Source: a virus. Taken from it: a stretch of DNA of 39,521 nucleotides. The notes under the pieces were generated by a model. That model was not told where the DNA came from. It did no database searches and worked only from the letters and a program-made list of their open reading frames with translations. The stretch lies in UHGV virus genome UHGV-0321984; one strand, given 5' to 3'. Within the stretch, counting starts at the first letter, position 1, and each line of letters begins with the position of its first letter. The translations under genes and the position numbers were made by a program. Shown piece after piece: positions 1-39,521 of the stretch.

Positions 1-640
1 CCTCAACTTCTTTCAGAAATTCCTTAGAGATGAATGGATTATCTCGATAGGTCGAGTGATGAATAAAAGTATTGTCCGGTTGAAAAGAAGTCTCATATTT
101 TTTATTTACCCAAGATTGTTTTCTCTTAGGTGGGTTGTAGCTGTAAAAAAACTTATAAAAAAGACCATCATCTAACTCTCCACGTAAAAGGGAGTTCGTG
201 ATAGTCGTGACTTCATCTTCTGTTTTAAATTCTGCTAATTCTTCAATCCAACCTATAGCAAATGGGAACTTGCTATCTTTTAAAGACTTGATTCGTTCTG
301 GGTTTTGAGCACCGCGAAATATCATATAATTTCCTCTTGGAAGATAGGTAATTTTAAGTGGTGACTTATTAAACTTAAATAGGCGCGATACTCCCTGCTT
401 CTCAATTGCCCATTTCATTTGCTCGTAAATAGATTGCTCAAGTGTATTATCAACATAACGTATACCTACAGCATTCACAGCGTAACGCATAAGTAACTGA
501 GTAATGATATGCGCTATATCTGATGATTTTCCTGACCCCCGGCCACCTTTACAAACTATATTAAGAATGTCTTGATTTAAAGTCGCTCTCCATACTGAAT
601 GAAACTTCGGCGGAAGAAATTCAGATAGTTTTTTAGCCAT
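1..640 (-). CDS. terL: Terminase large subunit, N-terminal ATPase part (start ATG at 640). The ORF runs off the window start and continues in frame at 39521.
   Basis: Minus-strand translation from 640 gives MAKKLSEFLPPKFHSVWRATLNQDILNIVCKGGRGSGKSSDIAHIITQLLMRY... (Walker A GRGSGKS) ...HSTYRDNPFISKEFLKEVE, with no stop before position 1. The start overlaps the terS stop. Confidence 0.8.
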   Translation of the reverse strand, partial: MAKKLSEFLPPKFHSVWRATLNQDILNIVCKGGRGSGKSSDIAHIITQLLMRYAVNAVGIRYVDNTLEQSIYEQMKWAIEKQGVSRLFKFNKSPLKITYLPRGNYMIFRGAQNPERIKSLKDSKFPFAIGWIEELAEFKTEDEVTTITNSLLRGELDDGLFYKFFYSYNPPKRKQSWVNKKYETSFQPDNTFIHHSTYRDNPFISKEFLKEVE

Positions 641-1088
641 CATCATCACTACTTATATCATCAATGAAAGTAGGTATTTCAGAAATTTCAACTTTCTGCT
701 TATCTACAAATGCTGCGTTTATTTTATAATAATGCTCAAGTGCTTGGTTACGTTCTTTGAAACCTGCTGAATATTCACTCACTTCACGTTCTATGATTTC
801 GTTTGTATAAGGATCTCTCTTAACAACTTCAAAGCGTTGTGGTTCTCCTTTTGCAATAGAAGCAGTAATAGCCAAAGCTTCTTCCATTGTTAAATGCCTC
901 TTAGTTTGAACTTCTTTTAGCTTCTCTTGAATGTAGTCGGATACTTTTCCACCTTTTTCCACCAATTTTTCTTGTGCGTTCTTAGCGTAGTTTTCTTTAT
1001 AGCCAGCTTTCAGCGCTGACTGATAAGCATTGCCCGTGATGATGTACTCATCAGCAAAGGCTTGTTGCTTAGGATTCAACTTACTCAT
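633..1088 (-). CDS. terS: Terminase small subunit
   Basis: 151 aa, MSKLNPKQQAFADEYIITGNAYQSALKAGY...; an HTH-like N-terminus typical of phage TerS. It sits immediately upstream of terL with a stop/start overlap. RBS AAAGGTGGTGA. Confidence 0.7.
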   Translation of the reverse strand: MSKLNPKQQAFADEYIITGNAYQSALKAGYKENYAKNAQEKLVEKGGKVSDYIQEKLKEVQTKRHLTMEEALAITASIAKGEPQRFEVVKRDPYTNEIIEREVSEYSAGFKERNQALEHYYKINAAFVDKQKVEISEIPTFIDDISSDDDG

Positions 1089-1106
1089 TTTCCATCACCA
1101 CCTTTG

Positions 1107-1337
1107 TTATATGTTAATGATATTTTTTATATTTGTCTGTATGTTCTGCTCACTAAAACATCCATGGCCACAGTAACGAAGATTGTACTTATCAATCTCT
1201 TTCGGTGTAGCTTCTCTGGTCATTTCAATGATGGAGTATTTCTTTTTAATCTGGACTGACTGAACCACTCTGATTGGATCATCTGTGTTGGGTTGTGGAT
1301 ACCTATTCGTTAGTGATACATACCAGTAGTTTCTCAT
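1107..1337 (-). CDS. Hypothetical protein (76 aa)
   Basis: ORF in the track. Its ATG overlaps the stop of the upstream small ORF (TAATG). No recognisable domain. Confidence 0.35.
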   Translation of the reverse strand: MRNYWYVSLTNRYPQPNTDDPIRVVQSVQIKKKYSIIEMTREATPKEIDKYNLRYCGHGCFSEQNIQTNIKNIINI

Positions 1338-1510
1338 TAGCCATTCTTCTCTTCAATAGCATTTAGATCATTGTAAATAGCCTTTGCTGTCTCTAATCCG
1401 ACCCGCAGTCTTCGTTGAATGACTCCAACAGTTAGCTCCATACCAACTTCTTCATATTCCTTCTTTAGTTGCTTCATTTCCTCGAAATCTTTAGTAGTAT
1501 ATTGTTTCAT
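1337..1510 (-). CDS. Small hypothetical protein (57 aa) with a possible winged-helix-like segment (IQRRLRVG)
   Basis: Not in the track (under 60 aa). Strong RBS AAAGGAGAA 6 nt before ATG 1510. Translation MKQYTTKDFEEMKQLKKEYEEVGMELTVGVIQRRLRVGLETAKAIYNDLNAIEEKNG. Stop overlaps the next start. Confidence 0.45.
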   Translation of the reverse strand: MKQYTTKDFEEMKQLKKEYEEVGMELTVGVIQRRLRVGLETAKAIYNDLNAIEEKNG

Positions 1511-1530
1511 ATAATTATTCTCCTTTTAAA

Positions 1531-1560
1531 TAAAATAAAAAGACCACTCAACGAGTGATC
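1531..1560 (-). terminator. Rho-independent terminator, minus-strand polarity
   Basis: On the minus strand: 8-bp stem GATCACTC-GTT-GAGTGGTC followed by TTTTTATTTTA. Confidence 0.45.
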
Positions 1561-1806
1561 TAATATGTAATAGCAACCTACACGCAGACAAGTCTGATAC
1601 TTCCTGCACCTAACCACTGCCACATCCCTCGGTTGCTAGCGGTTTTACTGACAGGCAGTTATAGATTACCGTAAACCAAAGTCACTGGCAAGGAGACAAA
1701 CCTTGCATGATACCTACCCTAATTTGAACTTACGTTCCGCCCTTAACTGGTTTCTTTTGGAAGTCAAGTGCGTTTACCTATTCCACCACAGTAATCAAAA
1801 AACAAC

Positions 1807-1834
1807 TTGTGAAAACGATTACTTGTTGTATAAT
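1807..1834 (+). promoter_or_regulatory. Sigma-A-like promoter for the plus-strand gene at 1888
   Basis: TTGTGA, 16 nt, TATAAT. Followed by RBS AGGAG and ATG at 1888. Confidence 0.45.
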
Positions 1835-1887
1835 AAATATTATCAACGATAGAGAGCGTTGAAATTAATCCTTAGGAGTGTTTTTAC

Positions 1888-2406
1888 ATGAACAAACATG
1901 AAATACAAGCATTTGAACATGCAGTTTTTACTTTCAATAGACTCGCTAAACGAGCAAACGAAGACTTTATTCCGTTTGAAATTATTTGGGATACAAGATT
2001 TGGCCCCGCAACAGCTACTAACGTTCTATACAAGACCAGCTCTAATCCAATTATAAATGAATATTTCTTCAACAATGAGTATTTCCGTGATGAAGAATCA
2101 AATAAAGCTGCATATATAGATGAGTTATATGCATATGTAGATCATGCTGTATCTCAATACTTCAGCGACCTAGTTAGCGGTGGCTATTCACCTAAATTGA
2201 ATATGGCAGAACGCCCACACGTTCTAATGGATAAGTTACTGGAACTATCTAAATTTGATGAAGCAATTAGTTTAAGAATGCCTAATTACTTAACCACTTG
2301 GGATTTTAAAACCTTAGACGAATCTATTAAATTGCCTTTCATTAATGATGAAACCCTGATATTACGTCCTCTATGTTTAATTAAAGAACAGACAACAACT
2401 TCATAA
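1888..2406 (+). CDS. Hypothetical protein (172 aa). A moron-like, oppositely oriented gene between the late activator and the packaging genes.
   Basis: ORF with RBS AGGAG, its own promoter and its own terminator. No recognisable domain. Confidence 0.55.
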   Translation: MNKHEIQAFEHAVFTFNRLAKRANEDFIPFEIIWDTRFGPATATNVLYKTSSNPIINEYFFNNEYFRDEESNKAAYIDELYAYVDHAVSQYFSDLVSGGYSPKLNMAERPHVLMDKLLELSKFDEAISLRMPNYLTTWDFKTLDESIKLPFINDETLILRPLCLIKEQTTTS

Positions 2407-2553
2407 GAAGAAATGAACTATTTTTGATTTGGTTTATTTGTAGCTGTTGCCTGTTTATTAACAATTTTAAAATAAACAGCGATCGTATAGAGAAAAAATA
2501 TGTGAGTAGTTTTTCCGATTGCTCTCTATTCAAAGAAGAAGTTAGCAACGATA

Positions 2554-2586
2554 AGGGAGGTTTCCTCCCTTACATTTTATTTTGTC
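2554..2586 (+). terminator. Rho-independent terminator
   Basis: AGGGAGG-TTT-CCTCCCT stem followed by TACATTTTATTTTG. Confidence 0.6.
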
Positions 2587-2674
2587 TCAGACCTATCACT
2601 AATCTTTCGACACTACCATAATATCACTGGTAAATAGCTAAAAACCGCCATCATTCCGCCAAAAAACCGCCAAA

Positions 2675-3088
2675 TTATTTATAAGCAATTATTCTTCCGT
2701 GTTTATATGCTTCTGCAAACTCTATTAGAGCTTCCGACTTCATCCGTTGTATACTTCTTTCTGAATAACCCACTTCACGGCTAATTCTGTAGTTTGAGAA
2801 GCTATCTGGCACACAGAAGCTGTAGTAGAGTATCTGACGGCTAATCAGACTAAGAGCCATCAAAGCCGCTAAAATCGCATCTCTCTCCGCTTCTATATCC
2901 ATCATCTGAATGATCGCATCTTCTGCCTTATTGCCGTGTTTCGGTGCCTTCGGCATATCCGTAATAATCGGCGACTTAATATCTATCAAAGAGCGACCTG
3001 CCATCCGCTCCAAACGCCGAAAGTTCTTCAGCACATCTCTCGCATTACATCTTGTCTGTTTGAAATCTACCTCTCGTAACAATTGCAT
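2675..3088 (-). CDS. ArpU-family phage late transcriptional activator
   Basis: About 137 aa with a C-terminal sigma-70 region-4-like segment (ISREVGYSERSIQRMKSEALIEFAEAY). The position just before the packaging module is typical of ArpU/RinA/Alt-type activators. RBS AAAGGAGCGG. Confidence 0.65.
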   Translation of the reverse strand: MQLLREVDFKQTRCNARDVLKNFRRLERMAGRSLIDIKSPIITDMPKAPKHGNKAEDAIIQMMDIEAERDAILAALMALSLISRQILYYSFCVPDSFSNYRISREVGYSERSIQRMKSEALIEFAEAYKHGRIIAYK

Positions 3089-3143
3089 CAAGTCAAACCG
3101 CTCCTTTATGTGATATAATAAATGTGTTGGATTTATTGAATCA

Positions 3144-3170
3144 GTCGGAGCGATCCGGCTTTTTTTATTT
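3144..3170 (+). terminator. Plus-polarity intrinsic terminator hairpin preceded by an extended -10 (3111-3119); possible tiny antisense transcript
   Basis: GTCGGA-GCGA-TCCGGC stem plus TTTTTTTATTT. TGATATAAT lies at 3111-3119. Confidence 0.4.
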
Positions 3171-3176
3171 GCCGAG

Positions 3177-3341
3177 TTACACTTCTCGACTTACATAGCT
3201 CACAACAGCTGCATAGTAATTTGCATAACCTCTCTTAGAGGTTGCTAAAGATATATGCTGAATCTCATTGTTTTTCGCAAAATCGTTTAATTCTTTTTCT
3301 AATTTATAGCGAGTGTCCTCTTCAAAGATTTTAAATTTCAT
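3177..3341 (-). CDS. Small protein (54 aa), Cse60-like
   Basis: Not in the track. RBS GGAGG before ATG 3341. MKFKIFEEDTRYKLEKELNDFAKNNEIQHISLATSKRGYANYYAAVVSYVSREV. The pattern resembles small Cse60/YqaB-like proteins of Firmicute phages. Confidence 0.4.
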   Translation of the reverse strand: MKFKIFEEDTRYKLEKELNDFAKNNEIQHISLATSKRGYANYYAAVVSYVSREV

Positions 3342-3630
3342 TGTTTATAACCTCCATATCCACCAATCTCACCACTGCTAAATTCTCTTTGCTTTTCGCT
3401 AACCGCTTGTCACATTCCATCGTGTTTTCAATGCGAATGATTGCTGAGTGATTATAGAGATGCTCTACATATCCACGAAATGGATAGATGAACCCTTCTG
3501 CTTCGCAGCGAACCATGTCACCGACTTTGAATTTTGGTTTCTTACGTGTTTTAGGGTTCTTTGTCGGCATATCTAGCATTAAACCGCCGATACCATGACT
3601 ACTAGCGTAAAATCCGTCTTTTAGTTTCAT
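3331..3630 (-). CDS. Hypothetical protein (99 aa)
   Basis: ORF; ATGA overlap with the upstream gene. Confidence 0.5.
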   Translation of the reverse strand: MKLKDGFYASSHGIGGLMLDMPTKNPKTRKKPKFKVGDMVRCEAEGFIYPFRGYVEHLYNHSAIIRIENTMECDKRLAKSKENLAVVRLVDMEVINNEI

Positions 3631-3800
3631 TCCGCTTCCTCCTCATTGATCTCTATCTCGACATCTCTGCCTTCTAAAATCTGTTTGGTATCAATACCTT
3701 TTGTGGTCAATGCCAAACCACCATCTTTTCGTTCAGCAACAATACTAATTGCAATTGCCTTTGTTCCGTCTGGTATATGGAGCATTAGATGTCTGCTCAT
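3627..3800 (-). CDS. Hypothetical protein (about 57 aa; the track's longer version is 3627..3866)
   Basis: The ATG at 3800 overlaps the upstream stop (ATGA), which favours the short start. Confidence 0.4.
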   Translation of the reverse strand: MSRHLMLHIPDGTKAIAISIVAERKDGGLALTTKGIDTKQILEGRDVEIEINEEEAE

Positions 3801-4087
3801 CCTTCCGCCACCTCTTTCATTTCCAAATAAATTTGCCACACTTCTTCTGGATTCGAAGACATCCATGAAGAAGCATCAAAATACTCACCAGTCGCAAAAT
3901 ATCCATCTTCGAATGCAATCTCAAAAAATCTGATCATGTTCATAACATTCTGCTTTTCGCTATCAGTGGCGACCCAATACATTGAACGTTCACCGCTATC
4001 TATATGAATCTTTATTAATTCTCTAACCTTAACGAGTTTTCTTTCTAGCAGAAAACCATCGATCAAAGTTTTTATTTTTTTGATCAT
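3797..4087 (-). CDS. Hypothetical protein (about 97 aa; the track's longer version runs to 4165)
   Basis: The ORF's internal ATG at 4087 avoids a 68-nt overlap with the upstream gene. Confidence 0.45.
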   Translation of the reverse strand: MIKKIKTLIDGFLLERKLVKVRELIKIHIDSGERSMYWVATDSEKQNVMNMIRFFEIAFEDGYFATGEYFDASSWMSSNPEEVWQIYLEMKEVAEG

Positions 4088-4097
4088 CCGATTGAAC

Positions 4098-4772
4098 CTA
4101 CACTTTCTCGACTGGCACAGCAAACGGCCAGTAGTTTTCATCTGCTGATTTAATCGTAAGTTCATCTAATTTTGCGACAAAACCTTTTCTAGGTTCTTTT
4201 GTAGGAAATATTCTAGTTTCATCACTTGTGATCTCATAATGTAGATACAAATACTCTGTTTTAAGCTCCGCTGCCTCTTCATCCCAAACTTCATATGGTA
4301 GTCTCACATAATACAACGGTTCTTTCTCGACCTCGTAGCCGTCTTTCATGCGGATGAGGGTTTCGATTGGATTGTTTTCAGCATTATCAAGCCAATTTTC
4401 AAAATCTGTCTCGTGTGGGTATCTTTTACCGTCCAATTCTCTGATTTTCGTAAAAATCGCTAAATCTAATGCATGTTTGTTATCCTCAAACCAATCCGCC
4501 ACAAACTTCGGCATAACGTGTTTCTGCGGTTCACCAGTCTTACCAAATACAGCATTATCTAAAGTGTTTCTCAAGCTTTGTGCCGATTCAGGATAAGCCT
4601 CAGCTACCTTATTCCAAGCTTGTTCGTCTGTAATTTTTGATTCATTTAGTCTTTTCACCAACTTTAAAGATACTTCATAAGCGCCGTACCTTCCTTGACC
4701 ATGCTCATCCATAGCGTTCTCATAACTCTTTACATATTTAGCAAATTCATTAATCAATTCTTGTTTATTCAT
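4098..4772 (-). CDS. Hypothetical phage protein (224 aa)
   Basis: Long ORF, RBS AGGAGG. No confidently recognised domain. Confidence 0.55.
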   Translation of the reverse strand: MNKQELINEFAKYVKSYENAMDEHGQGRYGAYEVSLKLVKRLNESKITDEQAWNKVAEAYPESAQSLRNTLDNAVFGKTGEPQKHVMPKFVADWFEDNKHALDLAIFTKIRELDGKRYPHETDFENWLDNAENNPIETLIRMKDGYEVEKEPLYYVRLPYEVWDEEAAELKTEYLYLHYEITSDETRIFPTKEPRKGFVAKLDELTIKSADENYWPFAVPVEKV

Positions 4773-4782
4773 CGCTGTCCTC

Positions 4783-4917
4783 CTAAAAAATTAACTGCCA
4801 AAGCAATATAATCACTTTCAATGATACAAATCCCACCAGTGCAATAATTACAGATATAAACGCACAGTTTATGAAACAGCCAACTAAGACGCTTGCTTCT
4901 TCTAACCAGTCTTTCAT
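4783..4917 (-). CDS. Small hydrophobic membrane peptide (44 aa)
   Basis: Not in the track. TAATG coupling to the YopX gene and RBS GAGGAA. MKDWLEEASVLVGCFINCAFISVIIALVGFVSLKVIILLWQLIF. Its stop overlaps the RBS of the next gene. Confidence 0.35.
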   Translation of the reverse strand: MKDWLEEASVLVGCFINCAFISVIIALVGFVSLKVIILLWQLIF

Positions 4918-5342
4918 TACTGTTCCTCCAATAACTCGCTATTCTCGTATATATTTCCGATGACTTCGTACATGTATTCTTCAAACAGCTCTGTGTTAAA
5001 AATTCGATACTCTAAATCTTCATCAACAGTGGCACACACTAATCCCGAATGTCCTATTGAATTTTTGACAACACAAACTTTATTATCTAAGTAATCGAAT
5101 CCGTTTTGTACGCTGACTAATACTACATCCCCTTCAAATATTTCTACGCCATTCTTATCTTTCAGCCCTGTGGACTGCATGAGTTCGTACTTGTCAATCA
5201 TTCCCCACATGCCGCTTCCTAAATTTACTAGAGGAGCAATAAAGCCTGTTTCATCATCTATTGTCCAGTCTACGTTTTTGTCATTATGCGGATAGTACAT
5301 TTCATTCTCTTCTGTTGAATAAGCTCTAAACTTCGGTATCAT
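4917..5342 (-). CDS. YopX-family phage protein
   Basis: The N-terminus MIPKFRAY...EIFEGDVVLV matches the KFRAW/IYEGDIV pattern of YopX proteins. Confidence 0.55.
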   Translation of the reverse strand: MIPKFRAYSTEENEMYYPHNDKNVDWTIDDETGFIAPLVNLGSGMWGMIDKYELMQSTGLKDKNGVEIFEGDVVLVSVQNGFDYLDNKVCVVKNSIGHSGLVCATVDEDLEYRIFNTELFEEYMYEVIGNIYENSELLEEQ

Positions 5343-5557
5343 TCGCTATCCTCCTCAGCACAAAACGCACTTCTCATCAATATTGCATCTAGTGCTTCGT
5401 TAACTAACACGCTTGTCCATTCTCGTAACACTTCGTAATCTTCCCAATCGATATCATCTTCTTCGATATTGGCTCTAGCTAGTAATTCATCTACAGTCAA
5501 ATCATTTTTACTTTCATTTATAATTTCTTGTAGTGTTACAATTGATATTTTCTTCAT
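5339..5557 (-). CDS. Hypothetical acidic protein (72 aa)
   Basis: ORF; ATGA overlap. Confidence 0.45.
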   Translation of the reverse strand: MKKISIVTLQEIINESKNDLTVDELLARANIEEDDIDWEDYEVLREWTSVLVNEALDAILMRSAFCAEEDSE

Positions 5558-5847
5558 TATTTCTCCTCCTCAATCTCACATGCCTGTTCAAACTGTCTAG
5601 TGATGTTTTCTAACGCTTTTTTGTACTCGATAATACTTTTTATCGTTCTTTCTTCACTTAACACGTAATCGCGTTGTATCGCCTTTAAACACGATGAGAC
5701 AGTTTGGAAGTATCCGATATCTGCTCGTGATTCTTCTTTTGCTTCGGTGTAGCGAATGTTTCCTTCCTCATCTCGTCTTACCTTCGATAAGACAATATTT
5801 CTAGAATCACTGGTAATTCGATAATCTTCGATTTTCATATCTAACAT
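5557..5847 (-). CDS. Hypothetical protein (96 aa)
   Basis: ORF; overlapping start/stop. Confidence 0.45.
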   Translation of the reverse strand: MLDMKIEDYRITSDSRNIVLSKVRRDEEGNIRYTEAKEESRADIGYFQTVSSCLKAIQRDYVLSEERTIKSIIEYKKALENITRQFEQACEIEEEK

Positions 5848-6146
5848 TATTTCTCCTCCACATACCTAAACTGTCGTCCTTTTGAATCAATCCACAAGCT
5901 CCTAGCTCTATCCCAAATAATGTTTTTGCTCAGACCAGTAATTTCAGATAACTGTTCAGCAGTACCTGTTACTAGAATTCGATCACCATGCCAGATTGCA
6001 ATTTTTCTCGGTGTTCTCCGTTTGGGCTTTTCAGTCCACATTGATTTGCCGAGCTTTTGGACTTCTGCAACTATTTCTTTGTCTTCTTGCCAAGATTCTG
6101 ACTTGGTTAATTCAGCAATTCGTTTCATTGCTGCTTTCTTATCCAC
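5847..6146 (-). CDS. Putative HTH DNA-binding protein, paralogue B (99 aa)
   Basis: MDKKAAMKRIAELT...PRKIAIWHGDRILVTGTAEQLSEITGLSKNIIWDRAR. About 60% identical to the product of 6307..6609. GTG start with RBS GGAGG. Confidence 0.55.
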   Translation of the reverse strand: MDKKAAMKRIAELTKSESWQEDKEIVAEVQKLGKSMWTEKPKRRTPRKIAIWHGDRILVTGTAEQLSEITGLSKNIIWDRARSLWIDSKGRQFRYVEEK

Positions 6147-6148
6147 GT

Positions 6149-6310
6149 TTATTCCTCCAATCTACGAATTTCCCTTCTTAAATTCTCTATGTGCAAATCG
6201 ATTGCCTTTCTCGCCGTTTCATTGACCATCACTGCCTTTGTTCGTTCTAGATCGTCAATTTCACGCTGAATGTTTCGAATACGCATTTGAATCACTTCTT
6301 CTGTTGTCAT
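6149..6310 (-). CDS. Small coiled-coil protein (53 aa) between the two paralogues
   Basis: Not in the track. ATGA overlap with the upstream stop. MTTEEVIQMRIRNIQREIDDLERTKAVMVNETARKAIDLHIENLRREIRRLEE. Confidence 0.4.
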   Translation of the reverse strand: MTTEEVIQMRIRNIQREIDDLERTKAVMVNETARKAIDLHIENLRREIRRLEE

Positions 6311-6609
6311 GACGATCCCTCCACGTATCTAAACGTTCTCTTCTTAACGTCTGTGTATCCACACCTAGCTCTTTTTCTCACGATTTTCTCGTGCAAGCCT
6401 GTGAGACTTGCTAACTGTTCAGCTGTCCCTGTCACTAGAAGTTTGTCACCGTGCCAAATTGCGATTTTTCGTGGTCTTGGCTTGTTGCTCTTGTCTGCCC
6501 ACATCGCTCTTCCAAGCCTCATCACTTCTGAAGCAGCTTCTTTTTCATTTTGCCAATCTTCTGAATAAGTCAATTCGATAATTCGCTGCATTGCCGCTTT
6601 CTTATCCAT
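6307..6609 (-). CDS. Putative HTH DNA-binding protein, paralogue A (100 aa)
   Basis: MDKKAAMQRIIELT...PRKIAIWHGDKLLVTGTAEQLASLTGLHEKIVRKRAR. RBS AAAGGAGAA. Confidence 0.55.
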   Translation of the reverse strand: MDKKAAMQRIIELTYSEDWQNEKEAASEVMRLGRAMWADKSNKPRPRKIAIWHGDKLLVTGTAEQLASLTGLHEKIVRKRARCGYTDVKKRTFRYVEGSS

Positions 6610-6766
6610 CCCGACATTCTCCTTTCAGTAATTTGAGTACTTGATCAAGTGCGCTCTCACGTCCGCCATGAAACGTGTTGAGCCACTTGTCTTCGTACGA
6701 CACACTTTGTCTTAAAGCTTCTTGATGCATTAATTCGATCTGTGCTGTAAATGTCTTTAGGTCCAT
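6602..6766 (-). CDS. Small hypothetical protein (54 aa)
   Basis: Not in the track. MDLKTFTAQIELMHQEALRQSVSYEDKWLNTFHGGRESALDQVLKLLKGECRDG. Its stop overlaps the next start (ATGGATAA). Confidence 0.4.
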   Translation of the reverse strand: MDLKTFTAQIELMHQEALRQSVSYEDKWLNTFHGGRESALDQVLKLLKGECRDG

Positions 6767-6771
6767 CTTGT

Positions 6772-7041
6772 TTACACCTGCTCAAGTTCATTAAGATGTT
6801 TTTGCAAGCCTTTAACACAATCAACAAATAGTAATTTGGTATATGCTAAATTTCTTAATTGTGTTGTATCGATATAGAGTGCGAAATAGTATCTGAGCTT
6901 ACTACAACTCGAACGATCATTCTTAATTCCTTCGATTCCAGCTTCTTCGAGTTGATCATATACGTCTCTCAGGATTTCTATTTCCTCACCAGTTTTATAC
7001 TTCGCTATTTCATTAATTAGTTCTAGATAATCGATTTTCAA
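6772..7041 (-). CDS. Hypothetical protein (89 aa)
   Basis: ORF. Confidence 0.45.
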   Translation of the reverse strand: MKIDYLELINEIAKYKTGEEIEILRDVYDQLEEAGIEGIKNDRSSCSKLRYYFALYIDTTQLRNLAYTKLLFVDCVKGLQKHLNELEQV

Positions 7042-7052
7042 TTTTCCACCTC

Positions 7053-7802
7053 TTAGAATGGTGCTTTTGATTGTCTATTAGCTCGTTCTAGCGCTTTTTT
7101 CTTAAGATAGGCTTCTTGGTCGATTGCCCATTCAGGAAGCTTCTCTCGTCTCCCTGTGCGCTTGTATCCACTGCTTGCGCTCTTAGATTCATTTTTTTCT
7201 TTTCTTGCCCAGCTTCGAATAGTTGCCAAATAGTTTTTATAAGTCTTACCAGATGATTCACAATACTCAGATAGCCGTTCTATTCGTTCTTGATAGTCAT
7301 TAGGGAATTCTATTTTGAGTTTCTCCATCTGCTCATCTGACAAAAGAACATTTTTATACTCTCCGTATTTATGACGGATGGGCTTAGCCTTCGATTTTTT
7401 CGAAGGCGGTAAGTCTCTTATATATTCTTTTGTATTATTAAATGTATTATTAATAGATGTATTATTATCTTTGACTTTTTCGTCAATAGAGGTATTGCGT
7501 TTTTCGTCAATAGGGTATTGATTAATTCGTAGGTACCTATTGATTATTTGATTGGTACCCTCTTTGTAAATGATTTCCCGATTCAAGTATCCAAACTTAA
7601 TCAAATCACTTACCCATCTCGATATGGTCTCTTTATTCACACCATATAAATCTGCAAAGTACTCATTGCCTGCCCAACAAAAGCCTCTTTCATTACACAA
7701 GGCCGTTATCTCTCCGTATAACAACTTAGTATTTGGTTTAAGTCTTTTGTCGTACCTTACGTTGGCTGGTATAATCGCATAATAACTTCGATGTTCTGTC
7801 AT
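7053..7802 (-). CDS. Phage replisome organiser / DnaD-like replication initiation protein
   Basis: N-terminus MTEHRSYYAIIPANVRYDKRLKPNTKLLYGEITALCNERGFCWAGNEYFADLYGVNKETISRWVSDLIKFGYL, typical of the Phage_rep_org_N domain. A low-complexity linker is encoded by the iteron DNA. Confidence 0.7.
   Translation of the reverse strand: MTEHRSYYAIIPANVRYDKRLKPNTKLLYGEITALCNERGFCWAGNEYFADLYGVNKETISRWVSDLIKFGYLNREIIYKEGTNQIINRYLRINQYPIDEKRNTSIDEKVKDNNTSINNTFNNTKEYIRDLPPSKKSKAKPIRHKYGEYKNVLLSDEQMEKLKIEFPNDYQERIERLSEYCESSGKTYKNYLATIRSWARKEKNESKSASSGYKRTGRREKLPEWAIDQEAYLKKKALERANRQSKAPF
7431..7560. repeat. Probable origin of replication: iterons embedded in the replisome-organiser gene
   Basis: TGTATTATTA x3 (7431, 7444, 7460). 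TTTTTCGTCAATAG(A)GGTATTG x2 (7475, 7500). TATTGATTA x2 and two GGTACC palindromes (7531-7558). Confidence 0.5.
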
Positions 7803-7804
7803 TT

Positions 7805-8491
7805 TTACCCTCCAATATTTAACTTTTTGATTGTTTCCTGGTTTAATTTGATCCCTTTGATTTGATATTTATTTTTGAAATTAATCACACCTATTTTATG
7901 CTTCTCTGTGTGATGGATTCTGCAGAGTGCTGCAAATGTGTACTCTGAATGATCAACTTCCTTGCGCTTTCGTCTTCCCAGCGCCTTGTCAAAGTGATCG
8001 ATATCAGCTCCTGTTTTGCCACAGATGCAACAAACTCTTTTTGTGATGCATTTGTAGAAGTAATACTCTTGATTCGCGGGTAAAATCTCATAGCCTTCTT
8101 TGAAAGGAATATGATGTTCAAAGATGAAATCTAAGATGATATTTGCTAAGACATTGGCATCACTCACAGTTGTATTCGATTCGTCTTTCAGGCTTATTTT
8201 GCGCCCTGTGACACCTTCAAAACGGAAGTAGAAGAATTCCTTCCAGAAGTCCGTTGGCATGCCTGTATCGATAAAAATATCGCCTATCAGCGCATAGATG
8301 AAGTTTCGTTGCTGTACGGTGAAACGTCTAGGATCAATAAAACGAATTTCAATGACTCGATCGCCATCGTAGCCGTCATACATCGTCTTTAGTCGATCAA
8401 TGTTCACTTCTTCATTGATCGTTGCACCTATGTCTTTTCCTTTGAACTTTTTCAGAACCGCTGAATATGAATCGATTAATGGTTTAAACAC
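7805..8491 (-). CDS. Putative HNH-like (HNHc_6-type) nuclease
   Basis: C-terminal Cys/His cluster CCICGK...DIDH...CRIHHTEKH. Found next to SSAP and replication genes, as in related phages. Confidence 0.45.
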   Translation of the reverse strand: MFKPLIDSYSAVLKKFKGKDIGATINEEVNIDRLKTMYDGYDGDRVIEIRFIDPRRFTVQQRNFIYALIGDIFIDTGMPTDFWKEFFYFRFEGVTGRKISLKDESNTTVSDANVLANIILDFIFEHHIPFKEGYEILPANQEYYFYKCITKRVCCICGKTGADIDHFDKALGRRKRKEVDHSEYTFAALCRIHHTEKHKIGVINFKNKYQIKGIKLNQETIKKLNIGG

Positions 8492-8496
8492 TCATA

Positions 8497-9231
8497 TCAC
8501 TTCTCTTTTGTTTCTTCTCTGTACTGATCTTCAAGCCAATTAACGCCTCGTTTTAGAATGCCCAAGTCTCTCTTGGTCCATTTACTGTCATCAGCGGTTA
8601 TAGAAGCCGCATCAGTCAATGCAACAATTGCTTCATCAATTGATTTTTCGTACTTGTTAGCAACCAGTTGTAAAGCATCTAAGAATAGCTTTTTGCTTCT
8701 TTGGCTAGCTGGTTCAAGCATCGAGACATCTTCTGGCATATCTTCGCCAGCAAATATATATAGCCCTAGCCCAAACATCGCTAGATTTTTTACAAGACAG
8801 CGCATGATTGTTTTATTGATATCAAACATCGTTGCTGCTTCAACTCGCTTTTCGATTTTTCCAACAATCTCTTTTTTCTTCGTTTCGTTATTCAACTGAT
8901 AATCATTGACTTCGTAGGTATATGGCTCATCTTTCATTGCCTTGTTTGCACCATCCATGACTGGTAACCACATGTCACGCTTTACTCCGTTGACTGTGAT
9001 ACTGGTAAAAACCATATAGCCTGTTTTTTCATCAAAGAGGTATGGACGATGCGTTTCTGGATCACGATAGATTTCGTAGTCTACTTCTTCGCAGATTTTG
9101 CTGACTTCTGCCCACGCCCATGCCCAAGACAGATAAGTTAGTTTGTTTCTTTTTTCGACAACATCATTGACGGTTATCTTGTACAGACTATTGAATAATT
9201 TGTTATCGTTGCGTTTCGTTCCTTCACTCAT
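8497..9231 (-). CDS. Putative single-strand annealing protein (Sak/DUF1071-like recombinase)
   Basis: YLSWAWAWAE motif. Position in the recombination/replication module. Start taken at ATG 9231 (RBS GGAGG, 8-nt overlap with the upstream gene); the track's longer ORF runs to 9291. Confidence 0.45.
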   Translation of the reverse strand: MSEGTKRNDNKLFNSLYKITVNDVVEKRNKLTYLSWAWAWAEVSKICEEVDYEIYRDPETHRPYLFDEKTGYMVFTSITVNGVKRDMWLPVMDGANKAMKDEPYTYEVNDYQLNNETKKKEIVGKIEKRVEAATMFDINKTIMRCLVKNLAMFGLGLYIFAGEDMPEDVSMLEPASQRSKKLFLDALQLVANKYEKSIDEAIVALTDAASITADDSKWTKRDLGILKRGVNWLEDQYREETKEK

Positions 9232-9565
9232 CAAATTCTGCCTCCATTTCAGCAATGTATTTCTTACCTGATCCGTAATAAGAGATATCAATCAAGTTAT
9301 CTCTGTCGTACTCTTCTAGTGCATCAATCAAGCCATCTTCGATGACATAGATGTATTCAGGTTTTCTTGGCTGCTTCCATAGATGGATAAGGTAGACATG
9401 TCCCCAAATACTCACAAAATTGCCCAAATCGTCTTGATCACATGCTAGTTCTTCATCCGTCAAAAGATTACGTCTGATTTTTCGATTGCTTGTTTCCTTG
9501 ATATTCGATTTGCCCCAACTAGGATCAGTCAAATATTGATCTAGAGTGGAAAGTTCTTTTTCCAT
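9224..9565 (-). CDS. Hypothetical protein (113 aa)
   Basis: ORF, RBS AAGGAGATG. Confidence 0.45.
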   Translation of the reverse strand: MEKELSTLDQYLTDPSWGKSNIKETSNRKIRRNLLTDEELACDQDDLGNFVSIWGHVYLIHLWKQPRKPEYIYVIEDGLIDALEEYDRDNLIDISYYGSGKKYIAEMEAEFDE

Positions 9566-9620
9566 GTGGTAACATCTCCTTAGATGTATTTTCTTTGTGA
9601 CTCTATGCTTGCCGGCGGAG

Positions 9621-9749
9621 TCACTTTTTTATTTGTTGCCATGCTTTTTGCTTTTCGATATGCTGCTTGCTTAAAATAATAGGACGGTTATTGGTCCACC
9701 AATTATCAGCAATCACTTTACCGATTTTTAGCGCTTCTTCTCGTGCCAT
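9621..9749 (-). CDS. Small hypothetical protein (42 aa)
   Basis: Not in the track. Strong RBS AAAGGAGCAA. MAREEALKIGKVIADNWWTNNRPIILSKQHIEKQKAWQQIKK. Confidence 0.3.
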   Translation of the reverse strand: MAREEALKIGKVIADNWWTNNRPIILSKQHIEKQKAWQQIKK

Positions 9750-9891
9750 AGTTGCTCCTTTCTTTTGAATCAAGCAGATTGATTAAAACCATCAATGCTG
9801 CGAACAAACTTCCCCCGATAATACTTTGGTGTGCTACTATCACTAATAGCCCTAGGATGAATCCTATAAAAAGTGTGTCTGTCTTCTTCAT
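9718..9891 (-). CDS. Small membrane protein (57 aa)
   Basis: Not in the track. ATGA overlap with the upstream stop; RBS GGGAG. MKKTDTLFIGFILGLLVIVAHQSIIGGSLFAALMVLINLL... Confidence 0.35.
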   Translation of the reverse strand: MKKTDTLFIGFILGLLVIVAHQSIIGGSLFAALMVLINLLDSKERSNYGTRRSAKNR

Positions 9892-10076
9892 AATCTAATC
9901 TCCCTATTTTTTATTTCTAGCATTCTCAAATCCTCAAGTTCAGAAGCGATTAGTTCAGCTTGTCTATCTGATAGCTCATCGGCTTTTCTAAGCGCTTCAC
10001 GATCATCTTGTAATTGTTTCCTGCGTTGTTTAATCAAACGGAGAATTTGATGTTCTTGTTGCAATGTGTAGGACAT
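9888..10076 (-). CDS. Hypothetical coiled-coil protein (62 aa)
   Basis: ORF, RBS AAAGGAGAA. Confidence 0.45.
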   Translation of the reverse strand: MSYTLQQEHQILRLIKQRRKQLQDDREALRKADELSDRQAELIASELEDLRMLEIKNREIRL

Positions 10077-10096
10077 AAAATCATTCTCCTTTGCCT

Positions 10097-10381
10097 TTAG
10101 AACTCAAAGTTTTCTTTCAAAAATCTTTGGAGTTCTGATCGTTCAATTCTGATGTCTAACTTACTCCACTGCTGTGTTTTTAAGCCTAGGTTTATCCAAT
10201 GTGCTAATTTGTCATCACCAATGCCTAAAACTTTTTTTACCTCTGATTTGTTTGGATATGGAGGAAGCTCCACTGATTTATTCATAAGGTGTAATCGTTC
10301 TTCCAAAGAATTAAGCACTGCATTCGTGATTTGTGTAGTTAATTCGGAAACTACTAAATTATCTGGAATTGTTATTTGCAT
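10097..10381 (-). CDS. Hypothetical protein, possibly DNA-binding (94 aa)
   Basis: ORF, RBS AAAGGAGAAAAA. HTH-like segment SEVKKVLGIGDDKLAHWINLGL. Confidence 0.45.
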   Translation of the reverse strand: MQITIPDNLVVSELTTQITNAVLNSLEERLHLMNKSVELPPYPNKSEVKKVLGIGDDKLAHWINLGLKTQQWSKLDIRIERSELQRFLKENFEF

Positions 10382-10571
10382 AATTTTTCTCCTTTTCTAA
10401 TTCTGCTAGCACTGCCTCAATTGGCTTGATTTGTTTATCTGGCTTTCTACGTCCATTCATAATATCCGACATGTATGCTGTTGAAATACCAAGCTTTTCA
10501 GCTAACCAAGCTTGACTCTTGTCATGCGTAGCTAGCGCCACACGCACTTTTAAAATGAAGTCCTGCGACAT
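10359..10571 (-). CDS. XRE-family HTH protein (Cro-like)
   Basis: WLAEKLGISTAYMSDIMNGRRKP is a helix-turn-helix of the XRE type. Confidence 0.6.
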   Translation of the reverse strand: MSQDFILKVRVALATHDKSQAWLAEKLGISTAYMSDIMNGRRKPDKQIKPIEAVLAELEKEKNYANNNSR

Positions 10572-10573
10572 AA

Positions 10574-11350
10574 CTATCTCTCCTCTAATAGATCAATTTC
10601 TGGAATATATCCTTCTTTTTTTAGCGACTCATAAATGAACAAACGTCCTTTTTGAGTCCATTTAGTATTCATCACAACTTTTGTTCCGCCATCAGATTTC
10701 GGAATCTCAGTTGTATGAGATTTTGTATATCCTTGTCTCATATGTTTCTTACATAATAACCATTGATTGCCTACTTTTTTCTGAATACCTAGTTTATGAA
10801 GTAATTTATTCATCTGTTGTGGAGACATCCCATAATCTGCTGCAATCTGACTAATTGTTACTGAATCTGTAGAAGATAATATGCTATCTAAATACGAAAT
10901 TTTGGGTTCGTATTCTGCAATTTTTTGTTCTGCGATTAGTCTTCCAGTACGTTCTTCTTTCAACTTAGTTGCTAATTGGATGATTGTATCTGGATTAAGC
11001 AAAGCTTCTTCTACTTTTTCTGGAGTTAGATAACCTCCATGTTTTCTAATTGCTGGCAACACTTCACTTGTTACCCATCGTTTGAATTTTTTGGCAGAAG
11101 GAAGTTTTGATTTTAAGATTAAACTATAAAGGCCTGACTCGTTGATGATCGTCATCTCTCTTGATTGACCTGAGGTCGTGATTCGCGACCCCATCTTATC
11201 TTCCAAATCTACATGCCGCGACAAAGCATCTTTAGTGTTTGAATAACCTAAAACACTCGCAATGTCTTTACCTACAAAATATGGTTCATCATTTACTAAA
11301 ATGGTCCGAACTTCGTTTTGTTCAAAATTAAAAATTTGTGGTGTGTTCAT
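10574..11350 (-). CDS. Phage antirepressor (Bro-N plus KilA-C domains)
   Basis: N-terminal Bro-N signature (IFNFEQNEVRTILVNDEPYFVGKDIASVLGYSN) and a C-terminal KilA-C-like region. Start taken at ATG 11350 with RBS AAAGGAATGA; the track's longer ORF runs to 11380. Confidence 0.75.
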   Translation of the reverse strand: MNTPQIFNFEQNEVRTILVNDEPYFVGKDIASVLGYSNTKDALSRHVDLEDKMGSRITTSGQSREMTIINESGLYSLILKSKLPSAKKFKRWVTSEVLPAIRKHGGYLTPEKVEEALLNPDTIIQLATKLKEERTGRLIAEQKIAEYEPKISYLDSILSSTDSVTISQIAADYGMSPQQMNKLLHKLGIQKKVGNQWLLCKKHMRQGYTKSHTTEIPKSDGGTKVVMNTKWTQKGRLFIYESLKKEGYIPEIDLLEER

Positions 11351-11402
11351 TTTTTCATTCCTTTCTTTGATATAATTCACTTGTGAAAGTGAGGTGATAA
11401 AA
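11351..11402. promoter_or_regulatory. Compact bidirectional promoter/RBS module, copy 1
   Basis: TCATTCCTTTCTTTGATATAATT...GAAAGTGAGGTGA. Minus-strand RBS for the antirepressor, plus-strand TATAAT, and plus RBS GAGGTG for ORF 11403. About 80% identical to copy 2. Confidence 0.45.
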
Positions 11403-11828
11403 ATGGATACGAAAGAATACTTTGAAATTTATTCAGTTATAATAAATGTGTTTGAAAAAAATAATCCTAAAGATATGTTTGATTTATTTTCAGAGCTTCA
11501 TGATACAGATTTCATCCAATCAAGATTGAAGAATGGTTTTCCTCCTAAAGAGCTATCTAAATTTACGCTAGATACCGTAGATAATTTACTTTCAGACGGT
11601 TTGATTAAAGGCAAAAAGATTACTACAAAATCTGGTCCTATTTACATGTTTGATGGAATGACTACAGAAGGACGAAAGTTTCTATTGAATACAAACAATA
11701 AATCTAGTCAATTTGTTGAATACGTTAGGGATAACGGAATACCATTAGACCCAACTTCGATTTCAAAAGCTGTAATTAATTTTCTGTACTTTGTTTTTCG
11801 TAAGAAGCCGCAACAAAACTTAAGTTGA
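11403..11828 (+). CDS. Hypothetical protein (about 142 aa), rightward gene inside the early region
   Basis: Long ORF with RBS GAGGTGA 7 nt upstream of ATG 11403. Confidence 0.5.
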   Translation: MDTKEYFEIYSVIINVFEKNNPKDMFDLFSELHDTDFIQSRLKNGFPPKELSKFTLDTVDNLLSDGLIKGKKITTKSGPIYMFDGMTTEGRKFLLNTNNKSSQFVEYVRDNGIPLDPTSISKAVINFLYFVFRKKPQQNLS

Positions 11829-11964
11829 CTATCACTTGTTCAGGTGATAGTTCTTCTATTTTTACAGAATCTTCAATTACAAACTCCAACTTAAATCCAT
11901 CAATGTAAACAGCCCTTTCTGTTTCAACGACTTTATGACTTGGTTTTGGATACTCAAAAGGCAT
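11776..11964 (-). CDS. Hypothetical protein (62 aa)
   Basis: ORF whose 5' region (AAAGAAAGGAATGAGCAA-ATG) repeats the antirepressor RBS module. Confidence 0.4.
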   Translation of the reverse strand: MPFEYPKPSHKVVETERAVYIDGFKLEFVIEDSVKIEELSPEQVIVNLSFVAASYEKQSTEN

Positions 11965-12018
11965 TTGCTCATTCCTTTCTTTGGTATAATTTTGAATAGA
12001 AAGTGAGGTGAAAATAGT
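11965..12018. promoter_or_regulatory. Compact bidirectional promoter/RBS module, copy 2
   Basis: TCATTCCTTTCTTTGGTATAATT...GAAAGTGAGGTGA between divergent ORFs 11964(-) and 12019(+). Confidence 0.45.
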
Positions 12019-12240
12019 ATGGAAGAATTTAATATGGATGTCGATGCCTTATTCAAACAAACCGTATTCAAGACTGTTAATAAAGAATTCAAAATAGATT
12101 TCCAAAATGACGAATCTTTTCCAACAGAAATTGAGTTATTCGAAGAATTTTCTCGGAATGTTTCTGAGTCTTTTTCTCGCCAGTTGCAAAAGAATTTTTT
12201 TGATGCTCTTGTGGATGAATTTCATCAACAACAGCACTAA
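12019..12240 (+). CDS. Hypothetical acidic protein (73 aa)
   Basis: Module TATAAT plus RBS GAGGTG upstream. Intrinsic terminator immediately downstream. Confidence 0.45.
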   Translation: MEEFNMDVDALFKQTVFKTVNKEFKIDFQNDESFPTEIELFEEFSRNVSESFSRQLQKNFFDALVDEFHQQQH

Positions 12241-12310
12241 ACTTTTGGTCTTTAAAATTTAAAGTTATTAAAGCTCCTTTTGCGGAAGGAGTTTTTTTAT
12301 TTTGTTTCAT
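12089..12310 (-). CDS. Doubtful antisense ORF (73 aa) fully overlapping 12019..12240
   Basis: Perfect SD AAAGGAGG 7 nt before ATG 12310. However, it is in the antisense frame that is most often open by chance, and it reads through the plus-strand terminator. Confidence 0.2.
   Translation of the reverse strand: MKQNKKTPSAKGALITLNFKDQKFSAVVDEIHPQEHQKNSFATGEKKTQKHSEKILRITQFLLEKIRHFGNLF
12274..12304 (+). terminator. Rho-independent terminator
   Basis: CTCCTT-TTGCGG-AAGGAG stem followed by TTTTTTTATTTTG. Confidence 0.6.
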
Positions 12311-12337
12311 GATTTTTCCTCCTTTTCTTTAAATATG

Positions 12338-12570
12338 TAAGCTAATAAAATTAGCTAATTTTATTGACAGTTTCTAAAAAGTTTTGTAGAATAAGTGCAT
12401 AGTTAAATAAGCACAGAATTACCCTATAAATTAACATTCTAAGTTTCCCGACCTTGAATTTGTTTACTTTATTAGGTGTCTTTCTTATTGCTTGTTAGCT
12501 TATTAAATTAGCTTACGAACATATATTACTATAAAGTTTTGTAGATGTCAACGATTATCTACAAAGTTTT
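12338..12570. promoter_or_regulatory. Genetic-switch operator cluster
   Basis: Palindrome AGCTAAT-AAA-ATTAGCT (12342-12358). TTAGCTTA direct pair (12496-12517). AAGTTTTGTAGA at 12381 and 12535. Palindrome TTGTAGAT-N10-ATCTACAA (12539-12564). Confidence 0.45.
12364..12392 (+). promoter_or_regulatory. Repressor (lysogeny) promoter
   Basis: TTGACA, 17 nt, TAGAAT; near-consensus. Overlapped by an AAGTTTTGTAGA operator copy. Confidence 0.55.
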
Positions 12571-12607
12571 TAAGATGTGTTTTAGGCATGATCGGAGAAT
12601 CATTATT

Positions 12608-12955
12608 ATGACAACATTTGAGAGAGTAAAAATGTTAGCAGATAAACGCAAAATATCTATTGTCGAATTGGAAGAAAAACTTAATTTTAGTAAAAATTCA
12701 CTTTATGCGTGGAAAAAGAGTAAGCCATCCATTGATAAACTAAATGCAGTTGCTGACTATTTCCATGTTTCAACAGATTATTTGCTAGGACGCACAGATG
12801 ATCCTAACGCGGGAGTTGCACCAGAGGAAAGAAAACTAACCGTGGAAGAAGCTTTAGCATCTGTTATGAGTAGCGACGGAAAACCGCTCACCGATAATGA
12901 TAGGGAAATACTATCAGCTATGATTGAAGCATATTTAGAGAAAAAAGATAACTAA
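12608..12955 (+). CDS. XRE-family phage repressor (CI/ImmR-like), about 115 aa
   Basis: HTH: MLADKRKISIVELEEKLNFSKNSLYAWKK. No S24 peptidase domain. Start taken at ATG 12608 (RBS GGAG); the track's longer ORF starts at 12545 inside the operator. Confidence 0.7.
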   Translation: MTTFERVKMLADKRKISIVELEEKLNFSKNSLYAWKKSKPSIDKLNAVADYFHVSTDYLLGRTDDPNAGVAPEERKLTVEEALASVMSSDGKPLTDNDREILSAMIEAYLEKKDN

Positions 12956-12963
12956 ATAAGTAG

Positions 12964-13386
12964 GTGAGTCATTTGGACAGTCAAATTGAAATGATAATTA
13001 ATGAACTCGGCGTTAAGGTAGAAGAGCGTGAAAACCTTGATGCCGATGGCCATTATGTTGCTTGTATGAATACCATAGTAATAAAAGCTAATTTATCTAA
13101 GTATAGAAGACAAAGAACCTTATTACATGAATTAGGACACGCTTCTAAACATCATGATAATTATTTTTTATATAATTTAGCATTCTCTCTCCATTCAAAA
13201 ATGGAATATGAGGCTGATCGCTTCATGATTGAAAAATTATTAGATAGATATATTGCAAAGTCTGAATTAGAACCACACAATATCAATTACATGAAATTTA
13301 TAGAAGATAACAATTTAAGCGTTCGCTTCGAACCACTTGTGAAAGAATTATTAAAAGCTCGCATCTATTGTTATGCAGCTCTCTAA
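12964..13386 (+). CDS. ImmA/IrrE-family metallopeptidase (anti-repressor protease)
   Basis: HEXXH motif LLHELGHASKHH. Immediately downstream of the XRE repressor, as in ICEBs1 immR-immA. The true start may be TTG 12973. Confidence 0.7.
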   Translation: MSHLDSQIEMIINELGVKVEERENLDADGHYVACMNTIVIKANLSKYRRQRTLLHELGHASKHHDNYFLYNLAFSLHSKMEYEADRFMIEKLLDRYIAKSELEPHNINYMKFIEDNNLSVRFEPLVKELLKARIYCYAAL

Positions 13387-13404
13387 AATTTTTTAAGCAA
13401 AAAA

Positions 13405-13416
13405 GAACATATGTTC
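13405..13416. promoter_or_regulatory. SOS-box-like palindrome GAACATATGTTC
   Basis: Perfect GAAC-N4-GTTC core (AGAACATATGTTCA) 22 nt upstream of the RBS of ORF 13439. Confidence 0.35.
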
Positions 13417-13438
13417 AAAAATAGAAAGGTGAAAAAAA

Positions 13439-13750
13439 ATGATATATACAGAATTCAAAGAATGGTTAGAAAAAAACACAACCGGATACGAAACATTTAT
13501 CATCAAAGCTACTAATTATCAAATTGAAAAAAACAAAAATAGACCCCCAAAAAAACGCTGGGATGATAAGAAAATAGATAAAGCTGTATTAGAAATGTGG
13601 AAACAAGTCGTGACTAACTTGTATCAAACAATTCGTAAAGAAAAAGGAGTTCCATTAATTAACGGGAGGGAAATATGGCTTGAATTTATAGAGGAACAAG
13701 GACTGATCGAATTTTTCAATGATAGCATGGCAGAATTAGAATTTGAATAG
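13439..13750 (+). CDS. Hypothetical protein (103 aa) between immA and int
   Basis: ORF with RBS AAAGGTGA. Confidence 0.5.
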   Translation: MIYTEFKEWLEKNTTGYETFIIKATNYQIEKNKNRPPKKRWDDKKIDKAVLEMWKQVVTNLYQTIRKEKGVPLINGREIWLEFIEEQGLIEFFNDSMAELEFE

Positions 13751-13758
13751 GGGTAATA

Positions 13759-14910
13759 TTGATGGCAATGATAAAACAATATAAAAAGAAAAATGGCGAA
13801 AAAGCATGGTACTTTAAAACTTATCTCGGTATTGATCCGCTAACAGGAAAGAAAAAATATACTACTAAAAGAGGATTTAGAACACAAAAAGAAGCAAAAA
13901 CAGCACTTTCTAGGTTAGAACTAGAATTACAAAAAACAGGAATGCCCACAAGTACAAATACTACTTTCAAAGAAGCAGCAGAATTATGGCTAGAAAGCTA
14001 TAAAAAAACTGTAAAAGAAAGTTCATATTCAAGGACTAAAATAATCTTTAACAAACATATATATCCCAAATTTGGAAATATTAAGCTTTCTAAAATTAAT
14101 ACGGCATATTGTCAAAAGGTAGTAAATGATTGGAGTGAAAAAGGAACTTCAAAGCAGTACCCTCTTTTCATAAACTATATGAACAAAGTTTTTAAGTATG
14201 CTATAAATATTGGTTTAACATCTGATAATCCAACATTAAATTTACTTATTCCAAAGCCACAAATTAAAACAGAAAAGAAATTAAAATTATATACAAAAGA
14301 ACAGTTGGAATTATTTCTAAATGAAGTATCTCAAGAACAGAATCTATATTTTAAAAACAGAGACTATACGCTCTTTAGACTATTAGCATTCAGCGGATGT
14401 AGAATCGGCGAAATATTAGCACTCACTTGGGACAATATTAATTTTAAAACAAATGAAATGGCCATTAAAAAAACTGTAGCTCGTTCAGATAAATATTATA
14501 TATCTGAAACTCCTAAAACCAAAAAATCAAATCGAATAATTTATTTAGATGAAAAAACTATAAAGCAACTAAAATTTTGGAAGCTCGAACAAAGAAAGTA
14601 CTTATTTCAATTAGGATTTACTAAAGCTAATTATTTGTTTACCAATGACGAAAATAATTTCACAATTAATCAGTCAGTGGCAGAAAGATACAATATATAT
14701 CGTGAGCGTGCCGGCTTACCTTATATCGGTCTACATGGTTTTAGACATACACATGCATCAATGCTATATGAGGCAGGCGCAGATCACAAAGAAGTCCAAG
14801 AAAGAATGGGCCACGCAAATATAAAAACTACTATGGACACATATACACACATTACTAACAGCAAAAAAGAAGAAACAACACAAAAACTAACAAATTATAT
14901 TAACTTCTAA
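13759..14910 (+). CDS. int: Tyrosine site-specific integrase
   Basis: 383 aa. N-terminal arm-binding-like domain. C-terminal catalytic R...HxxR...Y signature (LHGFRHTHASMLYEAG...GHANIKTTMDTYTHI). Confidence 0.9.
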   Translation: MMAMIKQYKKKNGEKAWYFKTYLGIDPLTGKKKYTTKRGFRTQKEAKTALSRLELELQKTGMPTSTNTTFKEAAELWLESYKKTVKESSYSRTKIIFNKHIYPKFGNIKLSKINTAYCQKVVNDWSEKGTSKQYPLFINYMNKVFKYAINIGLTSDNPTLNLLIPKPQIKTEKKLKLYTKEQLELFLNEVSQEQNLYFKNRDYTLFRLLAFSGCRIGEILALTWDNINFKTNEMAIKKTVARSDKYYISETPKTKKSNRIIYLDEKTIKQLKFWKLEQRKYLFQLGFTKANYLFTNDENNFTINQSVAERYNIYRERAGLPYIGLHGFRHTHASMLYEAGADHKEVQERMGHANIKTTMDTYTHITNSKKEETTQKLTNYINF

Positions 14911-14913
14911 GAA

Positions 14914-14935
14914 AGTATGGTCAAAAGTATGGTCA
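14914..14935 (+). repeat. Integrase arm-type sites, P arm (AGTATGGTCA x2)
   Basis: Tandem AGTATGGTCA at 14914 and 14926. Confidence 0.5.
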
Positions 14936-15140
14936 AAAAAAATCCCATAATTTACAAAAAAGCTCCATCCCTTGCTACACAAGAGATAGAGCAGTTTATT
15001 TATTAAGCTTCTTGAGCTACTGGATAAACAGACACTTCAATTATACTGTTTCCTGATAAGCTCTCAATGCTTCTGAACCCATGATATTAGTGTTTTTCTT
15101 CTATTATTAAATATCTTGTAATTTTCTATTCTTTCTAAAA

Positions 15141-15161
15141 AGTATGGTCAAAGTATGGTCA
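15141..15161 (+). repeat. Integrase arm-type sites, P' arm (AGTATGGTCA x2)
   Basis: Tandem AGTATGGTCA at 15141 and 15152, in the same orientation as the P arm. Confidence 0.5.
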
Positions 15162-15214
15162 CTATTGATAGAATATTAATAGTAGTAGAAAGCTGATATC
15201 TAGGAGGAACTAAT

Positions 15215-16009
15215 ATGAGTAAACAATGTGCAAAGTGCGGAGGTAAAATTGGCTTAACTTCATATAAAATCAAAGATAAACAAATTGTTTGCGGCAATTG
15301 TATGAAAAAAGCTGGTTACGGTATGACTACTCCTTATAAAATAATAAGATCTTTGAATTTAGAAGATTTAGATAAGGGTCCATCAGAAAAAAGAAAATTA
15401 AACATATCTGATTATACTACACAAAACAATCATGATATAGGTAATGATAGAATGAGAACTACTGAAGAAATGGTAGAATTTTGTCTTAAATACGGCTATG
15501 GTAAAGGAATGACTAAAAAATGGACAACTCATCATTTTAACTTAATATCAGATCAACTTAACAGTGACGAATACGTAATCTTCTGCTTTGTAGGATTGCA
15601 TAACTATATCTCGTCAACTAAGCATGACAATAATTATGCATACGCATTAACTAATAAACGTTTAATTGTAGCTCAACAAAAAATGATAGGCAATAATGTA
15701 CAAAGTATTATATTAGACAATTTAAATAATATTAGTAAAAAAAGAGGAATACTGTTGGGTACATTAACTATTGATACTCTTGGTAAAGTATTGAATGTTG
15801 CAGTTGATAAAGATACTGTTGATAGGATAAGTGATTCTTTAAACGAAATTATTTATAATTTAAAAAGAAGAAATATTTCTGCTACAAATTCCAATACATC
15901 AACAATTTCCTCAGCTTCAGAAATAAGAAAATATAAAGAACTATTGGATGACGGAATCATTACAGAAGAAGAATTTAATAAAAAGAAACAAGAATTATTA
16001 GATTTATAA
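15215..16009 (+). CDS. Moron protein: N-terminal zinc ribbon, bacterial PH-like middle domain, and C-terminal SHOCT domain
   Basis: CAKCGG...CGNC at the N-terminus. The segment ...YALTNKRLIVAQQ... resembles bPH/YokE-like domains. The C-terminal EIRKYKELLDDGIITEEEFNKKKQELLDL is a SHOCT signature. Strong RBS AGGAGG. Confidence 0.6.
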   Translation: MSKQCAKCGGKIGLTSYKIKDKQIVCGNCMKKAGYGMTTPYKIIRSLNLEDLDKGPSEKRKLNISDYTTQNNHDIGNDRMRTTEEMVEFCLKYGYGKGMTKKWTTHHFNLISDQLNSDEYVIFCFVGLHNYISSTKHDNNYAYALTNKRLIVAQQKMIGNNVQSIILDNLNNISKKRGILLGTLTIDTLGKVLNVAVDKDTVDRISDSLNEIIYNLKRRNISATNSNTSTISSASEIRKYKELLDDGIITEEEFNKKKQELLDL

Positions 16010-16021
16010 TATCTATCAAAA

Positions 16022-16053
16022 AAGATGAGCATTTAATTTAGCTCATCTTTTTC
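16022..16053 (+). terminator. Rho-independent terminator
   Basis: 9-bp stem AAGATGAGC/GCTCATCTT plus T run. Confidence 0.55.
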
Positions 16054-16055
16054 TA

Positions 16056-16084
16056 TTTACAATACGAACATTTGTTCGTATACT
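16056..16084 (+). promoter_or_regulatory. Promoter with an embedded LexA (Cheo) box
   Basis: TTTACA, 17 nt, TATACT. The spacer contains CGAACATTTGTTCG (16065-16078), which matches the Gram-positive LexA consensus CGAAC-N4-GTTCG. Confidence 0.6.
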
Positions 16085-16102
16085 CTTTTTGAGGTGAACA
16101 TT

Positions 16103-16405
16103 ATGTTGATGGAAGGAAAAACACAATTATGGTTTAAATTTGATCCTTCGAATAGATTTGTCAAAGATTTTTATAAGGTGTGGGATTCAGAAGTTTTCTT
16201 TTTAGCAATCGAAGATAGCTTATTAATCAATCTCTACTATTCTAATAAGAACTACTTTAAAATTCCTGCTGCGAAAACTAGAATGAAGAAAGACGTATAT
16301 TTTTTGTTTGATATCGTGACTGACGTGCCAGACGCTCGAAGCGATCATCGGCGTTATGACTATATAAAGTATACTTTCGTTGATCCAGAAAGATACAAAG
16401 ATTAA
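16103..16405 (+). CDS. Hypothetical protein (100 aa), predicted SOS-regulated
   Basis: RBS GAGGTGA 6 nt before ATG 16103. No TM segments and no known domain. Confidence 0.55.
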   Translation: MLMEGKTQLWFKFDPSNRFVKDFYKVWDSEVFFLAIEDSLLINLYYSNKNYFKIPAAKTRMKKDVYFLFDIVTDVPDARSDHRRYDYIKYTFVDPERYKD

Positions 16406-16594
16406 AGTAGGCTACCTAAAAAGGTAGCCCGGAACGGATTTTATCACCATACTTATGAAAGGAGATATTTTTTAAGTTAGTATTAAGATTGTGTAATATG
16501 ATGATATCTATATTTTATAGTATCAGTGCTATAAAATCAAAAATAAGTCACTAATTAACTATCACTCCAATTATAAGTCTTTTTCCCATTATTT

Positions 16595-16712
16595 TTTACA
16601 GTTATATGGTATGCTTTTTAATGGCTTCAAATATAAAAGAGTTTAAAGCGTAACACACTTATTGGGGAGTGGTTTTTGGGGAACGCTTTAAACTCTTCTT
16701 TATTATTATCTC
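16595..16712 (+). ncRNA. Candidate small RNA: promoter followed by a 15-bp perfect-stem hairpin and a U-rich tail
   Basis: TTTACA (16595), 16 nt, TTTAAT (16617). Stem AAGAGTTTAAAGCGT (16637-16651) pairs with ACGCTTTAAACTCTT (16683-16697). The loop contains TTGGGGA x2. The hairpin is followed by CTTTATTATTATC. Confidence 0.3.
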
Positions 16713-16819
16713 ACAATATAACCCAAATGTCTTTCTATTTAAAAATCAAAGTAAAACTTTTCAAATATACAGAAGTATAACTATGTGAAACATCCTTTCA
16801 TTAATCCATAAAAGGATAC

Positions 16820-16845
16820 ATAAAAAAGCCACTCATTCGAGTGGC
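16820..16845 (-). terminator. Rho-independent terminator downstream of the tRNA (minus strand)
   Basis: Minus strand: GCCACTC-GAAT-GAGTGGC followed by TTTTTTAT. Confidence 0.5.
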
Positions 16846-16920
16846 AATGAAGAAAAGCTTTAGCTTGTATAATACTCTTCAAAAAATTCTAACACAGAAC
16901 GATTCAAATGGCTACATTAA

Positions 16921-16994
16921 TGTACCCTGTAGGACTCGAGCCTACGACCGGACGGTTATGAGCCGTCTGCTCTAACCAACTGAGCTAAGGGTAC
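16921..16994 (-). tRNA. tRNA with anticodon CAT (Met elongator or Ile2 type)
   Basis: Minus-strand sequence GTACCCTTAGCTCAGTTGGTTAGAGCAGACGGCTCATAACCGTCCGGTCGTAGGCTCGAGTCCTACAGGGTACA folds into a full cloverleaf. It has a 7-bp acceptor stem, D arm GCTC/GAGC, anticodon arm GACGG-CTCATAA-CCGTC, and T arm GTAGG/CCTAC. G1:C72 is paired, so it is not an initiator. No encoded CCA. Confidence 0.85.
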
Positions 16995-17004
16995 GAAAAA
17001 AACG

Positions 17005-17037
17005 AAAAAAGGTATCGTTTTAGGATACCTTTTTTAA
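17005..17037. terminator. Bidirectional intrinsic terminator
   Basis: GGTATC-GTTTTAG-GATACC stem flanked by an A run upstream and a T run downstream. On the minus strand it terminates the membrane-protein genes just before the tRNA. Confidence 0.55.
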
Positions 17038-17414
17038 GCCGTACAATAAGAAGAAACTAAATCTTTAAATTCGTCTTTGGAATTTTTCGATTTAAAGAAA
17101 TTATCAATTATACTATTTGATTTCTGAGGCTGTTTTTCTACTATTGTACTATTCGCTTTGAAAACTTCTATAAATATGACCAGAGGCACATCATAACGAA
17201 TAAAATATTGTTTTAAAACGAAAATAGAAAATCGTAAAGACTTTTGGGAAGTAAAAGCTATCTTTAGATGAACAATTAAAATGTAAATCGTAATTTTTAA
17301 ACCTGTAAAGTACGACATACCCATGTTTGAACTAAAAAACATCATTTTAGTTTTAAATGCTAATACTCCAATATATAATATCGTAGAAGTTAGCAAAATG
17401 ATTAGCAATTCCAT
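17034..17414 (-). CDS. Small integral membrane protein (126 aa, about 3 TM)
   Basis: Hydrophobic segments ILLTSTILYIGVLAF and ITIYILIVHLKIAF, with a charged C-terminus. Confidence 0.5.
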   Translation of the reverse strand: MELLIILLTSTILYIGVLAFKTKMMFFSSNMGMSYFTGLKITIYILIVHLKIAFTSQKSLRFSIFVLKQYFIRYDVPLVIFIEVFKANSTIVEKQPQKSNSIIDNFFKSKNSKDEFKDLVSSYCTA

Positions 17415-17993
17415 CTAATCTCTTCTCCCTTCACCACGTTTCTTTTTTTCGTTTTTTTCAATAAATTCTCTCGTGGCTTGATTTCTTTCAACTCTAGAAT
17501 TTCTTGTAGAAAAAATTTTACTTTTTTTATCTTCTTCTATTTGTTCTCTAGTCTCTTTTCTTAAGTCTTTTAAAACCTCAGGATCAGCTGAGATATCATC
17601 AATGATTGAATAATATGGGGCAATAAAAGCAGATAGAAATAAAACTATCTTACAAATAATTAATAAAATAAATACTAGAAAGTTTATTTTGATACTCTCG
17701 CTTACTAGAAGTATAACAAAAATCCCCCCCAATATATAAATATATGCTTTCTTTACTCTTTCTCTGCTTTTTAATTTTTCCGCACTTCTTGCGTTTATAG
17801 CATAAAACGCAAGTAAGTTAGAGCATAGGTATGTAAATGAAGGGATAAAAACATCTAATATATTTGATGCTTTCATTACAGTTAAACATAAAGAAACTGC
17901 AGAAATAATAGTAAATATATTTTTATAGTTTTTTATAGATACTTCATCTACTTGTTTAGCTTCCAAATAATACCATCCTTTGCCTACACACAC
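17415..17993 (-). CDS. Integral membrane protein (about 4 TM) with a highly charged C-terminal tail
   Basis: TM segments followed by ...DLRKETREQIEEDKKSKIFSTRNSRVERNQATREFIEKNEKKKRGEGRRD. Start uncertain; possibly TTG at 17966 with RBS AAGGA. Confidence 0.5.
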   Translation of the reverse strand: MCVGKGWYYLEAKQVDEVSIKNYKNIFTIISAVSLCLTVMKASNILDVFIPSFTYLCSNLLAFYAINARSAEKLKSRERVKKAYIYILGGIFVILLVSESIKINFLVFILLIICKIVLFLSAFIAPYYSIIDDISADPEVLKDLRKETREQIEEDKKSKIFSTRNSRVERNQATREFIEKNEKKKRGEGRRD

Positions 17994-18126
17994 TTTACAT
18001 AGTTAAATATATATCTAAATAATGAATTTTACTCGCATTATTAGAATTTTTTAATAATAAATTATAGAAATTTATACATTACAGAAAACAATTTGATATA
18101 ACTATATAAAAACAGTCTATGTACTT

Positions 18127-18154
18127 CCCCTCAAAATTGAGGGGATATTTTTTA
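18127..18154. terminator. Terminator-like hairpin (plus-strand polarity) at the end of the lysis cassette
   Basis: CCCCTCA-AAAT-TGAGGGG followed by ATATTTTTTA on the plus strand. Confidence 0.35.
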
Positions 18155-19171
18155 TCATTGCGGAATATTTAAATACCAACGTTTGTCATGGAAATCTTGC
18201 GCACCGCCTTTAGTGTTTCCCTCTGGATCATTCGTTGCCCTCATCATGACATAGACTTTCTTATTAGGAAAATTACGCATATTGAAAGATACATGATAAC
18301 AAACGTTTCCAGAAGTATTATAAGCTTGATTTACATCTGGTCTATAAATCCCATCAGCTCTTACTCGAGCTAATTCTTTTCCAGTATTGTAATCCATGAT
18401 GAAAATATACTCGTATTGATAGTTAGCAATATGCCATCCAGCAACATGCAAGTTTGCGTTTTCGATTTCTCCGAACTGATCAATGTGGGCGTAATTTGTT
18501 CCATCTGTCAGCGTAGGATTTGCAGCACCTGCTCGAGTTGGATCAATGACTGGTCTATCATCTGAAGTTGTCGGATTTTCATCGGTAAAACCATGAGCCA
18601 AATCATAGGCTAGTTTTTCTTTACTTACGCCCATTTCAGAAAGATAACCGTAAGGATCTGTATGATCTCCACCATAAGTGTTCGTTACCCATAAATGAGA
18701 TTTTACTCCCTTATTCGGATACCCCGTATCTAAAGTCTTAGGAATATTAAACTGATTACAGTAATCACGAATTAATTCTACGTAAGCACGATAATTCTTT
18801 TCAAACAGGTTACGATCGTAAGTATGCTGTAATTCAATTTGTGCAGGAGCATATGGATTCGCATTCAGTGCACCCCAAGAAACATAGCCTGGTTCTCCTA
18901 CTCGGTAAACAATCCCTCCGTCTCCAACAACATCAGTTGTATAAGGCCTAATACCATTATAATTATTCTTCATATTAGCTGCTACATTACGCGCAGGAGC
19001 AAGTGTCGCAGTTTCATGGATCAGAATATAGTTTTGATAAGCCAGCCGAGAATCGCCTTCGTTTGAGCCCAAATTAAATTCATTGTTAATCGTATAGGCA
19101 AACCCATTAATTGGCAACAAAAAAAGAGCCATTAATAGGCTCATCGCAGTAATAGTAATTTTCTTTTTCAT
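18155..19171 (-). CDS. Endolysin with an N-terminal Sec signal peptide (putative amidase_2-like N-acetylmuramoyl-L-alanine amidase plus a C-terminal wall-binding region)
   Basis: Signal peptide MKKKITITAMSLLMALFLLPINGFA. YILIHETA...GDGGIVYRVGEPGYVSWGA...AQIEL resembles an amidase_2 catalytic core. Located directly after the holin. Confidence 0.55.
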   Translation of the reverse strand: MKKKITITAMSLLMALFLLPINGFAYTINNEFNLGSNEGDSRLAYQNYILIHETATLAPARNVAANMKNNYNGIRPYTTDVVGDGGIVYRVGEPGYVSWGALNANPYAPAQIELQHTYDRNLFEKNYRAYVELIRDYCNQFNIPKTLDTGYPNKGVKSHLWVTNTYGGDHTDPYGYLSEMGVSKEKLAYDLAHGFTDENPTTSDDRPVIDPTRAGAANPTLTDGTNYAHIDQFGEIENANLHVAGWHIANYQYEYIFIMDYNTGKELARVRADGIYRPDVNQAYNTSGNVCYHVSFNMRNFPNKKVYVMMRATNDPEGNTKGGAQDFHDKRWYLNIPQ

Positions 19172-19181
19172 TTGTTTCCTC

Positions 19182-19379
19182 CTATTTTTTCAAATTATAA
19201 GCCGACACACCAGTGATAACGCCTAAAAATGTTGCTACTGCATTGATAGTGAGTACTGTCATATCTGTTTCATTCCATCCATATGCTTTTCCTAACGTTG
19301 CTACTAACACAGAAGCAGCTGGCAATACTGTTAAAACTGTCCATTTAATGACTTGATAATACTTATCGGGTAAAATCAT
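19182..19379 (-). CDS. Holin (small, 2 TM; phage_holin_5/LL-H-like)
   Basis: 65 aa. KWTVLTVLPAASVLVATLGKAYGW...LTINAVATFLGVITGV. Adjacent to the endolysin. Confidence 0.65.
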   Translation of the reverse strand: MILPDKYYQVIKWTVLTVLPAASVLVATLGKAYGWNETDMTVLTINAVATFLGVITGVSAYNLKK

Positions 19380-19401
19380 TTCTTCTTAACTCCTTTCTTT
19401 T

Positions 19402-19695
19402 TTACCTAGATTTTTCTCTAAATAAAGTTTTAATTTGTTGCGTGTGTTCCACCAATTTTTCTGCATGTGTATCTAATCTTTCATCATGTTTCTTCAATTC
19501 TTCATGAATAGTAATGCGATCAGATTTGCTTGCTTCTAAATCTTTAGTCAGTAAATCTAAATTTCGGCTTACTTTTGAAAGAGTCTCAGTAATCTTCGAG
19601 AAAGATGCAGTAATTGGTTTTATTACTAATAAAATCAAAGAAACGATAGCGGTTATTGATCCTGCTATCGCTCCCCATTCCCCTAAATTAATCAT
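19402..19695 (-). CDS. XhlA-like membrane protein (haemolysin XhlA family; lysis accessory)
   Basis: N-terminal TM segment (GAIAGSITAIVSLILLVI) followed by a coiled-coil region, as in B. subtilis PBSX XhlA. Confidence 0.5.
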   Translation of the reverse strand: MINLGEWGAIAGSITAIVSLILLVIKPITASFSKITETLSKVSRNLDLLTKDLEASKSDRITIHEELKKHDERLDTHAEKLVEHTQQIKTLFREKSR

Positions 19696-19746
19696 GTGAC
19701 AACTCCTTAAATAAAAAAGCGCACTCGTTTGAGTACGCTTTGCATT

Positions 19747-20502
19747 TTATTTTAATGTGTTTTCAGATACATCGTATATTTTCTCAGCTATCCTTTGCAT
19801 TCCTTCGTCATTTGGATGCCAATTGTCACTTAAGCCTTTAAATGTTTGTACACCTTCTGGCCCTTTGGTAGAACTGTCTTTCCAAATATTTGAAATGTCA
19901 GCTACTGGTAAATCATATTTTTTACCCGCTTCTTTGATAGCTTTATCAAACGGAATAGCTTTGTCTCCCTGATTCCAAGTCGTAACTAAAATAATTTTTG
20001 GTTTCTTATTTCCAATGGTCGACACCGTTTGAATCATCGTGTCTAAGTTTGCTTTAAATGTTTCGATGTCAGAACCATTTGCTGGATCTGCATCATTAGT
20101 CCCAAATTCAATCGTAATCAAATCGGGATTTTGAGATTTTATTTCTTCTAGACCGTTGATTCCATTTATACTAGTCCCACCATAACCGGCTACTCCCTGT
20201 ACATCTACTTGATAACCTAACTTATCCTCTAGCATTTTTGCATATACTTCTACAAATCGCTTATCCGATGAAGTTGCAAAGTATCCTTCTGTAAGAGAAT
20301 CTCCCATCGGAGAATATACAATTTTACCACGATCTTGTTTTAGATTATCCGTTCCATTAGTTGACGTTAGCGTTTTGTTTTTACCAACTTTAGCTTCTAA
20401 ATTATTTTGTTCTACTTTTGTTTTAATAAACCCAGCTGAAATAATTACAAAGCTAATTAAAGCAACCACGATAACTGCCATATATCCCGTTTTCTTCTTC
20501 AT
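19747..20502 (-). CDS. SGNH/GDSL hydrolase with an N-terminal signal anchor
   Basis: Block I GDSLTEG, block III GTND and block V DNWHPND are all present. N-terminus MKKKTGYMAVIVVALISFVIISAGF. Start at ATG 20502 with RBS GAGGTG; the track's longer ORF runs to 20541. Confidence 0.65.
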   Translation of the reverse strand: MKKKTGYMAVIVVALISFVIISAGFIKTKVEQNNLEAKVGKNKTLTSTNGTDNLKQDRGKIVYSPMGDSLTEGYFATSSDKRFVEVYAKMLEDKLGYQVDVQGVAGYGGTSINGINGLEEIKSQNPDLITIEFGTNDADPANGSDIETFKANLDTMIQTVSTIGNKKPKIILVTTWNQGDKAIPFDKAIKEAGKKYDLPVADISNIWKDSSTKGPEGVQTFKGLSDNWHPNDEGMQRIAEKIYDVSENTLK

Positions 20503-20557
20503 ATTACACCTCGTAAAAGTCTTATAAAAATAATATATCATACGTGTAAATATTCTG

Positions 20558-22804
20558 CTATGAGTATTTTGTATTATTTTTACTTACTAATACGTATTTC
20601 CCTACCGCAGCCATCCAAGCCCATTGAGTAATCAAGCCAGTTCCAAATGAAACTGTTTTGGATAAATCATCAGGAACCACAAATTGAGTTTCATCAAAAC
20701 CACCAAAATTAAATGTGCCAGAGGATGAACGCACTAAAACAGTAATAACAGCAGTAGAACGTTCCGGTGATAATATTTTTATTTTATTCGTCATTGTACC
20801 GGAGCCGTAAATATCAATGAAATTATAATTTGAAATATCTAAATTAGAAGCATTTTGATAATTTAGATTTAAGAATCTAGTCATAGGCATTCCACGAGAA
20901 ATTTCAAAGTATACGCCATCCTGGTATTTAAAACGAATCGAGCTACCTCGACCAGCTATTGAAGGCCCTAATAAAAATACCGTAGAAGAACCTTTAATAG
21001 TTGTGTTGTCATCCCATAAATTAATTTCATAAGTCTCGCCGTCTTTACCATCTTTGAAATCATCAATTATCATTTTTTCAGAATTATTAGTTCGAAAATA
21101 TCTTCCGAATTTAAGCGAGGGAACTGATCCCTTTTCTAATTCTTGTATATCAAATAGTTGCCCTGCTTTCCCACCAGTCACAGAGCTAATTGCGACGTCA
21201 ACATTATTTGCATCTCTTCGGAGAGTCATATTCTGTGATAAGCTAATGCCAGAAATATTTAGATTGATTGTTTGATACGCTCTAGCTGGGCTTGCTGATC
21301 CCGTTTCATTGAAATTAACAATTGTAGTGTCAGCTACCGGAAAACTGGTATATTTACCTCCCCCAGTATCTCCAACTGCATCACCTAAACTTAGCGGAAC
21401 TGCACAGTCTATTGCAGAACAATTTGAAAATTGATTCCCGACACAGCTTAAGTCACCAACGTTACTAAAATAGTCACGTTTATATTGACTGAAGCCTACA
21501 CCACATTCTATTGCTCGACAATCTGAAATTTTATTGTTGATTGCTTCTCCTTTTCTATCAGACGCAGGTATATTGTCAGCTATTGCTCCGAATCCCCAGC
21601 TAGAATGTTTGTTAGCTTGACAGTTAATAAAATTAGTATTTTGAGCTTTTGATATAAAACCATGTATTCCATCATGTGTCTGGCAATTCGATACTGTAGT
21701 ATCTTTAACTAGTCCAGTGTATGATTCAATTAAAAAACCGTGATCACGTGCTATTGTGATACAGTTATCTATGGTAATATTACTAATTTCTTCTCGAATA
21801 TCAAAACCGTTTGGTTTATCTTTGTTTATGACACCAACGTTTTTCACAGTCGAACCACTTGATCCCGCTCTGAAATAGACACCACCGCCAGTAAATACAG
21901 TTCCATCAACTAAATCTCCATTTTCATATTTAGGTTTGATGCCTTCTATATGAATTTGTTTTCTGAAAGGGAAATTATTTGAAAGCACATATTTGCCAGC
22001 AGGAAAAAACAATTTTGAACCACTGGGCAAAGTAGACGCTATTTTCGTTAACTTATCGTAATTATCTGTGATGCCGTCATTTTTCAAACCAAGAGTCAAA
22101 ACATTAATACCACGCTGATCTAGATTTTTGTTGGTTTCATTTAATTTTGTAAGCAATGCTCCATTAGGATCGATGTTTTCTAGTACATCTTTAGAATCTT
22201 GCACGAACTTATTCCAGTTGTCCCATTGACTATTCATCTTATCAGCAAACTCATCGATTTTTTCATTTGCAACGTTCACTACAAAATTTACATTTTCTAA
22301 TGCTTCATTCAATGCGTCGGCTGCTTTTTGTTTAACTGCATCGAGTAGTTGTTGGAAGTCTGTAATGAAGTAGTCTGCTTTATCTTGTGCCAATCCATCA
22401 ATCTTAGAACGTTGCATACGGAACGTGAAACCTAAGTTATCGCTCGTTGATCCGTCTGAATATTCGATATACACATAAGTTTCCACCATGCCGTTATAAG
22501 CTTTCATGGCTTCTGGCAAGATGTACACGACATGTCCATTTAGAAAGCTTTCAGTGATAAGATTTTTCGTGATAAACGGAATTGGCTCTTTGGTCACTGT
22601 TCCGTCTATTTCGTCATAGATAAACATTAATAAGCGTAAGTTAGCGCCTAACAAGTCTGCGGGTGTGCCGTCTTGTTTTTCCACATTAAATTCTAGTGCC
22701 ACTTGGTTATCATATGATTTGAATACTAATCCAGTTGCTTTCAAATCAAAATCTTTCGGTTGCGTAGGCACTTTTATTGTCCCACTTTTAATGATTTGCA
22801 CCAT
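20558..22804 (-). CDS. Tail fibre / receptor-binding protein with a BppU-like N-terminus and a pectate-lyase-like beta-helix (probable depolymerase)
   Basis: 748 aa. The N-terminus is similar to baseplate upper protein. The central region has repeated N/D/G-rich beta-helix rungs (NCQTHDGIHGF, NCQANKHSSWGF, NCSAIDC). Confidence 0.6.
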   Translation of the reverse strand: MVQIIKSGTIKVPTQPKDFDLKATGLVFKSYDNQVALEFNVEKQDGTPADLLGANLRLLMFIYDEIDGTVTKEPIPFITKNLITESFLNGHVVYILPEAMKAYNGMVETYVYIEYSDGSTSDNLGFTFRMQRSKIDGLAQDKADYFITDFQQLLDAVKQKAADALNEALENVNFVVNVANEKIDEFADKMNSQWDNWNKFVQDSKDVLENIDPNGALLTKLNETNKNLDQRGINVLTLGLKNDGITDNYDKLTKIASTLPSGSKLFFPAGKYVLSNNFPFRKQIHIEGIKPKYENGDLVDGTVFTGGGVYFRAGSSGSTVKNVGVINKDKPNGFDIREEISNITIDNCITIARDHGFLIESYTGLVKDTTVSNCQTHDGIHGFISKAQNTNFINCQANKHSSWGFGAIADNIPASDRKGEAINNKISDCRAIECGVGFSQYKRDYFSNVGDLSCVGNQFSNCSAIDCAVPLSLGDAVGDTGGGKYTSFPVADTTIVNFNETGSASPARAYQTINLNISGISLSQNMTLRRDANNVDVAISSVTGGKAGQLFDIQELEKGSVPSLKFGRYFRTNNSEKMIIDDFKDGKDGETYEINLWDDNTTIKGSSTVFLLGPSIAGRGSSIRFKYQDGVYFEISRGMPMTRFLNLNYQNASNLDISNYNFIDIYGSGTMTNKIKILSPERSTAVITVLVRSSSGTFNFGGFDETQFVVPDDLSKTVSFGTGLITQWAWMAAVGKYVLVSKNNTKYS

Positions 22805-23562
22805 TATTTCACACCCTCTATTCTAACGATTTGGATTTCTGCATTTGTGCTTTTGTGGTAGTTCATATTTTCAGTGATTGCTACTTGGGCGGAACGAACG
22901 ATCTTATAGCTTGTATCCGTCACACGTTCTAATTTCAACTCATACATTTCCATACCGCCTGCATCGTCATATAAGTTAGTGAACATGACAACTGGCCCAG
23001 TCACGTTATTTGCTTCGTACACCTGACCGCCCCAACCTTGAATATGAATGCGGACGGAACTGTAGTGTTTCATGCTATCTTTTAAGTCTATCGTCGTACC
23101 CACGCCATGTTTTTCACCTTTGAATAGCTCGAAGGTTGTCACAACTTTTCGGAAACCCGGGCTATTATATCCGTTATCATCGTTATGCGTGCGCGCGATG
23201 TAGATGTTTCCGCCGTAACTGTCCGAAGCCCAAAGCAGTTTCCGTTTATTGTGTTCTTGCATAACACCTAGTAACATGATCGAACCATCGCCAAACATCG
23301 TTATCTGCCCGTTTTTGTACCATTGGTTAGTGGTGGCATAAAAGCCCGGTGGAACGTCATACACGTTAGTATACTTCCAGCCTAGCTCATTATCCTTCAA
23401 AGCAATACCACGCGCGTTCATTGCGATTTCAGGAGTACAAAAACCGGCATTTAACGGTGTAGCGTCCACGTGTGCTTGCTGTGGTGTGCCGTCGAAATGA
23501 ATTTCTAATTGTTGTAAAATCCATTTGACAGATTCTTGCAATTTTTTAATTTCTTTTTCCAC
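22804..23562 (-). CDS. Hypothetical tail/baseplate protein (252 aa)
   Basis: ORF inside the tail module; ATGA overlap with the downstream gene. Confidence 0.45.
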   Translation of the reverse strand: MEKEIKKLQESVKWILQQLEIHFDGTPQQAHVDATPLNAGFCTPEIAMNARGIALKDNELGWKYTNVYDVPPGFYATTNQWYKNGQITMFGDGSIMLLGVMQEHNKRKLLWASDSYGGNIYIARTHNDDNGYNSPGFRKVVTTFELFKGEKHGVGTTIDLKDSMKHYSSVRIHIQGWGGQVYEANNVTGPVVMFTNLYDDAGGMEMYELKLERVTDTSYKIVRSAQVAITENMNYHKSTNAEIQIVRIEGVK

Positions 23563-23574
23563 TGATTAAACCTC

Positions 23575-25395
23575 CTAATACGTGAAATTGCGATTAGTGT
23601 AGTGGCCCACACCTTGTACTTTGATCGTACGTTTTGCCGTATCAATTTGCACATTTGTGAAACCCGCTTCATTCGCTGTGTTGTATTCCTCTTCGGAAGG
23701 GAAGGCTTTTGTTCCTACAATGATTTGCGTTGTACCTAAATATTTCACTGTTTCATAATGCCAATGCCCCGCAAAGATTGCCGCAACTGTTCCGCGTCCT
23801 TTTGTTGCGAAGTTGTAAGTCTTTTGTCCCATAGGACTCGGGTTGTAACCGTTCATTGTATTGTAATCAATAGTTACGCTTGCTCCTTGTTTGAAGCCGT
23901 CTAGTAAGGTTCCTAGTTTCGTCACGTTTGCTACGTCGTTTTCTCTTTCCATAGGTACATGTCCTACAATTACAACGTGATAGCTTCTATCAAGTTGTTC
24001 TAACCATTGTCCAAAGGCATGCAATTGGTTTTGCCCTAGTTTTCCATGAGGAAACTCAGCACCGTTGTAATATCCAGAAAACTCGATGAATTTTCCTTGT
24101 GAGTTCGTATGATCTTCGAAGTCATCGGTATCGATACGGTAAATCGCAACTTTTTTGTTAGGGAACAAATTAGGGCCGTAACGGCTATCATATGCTACGG
24201 CAATATCCGATCCTGTCAACGAATCGAGCCGTGAACGTCCGTCGTTTGCGTATGGGATTTTACCTGTTTCGTGGTTACCACGGCAAAGAATGATCGGAAC
24301 TTCTGCGCCTGCTGTCGCTACGCTAGCAAAGCGTTTCAACACGTGTAAGTTCTTCGCGCGTCTTTCTTGTTCGGTATAAGGATAAATACCCGACGCTGTT
24401 CCTCCACTGTATCCGTCGATATTATCCCCGCCGTACACCATCGCGTCCGCAAAGGTTTCTAGCGTCCTGAATTGTCCGACAATGCTCCAACGACGTTCTG
24501 TTTTGTCCTTCTGGTCGAAGTGATCTAAGAATTGCTCGTGTGAATCGACGTGGATATCCGTCATGAATCCCATGTTAAACTTAGTTTTATCCGCTTGCGC
24601 GATCACTGTGTCTAAGTTAGTAGGGCGAACGTAGTTGTACGCTCCTCTGTCGTAGAAAAGTTTGTCTCTTTTGATTGGCACTTGTTCTGCACCTTTAGGA
24701 ACATTGAATGTTTTATTTTGAATATCGTCTAAGCGAGCGGCTAAACTGTCATAATCTCCTTTTGCTTCATTCAAAATGTTAATGATCGTACCACCTGGAT
24801 CGATATTTTCCAGTATTTCACGATTATCTTCTAACCACTGCTCCCAGTCATTTTTGCCCTGATCCATGTAATCTTTGAATTTTCTTAGCAAATCCTCAAA
24901 GGTCCACACATAGCCAGAATCACGTAACTGGCTTCTAGATATTCCAGAAATGACTCGATAGGTAAAATCCTGTGTGCTAAATTGTTCACTCCAAGTTCCG
25001 TCGCCATTGAGTGATCGGAAGCTGAAATGTGCGGTGTTTTCACCACCCCATTGCCAGTCAGGCTCACTTAAGGTGTAAACAAGCCTTGCTTGTGCTGGAC
25101 TGTATTCCTGTACTTTTTGTTCAACAGGTTGGTTTTCGCCAAATTTTGTTGTATTAATAAAAAATGGCACTAGGCCATCGAATGTTTTTAGTTTGCCATG
25201 TTCCACCACTTCAACAACGAACTTTTGTGTTAAAACATCCCCTTGCCGAATTCGAACCAAATTTATTCCGTTGTTTGGTTCGGTGGTGGATAGGACCATT
25301 TTATGCTGCGTTTCTGCCACGACTATCCCTCCTTTAGAAATCGATGTAGTCTCTTGCATTGTGAAAATGCGCTGCCGATGATGGATAAAACTCAT
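23575..25395 (-). CDS. BppU-like baseplate protein carrying a calcineurin-like metallophosphoesterase domain
   Basis: MPP motifs: D...H near DIHVDSH, then GDNID, GNHE and GH. The N-terminus is paralogous to the tail fibre (shared ...ENIDPxG..L..LNE segment). Start uncertain (ATG 25395 or 25359). Confidence 0.55.
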   Translation of the reverse strand: MSFIHHRQRIFTMQETTSISKGGIVVAETQHKMVLSTTEPNNGINLVRIRQGDVLTQKFVVEVVEHGKLKTFDGLVPFFINTTKFGENQPVEQKVQEYSPAQARLVYTLSEPDWQWGGENTAHFSFRSLNGDGTWSEQFSTQDFTYRVISGISRSQLRDSGYVWTFEDLLRKFKDYMDQGKNDWEQWLEDNREILENIDPGGTIINILNEAKGDYDSLAARLDDIQNKTFNVPKGAEQVPIKRDKLFYDRGAYNYVRPTNLDTVIAQADKTKFNMGFMTDIHVDSHEQFLDHFDQKDKTERRWSIVGQFRTLETFADAMVYGGDNIDGYSGGTASGIYPYTEQERRAKNLHVLKRFASVATAGAEVPIILCRGNHETGKIPYANDGRSRLDSLTGSDIAVAYDSRYGPNLFPNKKVAIYRIDTDDFEDHTNSQGKFIEFSGYYNGAEFPHGKLGQNQLHAFGQWLEQLDRSYHVVIVGHVPMERENDVANVTKLGTLLDGFKQGASVTIDYNTMNGYNPSPMGQKTYNFATKGRGTVAAIFAGHWHYETVKYLGTTQIIVGTKAFPSEEEYNTANEAGFTNVQIDTAKRTIKVQGVGHYTNRNFTY

Positions 25396-28180
25396 CCATA
25401 AATTGAAAATGTAAATGTTCTCCTGTTGACGGTCCAGTAGTGCCCATCAGTCCAATTTGCTGACCAGCAGTTACCTTCTGACCTTTTGAGACGTCTACTC
25501 GGCTTTGATGTGCGTAGCCTGTATACATTCCATCAGCGTGTTTAATCACTGTCCAATTTCCATACCAGTCAAAGTAATTTGCATCACCTGCAACAATCAC
25601 TTCGCCATCTGCTGATGCAAAAATAGGTGTATTAGGATTTCCATTTACAAGGTCAATACCGTTATGAAATTCTTGTGCGCCTGTAATTGGAGAAGTGCGC
25701 CAGCCAAATTCACTCGTCACTCTGATTGGATCTGCAATTGGTTTTATATATCCTTTTGATGCAGGAATTTCCAAATCTTTGAATTTGTCGTACCATTCTT
25801 GTGCCCATGTCGTCCGTTCTGGATGTGGATCACGTGGACGTTCAAAGTTAGCCACGAATGCTTGTGCTGCTGTGTTGATATCGGTTAGATTCATGAATTG
25901 TGTCCATGTGTAAGGATAAGCGCTAGTAACAAGCCATTGACCGTTCGGTGCATGCCACATCAACAATTTGAACTGCGCCGTGATCGTGTCTGGATCATCA
26001 CTGATGCCAGCCTTTGTCATTAAGTTGAGCATATAGACACGTCCGCTAGTTGCACCTGTGGAATCCGTCCATTGCCATATACCATATCCGAATCCTGGTG
26101 CGCCATTGCCCTCATCAGCGGTTGGATTAGCATCTGATTCTCCTTGAGCATTTCCAAGTAAGGCTGCAGCAGCTTGTTTAGTAAAGCCAGCACCTATTGC
26201 CATTGCCCAAATCTGCCAATAACGTTTATCCCGATCGGTAGTTACTTCTGGTGGATATTGTCCATTCCAACCGTTATCGTTTCCTCCAGTATTGTCTCCT
26301 CCAGTATTGCCTCCACCGTTTGTATCGATTTTAACGCCGTTCACATATAATTCTTTGACATCTAGACGGCCATCTATGGTTATATTTCCTTCTGAAAATT
26401 TACCATCACCGTAAAGATTATATTTGCGCTTATCAGCAGTAACGTCTGCTGGAATTTGAAAAACAGGATTCCCTCGATCGCCGCCGTCCCCAGCGTTAAT
26501 GGAAAAAATATAGTTTGGTTCTTTCCATACAGCAAACCCATTTATTTTTCCGCCTCCATAAGTTGCTACGATGGATCCAAGCGATTCTCCGTGAACATCG
26601 TCAAGCCCAGTTGAAATGACCTTTTTTTCAAAAGAAAGTTGTCCTCCTTCTGCCACTAATTGGAAATCTTTATCATCCAATGTCTTTAAAGCTACCCCTT
26701 GCACGAGAATACCTGAAAGAATTCCTGCTTTAATAAAATTAGCATTGAAAGTTCCATCCAACGTCCACGCAGTCGTGCTATCGCCATTGTGTACATCTTG
26801 GATTGTTTGCCATTCACCTTTTTTACACTGTTTGAAAGATATTCCTGAGTTATTTTGGACCATAAAAAAGCGTGATCTAGGAATGTTAGGTCCATCCATA
26901 TAAACAGTTTCATAGATTTCTCTACTATCACTAACACCAGCTTCAATTCCATTTACCCAATAAATAGAACCGCCATTATCTCCTGCGCCTCGCATAATGT
27001 CATCTTGATATTTTCCAATCTCTGTCGATTCGTAAAATGTCATTTTGCTAGATTCTAAACTATTAATATTATTGACAATAGAAGCCGTTTGTTTTCTAAC
27101 ATCTTGTGTTAAATTATCCCCTAATTCGATATTCGTTTGACCGGTAAGCCGATTGAATGTAGTTTTATAAATACGAGTTTTATAGTGATAACCTTTATCG
27201 TATCTGTGAATAGTCACTGTATTTCCTATCACATCTCCTCCAGTGATTTCGGCTTTGAATTGTACTAACGGTCTAGCAGAATCGATTAAGGTTGAATAAG
27301 TATTTTTAAGTAATTCTGTTGGATCATCTATATCATCAAACACTACTACGGTTTCTCGTTTTCTCATTGATCCATCTTTTTGTGGTATCCCATACTTTTG
27401 AGTTGCTTCCGGATCTTCAAGCCAATTTTGGCCTTTAGGCTTATCTAAAGGATCACCATTCGACTTTTTCCATTCAACATCAGTGAATTCAATTCTTCTA
27501 CCGTATCCGTCGCCGACCTCTTCGCCTCGCCCACGACCTATCATTGAAGTTGAGATTGAGCTTCTATCTATCTCTCTTACAACTGTTAATGCTTTACTAC
27601 CATATACAAAACGTGTATTCGATTCTTCACCAATTTGTTCATATACTTCGATCCATTTATCCTTTATTCCATCAGAATTCAAAGAACACCTAAAGACAAA
27701 TTCCATGCCTAAGGTTTGCAATTCTTTCAACGCTTCTTTTACAGAGACATAGTAAAAAGTTGCAGTTACTGCTGGTAACATTGCTTCTACGTGACCAACG
27801 CGCCAATTTCCTTCAGTAAATTCAATCAATCGATCAAGGACATTTTTTAAGGGCTGCCCACTCGGTCTAATATCTTTGATGATGTAAGCATCTAATTCAT
27901 TTGTTGCAAATCCTAACCCTGTAAACTCTAATGTTTCAGATGGGTCGCTAACTTTAGTAATTCGATACAACGAAAAAGACGACTCGTTTTCACGAATCGC
28001 CATATATCTTGCATCCTCTATTTCTTTATCATATTTTGTCGTAACGTATAGAGTATCTTTCATTAGATCGCTCTTATCAGAACTAATTTCTTTTTCTTGG
28101 GAGACTTCAATCAAACTTCTTGTATTTTTCCTTTTAATAAGTTTTTGCAAGTGATCAAAGAAATAAACTGTCTCACTCAA
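25334..28180 (-). CDS. Tail-associated lysin (Tal): prophage endopeptidase-tail domain plus lysozyme-like domain plus C-terminal M23 peptidase
   Basis: 948 aa. N-terminal prophage tail endopeptidase fold. The central GFGYGIWQWT region resembles a phage tail lysozyme domain. The C-terminus has HNGIDL...GEHLHFQF, an M23 zinc peptidase signature. Confidence 0.7.
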   Translation of the reverse strand: MSETVYFFDHLQKLIKRKNTRSLIEVSQEKEISSDKSDLMKDTLYVTTKYDKEIEDARYMAIRENESSFSLYRITKVSDPSETLEFTGLGFATNELDAYIIKDIRPSGQPLKNVLDRLIEFTEGNWRVGHVEAMLPAVTATFYYVSVKEALKELQTLGMEFVFRCSLNSDGIKDKWIEVYEQIGEESNTRFVYGSKALTVVREIDRSSISTSMIGRGRGEEVGDGYGRRIEFTDVEWKKSNGDPLDKPKGQNWLEDPEATQKYGIPQKDGSMRKRETVVVFDDIDDPTELLKNTYSTLIDSARPLVQFKAEITGGDVIGNTVTIHRYDKGYHYKTRIYKTTFNRLTGQTNIELGDNLTQDVRKQTASIVNNINSLESSKMTFYESTEIGKYQDDIMRGAGDNGGSIYWVNGIEAGVSDSREIYETVYMDGPNIPRSRFFMVQNNSGISFKQCKKGEWQTIQDVHNGDSTTAWTLDGTFNANFIKAGILSGILVQGVALKTLDDKDFQLVAEGGQLSFEKKVISTGLDDVHGESLGSIVATYGGGKINGFAVWKEPNYIFSINAGDGGDRGNPVFQIPADVTADKRKYNLYGDGKFSEGNITIDGRLDVKELYVNGVKIDTNGGGNTGGDNTGGNDNGWNGQYPPEVTTDRDKRYWQIWAMAIGAGFTKQAAAALLGNAQGESDANPTADEGNGAPGFGYGIWQWTDSTGATSGRVYMLNLMTKAGISDDPDTITAQFKLLMWHAPNGQWLVTSAYPYTWTQFMNLTDINTAAQAFVANFERPRDPHPERTTWAQEWYDKFKDLEIPASKGYIKPIADPIRVTSEFGWRTSPITGAQEFHNGIDLVNGNPNTPIFASADGEVIVAGDANYFDWYGNWTVIKHADGMYTGYAHQSRVDVSKGQKVTAGQQIGLMGTTGPSTGEHLHFQFMDEFYPSSAAHFHNARDYIDF

Positions 28181-28965
28181 ATTGTCGCCCCCCTATAGAA
28201 TATTTTAAGCTTCCCATTATTGCTAGTTATCTTCTGACCTTGCTTAAGATAAAAGTTCTCAAAATCACTTTCTAAATCAATCATAGAAGTACAATCTTCT
28301 CCGTTTACAGTTACCTGCTCATCGGAAAAATCAAAAACCAACACGTCTCCTGTTTTTATTGCCGCATCAGTTATCGTGATATTTTGTTCTCCGTTTGTAA
28401 TTTTGATTGAATTATTCATGGATAAAGTAACTTCAATTTTTCTTGGTGTTATAGGAAACTGTATCGGATTTCCAATATAGCCATCACTAACACACTCTTT
28501 CGTATACTTTAGTGGATCCGCACAGAATACATTAAAACTCGAAATAATCGAGTTGGAGTCTCCTGGAACAGTATCAGTTGATGTATAGCGACCGTAGTAA
28601 TAAAAATCTAATTCATCATGAAACCTAATTTCCACGTCTTCATTCCGGTATAAATAATTCAACAGCTCTTTGAATTTAAACTGTAATTTTTCTGGATCTC
28701 TGTCTTCCAACTTGTATGTTATTTTTAGTGTTCTTGGAGGTATTTTCTGATTTGTAATGATTGAACCAATTTGTATATCTTGCTGTTCAACTTCTATAGA
28801 AAGCATTTCTCTACCTTCCACCGTAAGTGTTTGATAACCCTCAATCAAATCTTCTAAATACATTCCATCGTACATCATGGCAGACGTCGGAAGGAATCGT
28901 TTAGAACTATTGAGATTAATGGTTGTATCTTTGAATGAGTACATTTTATTTTCTCGTTGATCCAA
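28177..28965 (-). CDS. Distal tail protein (Dit)
   Basis: 262 aa, between the tape measure and Tal; conserved siphovirus gene order. Confidence 0.5.
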   Translation of the reverse strand: MDQRENKMYSFKDTTINLNSSKRFLPTSAMMYDGMYLEDLIEGYQTLTVEGREMLSIEVEQQDIQIGSIITNQKIPPRTLKITYKLEDRDPEKLQFKFKELLNYLYRNEDVEIRFHDELDFYYYGRYTSTDTVPGDSNSIISSFNVFCADPLKYTKECVSDGYIGNPIQFPITPRKIEVTLSMNNSIKITNGEQNITITDAAIKTGDVLVFDFSDEQVTVNGEDCTSMIDLESDFENFYLKQGQKITSNNGKLKIFYRGATI

Positions 28966-28976
28966 AATATTCCCTC

Positions 28977-31799
28977 CTAAAATTCCAGATTAACATCTGC
29001 ACCTTCGCCCATAGCTTGTGAAATATCGTCTACAAACAATCTAAATGATTGTCTTCCAAGATTGAATTTAAATACAGCTGGTTTAGTAGAGCCGCCCATA
29101 TTTACTTTATGTTCAACTTGTGCACCAATGTTTTTATTTGCATTTTTCAGATTTGCAGCTATATCTACATCAGGATTTGCATTGAAAAGTTCCGCGATAA
29201 AGTCTGCCATACTTCCAACAGTATTTTGTACGTCATTGAATCCTCCTGTCAGTCCTTTATTCAGACCGTTCATAATAGCCTGACCAGCTGGAATCAATAG
29301 CTTTCTATCGTATTGGATAGGTCCTTTGTGTTCACGAATCCAATCACCAATACCTCCAACAAAATCTTGCACAGATTTCCATGCATTTTGTAACCCTTCT
29401 AGAAAACTATCCATGATGGCTTTTCCGGCTGCTAGTAAATCGATATTTTTCAAGTTATCAAACCAGCCAGTTACTCTATCAACAGTATCACTAACAGCAT
29501 TTACTAAATTATCCCACACTTCTTGAGCGCTACTTACTAAATTGTTGAAAGTATCTATAGTGCCTTGTTTTAGGTTTTCCCATCCCTGAATGATGTTATC
29601 CTTAGTTCCAATAACTAGATTAATAAACCAAGCTTTGAAAGAATTCCATAAATCTTTCGCTCCTTGAATCATATTATTAAACAGATCGATTGTCCCTTGT
29701 TTTAGGTTATTCCATCCCTGTTTAATACTATTTACAATATTGTTAGTTGTCTCTTTGATCCATGTAGTAAAAGAATTCCACACATCTTTGATGGTAGAAG
29801 TTAACACATTCCAGATATTTATCACAGTATCCTTTAAGGCTGTGTAATAACCAACAACTATATCTACAAACGTCGTGATAATGTTTTGGATATTTGTAGT
29901 TAATGTAGTCCACAGCATCGAAGCATCTTCTTTTAACTGATTAAAATTGCCTGTTATCAAATCAATCAAAAGCAGAATTGGACCCATTACAGCAGTTTTT
30001 ATAATTTCCCATGCAGAGCCTGCGATTGATCCAATTTGAGACCATAGGTTCGTAAAGAAATCAATCATTGGCTGAAAAACGTTTTTTATGGCAATAACAT
30101 ACGGTGCTAGAATGTTTACAATTCCTTCCCAAGCGGAACTGGCAGCTTCTTTGATGCCGTCCCATATACTCGAAAAGAACTCTTTTGTTTCAGTCCATTT
30201 ATTCTTGATCCAATCTGCCGCTTTCCCAGGAGCTTCTTGAATTGTAGTCCAAACATTGTCTGCACCTTCTTTAATGGACTTCCATAAATTGTTAAACCAT
30301 TCTCCTGTAGATTTCCATGCATTCTGAATCCATTCTACTGCCGAGCTTACAGCAGACTTGATTCCCTCCCATAAGCCAATCCAAAAGTTTCTAAAATCTT
30401 CACTCGTATTCCAAAGATAGATGAAACCTACAACAAGTAGTGCTACCGCAGCTATAACCAATCCGACTGGACTGGTAAGAAAACCTATGGCGGAACCTAA
30501 TTTCTTGAACAAAGAGATTCCGTTACCTAATACACCTAACCCCACTTTCATGGTTTGAAACGCTTTAACCAGCATTCCTAATGCATACAATACTGGCCCA
30601 ATTGCAATAGCGATTGCTCCTATGGCCACTACTAATCTTTGAGTTGATTCTGGAGCACTTACAAATTTTTCTACTAAGCCGGATATGGCATCTGCTACTT
30701 TTTTGATGGATGGTGCTAGAATCTTTTGAATTACAATAGCTGCTGACTCAAAAGCTCCAAACATTTGCTCGATGGAAGAATTCATATTATCTTGCATGGT
30801 CCGAGCCATATCGTCAGCTGCACCATCAGAATCTTTCAGAGATTTTGTTAATTTGCCCAATGAATCAGGTCCTTTATCAATCAAAGCCATCATCCCTGAT
30901 AATGATTCTTGCCCATATAGTGTTACTAAAGCATTTTGTTGTTGTTCAGGCGTCAGGCCTTCAAAAGCTTTTTTAAGTAATTCTACTTGAGTTTTTAAAG
31001 GTTTCATTTTACCGTCAGCATCATAAAACGAAACACCTAAATTATCCATTGTATCTTGCATAGCCTTTGTTGGCCTTGCTAACCTAGACAATGCTCCTCG
31101 CAACGTTGTACCTGCTTGAGAACCCTTAATACCTGCGTCACTCATAATACCAATAGCTGCTGCAGTTTCTTCCAAAGAAATCCCCATTGAATTAGCTACA
31201 GGAGCAACATACTTCAATGCTTCTCCCATGTCTCCAACTTCCGCATTGGTGTCCGCAGCAGCACGAGCAAATACATCAGCGACATGTCCTGCTTCACTTG
31301 CTTCTAAACCAAATCCTCTCAAAGCAGTAGCAGTATTTTCAGAAGCTAGAGCCACATCCCCTCCAGATACAGCTGCTAAGTCTAAAAGACCCGGCATTGC
31401 TTTCATGATTTCTTGTGCGCTAAATCCAGCAGAAGCAAGATTTTCCATGCCGGCAGCCGATTCTTTTGCGCTAAAAGCAGTTTTTGCTCCTAGATCAATC
31501 GCTTGCTGTTTCATCTGTTCAAATGTGTCGCCTGTTGCTCCTGATATAGCTTTTACACGACTCATTTGTTCTTCGAAGTCGCCACCAACTTTAGCAGCTG
31601 CTACGCCTACTCCTATAAGAGGAGTGGTAATATACTTTGTCATTGCGGCACCAGTACCTTGCATCACTTTACCTACAGCGGTTGTCATACTATTTGATTT
31701 CTTTTCAAAAGTCTTAACAGCATCTTGCGCATCTTTAAAAGTCTTTACAAATCCACTATCTGTGGCTTTTAATAAGGCTTCAACAGAAAATTGTTCCAT
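28977..31799 (-). CDS. Tail tape measure protein
   Basis: 940 aa, Ala/Gly-rich with repetitive W/N-rich heptad-like repeats (...WNSF..W...). Located downstream of the G/GT chaperones. Confidence 0.8.
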   Translation of the reverse strand: MEQFSVEALLKATDSGFVKTFKDAQDAVKTFEKKSNSMTTAVGKVMQGTGAAMTKYITTPLIGVGVAAAKVGGDFEEQMSRVKAISGATGDTFEQMKQQAIDLGAKTAFSAKESAAGMENLASAGFSAQEIMKAMPGLLDLAAVSGGDVALASENTATALRGFGLEASEAGHVADVFARAAADTNAEVGDMGEALKYVAPVANSMGISLEETAAAIGIMSDAGIKGSQAGTTLRGALSRLARPTKAMQDTMDNLGVSFYDADGKMKPLKTQVELLKKAFEGLTPEQQQNALVTLYGQESLSGMMALIDKGPDSLGKLTKSLKDSDGAADDMARTMQDNMNSSIEQMFGAFESAAIVIQKILAPSIKKVADAISGLVEKFVSAPESTQRLVVAIGAIAIAIGPVLYALGMLVKAFQTMKVGLGVLGNGISLFKKLGSAIGFLTSPVGLVIAAVALLVVGFIYLWNTSEDFRNFWIGLWEGIKSAVSSAVEWIQNAWKSTGEWFNNLWKSIKEGADNVWTTIQEAPGKAADWIKNKWTETKEFFSSIWDGIKEAASSAWEGIVNILAPYVIAIKNVFQPMIDFFTNLWSQIGSIAGSAWEIIKTAVMGPILLLIDLITGNFNQLKEDASMLWTTLTTNIQNIITTFVDIVVGYYTALKDTVINIWNVLTSTIKDVWNSFTTWIKETTNNIVNSIKQGWNNLKQGTIDLFNNMIQGAKDLWNSFKAWFINLVIGTKDNIIQGWENLKQGTIDTFNNLVSSAQEVWDNLVNAVSDTVDRVTGWFDNLKNIDLLAAGKAIMDSFLEGLQNAWKSVQDFVGGIGDWIREHKGPIQYDRKLLIPAGQAIMNGLNKGLTGGFNDVQNTVGSMADFIAELFNANPDVDIAANLKNANKNIGAQVEHKVNMGGSTKPAVFKFNLGRQSFRLFVDDISQAMGEGADVNLEF

Positions 31800-31815
31800 G
31801 ATTTTCCTCCTTTCC

Positions 31816-32223
31816 TCAAGAGTTAGCTTTAGTTAGTAAGCTTTGGAATTTTTTATCTTGTTTTGAAAGTTCGGAAACTCCCATGATTGAATCTTCGATT
31901 TTTTGATAATTGAAGAATTCTTCAAAGGATCGATATACAGGAACTGTCTTTTTGCCTACTTTTTTCTCTGCTTGGACTTGCTGATTTGCCCACGCTAATT
32001 CGTGAATCAACTTTTCTTTGTCAAGCCAAGATAACTGGGCTGCAGTCATACGAATGTTGTATTCATATAAAGTCATTCTTTCGATATCTGAGATATTGTT
32101 TATTCTCAAATATCGAAAAGAATTGATAAGAATTTGTTCGTATGCCAGTGCAGAATCTATTCCACTTGTTGTTTTTCCGCTTCTTTCAATTTCTGATTCA
32201 GGTTTCGGACCGCTAACTTTCCC
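31816..32223 (-). CDS. Tail assembly chaperone GT (produced by a -1 frameshift from G)
   Basis: The downstream ORF is in the -1 frame relative to G. The slippery heptamer G_GGA_AAG (32223..32217) lies inside the window where both frames are open; the -1 frame is open from 32253. Confidence 0.55.
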   Translation of the reverse strand, partial: GKVSGPKPESEIERSGKTTSGIDSALAYEQILINSFRYLRINNISDIERMTLYEYNIRMTAAQLSWLDKEKLIHELAWANQQVQAEKKVGKKTVPVYRSFEEFFNYQKIEDSIMGVSELSKQDKKFQSLLTKANS

Positions 32224-32525
32224 GCGTTCGACTCCGCCAATTCTTTTAGGACTTCATCAAACAATTTTTCGATGTCTTTAACTTCATCGATGTAATCATC
32301 CATTTCATCCAACGTAATAGTTTCTTCTTCTGTTCTATTTGCTATTTCTAAGACTCGTGACAACGTGTTGACATTATAAGAACGTAATTCCGGTAAGACT
32401 TTTGCTGAGAGTCCCATTCCGAATTCCATATTTCCATCGATGAAAGGCATCACTTTGTCTAATTCACGTACAAATTTAGTGCCAAATTTAAACGAATATT
32501 CTTTACCTTTAATTTTTAATTTCAA
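32157..32525 (-). CDS. Tail assembly chaperone G
   Basis: 122 aa acidic protein immediately upstream of the tape measure. Contains the canonical slippery site near its 3' end. Confidence 0.6.
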   Translation of the reverse strand: MKLKIKGKEYSFKFGTKFVRELDKVMPFIDGNMEFGMGLSAKVLPELRSYNVNTLSRVLEIANRTEEETITLDEMDDYIDEVKDIEKLFDEVLKELAESNAGKLAVRNLNQKLKEAEKQQVE

Positions 32526-32570
32526 TGTTTTTCATCCTCCTAAAATAAAAAAGAGAGCATCTAAGCCCTC

Positions 32571-33083
32571 TTATGCTCCTGTCGAAGTTGCTTTCACGGT
32601 ATCTTTGAATGCATATTGAACAACATCGGCTTGATCTTCTGTCAAGGTTGCATAACCATCTTGGCCAACACCATTTACTGCAAATGATAAATTTAATTCA
32701 ACGTTATCCTCTGCAGCAGCCGATGGAGTAAATTCAGACACATATGCTTGGTAATAAGTAGCTTTGTACTTATTTGCATTATCATCTGTTCCCTGTTCTG
32801 CTTTGTTGATTTCCCAAATTTCAATGATATCGCCATTTAATAAGGCTTGTTTCATTTCATCTACATGAGAATCTCCTTTAGCAACTATTGAAGTAGCCGA
32901 AAAATCATATTCAACCGGGCTTAAACTTTGAACGTTTCCGTCTTTTGTCACTGTAGAGTCTGAATCTCTTGATAAGCCATTTTCGTGTTCTGTTTGAAAT
33001 GCCATTTTCCAAGCAGCTTCCTGAGTTTCTTTTTTCAATAAGCGATAAAGCAAAATGACATCAATACCTTTTAATGCTTCCAT
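32571..33083 (-). CDS. Major tail protein
   Basis: About 170 aa, with the position and size of a siphovirus tube protein. Start taken at ATG 33083 with strong RBS TAGGAGGAAGAAC; the track's longer ORF runs to 33122. Confidence 0.55.
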   Translation of the reverse strand: MEALKGIDVILLYRLLKKETQEAAWKMAFQTEHENGLSRDSDSTVTKDGNVQSLSPVEYDFSATSIVAKGDSHVDEMKQALLNGDIIEIWEINKAEQGTDDNANKYKATYYQAYVSEFTPSAAAEDNVELNLSFAVNGVGQDGYATLTEDQADVVQYAFKDTVKATSTGA

Positions 33084-33093
33084 GTTCTTCCTC

Positions 33094-33489
33094 CTATCTA
33101 ATTCTAAATTCAAGTGTGACAACCGCCCGTTTTAGCGGTGTATTCGTTGTTGTGTCGTCCATCACTTGAATTCCACTTGCTTGATAATTTAAAGCCCAAT
33201 AATAGCCTTCTGTGGCTTCTATCAATCTAGCTTCATTAAAAAGAGCAGATGCCATATCTGACACCTGCTTTCGTTTCTTCTGTAATCCCCAAACGGATAA
33301 AACCACAATCACAGACCCTTTAATGTCAGTTTTATTTACTTCATGGATTGTCTGAGTGTTCTCAAATTCCACAAAAGGATAACCAACATCCTCTAAAGTT
33401 TTGTAATCGTATGTTTTATATCCAAGTTTGTTTTGGGATATTTTAAAAAGTTCATCAAAAATCGACTGATCTCTTGTCTTAATCATCAT
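33094..33489 (-). CDS. Tail completion/neck protein (hypothetical)
   Basis: 131-aa ORF in the head-tail joining block. Confidence 0.4.
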
Positions 33490-33845
33490 TTCACCAAGGC
33501 TTTCATTTCAGCCATAAATTTGACTTTTTGATAATTAAAAGCTGGTCTAACATAAGGCTGGGCCGACATAAAGCGAGTTCCATATTCTACATAAGGAGCA
33601 TAGTCTGCTGTCGGTCCTACAATACCAGTTAAACCAGCTTCTAAAAGATTCATGTTTATTGATCTTCGTAAGTAACCTGTATCCACTGGCGCACCTTTTT
33701 GCATTCGTTCAGTCATTTCAGCAGTATTACTTTTTACGACTTTTTGAACGTCATTAAGCGTTGCTGCTTTTTTCAGATGTCGCATCAGCTGATCGATTCC
33801 TTTATATTCAAGTTGTGCCTTCATCAAGAACCACCTCTTGCACAA
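33486..33845 (-). CDS. HK97 gp10-family head-tail joining protein
   Basis: [10 protein letters not shown] and YAPYVEYGT motifs are typical of the HK97 gp10 family. The true start is probably the internal M (MKAQLEYKG). Confidence 0.55.
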
Positions 33846-34134
33846 TTAAACTATTTCTATATGCTGGTTTTCTAGCTGTTTTTTGTTGCCAAGTCTTTCC
33901 TTCAATCTCGATATAGTCAAATGTAGGGATAGAAAAAAGAGGCTGCGTCCTAATGACCTTCGCCCCTTCTTCCACACTACCAAAAATAGTCACACTTCTA
34001 TCAGTGCCAATATCTGTCACGTTTGCCTCTGTTCTTGTTCTTTCTGGTTTTCCTTCAACCCACTCACCGAGATCTGGATCATATTTAGAGTCAGATGAAC
34101 GTTTAACAAATATAATTTCATCTGTAAATCTCAT
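33808..34134 (-). CDS. Head closure / head-tail adaptor protein (hypothetical)
   Basis: 108-aa ORF between the connector and the gp10-like gene. Confidence 0.4.
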   Translation of the reverse strand: MRFTDEIIFVKRSSDSKYDPDLGEWVEGKPERTRTEANVTDIGTDRSVTIFGSVEEGAKVIRTQPLFSIPTFDYIEIEGKTWQQKTARKPAYRNSLIVQEVVLDEGTT

Positions 34135-34460
34135 ATAAATTTAAGCCTCCCTCGCTTTGGCTTGTACAACTCTTCCTGATCTTTACGCTTAAATTCGTCA
34201 ATCTCATTTTGATACTCTGAAAAATCCGAATCAGGAAAAGCCATAGATAAACCTTCTTGAGAATATGACTGCATACCTTCTTGACCAATTCTATTGAATC
34301 TTTTCAACGATACTTCATATACAACTGTTTCAAATTCTTTAGGAACTTCTTGCGTATTTAACAAGGTTTTCATACGCTCATTCGTTCTTCGCTCAATAAC
34401 TTCAAGCTTTTCATCTAGTGTTCCTTTAAGAAGTTTTTTAATATCCTCTGCAATCGTCAT
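34131..34460 (-). CDS. gp6-like head-tail connector protein
   Basis: 109 aa, MTIAEDIKKLLKGTLDEKLEVIERRTNERMKTLL... typical of the Phage_connect_1 family. Confidence 0.5.
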   Translation of the reverse strand: MTIAEDIKKLLKGTLDEKLEVIERRTNERMKTLLNTQEVPKEFETVVYEVSLKRFNRIGQEGMQSYSQEGLSMAFPDSDFSEYQNEIDEFKRKDQEELYKPKRGRLKFI

Positions 34461-34471
34461 ATTTTTACTTC

Positions 34472-34765
34472 CTAACTAGCAGGTTGACCTGTCACATTGA
34501 TTGAAGTAGTGAATTCTCCAGAAGTAAATGTGAATGTTGCTGATCCTTCTGCTGCAATCGTTCCATCAAAACCACCATTTTCATTTTTGGTCACTGTTGC
34601 GATAGCTCCATCACTTGAAGTTGCTGTAGTAGCTGCAACAACAGTAGCTGCATCGCTAGCATCTGCAGGCACAGCTGAAATAGTAAATGTTTTAGTATCG
34701 CCTACTTTACCGGTCCATGTCTTTTGATTTGGCACAATACCGGTAGCAGGCGTTACGCTTTTGGG
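34472..34765 (-). CDS. Big_2 (Ig-like) domain, predicted to be expressed as a C-terminal extension of the major capsid protein by a -1 frameshift
   Basis: Big_2-like sequence TWTGKVGDTKTFTISAVPADASDAATVVAATTATSSDGAIATVTKNENGGFDGTIAAEGSATFTFTSGEFTTSINVTGQ. It lies in the -1 frame relative to the capsid gene, with slippery C_CCA_AAA at 34765..34759. Confidence 0.5.
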   Translation of the reverse strand, partial: PKSVTPATGIVPNQKTWTGKVGDTKTFTISAVPADASDAATVVAATTATSSDGAIATVTKNENGGFDGTIAAEGSATFTFTSGEFTTSINVTGQPAS

Positions 34766-35676
34766 GAAATCTTCCCAAATGCTTCATCTTTTACAATCAT
34801 AAATCCAACATCCATTGTTGCACGCAAAGCAATCAGTTCTTGCTCAAACAAGTTAACTGGGGTTCCATCTTCATTAGTTAAAGTAGACAATTGGGCTTCT
34901 TCAGAAATCTTAAATGAAATATTATATGGGATTCCATAAAACATGTAATTAAAGTCTCCAGCGTAAAGAGTTCCTTTATCTAAAGACTTAAGGTCTACTA
35001 CTGGTAATCCGTCAATTGTATTAGCAGAGCGATCATAAATAAACTCAACATTTGACCCGACTGTTTGAGCTGCAGAACGTAATTCTGTACGATTTTTTCG
35101 GTTTGAAATAAACGCATTAGGTTCAAATTCATTTTCTGCTAACTTGTCTTCTAAGGCTAGGATATTATCATAAGTCAATCCGCCTTCAACCACATTCCCC
35201 GCACTAATAACTGATCCGTCTAGTGACTGAGGAAAGGGGTTTTCTTTATTTAATAAGGCAGCTGCATCAAATTTTTTATAGAAAGCTTCAGCAATTTTTG
35301 GCTGCATCTCCTCAAAGAAATCTGATAATTTATAATTTAAATATTCACGAGAAACCGGAAGAATGACACCGAGTTTTTTTGCAGTCATCGTAGCTTGCAT
35401 CCATTTAGGTTTAGACGTTTTAATTTTTTCACCTTCACCCACCCAGTATGCGCCTGGTCCTTCTGCAAAGTATTCAAATTTCTTTTCTTTGTCAGTCATT
35501 TCTTCGTATTTTGCTAACTGCATAATCTTAGAATTTTCCATAACTTCACTCAAAATGAGCGTATTATATTTATCAGGAATTTTTCCCTCTTTCGTTTCAT
35601 ATACCAAGACATTATCTGGATCCCATGTTTGAGCAAACATTTGCAAGTTCATTGGTAAAAGTTGTTTCTTTTTCAT
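34753..35676 (-). CDS. Major capsid protein
   Basis: 307 aa, directly after the scaffold gene. N-terminal LLPMNLQMFA motif. Confidence 0.65.
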   Translation of the reverse strand: MKKKQLLPMNLQMFAQTWDPDNVLVYETKEGKIPDKYNTLILSEVMENSKIMQLAKYEEMTDKEKKFEYFAEGPGAYWVGEGEKIKTSKPKWMQATMTAKKLGVILPVSREYLNYKLSDFFEEMQPKIAEAFYKKFDAAALLNKENPFPQSLDGSVISAGNVVEGGLTYDNILALEDKLAENEFEPNAFISNRKNRTELRSAAQTVGSNVEFIYDRSANTIDGLPVVDLKSLDKGTLYAGDFNYMFYGIPYNISFKISEEAQLSTLTNEDGTPVNLFEQELIALRATMDVGFMIVKDEAFGKISPKA

Positions 35677-35688
35677 TAAGTTTTCCTC

Positions 35689-36291
35689 CTATTTGATAAT
35701 TCGATTTTTAGCGGCTAGTTTAGCCACTGTTTCTTTAGTATTTTTCGATGCTGTAAATTGTCCACCTTCATTTGGTGGTGTTTGTCTTGCGTTTTCTCTC
35801 TTAATCAAAGAAGCAAAGTTAGTGATGACTGCTACAGCTTGTTTTGTGGCATCTGCATCATCATAAACAATCAGACCAAGTAAATCATCATCGTGTGGTA
35901 AATTTGCATCTGTCAGCATTTTAGAAGCTTCTTTCGTCATTTCAGATAGTGCCTGTCCACGCTTTAATTCAGCGATTTCAGCTTCTTTTTGTTCCAACTC
36001 ATGCTGTAGTTTTTCTTCCGCATTCATTTTTGCCAACTTTTTAGCTTCTTCTTTTTTTGCTTCTAGTTCTTTTTCCCACGCTGCTTTTGCTTTATTCGTC
36101 TCAGCAGCGATCATTTTCGCTACTTCATCACGAGAAAATGTTTTGCCAGTATTGTTTTCTTCTTTTACTGCGGGCGGTGTCTCTTGTGAGCCAGCTGGTG
36201 GGTTTCCTTGTTGTCCCCCATCACCAGATCCACCATCTCCTGGTTCAGAAAAAAATTGTAAGTTCATTGGCATAAATAAACGTTTTTCCAT
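35689..36291 (-). CDS. Scaffolding protein
   Basis: 200 aa, Glu/Lys-rich coiled coil (KEEAKKLAKMNAEEKLQHELEQKEAEIAELKR). Located between the minor head and capsid genes. N-terminal FMPMNLQFFS motif. Confidence 0.6.
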   Translation of the reverse strand: MEKRLFMPMNLQFFSEPGDGGSGDGGQQGNPPAGSQETPPAVKEENNTGKTFSRDEVAKMIAAETNKAKAAWEKELEAKKEEAKKLAKMNAEEKLQHELEQKEAEIAELKRGQALSEMTKEASKMLTDANLPHDDDLLGLIVYDDADATKQAVAVITNFASLIKRENARQTPPNEGGQFTASKNTKETVAKLAAKNRIIK

Positions 36292-36391
36292 GATTAATCC
36301 TCCACGGTTACGCCGCTACCCGATAAATTTGACCAGTTACGCCAGTCAGCCGAAAATAGCTTTCTCTTTAACGCCTGTAAGCTGTAAGAAG

Positions 36392-36425
36392 GCACAATAA
36401 AAAGCCGTTAATTTGTATTAACGAC
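36392..36425 (-). terminator. Intra-operon intrinsic terminator between the minor head gene and the scaffold gene
   Basis: Minus strand: GTCGTTAA-TACAAA-TTAACGGC (one G-U pair) followed by TTTTTATTGTG. Confidence 0.45.
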
Positions 36426-36437
36426 TTGATATTCGTT

Positions 36438-37346
36438 CTATATATATGGCGCTGTACTGCATCGACAAAATGGATGCATGTTAGGAGCGTTACTTCCTGG
36501 CTGCATATCGGCAACATCAAAAGCTTGATTATTTAACGGTATGCATAGCTTGCACGCCGTTGGTTCTGCTATATAGATGTACTGGGTAACGCCTGCATCC
36601 CTGTAACTTCGTTCTTGGATCCCTACCTGAACTCTAGTCGTTTCAGTCACCATCAAACGTTGAATGTTGAACTTAGTGTTTTCTCGTCCTTCAGCTGTTA
36701 AATATTCTGCCAATTTAGATGCAAGTTGCTTGGGATTTTTCCCCATCGTTATACTTCTCAGTAACAACCTATCTAATTCTGATTTCAATTCAGATTGATA
36801 CATCCATAAGCGATCACTAAAAGACACGTCATCACTCAAAAAGGAGCTGTTTATTACTAGTTCTATCAGCTTTGCATATCCACTTGAAGCAATAGTCATT
36901 TCTAAAATGCCGGCTTGTCTCTTCAATTCAGCTAAACCAACTTTTGTTAATTCATTCGAAAAGTACTTATCCAATTCATTAAACAGTGAAATCAGCTCAA
37001 GTCCGATATTAGCTTTTAAGAGCTCTAATCTATTTACACGCATCGTAAGATTGTATAGCTTTAATTCTTGGTTTGCTGTAGGAGAAAAGTCTTTCTCTTT
37101 AACATACTTCTTTGCTTTGCGAGCGAATGCTTTGACATCCATTTCACTAGCACGCTTCATCGCTTCACTACGAGTGATTTTCTGACCATTGGAGAAACTG
37201 TCCCACTGCGCGTCTATTTCTTTTTGTATCGCATCTTGTGCGTATTGCATGCGACTTTTAATTTCTGCCATGCGCTTTTTATCATCTTTAATTTGTTGCT
37301 TTTGCCATTCCTTTTCCCGTTTGATCCAATATTCTTGGGAGTTCAT
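36438..37346 (-). CDS. Minor head protein (phage Mu F / SPP1 gp7-like head morphogenesis protein)
   Basis: 302 aa. The C-terminus ...MHPFCRCSTAPYI is characteristic of Mu-F-like proteins. Follows the portal gene. Confidence 0.7.
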   Translation of the reverse strand: MNSQEYWIKREKEWQKQQIKDDKKRMAEIKSRMQYAQDAIQKEIDAQWDSFSNGQKITRSEAMKRASEMDVKAFARKAKKYVKEKDFSPTANQELKLYNLTMRVNRLELLKANIGLELISLFNELDKYFSNELTKVGLAELKRQAGILEMTIASSGYAKLIELVINSSFLSDDVSFSDRLWMYQSELKSELDRLLLRSITMGKNPKQLASKLAEYLTAEGRENTKFNIQRLMVTETTRVQVGIQERSYRDAGVTQYIYIAEPTACKLCIPLNNQAFDVADMQPGSNAPNMHPFCRCSTAPYI

Positions 37347-37350
37347 TTAA

Positions 37351-38850
37351 TCACTCCCCTGTTTCATCTTTTTTGTTGTTAATTACTTCTTCACCATCTG
37401 AATCAAAAATGCCAATCTGCTTTTGCGTTTCTTTATTTACTCGTTTCAACTCTGCCTGTACATCTGGAACAAAAGAAGCGAGTCCTAAGATCGTCTCTTG
37501 ACTGAGTTCAGCTCCAGCATCAACCAAAGACTTCAATTCTTCCAGAATGGCTTTAGGTAGATTAGGCGTAAATATTACACGTAAGCCTTTCAAATCGGAG
37601 TTATCCATTTCAGAAATACTTGATTTTAAGCTAAATAAAAGACGATAACGCCGCATAAGGCCTTTTTTGAATAGCCTTTGCTTTGTTGCCGTCATTTGTT
37701 CAAATCCAAATAATTTATATTTCATTGCTTCTCCCGATTGCACTCCGGAAAAATTGTCATCAGTAAGATCAGGAACCATTGAGATTTCGTGGATATCCTT
37801 GCGCACTCTGTCTTTGTATGCTTCTACACCGTTCACATCATATTGTTTGTAAATATATCCTGCAGTCACACTTGTTTTATTACCGTTCACATCAGTTCCA
37901 GATTCAAGCAAAAGCATATTCGCTTCTTTCTGCTTGATGGCGTCCTCTGTGGACAGTCCTGATGCTTCAATATCGCCACTAATAACTAGGAGAGCATCGT
38001 TTAAATCAGTCATATAGTTGGCTGTATCAGACTGTCCTGCATCATATAGATCAATCAAGGATAGCACATCTTCATACAAGCCCATTCGGAAACGATTAGG
38101 AGAATACTCCGTAATAGGTACCTCTTTATATTCATGCGGTTCATCTTGAGGATTCTTTAACTCAATTGCTGTTAGCGTCGTCTCATCATAAGTGATACTT
38201 TTTTCTTTTGTGTATACGATTGGTTGAATGTACTGTTTATCAGCATCCTTGTTGAATCTTGTCTTAGGATACCGTACAGCCAAAATAGGCTCTCGTTTTA
38301 CTGTAGTATCATATACAACAAACGTTTCAAATACATTAGCCAAATCAACATAATCTGTATCATCTGAATCTCGATAGATAATCTCATAGGCTCTCCCATA
38401 CTTATCCATATCAAGCCAGAGTTCAGCATTTAACCCATCTATGTCATTATTAGTATTAAACTCTTCGATTTCTTTTTGTTGATTTGTGTCCTCGATTTGC
38501 ACTTTTATAGGATTGCCTGTGTTGTACCCAACATCAAACGTACAAAGAACTTTTCCAAAGTTATGTGCTGATCGATGATCCGCTTTTTCCTTTTCTCTAC
38601 GTCTACGGTTATCCATGATATTTGTATTTCTAGCTTTGTAATAATCATCTAATACACTTAGCCTTTTTACCTGATATTCATGATGATGTTTTATCATTGC
38701 TGCTAAAGTATCTAAATCGTTAAGTAAATCTTCTGCTGAGCTAAATCTATAGTGAAGATTGGAATCTACGCTAAACTTTACATAATTTGTGTTCACGTCG
38801 TTAGAATAATGTATATCAGATCCATGTTCAAACTCATTTACCTTATCCAT
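37351..38850 (-). CDS. Portal protein
   Basis: 499 aa, immediately downstream of terL; SPP1-type gene order. Confidence 0.75.
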   Translation of the reverse strand: MDKVNEFEHGSDIHYSNDVNTNYVKFSVDSNLHYRFSSAEDLLNDLDTLAAMIKHHHEYQVKRLSVLDDYYKARNTNIMDNRRRREKEKADHRSAHNFGKVLCTFDVGYNTGNPIKVQIEDTNQQKEIEEFNTNNDIDGLNAELWLDMDKYGRAYEIIYRDSDDTDYVDLANVFETFVVYDTTVKREPILAVRYPKTRFNKDADKQYIQPIVYTKEKSITYDETTLTAIELKNPQDEPHEYKEVPITEYSPNRFRMGLYEDVLSLIDLYDAGQSDTANYMTDLNDALLVISGDIEASGLSTEDAIKQKEANMLLLESGTDVNGNKTSVTAGYIYKQYDVNGVEAYKDRVRKDIHEISMVPDLTDDNFSGVQSGEAMKYKLFGFEQMTATKQRLFKKGLMRRYRLLFSLKSSISEMDNSDLKGLRVIFTPNLPKAILEELKSLVDAGAELSQETILGLASFVPDVQAELKRVNKETQKQIGIFDSDGEEVINNKKDETGE

Positions 38851-38862
38851 TGTTCACTCTCC

Positions 38863-39521
38863 TTAAAACATCCTCTTGATTTTGTTCCGCTGCTCTTTAG
38901 TAACGGTTGATTTCTTTTTGGCCCACATGTCTTCGTTGAAGGCGTATCTTGTCGCATCAATCGTATGGTTGTCTTTATCCTCTAACCTTGGCTTAGGATT
39001 TCCATCACGATCTGTTTGATAGTCGATGTTCTCGAATTCCTTAGCAATATTCGGAGTGCGTAGTGGATCAATACAAATAAAAGCCAAATCATCTAGCCAC
39101 TGTTCACCGTACTCAACAGAATCAGGTCCTTTTTTCACGCCTTTTATTCCTTTCATGCCATGTTCATTAACTAATTCAGCATTACTCTTTGGCTCTGCGC
39201 TATCTGAAAATATCTCCTCATTTTGGTAACCTTTAGATTTAGCTTTGTTTGCAAATTCTCTATTGCTGATCTTCACGCCGTAAATTTCATCGATTGCATA
39301 AATACCGTTTTTCTTTTTGTCATAATGCCATCTGACGAACGCTAAAGGATCCGTTGCATATCCATAGTCCAAACCGTTGCGGATGTTATCAAAGTTAGAG
39401 ATCATTTCATCTGTAATAGAACCTTTCTTAACTTGTAGATTATCAAAAGGTACAACTCCTGACCCCACAGCTTTTCCATCATATTCCCACTCAGCCCTTC
39501 TTGGATTCCTTTCTCTAGTTG
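38863..39521 (-). CDS. terL: Terminase large subunit, C-terminal nuclease part (continues in frame from window position 1)
   Basis: Open in frame to the window end (...EATRERNPRRAEWEYDGKAVGSGVVPFDN...). Joined with 1..640 this makes a 1299-nt ORF (432 aa), the usual size for a PBSX/XtmB-type TerL. Stop at 38863. Confidence 0.8.
   Translation of the reverse strand, partial: TRERNPRRAEWEYDGKAVGSGVVPFDNLQVKKGSITDEMISNFDNIRNGLDYGYATDPLAFVRWHYDKKKNGIYAIDEIYGVKISNREFANKAKSKGYQNEEIFSDSAEPKSNAELVNEHGMKGIKGVKKGPDSVEYGEQWLDDLAFICIDPLRTPNIAKEFENIDYQTDRDGNPKPRLEDKDNHTIDATRYAFNEDMWAKKKSTVTKEQRNKIKRMF

What the first reader, a model, noticed from the sequence alone, without database searches (positions are those of the whole stretch)
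1..640. The window ends join in frame inside terL, so the sequence is a complete circular (or circularly permuted) phage genome
The minus-strand ORF that starts at 640 is still open at position 1. The minus-strand ORF that ends at 38863 is still open at 39521. The phase matches exactly: base 1 is the first base of a codon completed by 39521 and 39520 (GCA, Ala). The junction reads ...LKEVE-A-TRERNPRRAEWEYDGK..., which is the conserved TerL region between the ATPase and nuclease domains. The combined ORF is 1299 nt (432 aa), normal for a PBSX-type TerL. The integrase and attP sit mid-window with phage genes on both sides, and no host genes are present. The element is therefore excised, replicative or virion-derived, not an integrated prophage fragment.
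Basis: seen in the sequence. Interest (0 to 1): 0.6.

Follow-up and report, generated by a model that had tools for sequence, protein, structure and literature searches.

The report
Complete circular Enterococcus temperate phage genome
The two ends of this 39.5-kb sequence are neighbours inside one intact DNA-packaging gene, so the window is one complete copy of an ordinary temperate Enterococcus phage in its excised (not chromosome-integrated) form, opened at an arbitrary point by the assembler.

Summary
Minus-strand ORF 640→1 continues in frame into 39521→38863. The joined ORF is 1299 nt (432 aa), and the junction codon is GCA (Ala214). The joined protein is a single intact PBSX/SPP1-type large terminase: 59% identical to SPP1 G2P over 409 residues with no gaps, and 432/432 identical to terminase genes that are contiguous in other public assemblies.

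Twenty-seven IMG/VR contigs read through the junction without a gap. One 197.6-kb NCBI contig matches the joined window gap-free over 21,500 nt at 99.986% identity.

The interpretation also holds. The window carries every phage module once. It has a single 36-nt attP core (15002-15037, the 3' end of host rpmA) next to the integrase. In chromosome-scale contigs the same sequence is split into attL (100% identical up to 15037, then rpmA-prp-rplU) and attR (host PTS genes, then 100% identical from 15002).

The window is therefore one exact unit in the attP configuration. The SPP1-like terminase predicts headful packaging, which gives circularly permuted virion DNA. Sequence alone cannot tell an excised circle from permuted linear DNA.

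This is ordinary biology and an assembly convention. The only mildly notable feature is a clean terS+terL cassette swap relative to the closest phages.

The parts
1..640 (-). 5' part of terL: start codon at 640-638, codons 1-213, and the first base of codon 214 (ATPase domain, Walker A KGGRGSGKS)
   Evidence: frame and translation; Terminase_3, aa 28-230; ungapped alignment to SPP1 G2P
38863..39521 (-). 3' part of terL: last two bases of codon 214 through the stop codon at 38865-38863 (RNase H-like nuclease domain)
   Evidence: Terminase_3C, aa 265-409; PDB 2wbn, E 7.5e-78, aa 230-412
633..1088 (-). terS, small terminase subunit (151 aa); overlaps the terL start by 8 nt
   Evidence: Pfam Terminase_2, 6e-21; phrog_51; overlap
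37351..38850 (-). SPP1-type portal protein (499 aa), 12 nt downstream of the terL stop
   Evidence: TIGR01538, 342.7 bits; 99.6% to the B1578 portal; PF05133 SPP1_portal
38878..39521 (-). Left part of the terS+terL cassette that differs from the closest phages (B1578, D2SVT, p264a-b); homology to them stops at 38877
1..1122 (-). Right part of the same swapped cassette (1766 nt in total); homology to B1578/D2SVT resumes at 1123
13762..14910 (+). Tyrosine integrase (382 aa)
   Evidence: 99.7% to the B1578 integrase; Pfam Arm-DNA-bind_4, Phage_int_SAM_3, Phage_integrase; always adjacent to host rpmA in chromosomes
15002..15037 (.). attP core (36 nt): identical to the 3' end of host rpmA (codons VSVYPVAQEA plus stop, read on the minus strand); the only copy in the window
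   Evidence: homology to the E. ratti prophage ends at 15037 inside rpmA; single copy; attL identity ends at 15037, attR identity starts at 15002
12608..13386 (+). Lysogeny control genes: HTH repressor (12608-12955) and ImmA/IrrE metallopeptidase (12973-13386)
   Evidence: 100% and 99.3% to B1578 gp34 and gp33; HTH_3, Peptidase_M78
15215..16405 (+). Cargo genes on the attR side: bPH_3/SHOCT-domain protein (15215-16009) and DUF5960 protein (16094-16405)
16921..16994 (-). Phage-borne tRNA-Met (CAT)
   Evidence: also annotated in B1578 and D2SVT
18155..19379 (-). Lysis module: amidase endolysin (18155-19171) and holin (19182-19379)
   Evidence: (Amidase_2, Phage_holin_Dp1)
19402..37346 (-). Head, neck, tail and fibre genes (minor capsid, scaffold, major capsid, connectors, tail tube, chaperones, tape measure, Dit, Tal, BppU-type fibres, GDSL esterase), each present once
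1107..12310 (-). Early and replication region: antirepressor, HTH proteins, Sak-like SSAP, HNHc nuclease, replication initiator, YopX, DUF1642, ArpU late activator and small ORFs

Best explanation
The window is exactly one genome unit (39,521 bp) of a temperate Enterococcus siphovirus, written as a circular map that was opened at an arbitrary point. That point happens to fall in codon 214 of the large-terminase gene.

Shown: the two ends are adjacent in the real genome, and the joined gene is one intact SPP1 G2P-like (PBSX-family) terminase. Every functional module is present once. The sequence carries attP: a 36-nt core equal to the 3' end of rpmA, flanked on both sides by phage DNA. It does not carry attL or attR.

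Inferred life cycle: the tyrosine integrase recombines the attP core with the 3' end of chromosomal rpmA, which regenerates an intact L27 gene. On induction, excision restores the circle. The circle replicates into concatemers. TerS (Terminase_2 family) recognises a pac site, probably in or near terS. TerL makes the first cut and pumps DNA through the SPP1-type portal until the head is full. This yields terminally redundant, circularly permuted linear virion DNA. Reads from either the excised circle or the permuted virion DNA assemble into a circle, so the window ends are not physical termini.

Relative to its nearest sequenced relatives, this phage carries a different terS+terL cassette, exchanged precisely at the gene boundaries.
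For: Frame and junction.

Single intact terminase: Pfam Terminase_3 + Terminase_3C; TIGR01547 in one stretch, 167.6 bits; 88.4% single-piece match to IME197 TerL; 59% identity with 0 gaps to SPP1 G2P over aa 4-412; PDB 2wbn E 7.5e-78 and 4idh E 4e-12.

Independent contiguity: 12 + 15 IMG/VR contigs are ungapped across the joint. L040 matches 21,500/21,500 nt at 99.986% through the joint, and TerL is 432/432 identical in L042, L044 and L045.

Completeness: gene-by-gene collinearity with the 40,049-bp phage B1578 as a reverse-complemented circular permutation, with each module present once. Relatives measure 40,049, 40,170 and 39,549 bp.

attP: attL identity runs over window 3762-15037 (100%) and is followed by rpmA-prp-rplU. 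attR has host PTS and sigma-54 activator genes followed by identity over 15002-26009 (100%). The core occurs once in the window. The phage record B1578 reads through attP in one 4-kb HSP.

Headful prediction: SPP1-like TerL, Terminase_2 TerS and an SPP1-type portal. The authors of IME197, the phage with the closest TerL, report that the genome was 'randomly opened' (PMC5026427). That SPP1 is a pac/headful phage is established knowledge, not tested here.
Against: No read-level data are available. The physical form (circle, permuted linear DNA or concatemer) and any terminal redundancy are therefore untested.

The window's own contig was not found in IMG/VR, the phage collection or PLSDB. So I cannot see whether the source assembly flagged it as circular or trimmed an overlap.

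Headful packaging is inferred from homology only, and no pac site was located.

The prophage evidence is pieced together from different assemblies (L040, L047, L057). About 1.3 kb (26010-27350) is covered only by relatives of lower identity (B1578 Tal, 98% aa).
Confidence: 0.93

Rival explanations
1. The sequence represents a stable extrachromosomal, plasmid-like circular prophage (carrier state), not a transient excision product or virion DNA.
For: A close relative with the same gene order is deposited as a 39,549-bp circular 'plasmid' (p264a-b) in a finished E. faecium genome. The window is likewise in the attP configuration.
Against: No partition or plasmid-replication genes were seen in the annotation transfer or the Pfam lists. 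PLSDB types p264a-b as non-mobilizable and gives no replicon typing. The element has a complete integrase, attP and repressor module, and 99.98-100% identical copies are integrated at rpmA in many chromosomes. Circular phage contigs labelled as plasmids in finished assemblies are a common result of spontaneous induction (my own knowledge).
Confidence: 0.05
2. The circle is an assembly artefact of a tandem double lysogen or of a repeat, so the DNA was in fact integrated.
For: A tandem prophage array also contains an attP-like junction and forms a cycle in an assembly graph. Several isolate-genome contigs break within the terminase region at window positions 200-800, which suggests this cassette can act as an assembly repeat.
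Against: A cycle created by tandem prophages branches at the att core, so contigs would break at about 15002-15037 and not inside terL. The window has no host flank. Its ends abut with zero overlap and zero gap relative to 27 independent contigs, which is not what a repeat-broken linear contig would show.
Confidence: 0.02

Closest known systems
Enterococcus phage vB_ElaS_B1578 (PQ283533.1, 40,049 bp) and its near-twin deposited as 'Acinetobacter phage D2SVT' (PQ554527.1)
   Same: They share the gene order, as a circular permutation. About 95% nucleotide identity covers 73% of the window. The portal is 99.6%, the major capsid 100% and the integrase 99.7% identical. They also share the attP core, the tRNA-Met and the PH-domain/DUF5960 cargo.
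   Different: terS and terL are replaced. B1578 TerS (282 aa) has no match in the window, and B1578 TerL (414 aa) is only 23% identical over its C-terminal part. The distal tail fibres, the cargo between the tRNA-Met and the endolysin, and several early genes also differ.
Bacillus phage SPP1 terminase (G1P/G2P) and portal (gp6), the reference headful (pac) packaging system of Gram-positive siphoviruses
   Same: TerL is 59% identical to G2P over 409 aa without gaps. The nuclease domain matches PDB 2wbn at E 7.5e-78. The portal meets TIGR01538 portal_SPP1. TerS is in Pfam Terminase_2, the family I recall for SPP1/SF6 G1P.
   Different: The portal is only about 22% identical to SPP1 gp6. The rest of the genome is unrelated, and SPP1 is virulent with no integrase. 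The pac site and headful cutting were not demonstrated here.
Enterococcus faecium 264a 'plasmid' p264a-b (NZ_CP091215.1, 39,549 bp, circular)
   Same: It is a related temperate phage in circular attP form, with the same module order, the same rpmA core, and int followed by the PH-domain and DUF5960 genes.
   Different: It carries a third terminase combination (TerS 177 aa, TerL 414 aa). Its replication module (replisome organizer plus ATPase) and its fibre genes also differ.
Enterococcus phage vB_EfaS_IME197 (KT945994 / NC_028671)
   Same: It has the closest TerL in the phage collection (88.4% over the full length, one piece). It is a temperate siphovirus whose assembly had no fixed ends.
   Different: The rest of the genome is only distantly similar, at about 75% nucleotide identity in the capsid and scaffold genes.

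Membership tests
PBSX-family / SPP1 G2P-like large terminase (TIGR01547; Pfam Terminase_3 + Terminase_3C) | Whole-protein score above the curated family cut-off, in a single stretch | tested here: met
   TIGR01547 scored 167.6 bits against a cut-off of 105.05, aa 28-416 in one stretch. Terminase_3 scored 154.5 bits against 23.2, and Terminase_3C 64.3 against 26.7.
PBSX-family / SPP1 G2P-like large terminase (TIGR01547; Pfam Terminase_3 + Terminase_3C) | N-terminal ATPase domain with a Walker A motif | tested here: met
   KGGRGSGKS at aa 31-39 aligns with SPP1 KGGRGSAKS. There is also a match to the chain 4idh, deposited as 'Gene 2 protein', over aa 29-227; I recall this entry as phage Sf6 gp2.
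PBSX-family / SPP1 G2P-like large terminase (TIGR01547; Pfam Terminase_3 + Terminase_3C) | C-terminal RNase H-like nuclease domain | tested here: met
   PDB 2wbn/2wc9 'terminase large subunit' matched at E 7.5e-78 over aa 230-412. That these entries are SPP1 G2P is from my memory, but it is consistent with the 59% identity to the SPP1 record.
PBSX-family / SPP1 G2P-like large terminase (TIGR01547; Pfam Terminase_3 + Terminase_3C) | Gene context terS - terL - portal | tested here: met
   terS is 633-1088 and overlaps terL by 8 nt. The portal starts 12 nt after the terL stop.
PBSX-family / SPP1 G2P-like large terminase (TIGR01547; Pfam Terminase_3 + Terminase_3C) | pac-initiated headful cleavage giving permuted, terminally redundant DNA | not testable with these tools
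   This needs virion DNA restriction mapping or read-termini analysis. It is inferred only from homology to SPP1.
Complete circular (or circularly permuted) phage genome | The ends abut with no gap and no overlap when compared with independent sequences | tested here: met
   27 IMG/VR contigs are ungapped over +-300 nt. L040 matches 21,500/21,500 nt at 99.986% across the joint. The window has no terminal repeat of 8 nt or more.
Complete circular (or circularly permuted) phage genome | All functional modules present exactly once, and a size like that of complete relatives | tested here: met
   Annotation transfer from B1578. The window is 39,521 bp, against 40,049, 40,170 and 39,549 bp for relatives.
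Complete circular (or circularly permuted) phage genome | One att core flanked by phage DNA on both sides (attP), with no host flanks | tested here: met
   The core at 15002-15037 occurs once. attL and attR in chromosomes break at exactly 15037 and 15002.
Complete circular (or circularly permuted) phage genome | Reads spanning the junction, with circularity or terminal redundancy in the raw assembly | not testable with these tools
   No reads or assembly graph are available, and the source contig was not found in the searchable collections.
Temperate phage integrating through a tyrosine integrase into the 3' end of rpmA | Tyrosine recombinase catalytic domain, with an arm-binding N-terminus | tested here: met
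   Pfam Arm-DNA-bind_4, Phage_int_SAM_3, Phage_int_M and Phage_integrase are on record for the identical protein. It shows Xer-like similarity below the equivalog cut-offs, as expected for a phage integrase.
Temperate phage integrating through a tyrosine integrase into the 3' end of rpmA | An identical core sequence shared by attP, attL and attR, with the target gene regenerated | tested here: met
   The 36-nt core is present in the window, in six attL loci and in six attR loci. The core encodes the L27 C-terminus VSVYPVAQEA*. rpmA also abuts a 73%-identical integrase in E. malodoratus.

The most novel reading that the evidence does not exclude
Otherwise near-identical rpmA-integrating Enterococcus phages (about 95-100% identical backbones) carry at least three alternative terS/terL cassettes, exchanged exactly at the cassette boundaries. 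This could reflect selection to change pac specificity, for example to escape or exploit satellite elements or to alter transduction, and not neutral mosaicism. Separately, the attP-form circle might persist as a plasmid-like carrier state, as the p264a-b record hints.
Probability: 0.1. Interest if true: 0.35.

Novelty: already known. Interest (0 to 1): 0.08.

Why it matters
The main value is practical. The window can be treated as a complete, correctly closed phage genome. For annotation it should be rotated to start upstream of terS, so that terL is not split into two false partial genes. Its integration site (the 3' end of rpmA, core 15002-15037) and its likely packaging mode (SPP1-like headful, and therefore capable of generalized transduction) can be stated with good support. 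None of this is surprising to a phage biologist. Circular closure of temperate or pac-phage assemblies, integration into the 3' ends of conserved genes, and modular terminase exchange are all textbook.

Tried and rejected
(1) An exact junction 30-mer search in genome contigs found nothing.

(2) I looked for the window's own contig. No IMG/VR contig holding the window-start 37-mer has length 39,521. The best matches in the phage and plasmid collections are about 95-97% identical. The source and its circularity flag could not be recovered.

(3) Literature on pac versus cos for this TerL clade was mostly out of reach. The Kilcher 2010 (NF5) and Yasmin 2010 (phiFL) papers are not held. The other papers searched gave no experimental termini for close relatives. 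Only the IME197 announcement was informative.

(4) I considered that the two halves come from different terminase genes (a chimeric join). This is rejected by the ungapped SPP1 alignment and the 432/432 identity to contiguous genes.

(5) I considered that the tRNA-Met marks attP. This is rejected: it is a complete gene about 1.9 kb from the mapped core, and it lies inside phage DNA in both attR-side loci and phage records.

(6) A PADLOC scan of the cargo ORFs found nothing meaningful, only a weak MTase_II hit at E 3.7e-4 for 17415-17993. tblastn of that ORF against the phage collection found no match.

(7) No pac site search was attempted, because TerS is too diverged from SPP1 G1P for motif transfer.

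Full report
**1. The observation**

I read both window ends. I then joined 38863..39521 to 1..640 and translated the reverse complement. The joined ORF is 1299 nt, which gives 432 codons plus a stop. The two parts are 640 nt (phase 1) and 659 nt (phase 2). The junction codon is GCA, Ala214, made of base 1 plus bases 39521 and 39520. The window has no terminal direct repeat of 8 nt or more, so the ends abut and do not overlap. Three in-frame ATGs at 640, 643 and 646 make the start ambiguous by one or two codons. Independent gene calls on related contigs give 432 or 433 aa.

**2. Is it one gene?**

The joined protein matches Pfam Terminase_3 (aa 28-230, E 3e-45) and Terminase_3C (aa 265-409, E 2e-17). 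It matches NCBIfam TIGR01547, 'PBSX family phage terminase large subunit', in a single stretch over aa 28-416 at 167.6 bits against a cut-off of 105.

tblastn against 50,697 phage records gives single-piece matches over residues 1-432. The best is 88.4% to Enterococcus phage IME197 TerL.

Against solved structures, aa 230-412 match 2wbn/2wc9 at E 7.5e-78, and aa 29-227 match 4idh at E 4e-12. From memory, 2wbn is the SPP1 G2P nuclease domain and 4idh is Sf6 gp2.

A direct BLASTP against SPP1 gene 2 (NC_004166, 307-1575) gives 59% identity over 409 residues with zero gaps, covering aa 4-412. Residue 214 therefore sits in the middle of one uninterrupted alignment, and the 'two different terminase genes' refutation fails.

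**3. Is the junction real DNA?**

A 30-mer spanning the joint occurs away from the ends of 12 IMG/VR contigs. A 37-mer starting at window base 1 occurs in 27 contigs.

All 27 are collinear with the joined window without gaps for 300 nt on each side. The first 12 stay collinear for 2.7-9.6 kb at 93-98.6% identity.

Looking up contigs that encode the window's exact portal protein returned chromosome-scale NCBI contigs of 117-334 kb. On each, a 151-aa Terminase_2 gene and a 432/433-aa Terminase_3+Terminase_3C gene lie directly upstream of the portal.

- Their TerL proteins are 430-432/432 identical to the joined ORF.
- L040 (GCA_046562225.1, a 197.6-kb contig) aligns 21,500/21,500 nt at 99.986% to the window, from 9329 down through 1|39521 to 27351.

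So the ends are adjacent in nature, with no base missing or duplicated.

**4. Is it a whole genome, and in which configuration?**

The closest deposited phage is Enterococcus phage vB_ElaS_B1578 (40,049 bp). It covers 73% of the window at about 95% identity. Gene-by-gene transfer shows the window is a reverse-complemented circular permutation of it, with each module present once:

- terS, terL, portal, minor capsid, scaffold and major capsid;
- connectors, tail tube, chaperones, tape measure, Dit, Tal and fibres;
- holin and endolysin;
- cargo genes, tRNA-Met and integrase;
- ImmA, repressor and antirepressor;
- SSAP, HNHc nuclease, replication initiator and ArpU.

For attP I searched genomes with the integrase. 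In E. ratti, homology to the window stops at 15037, inside the 3' end of rpmA (L27), and prp and rplU follow. The window carries the last L27 codons, VSVYPVAQEA*, on its minus strand.

Exact-protein look-ups then gave both prophage ends:

- **attL:** L047 (a 604-kb contig) is 100% identical to window 3762-15037, then continues into rpmA-prp-rplU-UDG.
- **attR:** L057 (a 2.23-Mb contig) has host mannose-PTS and sigma-54 activator genes, then is 100% identical to window 15002-26009.

The overlap, 15002-15037 (36 nt), is the core shared by attP, attL and attR. It occurs once in the window and once in each of B1578, D2SVT and p264a-b.

In the window the integrase (13762-14910) and the PH-domain gene (15215-16009) are neighbours across this core. 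That is the excision product, not a prophage fragment. B1578 reads through the same point in a single 4-kb HSP. No host gene is present beyond the roughly 33-nt rpmA tail that forms the core.

**5. Mechanism**

Shown:
- an intact SPP1-like TerL;
- a Terminase_2 TerS that overlaps it by 8 nt;
- an SPP1-type portal 12 nt downstream (TIGR01538, 342.7 bits);
- a tyrosine integrase with a mapped core.

Inferred from established knowledge of SPP1 and relatives:
- packaging starts at a pac site and proceeds by headful cutting;
- this produces terminally redundant, circularly permuted virion DNA;
- such DNA, like the excised replicative circle, assembles into a circle with an arbitrary opening.

Two observations are consistent with this. 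The authors of IME197 (closest TerL) state that the assembled genome 'was randomly opened' (PMC5026427). Relatives are deposited as circular records: D2SVT and the 39,549-bp E. faecium 'plasmid' p264a-b. The window ends are therefore not physical termini.

**6. What cannot be decided**

Without reads I cannot separate an excised circle, permuted virion DNA, a plasmid-like carrier state, or (unlikely) a cycle from a tandem lysogen. The tandem or repeat artefact is disfavoured. Such graphs branch at the att core, not inside terL, and the ends abut perfectly. The window's own contig was not found in IMG/VR, the phage collection or PLSDB.

**7. Side result: a terminase cassette swap**

Homology to B1578, D2SVT and p264a-b stops at 38877, which is 15 nt inside the 3' end of terL. 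For B1578 and D2SVT it resumes at 1123, just upstream of terS. So exactly terS+terL (1,766 nt across the joint) is replaced.

- B1578 and D2SVT carry a 282-aa TerS and a 414-aa TerL that is only 23% identical over its C-terminal part.
- p264a-b carries a third combination.
- Other prophages have the window's cassette attached to the same head genes at 98-100% identity.

This is standard modular mosaicism.

**8. Verdict**

What is there is an ordinary, complete temperate Enterococcus siphovirus genome in attP form, opened inside terL by an assembly convention. Near-identical prophages are already in public assemblies. Interest is low. The useful outputs are the closure itself, the attP/attB assignment (rpmA 3' end) and the predicted headful packaging.

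Noticed in passing
window 38878-39521 plus 1-1122: Exactly terS+terL (1,766 nt) is swapped relative to the closest phages B1578 and D2SVT (TerL only 23% identical; the portal next door is 99.6% identical). p264a-b carries a third terS/terL combination on the same backbone.
   Followed up: yes
L039 (PQ554527.1, whole record; attP core at 8474): The GenBank record 'Acinetobacter phage D2SVT' (host A. baumannii AB5075) is about 95% identical to this Enterococcus phage. It has the same layout as Enterococcus phage B1578 and carries the Enterococcus rpmA attP core, so the host label is probably wrong (contaminant or mix-up).
   Followed up: partly
window 16921-16994 (-): A complete tRNA-Met (CAT) gene sits in the cargo region between attP and the lysis genes. 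It is also present in B1578 and D2SVT and is not the integration site.
   Followed up: partly
window 15215-16405 (+): The bPH_3/SHOCT-domain protein and the DUF5960 protein lie next to attR. The exact PH-domain protein is listed in 529 collection blocks, against 218 for the integrase and 89 for the portal. It is therefore a widely shared cargo pair across different prophages at this site. Function unknown.
   Followed up: no
window 17034-17993 (-): Two ORFs (126 and 192 aa) between the tRNA-Met and the endolysin have no Pfam or PHROG family and no match in the phage collection. Relatives carry different genes at this same position (SecB-like chaperone set, SocA_Panacea, DUF8426), so it looks like a variable cargo or defence hotspot.
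   Followed up: partly
window 19747-20541 (-): A GDSL/SGNH esterase (264 aa) is embedded in the distal tail-fibre module and is absent from B1578. It may be a receptor-modifying or depolymerising tail enzyme.
   Followed up: no
L006, L002, L012, L010 (contig ends at window positions about 200, 361, 614, 792): Several IMG/VR contigs derived from isolate genomes end inside the terL 5' half or terS. This suggests the terminase cassette is repeated among co-resident prophages and breaks short-read assemblies there.
   Followed up: no
window 1888-2406 (+): A 172-aa ORF (phrog_17213, unknown function) lies on the opposite strand to all its neighbours, between the ArpU late activator and terS. It is conserved at the same place in related prophages (L040, L042, L044, L045).
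   Followed up: no
L014 (E. ratti DSM 15687 scaffold33) 1-8802: The E. ratti element with the 99%-identical integrase looks rearranged or degraded. A lysin/holin-like fragment at locus 2-289 lies only a few kb from replication genes, and the similarity to the window is patchy.
   Followed up: no

What the first reader, a model, noticed from the sequence alone, without database searches (positions are those of the whole stretch)
11351..12310. Duplicated compact bidirectional promoter-RBS module; rightward genes embedded in the leftward early operon; an antisense ORF pair
Two intergenic units of about 52 bp (11351-11402 and 11965-12018) are about 80% identical in non-coding DNA. The shared cores are TCATTCCTTTCTTTG(A/G)TATAATT and GAAAGTGAGGTGA. 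Each unit serves a minus-strand gene (RBS AAAGAAAGGAATGA; the antirepressor and ORF 11964) and a plus-strand gene (TATAAT plus RBS GAGGTG; ORFs 11403 and 12019). The two -10 elements appear to overlap back to back (GATATAATTC read both ways). Plus-oriented genes inside the lytic early region between the repressor and the antirepressor are unusual. The conserved cores look like binding sites for one regulator controlling both directions. In addition, the 73-aa plus ORF 12019..12240 is fully overlapped by a 73-aa minus ORF with a perfect SD (AAAGGAGG-N7-ATG at 12310).
Basis: seen in the sequence. Interest (0 to 1): 0.55.

Follow-up and report, generated by a model that had tools for sequence, protein, structure and literature searches.

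The report
Stacked reverse-facing accessory gene cassettes
Two small accessory genes in an Enterococcus prophage point against the early lytic operon, and each sits behind the same compact junction of a ribosome-binding site and a promoter; this layout is common in enterococcal and streptococcal prophages, so it is a useful marker for a variable gene slot but not a new mechanism.

Summary
Units 11348-11402 and 11962-12018 are colinear and about 80% identical, and their flanking coding sequences are unrelated.

Each unit joins two expression signals. On the bottom strand it holds the Shine-Dalgarno AGAAAGGA, 8 nt before the ATG of the next early gene (the antirepressor or a 62-aa gene). On the top strand it holds an extended -10 promoter, TTTG(A/G)TATAAT, with no -35. 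That promoter precedes a ~20-nt leader, a small rightward gene and an intrinsic terminator.

The exact 21-mer occurs in 77 IMG/VR contigs, ahead of at least 14 unrelated small genes. Antirepressor genes with no divergent gene lack the TGnTATAAT.

The 141-aa gene (a DUF2513-like winged helix) and the 62-aa gene form a convergent pair. The pair is conserved in Streptococcus pyogenes phage T12-type prophages. Published dRNA-seq of a lysogen maps start sites at the equivalent junctions, in the lysogeny direction only.

I found no bottom-strand -10 and no sign of a shared operator.

In the antisense 73-aa pair, substitution patterns favour the top-strand ORF. The bottom-strand ORF keeps a strong SD and ATG in several lineages but is broken in one, so its status is unresolved.

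Verdict: ordinary moron-type cassettes at a recombination-prone junction.

The parts
10574..11350 (-). Antirepressor gene (BRO-N plus KilAC/ANT domains). Its start is the ATG at 11350.
   Evidence: Pfam Bro-N 1.6e-28 and ANT 2.2e-34. PHROG 130 at 1.4e-107. Homologues start at MNTPQIF.
11351..11402 (.). Junction module, copy 1. Bottom-strand SD AGAAAGGA lies at 11366-11359, 8 nt before the ant ATG. Top-strand extended -10 is TG at 11368-11369 plus TATAAT at 11371-11376. The predicted start site is about 11383. The top-strand SD GAAAGTGAGGTGA is at 11385-11397.
   Evidence: The exact 21-mer is in 77 IMG/VR contigs. The TGnTATAAT co-occurs with a divergent ORF.
11403..11828 (+). 141-aa gene for a DUF2513/PadR-like winged-helix protein (PHROG 5126).
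   Evidence: PHROG 5126 at 1e-29. 25 of 34 family members hit PF10711. The AF2 model has pLDDT 86, and its best Foldseek hits are PadR and RTP. Homologous to T12 gp08.
11827..11852 (+). Intrinsic terminator of the 141-aa cassette. It lies inside the coding region of the 62-aa gene.
   Evidence: Terminator scan: 11-bp stem plus T-run. RNAfold dG is -12.3.
11776..11964 (-). 62-aa early-direction gene (PHROG 4345). It converges on the 141-aa gene and overlaps its 3' end by 53 nt.
   Evidence: PHROG 4345 at 5.6e-10. Homologous to T12 gp07, in the same convergent arrangement.
11965..12018 (.). Junction module, copy 2. Bottom-strand SD lies at 11980-11973, 8 nt before the ATG at 11964. The extended -10 is TG at 11982-11983 plus TATAAT at 11985-11990. 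The predicted start site is about 11997. The top-strand SD is at 11999-12011.
12019..12240 (+). 73-aa acidic protein gene (pI 4.4), family unknown. This is the better supported member of the antisense pair.
   Evidence: Differences from L086 by codon position 1/2/3 are 6/6/13 in the overlap and 3/2/8 outside it. The ORF is intact in lineages where the bottom-strand ORF is broken. There are 17 homologous clusters in E. faecium and E. mundtii.
12270..12295 (+). Intrinsic terminator of the 73-aa cassette, placed just before the genetic switch.
   Evidence: RNAfold dG is -11.8. It is conserved with the cassette in every context.
12089..12310 (-). 73-aa antisense ORF with a strong SD (12326-12318). 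It may be translated, but it shows no protein-level conservation.
   Evidence: SD plus ATG is kept in the window, EH-TP1, E. mundtii prophages and L086. It is lost or frameshifted in L051, L083-85 and L087. Its second codon positions are the most variable class. Its coding look is mostly a by-product of the top-strand protein's composition.
12523..12551 (-). Predicted early lytic promoter (TTGACA-17-TAATAT). It would have to supply leftward transcription of the 62-aa gene and ant, through both cassettes.
   Evidence: Promoter scan, 10 of 12 matches. The same site is present in B1578, and EH-TP1 has an equivalent.

Best explanation
The repeated ~52-bp unit is a compact divergent gene junction that holds two near-consensus expression signals side by side.

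On the bottom strand it provides the Shine-Dalgarno AGAAAGGA, 8 nt upstream of the start codon of the next early gene. That gene is ant for copy 1 and the 62-aa gene for copy 2. One base further on, the top strand carries a -35-less extended -10 promoter, TTTG(A/G)TATAAT. It should start a transcript about 7 nt downstream, giving a ~20-nt leader with SD GAGGTGA, one small gene and an intrinsic terminator.

Each rightward gene is therefore an autonomous promoter-gene-terminator cassette, in other words a moron. It is oriented like cI and int, so it should be expressed from the repressed prophage.

The leftward genes have no promoter in the unit. They are read from the early promoter at 12551-12523, through the cassettes.

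The unit occurs twice because two such junctions flank the conserved convergent pair (141-aa winged-helix gene and 62-aa gene). The layout is ant <- J -> 141aa | 62aa <- J -> 73aa. The second junction carries its own variable cargo.

The near identity of the junctions comes partly from strong functional constraint, since almost every base belongs to an SD or a -10. It also comes from their use as a homologous crossover point, through which cargo genes and left-hand genes are reshuffled among Enterococcus prophages.

Shown here: the anatomy, the mosaic distribution, the link between promoter motif and divergent gene, the terminators, and start-site mapping in a homologous streptococcal prophage. 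Inferred: promoter activity and lysogenic expression in this phage, and recombination as the origin.
For: - The repeat is real and colinear.
- Each rightward ORF is followed by a top-strand terminator.
- Close relatives carry one junction with a different cargo: EH-TP1 has the 73-aa gene only, and B1578 has a 66-aa PHROG 6930 gene.
- The exact 21-mer is found in 77 IMG/VR contigs. It precedes at least 14 unrelated small genes, including a PD-Lambda-3_B/HEPN-like gene and a DUF1883 gene. On its left it abuts ant, a second antirepressor family, or 60-67-aa genes.
- L007 and L076 have the same two-junction layout with other genes.
- Anchoring on ant instead of on the module gave 57 distinct upstream regions. 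TGnTATAAT plus a divergent ORF occurs in 18, neither in 34, and mixed cases in 5 (Fisher p = 7e-10). Close ant relatives without cargo keep the SD half only.
- The 141-aa/62-aa convergent pair and both flanking junctions recur in L177 and in S. pyogenes T12 and Javan515.
- dRNA-seq of the S. pyogenes S119 lysogen maps primary start sites exactly at these junction promoters (tgctataat and tggtataat, 5' UTRs of 18-25 nt, monocistronic units). It maps none for the interleaved early-direction genes (PMC6431027 Tables S2 and S5).
- In E. faecium, 98% of mapped start sites have tgnTAtaaT (PMC7724050).
Against: - There are no transcript data for this phage or for any Enterococcus phage carrying the module. 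A search of the E. faecium dRNA-seq supplements for the motif found nothing.
- The link between promoter motif and divergent gene is inflated by shared ancestry. Only about 4-5 independent junction types carry it.
- Several cargo genes in relatives lack a clear terminator.
- The strict conservation of the 21-mer next to ant proteins only 58-60% identical could also reflect an extra, unseen function.
- The strong SD and ATG at 12310 are not explained by this model.
Confidence: 0.75

Rival explanations
1. One reading: the unit is a true bidirectional promoter with overlapping back-to-back -10 boxes. Its conserved cores are operators for one regulator that controls both directions.
For: The unit is very well conserved next to divergent genes. 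An imperfect inverted repeat, CTTTC-N-GAAAG, brackets the -10 in both copies. A 6-bp inverted repeat, TCACTT-N4-AAGTGA, lies between the -10 and the SD of the winged-helix gene, and its arms are kept in L177 while its loop changes. The adjacent gene encodes a probable DNA-binding winged helix.
Against: The scan finds no bottom-strand promoter, and the bottom-strand hexamers are TATATC and TATACC. The CTTTC/GAAAG symmetry is simply two SDs on opposite strands. The TCACTT repeat is absent from copy 2. Most relatives with the same module have no winged-helix gene. In the homologous S. pyogenes prophage, start sites at these junctions are unidirectional in the lysogen.
Confidence: 0.07
2. The main job of the rightward promoter is to guard the antirepressor. 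RNA polymerase sitting and firing head-on at the ant start, plus the antisense transcript, would damp leaky early transcription into ant in lysogens. The cargo genes are passengers.
For: In most loci the junction abuts an antirepressor start, including a second, unrelated antirepressor family in L062. Distant ant homologues (50-63% identity) have non-identical TGnTATAAT plus a divergent gene at the same place. From my own knowledge: antirepressors are classically held in check by antisense RNAs (P22 sar, P1 c4), and convergent promoters interfere with one another (coliphage 186).
Against: Many close ant relatives have no such promoter at all (L089, L092, L093, L095, L108, L148). The same junction also precedes non-ant genes. 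The predicted transcript starts about 17 nt beyond the ant SD and runs away from it, so it cannot pair with the ant RBS. Copy 2 guards a 62-aa gene, not ant.
Confidence: 0.12
3. For the antisense pair: the bottom-strand ORF 12310..12089 is a genuine first early gene. Either it is real instead of the top-strand ORF, or both are real and the segment is dual-coding.
For: It has a perfect SD with 7-nt spacing. The SD, ATG and open frame travel with the cassette into other contexts. In those contexts it sits 6-30 nt after the stop of the upstream early gene (L080 and L086). It stays open in L077, where the top-strand ORF has a stop. Its codon-usage score of 0.24 bits per codon is like that of real genes. 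An open antisense run this long is uncommon: 2.4% in codon shuffles, and 1.6% of runs in real genes. GenBank annotates it in EH-TP1.
Against: In the overlap, its second codon positions are the most variable class (13, against 6 and 6, versus L086). It has lost its ATG and is frameshifted or stopped in the L051, L083-85 and L087 lineage, where the top-strand ORF is intact. Given the top-strand protein sequence, an open antisense frame is expected 19% of the time, and its codon score is reached by 6% of synonymous recodings. It has no family hits.
Confidence: 0.2
4. The two units resemble each other by chance, or through a recent local tandem duplication.
For: SD and -10 consensus elements are universal, so unrelated junctions converge in part. 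T12 has CCTCCTTTCTGTGGTATAATTT, for example. Three of the 5 hits in representative genomes look like chance.
Against: Two hits were found against 0.01 expected. Register and spacing are identical. The flanks are unrelated, so this is not a duplication of a larger segment. The identical 21-mer sits in many different gene contexts. The two-junction layout around the same gene pair is ancestral.
Confidence: 0.02

Closest known systems
Morons: autonomous promoter-gene-terminator insertions in temperate phage genomes (Juhala et al. 2000 and Hendrix et al. 2000; from my own knowledge)
   Same: Each rightward gene has its own promoter motif and its own intrinsic terminator. Each is present, absent or swapped between otherwise near-identical phages. 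Each is oriented for expression from the repressed prophage. GC is slightly lower than in the neighbours.
   Different: The cassettes sit inside the early lytic operon, in antisense orientation. Different cargos share one conserved promoter/SD junction instead of each bringing its own promoter. The function of the cargos is unknown.
Early regions of S. pyogenes prophages T12, 315.2 and Javan515 (phi5005.1 type): gp05 to gp09 with alternating orientation
   Same: They carry homologues of the 141-aa and 62-aa genes as the same convergent, 3'-overlapping pair. Each reverse gene starts behind TGnTATAAT, which abuts the SD and start of the neighbouring early gene. Start sites and monocistronic units are mapped in a lysogen.
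   Different: Protein identity is only 37-44%. The junction sequences are similar in design but are not the same 21-mer. The neighbour is an HTH gene rather than an antirepressor, and the second cargo differs (gp06, a 199-aa protein).
P22 immI region (mnt, Pant, arc, ant, sar antisense RNA) and P1/P7 c4-icd-ant (from my own knowledge)
   Same: An antirepressor gene has an oppositely directed promoter right at its 5' end. In the window, a divergently transcribed putative DNA-binding protein lies next to ant.
   Different: No dedicated ant promoter is found. The predicted antisense transcript does not cover the ant RBS. No arc-like gene is present. The neighbour gene varies between phages and is usually not a DNA-binding protein.
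Variable accessory loci marked by a conserved promoter or neighbour, such as anti-CRISPR acr-aca operons and the P2/P4 defence hotspots (from my own knowledge)
   Same: A fixed genomic slot with a conserved flank holds many unrelated small genes. One cargo is a known defence-type gene (PD-Lambda-3_B-like).
   Different: None of the window genes hits a defence model. No anti-defence function has been shown. The resemblance is one of organisation only.

Membership tests
Moron (autonomous phage accessory cassette) | Own promoter directly upstream of the gene | tested here: met
   TGATATAAT at 11368-11376 and TGGTATAAT at 11982-11990. The motif co-occurs with divergent ORFs. The orthologous promoter has a mapped start site in S. 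pyogenes. Activity in this phage has not been measured.
Moron (autonomous phage accessory cassette) | Own transcription terminator directly downstream | tested here: met
   Top-strand hairpin plus T-run at 11827-11852 and 12270-12295. The scan found 4 terminators in the region against 1.1 expected. RNAfold dG is about -12 for both.
Moron (autonomous phage accessory cassette) | Present, absent or replaced between otherwise closely related phages | tested here: met
   B1578 and EH-TP1 compared with the window. At least 14 cargo families sit behind the same 21-mer. Cargo-less relatives also exist.
Moron (autonomous phage accessory cassette) | Expressed from the repressed prophage | not testable with these tools
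   Only indirect support: homologous genes SP119_1048, SP119_1050 and SP119_1046 have primary start sites in an uninduced S. pyogenes lysogen.
Bidirectional (back-to-back) promoter | A recognisable -10 on each strand within the unit | tested here: not met
   The scan finds no bottom-strand site. The bottom-strand hexamers are TATATC and TATACC, and they differ between the two copies.
Bidirectional (back-to-back) promoter | Start sites in both directions | not testable with these tools
   In the homologous S. pyogenes prophage only the lysogeny-direction start sites are seen, but only uninduced cells were assayed.
P22 immI-type antisense control of the antirepressor | Antisense RNA complementary to the ant ribosome-binding site | tested here: not met
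   The predicted start site (about 11383) lies 17 nt beyond the ant SD (11366-11359) and points away from it (by analogy).
P22 immI-type antisense control of the antirepressor | A dedicated ant promoter with a divergent maintenance repressor | tested here: inconclusive
   No ant promoter was found. A divergent winged-helix gene is present in the window, but it is absent from most relatives that carry the same junction.
DUF2513 / PadR-like winged-helix proteins (the 141-aa gene) | Match to PF10711 or a related winged-helix family | tested here: inconclusive
   The window protein itself has no Pfam hit at E < 0.1. However, 25 of 34 aligned family members hit PF10711, with a best E of 1.9e-11.
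DUF2513 / PadR-like winged-helix proteins (the 141-aa gene) | Winged-helix fold | tested here: met
   The AF2 model has pLDDT 86 with helices followed by a beta-hairpin wing. The top Foldseek hits are PadR, RTP and the F93 winged helix, with probability 0.9-1.0 but E only about 0.01 and TM 0.4-0.6.
Antisense overlapping (dual-coding) gene pair | Both frames open, each with its own start signals | tested here: met
Antisense overlapping (dual-coding) gene pair | Purifying selection detectable in both frames, and both ORFs kept in all lineages | tested here: not met
   Variation peaks at the third position of the top-strand codons, which is the second position of the bottom-strand codons. The bottom-strand ORF is broken in the L051, L083 and L087 lineage. 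The top-strand ORF is broken only in L077 and L026.
BRO-N/KilAC antirepressor (left neighbour) | Bro-N and ANT domains | tested here: met

The most novel reading that the evidence does not exclude
The junction may be more than SD plus promoter. It could be a shared control point bound by the DUF2513 winged-helix protein, acting like Mnt or an Aca. That would tie silencing of the antirepressor to expression of a swappable set of accessory (defence or anti-defence) genes. In addition, the 73-aa cassette could be a truly dual-coding segment whose bottom-strand ORF is a functional first early protein.
Probability: 0.08. Interest if true: 0.6.

Novelty: new member of a known kind. Interest (0 to 1): 0.3.

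Why it matters
The practical value is a simple sequence handle. The motif CATTCCTTTCTTTGRTATAAT, next to the antirepressor start, marks a hypervariable slot in Enterococcus prophages. That slot holds at least 14 families of small genes of unknown function that are probably expressed in lysogens. One cargo is related to a known defence gene, and one is a winged-helix protein conserved as far as S. pyogenes phages. This makes the slot a sensible place to look for superinfection-exclusion, defence or anti-defence genes in a clinically important genus. The case also shows how two consensus signals packed into about 20 bp can serve as a portable crossover point for mosaic phage evolution. It does not reveal a new regulatory principle.

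Tried and rejected
- Rfam scan of 10000-13500 found no meaningful RNA family; the only match was a chance snoRNA hit at E = 0.6.
- Pfam, PHROG and PADLOC gave nothing for either 73-aa ORF. PADLOC gave nothing for the 141-aa and 62-aa genes.
- tblastn of both 73-aa ORFs against GenBank phages found only EH-TP1, so that collection has too little divergence to use.
- The k-mer-based homologue search for the 141-aa protein returned only 3 clusters. The exhaustive HMMER search was needed.
- The genome-contig scan with the 21-mer gave only 5 hits. Two are phage-related: one in Aerococcus, and a 606-bp contaminant contig in a Flavobacterium assembly. Three look like chance, so the scan gave no taxonomic picture.
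- The literature has nothing functional on DUF2513 and nothing on the Enterococcus module. The E. faecium dRNA-seq supplements do not contain the motif.
- A weak bottom-strand promoter-like site at 12044-12016 (9 of 12 matches) was dismissed as within chance expectation.
- I considered that ribosomes starting at 12310 might stop the terminator hairpin from halting the early transcript, or might protect it from polarity. L051 and L087 keep SD, GTG and 18 codons across the hairpin. However, L083 has lost the start, the bottom-strand hairpin has only a poor U-tract, and no comparable ORF covers the 141-aa cassette. The idea remains unsupported.
Full report
**Context.** The window is an Enterococcus temperate phage. 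Its flanks are 98% identical to Enterococcus phage vB_ElaS_B1578 and 88% identical to E. hirae phage EH-TP1. On the top strand lie the integrase (13759-14910), an ImmA-like metallopeptidase (12964-13386) and a cI-like HTH repressor (12608-12955). The early lytic genes run on the bottom strand. They include the BRO-N/KilAC antirepressor (11350..10574) and a Cro-like HTH (10571..10359).

**Check of the observation.** The repeat finder returns a 30-nt pair (11348-11377 and 11962-11991, 90% identical) and a 16-nt pair (11385-11400 and 11999-12014, 94%). Both pairs have a spacing of 614 nt, so the two units are colinear, and 40 of 50 positions match. The core CATTCCTTTCTTTGRTATAAT occurs twice in the window against 0.01 expected. 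The similarity begins at the CAT start codons of the two leftward genes and ends at the SDs of the two rightward genes. The flanking coding sequences are unrelated.

**Anatomy of the unit.** The bottom strand of each unit reads AGAAAGGA, 8 nt before the ATG of ant (copy 1) or of the 62-aa gene (copy 2). That sequence is complementary to the 16S 3' end. One base further on, the top strand reads TG-N-TATAAT (11368-11376 and 11982-11990), with no -35. Then come about 20 nt, the SD GAGGTGA and the ATG of the rightward gene. The only base that differs between the two copies inside the 21-mer is the free N of TGnTATAAT. Each rightward ORF is followed by a top-strand hairpin plus T-run, at 11827-11852 and 12270-12295 (dG about -12). 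The scan finds no bottom-strand promoter in either unit, and the bottom-strand hexamers are TATATC and TATACC. The best leftward promoter is in the switch, at 12551-12523.

**The genes.**
- The 141-aa gene belongs to PHROG 5126. An exhaustive search found about 50 representative clusters, and 25 of 34 aligned members hit DUF2513. The AlphaFold model (pLDDT 86) is helical with a beta-hairpin wing, and its best Foldseek hits are PadR and RTP winged-helix proteins.
- The 62-aa gene belongs to PHROG 4345.
- Neither 73-aa ORF matches any family. The top-strand product is acidic (pI 4.4) and the bottom-strand product is basic (pI 10.0).

**Close relatives.** EH-TP1 has a single junction, placed between ant and the 73-aa cassette. 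B1578 has a single junction followed by a different 66-aa gene (PHROG 6930), plus an unannotated first early ORF (PHROG 38261). A scan of IMG/VR found the exact 21-mer in 77 contigs.
- To its right lie at least 14 unrelated small genes. They include a DUF1883 protein and a PD-Lambda-3_B/HEPN-like protein.
- To its left lies mostly the ant start. A second antirepressor family and several 60-67-aa genes also occur there.
- L007 and L076 repeat the two-junction layout with different genes. L071 is the same phage type as the window.

**Unbiased anchor on ant.** I then searched with the antirepressor protein instead of the module, which gave 57 distinct upstream regions. Eighteen have TGnTATAAT within 57 nt together with a divergent ORF. 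Thirty-four have neither, 2 have the motif only (a lost start codon in one, a deleted cargo in the other), and 3 have an ORF only. Fisher's test gives p = 7e-10, but this is inflated by relatedness. Close ant relatives without cargo keep the SD half (CTTTCCTTTCTT) and lack the -10. A few distant ant homologues carry non-identical TGnTATAAT plus a divergent gene.

**Deeper homology and experimental support.** The 141-aa and 62-aa genes recur as the same convergent, 3'-overlapping pair at two evolutionary distances.
- In a prophage whose winged-helix protein is 83% identical (L177), both junctions are variants of the module.
- At 37-44% identity, the pair appears in S. pyogenes T12 (gp08 and gp07), 315.2 and the Javan phages. 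There the early region alternates + and - genes, and each reverse gene sits behind TGnTATAAT next to the SD of its neighbour.

Published dRNA-seq of the S. pyogenes S119 lysogen (PMC6431027, Tables S2 and S5) maps primary start sites at exactly these promoters.
- pyotss0484 belongs to the winged-helix homologue SP119_1048 (tgctataat, 5' UTR 18 nt).
- pyotss0485 belongs to SP119_1050, beside the 62-aa homologue (tggtataat, 5' UTR 20 nt).
- pyotss0483 belongs to SP119_1046 (11,609 reads).

Each of these is a monocistronic unit. No start site is listed for the interleaved early-direction genes SP119_1047, 1049 and 1051. In E. faecium, 98% of mapped start sites carry tgnTAtaaT (PMC7724050).

**Interpretation.** The unit is an SD for the next early gene fused to a -35-less extended -10 promoter for a reverse-facing, self-terminated accessory gene. 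It is not a bidirectional promoter, and nothing requires a shared operator. The two copies flank an old two-gene module, and the second junction carries its own swappable cargo. The exact 21-mer appears in many gene contexts, which fits its use as a short homologous crossover point. Because almost every base is part of a consensus signal, selection also keeps the copies alike. Reverse genes in this region are normal for streptococcal and enterococcal prophages.

**The antisense pair.** Six divergent lineages of the cassette were compared.
- The top-strand ORF is intact everywhere except L077 (a stop codon) and L026 (a 1-nt deletion).
- The bottom-strand ORF keeps SD, ATG and an open frame in the window, EH-TP1, E. 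mundtii prophages (a different genomic context) and L086.
- It has lost its ATG and is frameshifted or stopped in L051, L083-85 and L087.
- Against L086, differences in the overlap fall 6/6/13 on top-strand codon positions 1/2/3. The most variable class is therefore the second position of the bottom-strand codons.
- Codon-usage scores are similar for the two ORFs (0.25 and 0.24 bits per codon).
- Given the E/F/K-rich top-strand protein, an open antisense frame arises 19% of the time. Its score is reached by 6% of synonymous recodings.

I conclude that the top-strand ORF is the selected gene (about 85%). The bottom-strand ORF may be translated, but it shows no protein-level constraint, and about 20% is the chance that it is a functional gene.

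**Verdict.** This is a new member of a known kind: moron-type cassettes at a conserved junction. Interest is modest and lies mainly in using the junction as a locator for accessory genes of Enterococcus prophages.

Noticed in passing
window 12364-12392 (+) and 12551-12523 (-): The two best promoter matches in the lysis-lysogeny switch face each other rather than standing back to back. The predicted transcripts would overlap by about 117 nt. The same geometry is seen in B1578 and in EH-TP1, which has a different immunity type. It recalls the convergent pR/pL promoters of coliphages 186 and P2.
   Followed up: partly
window 12337-12358 and 12495-12516: Two 22-nt palindromic boxes (GTAAGCTAATAAAATTAGCTAA) are 86% complementary to each other. 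One lies at the predicted 5' end of the early transcript, and the other lies just upstream of the SD at 12318-12326. They are conserved in EH-TP1 although its repressor differs. They may therefore not be cI operators, and they could pair in the early leader RNA.
   Followed up: no
L001 3380-3427; also L007, L010, L014, L031, L048 and others, directly after the module: Many cargo genes in relatives (not in the window) share a ~45-nt leader, TTCTTATCAGTRWGTGGTCTACTGAAATAAT...ATAAGGTGGTG. It contains a small hairpin (CAGT...ACTG, CAG...CTG) that seems to co-vary. In some cases a second pairing (CCTTATCA with TGATAAGG) would cover the SD.
   Followed up: no
window 11403-11964; L168 (T12) 4030-4614; L177 2501-3074: The DUF2513-like winged-helix gene and the 62-69-aa acidic gene form a convergent pair with overlapping 3' ends. 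The pair is conserved from Enterococcus phages to S. pyogenes and S. agalactiae phages at 37-44% identity, which suggests a functional couple of unknown role. In the window, the terminator of the 141-aa gene lies inside the coding region of the 62-aa gene.
   Followed up: partly
L062 10293-12149: In this relative the same slot holds a 266-aa Hypoth_Ymh/HEPN protein that matches the defence component PD-Lambda-3_B (E = 1e-78). It is divergent from an antirepressor of a different family (PHROG 373).
   Followed up: partly
PQ554527.1 (hit H1); L173 (NZ_QNVY02000016.1): The record named 'Acinetobacter phage D2SVT' is 98% identical to an Enterococcus phage over this region. A 606-bp contig in a Flavobacterium petrolei assembly is an Enterococcus phage fragment. 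Both look like host mislabelling or contamination.
   Followed up: no
L001 3600-3830 (-); L002 3429-3650 (-): There are two annotation discrepancies in GenBank. PQ283533 leaves the first early ORF (76 aa, PHROG 38261, E = 1.6e-54) unannotated. PQ571301 annotates the bottom-strand 73-aa ORF rather than the better supported top-strand one.
   Followed up: yes
L174 2140-2917: A 64%-identical homologue of the winged-helix gene sits outside a phage, next to a 2044-aa Eco57I/SNF2-type protein and a MobL relaxase. It again lies behind a TGCTATAAT extended -10.
   Followed up: no

What the first reader, a model, noticed from the sequence alone, without database searches (positions are those of the whole stretch)
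34472..34786. Predicted -1 programmed frameshift fusing a Big_2 Ig-like domain to the C-terminus of the major capsid protein
The 87-codon ORF directly after the capsid gene encodes a typical bacterial Ig-like (Big_2) domain and has only a GTG start. Its frame is -1 relative to the capsid gene. The -1 frame opens at 34783 (stop at 34786-34784) and the capsid stop is at 34755-34753. In this 30-nt window sits C_CCA_AAA (34765-34759), a valid X_XXY_YYZ slippery heptamer three codons before the stop. Both tRNA-Pro and tRNA-Lys can re-pair. The shift would give ...AFGKISPK-KSVTPATGIVPNQKTWTGKVGDTK... A fraction of capsid subunits would then display an Ig-like domain on the virion surface, as described for other phages.
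Basis: partly seen in the sequence, partly recalled or inferred. Interest (0 to 1): 0.6.

Follow-up and report, generated by a model that had tools for sequence, protein, structure and literature searches.

The report
Capsid–Ig fusion by -1 frameshift
An Enterococcus phage most likely makes a second, longer form of its major coat protein, carrying a small antibody-like domain, by letting ribosomes slip back one base just before the stop codon; this copies a mechanism already proven in Lactobacillus phage A2, so it is a well-supported but ordinary case that public annotations have missed.

Summary
On the minus strand the major capsid gene (35676-34753, PF05065) ends TCC CCA AAA GCG TAA. The -1 frame is open from 34783 to 34475. 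The heptamer C_CCA_AAA (34765-34759) is in register, and it is the only in-frame CCCAAAA among 8,891 codon positions tested. Two details need correcting. The junction is ...GKISPK|SVTPATG..., with one K, not two. The domain is not a "typical" Big_2, because Pfam's model misses it. It is a divergent Big_2-type Ig fold by structure prediction, fold search and homology.

Lactobacillus phage A2, where -1 frameshifting in the capsid gene is experimentally established, has the identical 20 nt CCCCAAAAGCGTAACGCCTG at its unrelated capsid's 3' end, and its extension is homologous (40% identity, E 1e-13). In Enterococcus phages the same Ig cassette sits in the -1 frame behind three different head-protein families. 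It keeps a slippery heptamer (C_CCA_AAA or A_AAA_AAA) and AAA GCG TAR CGCCT, is under purifying selection (dN/dS 0.09-0.29), and usually lacks any start codon. The window's GTG has no Shine-Dalgarno sequence.

Verdict: a new member of a known kind, with no frameshift join in either matching phage record. Interest is modest. The portable recoding cassette is the most interesting aspect.

The parts
34753..35676 (-). Major capsid protein gene, zero frame. 307 aa, 34.7 kDa, HK97-type Phage_capsid. Ends ...GKISPKA-TAA.
   Evidence: PF05065, E 5.8e-35; phrog_10 major head protein, 6e-58; mass.
34759..34765 (-). Slippery heptamer C_CCA_AAA (X_XXY_YYZ). P-site codon CCA re-pairs on CCC and A-site codon AAA on AAA. 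It is followed by GCG TAA.
   Evidence: - One search gives the sequence.
- it is the only in-frame CCCAAAA among 8,891 positions.
- it is conserved while the preceding codon varies (TCC, CGC, AGC, ATC; ACC and GCC in A2) but always ends in C.
- phage A2 orf5 and orf10 carry the identical site.
34753..34758 (-). Six-nucleotide spacer GCG TAA. It holds the last sense codon and the stop of the capsid gene, between the heptamer and the stem.
   Evidence: AAA GCG TAR is nearly invariant across cassettes attached to unrelated genes, apart from GAG in L032 and GCT in L040.
34690..34752 (-). Predicted stimulatory stem-loop. The 5' arm CGCCUGCUACCGGU (34752-34739) pairs with the 3' arm ACCGGUAAAGUAGGCG (34705-34690), giving 14 bp with a 2-nt bulge.
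   Evidence: -: MFE -29.1 kcal/mol, z -2.9, 2 of 200 shuffles fold as well.
- the outer 8-bp helix is paired in 95.8% of cells, but there are 0 compensatory changes.
- synonymous sites in both arms are frozen (H 0-0.17 against a mean of 0.49).
34475..34759 (-). -1 frame extension, 95 codons, SVTPATGIVPNQK...NVTGQPAS, followed by stop TAG at 34474-34472. Divergent Big_2-type Ig-like domain. With capsid residues 1-306 it gives a 401-aa, 44.0-kDa fusion.
   Evidence: -: phrog_215, 4e-15.
- pLDDT 87.9.
- Foldseek hits to Big_2 and the lambda gpV Ig domain.
- 40% identity to the A2 extension, E 1e-13.
- dN/dS 0.09-0.29.
- mass.
34733..34735 (-). GTG that gene callers use as the start of a separate 87-aa ORF. 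Probably just an internal Val codon of the fusion.
   Evidence: -: the anti-SD duplex is -2.3 kcal/mol, which is background level (46th percentile of random positions), against -6 to -16 for neighbouring genes.
- in diverged relatives the codon is GTT, GCT, ACG or ACA, so it is not a start.

Best explanation
Ribosomes translating the major capsid mRNA reach C_CCA_AAA, two codons before the stop. A fraction of them pause over a stem-loop that begins 6 nt downstream. The peptidyl-tRNA-Pro and aminoacyl-tRNA-Lys slip back one base onto CCC AAA, and translation continues in the -1 frame through AGC GTA ACG... for 95 more codons. This gives a 401-aa capsid-Ig fusion (44.0 kDa) alongside the standard 307-aa capsid protein (34.7 kDa).

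The fusion co-assembles into the HK97-type shell, so a sub-stoichiometric number of subunits display a Big_2-type Ig-like domain on the outer surface. There it probably makes weak contacts with carbohydrates or cell surfaces, or helps stabilise the shell.

Shown directly by the sequence and computations here:
- the geometry of the frames, heptamer and spacer;
- the Ig fold of the extension;
- homology and nucleotide identity with the phage A2 cassette;
- conservation of the -1 ORF without start codons;
- purifying selection on that ORF.

Inferred:
- that slippage happens in this phage;
- its efficiency;
- the stimulatory role of the stem-loop;
- surface display and the function of the domain.
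For: 1. Geometry. The heptamer is in register inside a 28-nt overlap and is the only in-frame CCCAAAA in the window.

2. Homology to a proven case.
   - Phage A2 orf5 ends ACC CCA AAA GCG TAA CGCCTG, which is 20 nt identical to the window.
   - The two capsids are not detectably similar by BLASTP (E 1.3).
   - The -1 extensions are 40% identical, E 1e-13.
   - -1 frameshifting that produces an Ig-like extension of the A2 head protein is established (PMC5009743; PMC7260188, citing Garcia 2004 and Rodriguez 2005).

3. Comparative evidence.
   - The Ig cassette lies in the -1 frame behind phrog_10, phrog_840 and phrog_267 head proteins, always with C_CCA_AAA or A_AAA_AAA followed by GCG TAR CGCCT.
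   - The residue before CCA changes (S, R, I, T, A) but its third base stays C.

4. No independent start.
   - Nine of the ten diverged Enterococcus cassettes examined have no ATG, GTG or TTG within the first 30 or more codons. The tenth (L124) has its first at codon 21. L077 has none in 97 codons.
   - The peptide [PK]KSV[TA]P..TGI.PSQKTWTG is nevertheless conserved from the heptamer onward.
   - dN/dS is 0.09-0.29.
   - The window's GTG has a background-level SD score.

5. RNA element.
   - The stem-loop starts 6 nt after the heptamer, with z = -2.9.
   - The outer helix is kept in 14 of 15 cassettes.
   - 4-fold sites in the spacer and both arms are invariant or nearly so. Six of the 8 low-variability 4-fold columns, out of 41, fall there.

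6. The junction tolerates added domains. Relatives of this capsid at 60-73% identity carry in-frame C-terminal domains at the same point.
Against: - There are no experimental data for this phage.
- The stem-loop has no compensatory base changes, and both arms encode conserved residues, so protein constraints explain part of its conservation.
- The predicted A2 structure is different and is not more stable than shuffled sequences.
- A GTG does exist 18 nt after the capsid stop in this phage and in A2, so some independent or re-initiated translation cannot be excluded.
- None of 1,777 database proteins is an annotated fusion. This reflects annotation practice and says nothing about the biology.
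- CCA to CCC re-pairing relies on wobble tolerance of tRNA-Pro(UGG). This is general knowledge and was not tested here.
Confidence: 0.85

Rival explanations
1. The 87-codon ORF is a separate gene, translated on its own from GTG 34735. It would make a free 8.6-kDa Ig-like decoration or accessory protein. Both matching GenBank records annotate it this way.
For: An in-frame GTG exists. PQ283533 and PQ554527 annotate a separate CDS. Gene callers produce 66-104-aa proteins for relatives. Free Ig-like capsid decoration proteins exist in other phages, for example chains in the N4 capsid structure.
Against: - The GTG has no Shine-Dalgarno sequence: -2.3 kcal/mol, the 46th percentile of random positions, against -6 to -16 for neighbouring genes.
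- In diverged relatives the GTG is replaced by non-start codons, and several ORFs have no early start at all.
- The 9 codons between the heptamer and the GTG are conserved as protein.
- The homologous A2 ORF also has a GTG at that position, yet it is documented as expressed by frameshifting.
Confidence: 0.07
2. Termination-reinitiation. Ribosomes that finish the capsid at TAA scan 18 nt and restart at GTG 34735, so a free Ig protein is made in amounts coupled to the capsid.
For: The stop and the GTG are close together, 18 nt apart. Coupled reinitiation without a strong SD sequence is known in bacteria (general knowledge).
Against: The same comparative argument applies: most relatives have no start codon. 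This model does not explain the conserved slippery heptamer, the invariant third-position C before it, or the conserved peptide upstream of the GTG.
Confidence: 0.03
3. The frame change comes from RNA polymerase slippage on the A-run, or the ORF is an untranslated relic of a former in-frame fusion.
For: Relatives with A_AAA_AAA have 7 consecutive A residues, where transcriptional slippage is conceivable. In-frame fusions exist in the same capsid family.
Against: The window has only 4 A residues, too few for efficient transcriptional slippage (general knowledge). dN/dS of 0.09-0.29, with dS near 1 or above, rules out a relic. The fold is confidently predicted.
Confidence: 0.03

Closest known systems
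Lactobacillus (Lacticaseibacillus) phage A2 major head protein gp5A/gp5B -1 frameshift (Garcia et al. 2004, J Bacteriol 186:1714), and the A2 major tail protein frameshift (Rodriguez et al. 2005)
   Same: - The slippery heptamer, spacer and stop are identical: C CCA AAA GCG TAA.
- The first 6 nt after the stop, CGCCTG, are also identical, giving 20 nt in all.
- The extension is homologous: 40% identity, E 1e-13. It is Big_2-type.
- It sits in the same position, at the C-terminus of the HK97-type capsid protein.
- A2 orf10 (the tail protein) reuses C CCA AAA GCG TAG.
   Different: - The capsid proteins are not detectably similar. The A2 capsid has an N-terminal pro-region that is cleaved off, whereas this phage has a separate DUF4355 scaffold protein.
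- The predicted downstream RNA structures differ.
- The host genus differs.
- This phage's tail tube gene has no such cassette.
Ig-like domains added to phage structural proteins by programmed frameshifts (Fraser et al. 2006, J Mol Biol 359:496; T3 10A/10B; Listeria phages A118, A500 and PSA), as summarised in Atkins et al. 2016 (PMC5009743)
   Same: A C-terminal Ig-like domain is added to a fraction of major capsid subunits through recoding near the stop codon. Across relatives the domain may be present, absent, in frame or out of frame.
   Different: The review suggests that domains land in or out of frame by chance and that frameshifting evolves afterwards. Here the recoding signal appears to travel with the domain. 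PSA uses +1 frameshifting.
Lambda G/GT-type tail assembly chaperone frameshift
   Same: It is a -1 frameshift on an X_XXY_YYZ heptamer in a phage structural operon. This same window carries a canonical example, G_GGA_AAG at 32223-32217.
   Different: It serves a different purpose, setting the stoichiometry of an assembly chaperone rather than modifying a virion surface protein. The heptamer differs, and the extension is not an Ig domain.

Membership tests
-1 programmed ribosomal frameshift site (bacterial/phage X_XXY_YYZ type) | Slippery heptamer X_XXY_YYZ in the zero-frame register, located inside the overlap of the two frames | tested here: met
   C_CCA_AAA lies at 34765-34759. The -1 frame is open from 34783 and the zero-frame stop is at 34755. 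The chance of any such heptamer in the overlap is about 0.04, and this one is unique in the window.
-1 programmed ribosomal frameshift site (bacterial/phage X_XXY_YYZ type) | Downstream stimulatory RNA structure 5-9 nt after the heptamer | tested here: inconclusive
   A 14-bp stem-loop starts 6 nt downstream, with z -2.9. It is conserved, with frozen synonymous sites. It has no compensatory substitutions and is not shared with A2.
-1 programmed ribosomal frameshift site (bacterial/phage X_XXY_YYZ type) | The -1 ORF is conserved as protein and depends on the upstream gene, with no start codon of its own | tested here: met
   dN/dS is 0.09-0.29. Most diverged relatives have no early start codon, and L077 has none at all. 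The GTG has no SD sequence.
-1 programmed ribosomal frameshift site (bacterial/phage X_XXY_YYZ type) | A trans-frame protein product is detected | not testable with these tools
   This needs proteomics or a reporter assay. It has been shown for the homologous A2 cassette in the literature.
Phage A2-type capsid/tail Ig frameshift cassette | C CCA AAA GCG TAR junction followed by a homologous Big_2-type domain in the -1 frame | tested here: met
   Twenty nucleotides are identical to A2 orf5. The extension is 40% identical, E 1e-13.
Pfam Big_2 (PF02368) bacterial Ig-like domain group 2 | Score above the Pfam gathering threshold | tested here: not met
   There is no Big_2 hit, even at E <= 10.
Pfam Big_2 (PF02368) bacterial Ig-like domain group 2 | Big_2-type Ig beta-sandwich fold and transitive homology to bona fide Big_2 domains | tested here: met
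   - Model with pLDDT 88.
- Foldseek top hits are Big_2-CBM56 (7r3t), the lambda gpV Ig domain (2l04, 7t4f) and LigA.
- Profile hits fall in proteins with 2 to 8 Big_2 repeats.
- The homologous A2 extension passes Big_2 at 30.6 bits against a cut-off of 22.8.
HK97-fold major capsid protein (Pfam Phage_capsid PF05065) | Pfam score above threshold, and the gene lies between the scaffold and head-tail connector genes | tested here: met
   121.5 bits against a cut-off of 24.2. A DUF4355 scaffold gene lies upstream and a Phage_connect_1 gene downstream.

The most novel reading that the evidence does not exclude
The slippery heptamer, the spacer and stop (AAA GCG TAR), the 5' arm of the stem (CGCCU) and the Ig domain together form one self-contained, portable recoding cassette. 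It moves by recombination between unrelated phage structural genes: at least three Enterococcus head-protein families, plus the capsid and the tail protein of Lactobacillus phage A2. It brings its own frameshift signal with it. On this reading, sub-stoichiometric display is an inherited property of the module and does not evolve anew after an out-of-frame insertion.
Probability: 0.55. Interest if true: 0.45.

Novelty: new member of a known kind. Interest (0 to 1): 0.33.

Why it matters
Practical value. A widespread group of Enterococcus faecium-type temperate phages probably carries a second capsid species that current annotations miss. Both matching GenBank records call it a separate hypothetical or "major head" protein, and no fusion exists among 1,777 database relatives. 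Correct annotation affects virion proteomics, cryo-EM interpretation, and any use of the capsid C-terminus for display.

Conceptual value. The same capsid family shows four states at one junction: no extension, in-frame domains, and two different -1-frame Ig domains. The recoding signal is identical at the nucleotide level in unrelated genes of phages from different host genera. This makes the group a clean natural system for two questions: whether frameshift signals travel with Ig domains, and why partial rather than full occupancy is selected.

The phenomenon itself is textbook, through phages A2 and T3 and Fraser et al. 2006.

Tried and rejected
- Pfam on the 103-aa -1 product gave no Big_2 hit at E <= 0.01 or <= 10. 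The "typical Big_2" wording is rejected. Membership was recovered through fold, profile and transitive evidence.
- A genome-contig scan with the Ig alignment found no confirmed relatives.
- The primary A2 papers (PMC355979, PMC1291274) are not held. I read the A2 genome directly instead, together with reviews that cite those papers.
- Literature searches for an Enterococcus capsid-Ig frameshift and for 'CCCAAAA' returned nothing relevant. The phiEf11 paper concerns a different, speculative A-run site with a 21-aa extension.
- I looked for covariation in the stem-loop and found none: 0 compensatory pairs, and shuffles do equally well. The structure therefore rests on thermodynamics and synonymous-site conservation only.
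- I searched for an annotated fusion protein in the 5.8-billion-protein collection and found none.
- P0128, at 94% query coverage, looked like an in-frame fusion of the same Ig domain. Its C-terminal domain is unrelated.
- An upstream SD-like stimulator (GGGAAG, 5 nt before the heptamer) was considered by eye. It was rejected because it is not conserved in relatives.
- The tail tube gene of this window was checked for a second A2-like cassette. Its -1 extension is only 20 codons.
Full report
**1. What is in the sequence.**

All features lie on the minus strand. The major capsid gene runs 35676..34753 (307 aa; PF05065 Phage_capsid E 5.8e-35; phrog_10 major head protein). It sits between a DUF4355 scaffold gene (36291..35689) and a gp6-like head-tail connector gene (34460..34131).

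The capsid gene ends ...GCA TTT GGG AAG ATT TCC CCA AAA GCG TAA, with the stop at 34755-34753. The -1 frame has a TGA at 34786-34784. It is then open from 34783 to a TAG at 34474-34472. The 87-codon ORF that gene callers report (34735..34472, GTG start) is the downstream part of this open frame.

C_CCA_AAA occupies 34765-34759 in the X_XXY_YYZ register.

One detail is wrong. After re-pairing on CCC AAA the next codon is AGC, so the junction is ...GKISPK|SVTPATGIVPNQK..., with one K and not two. The fusion is 401 aa and 44.0 kDa. The capsid alone is 307 aa and 34.7 kDa, a difference of 9.2 kDa.

**2. Is it more than chance?**

Eight in-frame heptamer positions fit in the overlap. In-frame XXXYYYZ heptamers occur at 44 of 8,891 codon positions in the long minus-strand ORFs of this window. 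The chance of at least one in the overlap is therefore about 0.04. CCCAAAA occurs in frame exactly once, at this site. That figure alone is only suggestive. The comparative data below settle the question.

**3. The extension is an Ig-like domain, but not a "typical" Big_2.**

Pfam gives no Big_2 hit at E <= 0.01 or <= 10. Other evidence places it in the Big_2 group:

- PHROGs gives phrog_215, 'structural protein with Ig domain', at 4.4e-15.
- An AlphaFold model built from 19 homologues has mean pLDDT 87.9. It is an all-beta sandwich with one short helix.
- Foldseek against the PDB returns the Big_2-CBM56 domain of Paenibacillus (7r3t), the lambda tail-tube gpV C-terminal Ig domain (2l04, 7t4f), Leptospira LigA and LigB, SbsC, and chains of the phage N4 capsid structure.
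- A full HMMER profile search finds 72 relatives. These are small orphan ORFs plus large proteins in which the matching repeats are Pfam Big_2.

I treat it as a divergent Big_2-type domain.

**4. The closest known system is phage A2, and the match reaches the nucleotide level.**

Lactobacillus phage A2 is a documented case in which -1 frameshifting adds an Ig-like extension to the major head protein. A second case affects its major tail protein (review PMC5009743; PMC7260188; both cite Garcia et al. 2004 and Rodriguez et al. 2005). The primary papers are not held, so I read the A2 genome (NC_004112) directly.

- orf5 ends ...TAC ACC CCA AAA GCG TAA CGCCTGACGG.
- orf10 ends ...ATT GCC CCA AAA GCG TAG.
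- The window and A2 orf5 share 20 identical nucleotides, CCCCAAAAGCGTAACGCCTG.
- The two capsid proteins are not detectably similar by BLASTP (best E 1.3).
- The -1 extensions are homologous, with 40% identity over 90 residues, E 1e-13.
- The A2 extension passes Pfam Big_2 at 30.6 bits against a cut-off of 22.8.

The window therefore carries a homologue of an experimentally validated recoding cassette.

**5. Comparative evidence from Enterococcus phages.**

The window is 99.3% identical over the 1.5 kb tested to Enterococcus phage vB_ElaS_B1578 (PQ283533) and to a record labelled Acinetobacter phage D2SVT (PQ554527). Both annotate the Ig ORF as a separate gene, with no frameshift join.

Eighty IMG/VR loci encode relatives of the capsid at 70-100% identity. 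Their 3' ends fall into four states:

- **A.** C_CCA_AAA plus a 93-codon extension beyond the capsid stop in the -1 frame. This is the state found in this window.
- **B.** A different Ig domain, 92 codons long, in the -1 frame behind GCG GGG GAG TAA or GTG GGG AAG TAA.
- **C.** No extension.
- **D.** An in-frame C-terminal domain.

A database search with the predicted fusion found no annotated fusion among 1,777 relatives. It did find many 398-434-aa relatives with in-frame C-terminal domains at the same junction, after ...MIVKDEAF.K. These domains are PF18316 SbsC-like, or another domain of about 125 aa. The capsid C-terminus is thus a hotspot where extra domains are tolerated.

Searching IMG/VR with the Ig alignment shows the same Ig cassette in the -1 frame behind other head proteins:

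- phrog_840 head proteins (L120, L122, L123, L126; phiFL4A-like phages), with the junction GYA AAA AAA GCG TAR;
- a phrog_267 head protein (L138), with the junction TCC CCA AAA GCG TAG.

All Enterococcus cassettes keep a slippery heptamer (C_CCA_AAA or A_AAA_AAA) followed by G(C/A)(G/T) TAR and then (C/T)GCCT. The commonest form by far is GCG TAR CGCCT. The codon before CCA encodes Ser, Arg, Ile, Thr or Ala in different cassettes, yet it always ends in C. Selection is therefore acting on that nucleotide and not on the amino acid. This is what a slippery site predicts.

**6. The ORF is translated but has no start codon of its own.**

- Nine of the ten diverged Enterococcus cassettes examined have no in-frame ATG, GTG or TTG in the first 30 to 84 codons.
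- The tenth, L124, has its first (a GTG) at codon 21.
- L077 has none in all 97 codons.
- The window's GTG is replaced by GTT, GCT, ACG or ACA in these relatives.
- The peptide is nevertheless conserved from the heptamer onward ([PK]KSV[TA]P..TGI.PSQKTWTG).
- Pairwise dN/dS is 0.09-0.29, at dS of 0.7-1.6.

In the window, the 17 nt upstream of the GTG pair with the anti-SD sequence at only -2.3 kcal/mol. That is the 46th percentile of random positions. The well-defined neighbouring genes score -6 to -16. Independent initiation is therefore not the conserved way this domain is expressed.

**7. The stimulatory element.**

Six nucleotides after the heptamer, CGCCUGCUACCGGU pairs with ACCGGUAAAGUAGGCG, giving 14 bp with a 2-nt bulge. 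The MFE is -29.1 kcal/mol and z is -2.9, with 2 of 200 shuffles folding as well.

- The outer 8-bp helix is kept in 14 of 15 cassettes (95.8% of cells paired).
- It varies only by changes that keep wobble pairing. There are no compensatory double changes, and shuffled controls score as well.
- Independent support comes from synonymous sites. Third-base heterozygosity is 0.00 for the six codons from the heptamer through CCU, two of which lie beyond the capsid stop and are not dual-coding. It is 0.17, 0.17 and 0.00 for GGU, GUA and GGC in the 3' arm. The mean over 41 four-fold columns is 0.49. Six of the eight least variable four-fold columns fall in the spacer or the arms.
- The A2 sequence folds differently. 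Its weak stem starts 9 nt downstream and is no more stable than shuffled sequences.

The structure is plausible and under nucleotide-level constraint, but it is not proven.

**8. Mechanism and function.**

- **Best explanation (confidence 0.85).** A canonical tandem-slippage -1 PRF at C_CCA_AAA produces a minority 44-kDa capsid-Ig fusion, which co-assembles with the 34.7-kDa capsid protein.
- **Surface display.** This is inferred by analogy with A2 and T3, and from the in-frame fusions in the same family.
- **Role of the domain.** Weak adhesion or capsid stabilisation is the likely role. This is inference from the literature on phage Ig-like domains.
- **Rivals.** Independent initiation at the GTG, termination-reinitiation, transcriptional slippage and an untranslated relic are each contradicted by the comparative data. 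A minor contribution from the GTG in this particular phage cannot be excluded.

**9. Novelty.**

The phenomenon and this specific cassette type are known, so this is a new member of a known kind. It carries no frameshift join in either matching phage record. The most interesting by-product concerns how the signal spreads. The recoding signal appears to travel with the Ig domain as one portable module, across unrelated capsid and tail genes and across host genera. The published suggestion is different: that domains land out of frame by chance and that frameshifting is selected afterwards.

Noticed in passing
window 32157-32525 (-), heptamer 32223-32217; -1 frame to about 31819: The tail assembly chaperone gene carries an in-frame G_GGA_AAG, the same heptamer as lambda G/GT. 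The -1 frame from that point is open for 135 codons and ends just before the tape-measure ATG at 31799. This is a classic G/GT-type frameshift.
   Followed up: partly
L033, L036, L039, L041, L042, L064-L072, L074 (capsid 3' ends, about locus 2380-2700): Relatives of this capsid at 86-99% identity carry a different Ig domain (He_PIG/Big_2) of about 92 codons in the -1 frame. It has no start codon in the stretch read, about the first 30 codons. The only candidate slip site is a non-canonical G_GGG_GAG or G_GGG_AAG directly before TAA. In some loci the -1 frame opens just 13 nt before the stop. The G-run pairs with a downstream UCCCC. The slip mechanism is unexplained.
   Followed up: partly
L081 106-1305; P0125-P0223, P0128, P0141: Many relatives of the same capsid family (60-73% identity) have in-frame C-terminal domains at the same junction after ...MIVKDEAF.K. 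These are PF18316 SbsC-like Ig domains or an unrelated domain of about 125 aa. Others (L052, L056, L060, L073, L075, L078) have no extension. The capsid C-terminus is a hotspot for domain accretion.
   Followed up: partly
PQ554527.1 (L002): The record named 'Acinetobacter phage D2SVT' (host A. baumannii AB5075) is 99.3% identical, over the 1.5 kb tested, to this window and to Enterococcus phage vB_ElaS_B1578. All other relatives are enterococcal, so the host label looks doubtful.
   Followed up: no
L124 1064-1791: Here the Ig cassette (ATC CCA AAA GCG TAG) follows a 147-aa scaffold-like ORF (PF06810, phrog_194) ending ...YIPKA, with no capsid gene in between. This is probably a deletion in a defective prophage, on a 7.5-kb contig.
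   Followed up: partly
H5-H8: Enterococcus phages EFP1, AE4_2, phiFL4A (about 24.6-25.4 kb in the records); L122, L126-L136: E. faecalis phiFL4A-like phages carry the homologous Ig cassette behind a phrog_840 major head protein, with the junction GTA AAA AAA GCG TAA (A_AAA_AAA). The records annotate it as hypothetical (gp40) or, in AE4_2, as 'tail tube protein'.
   Followed up: partly
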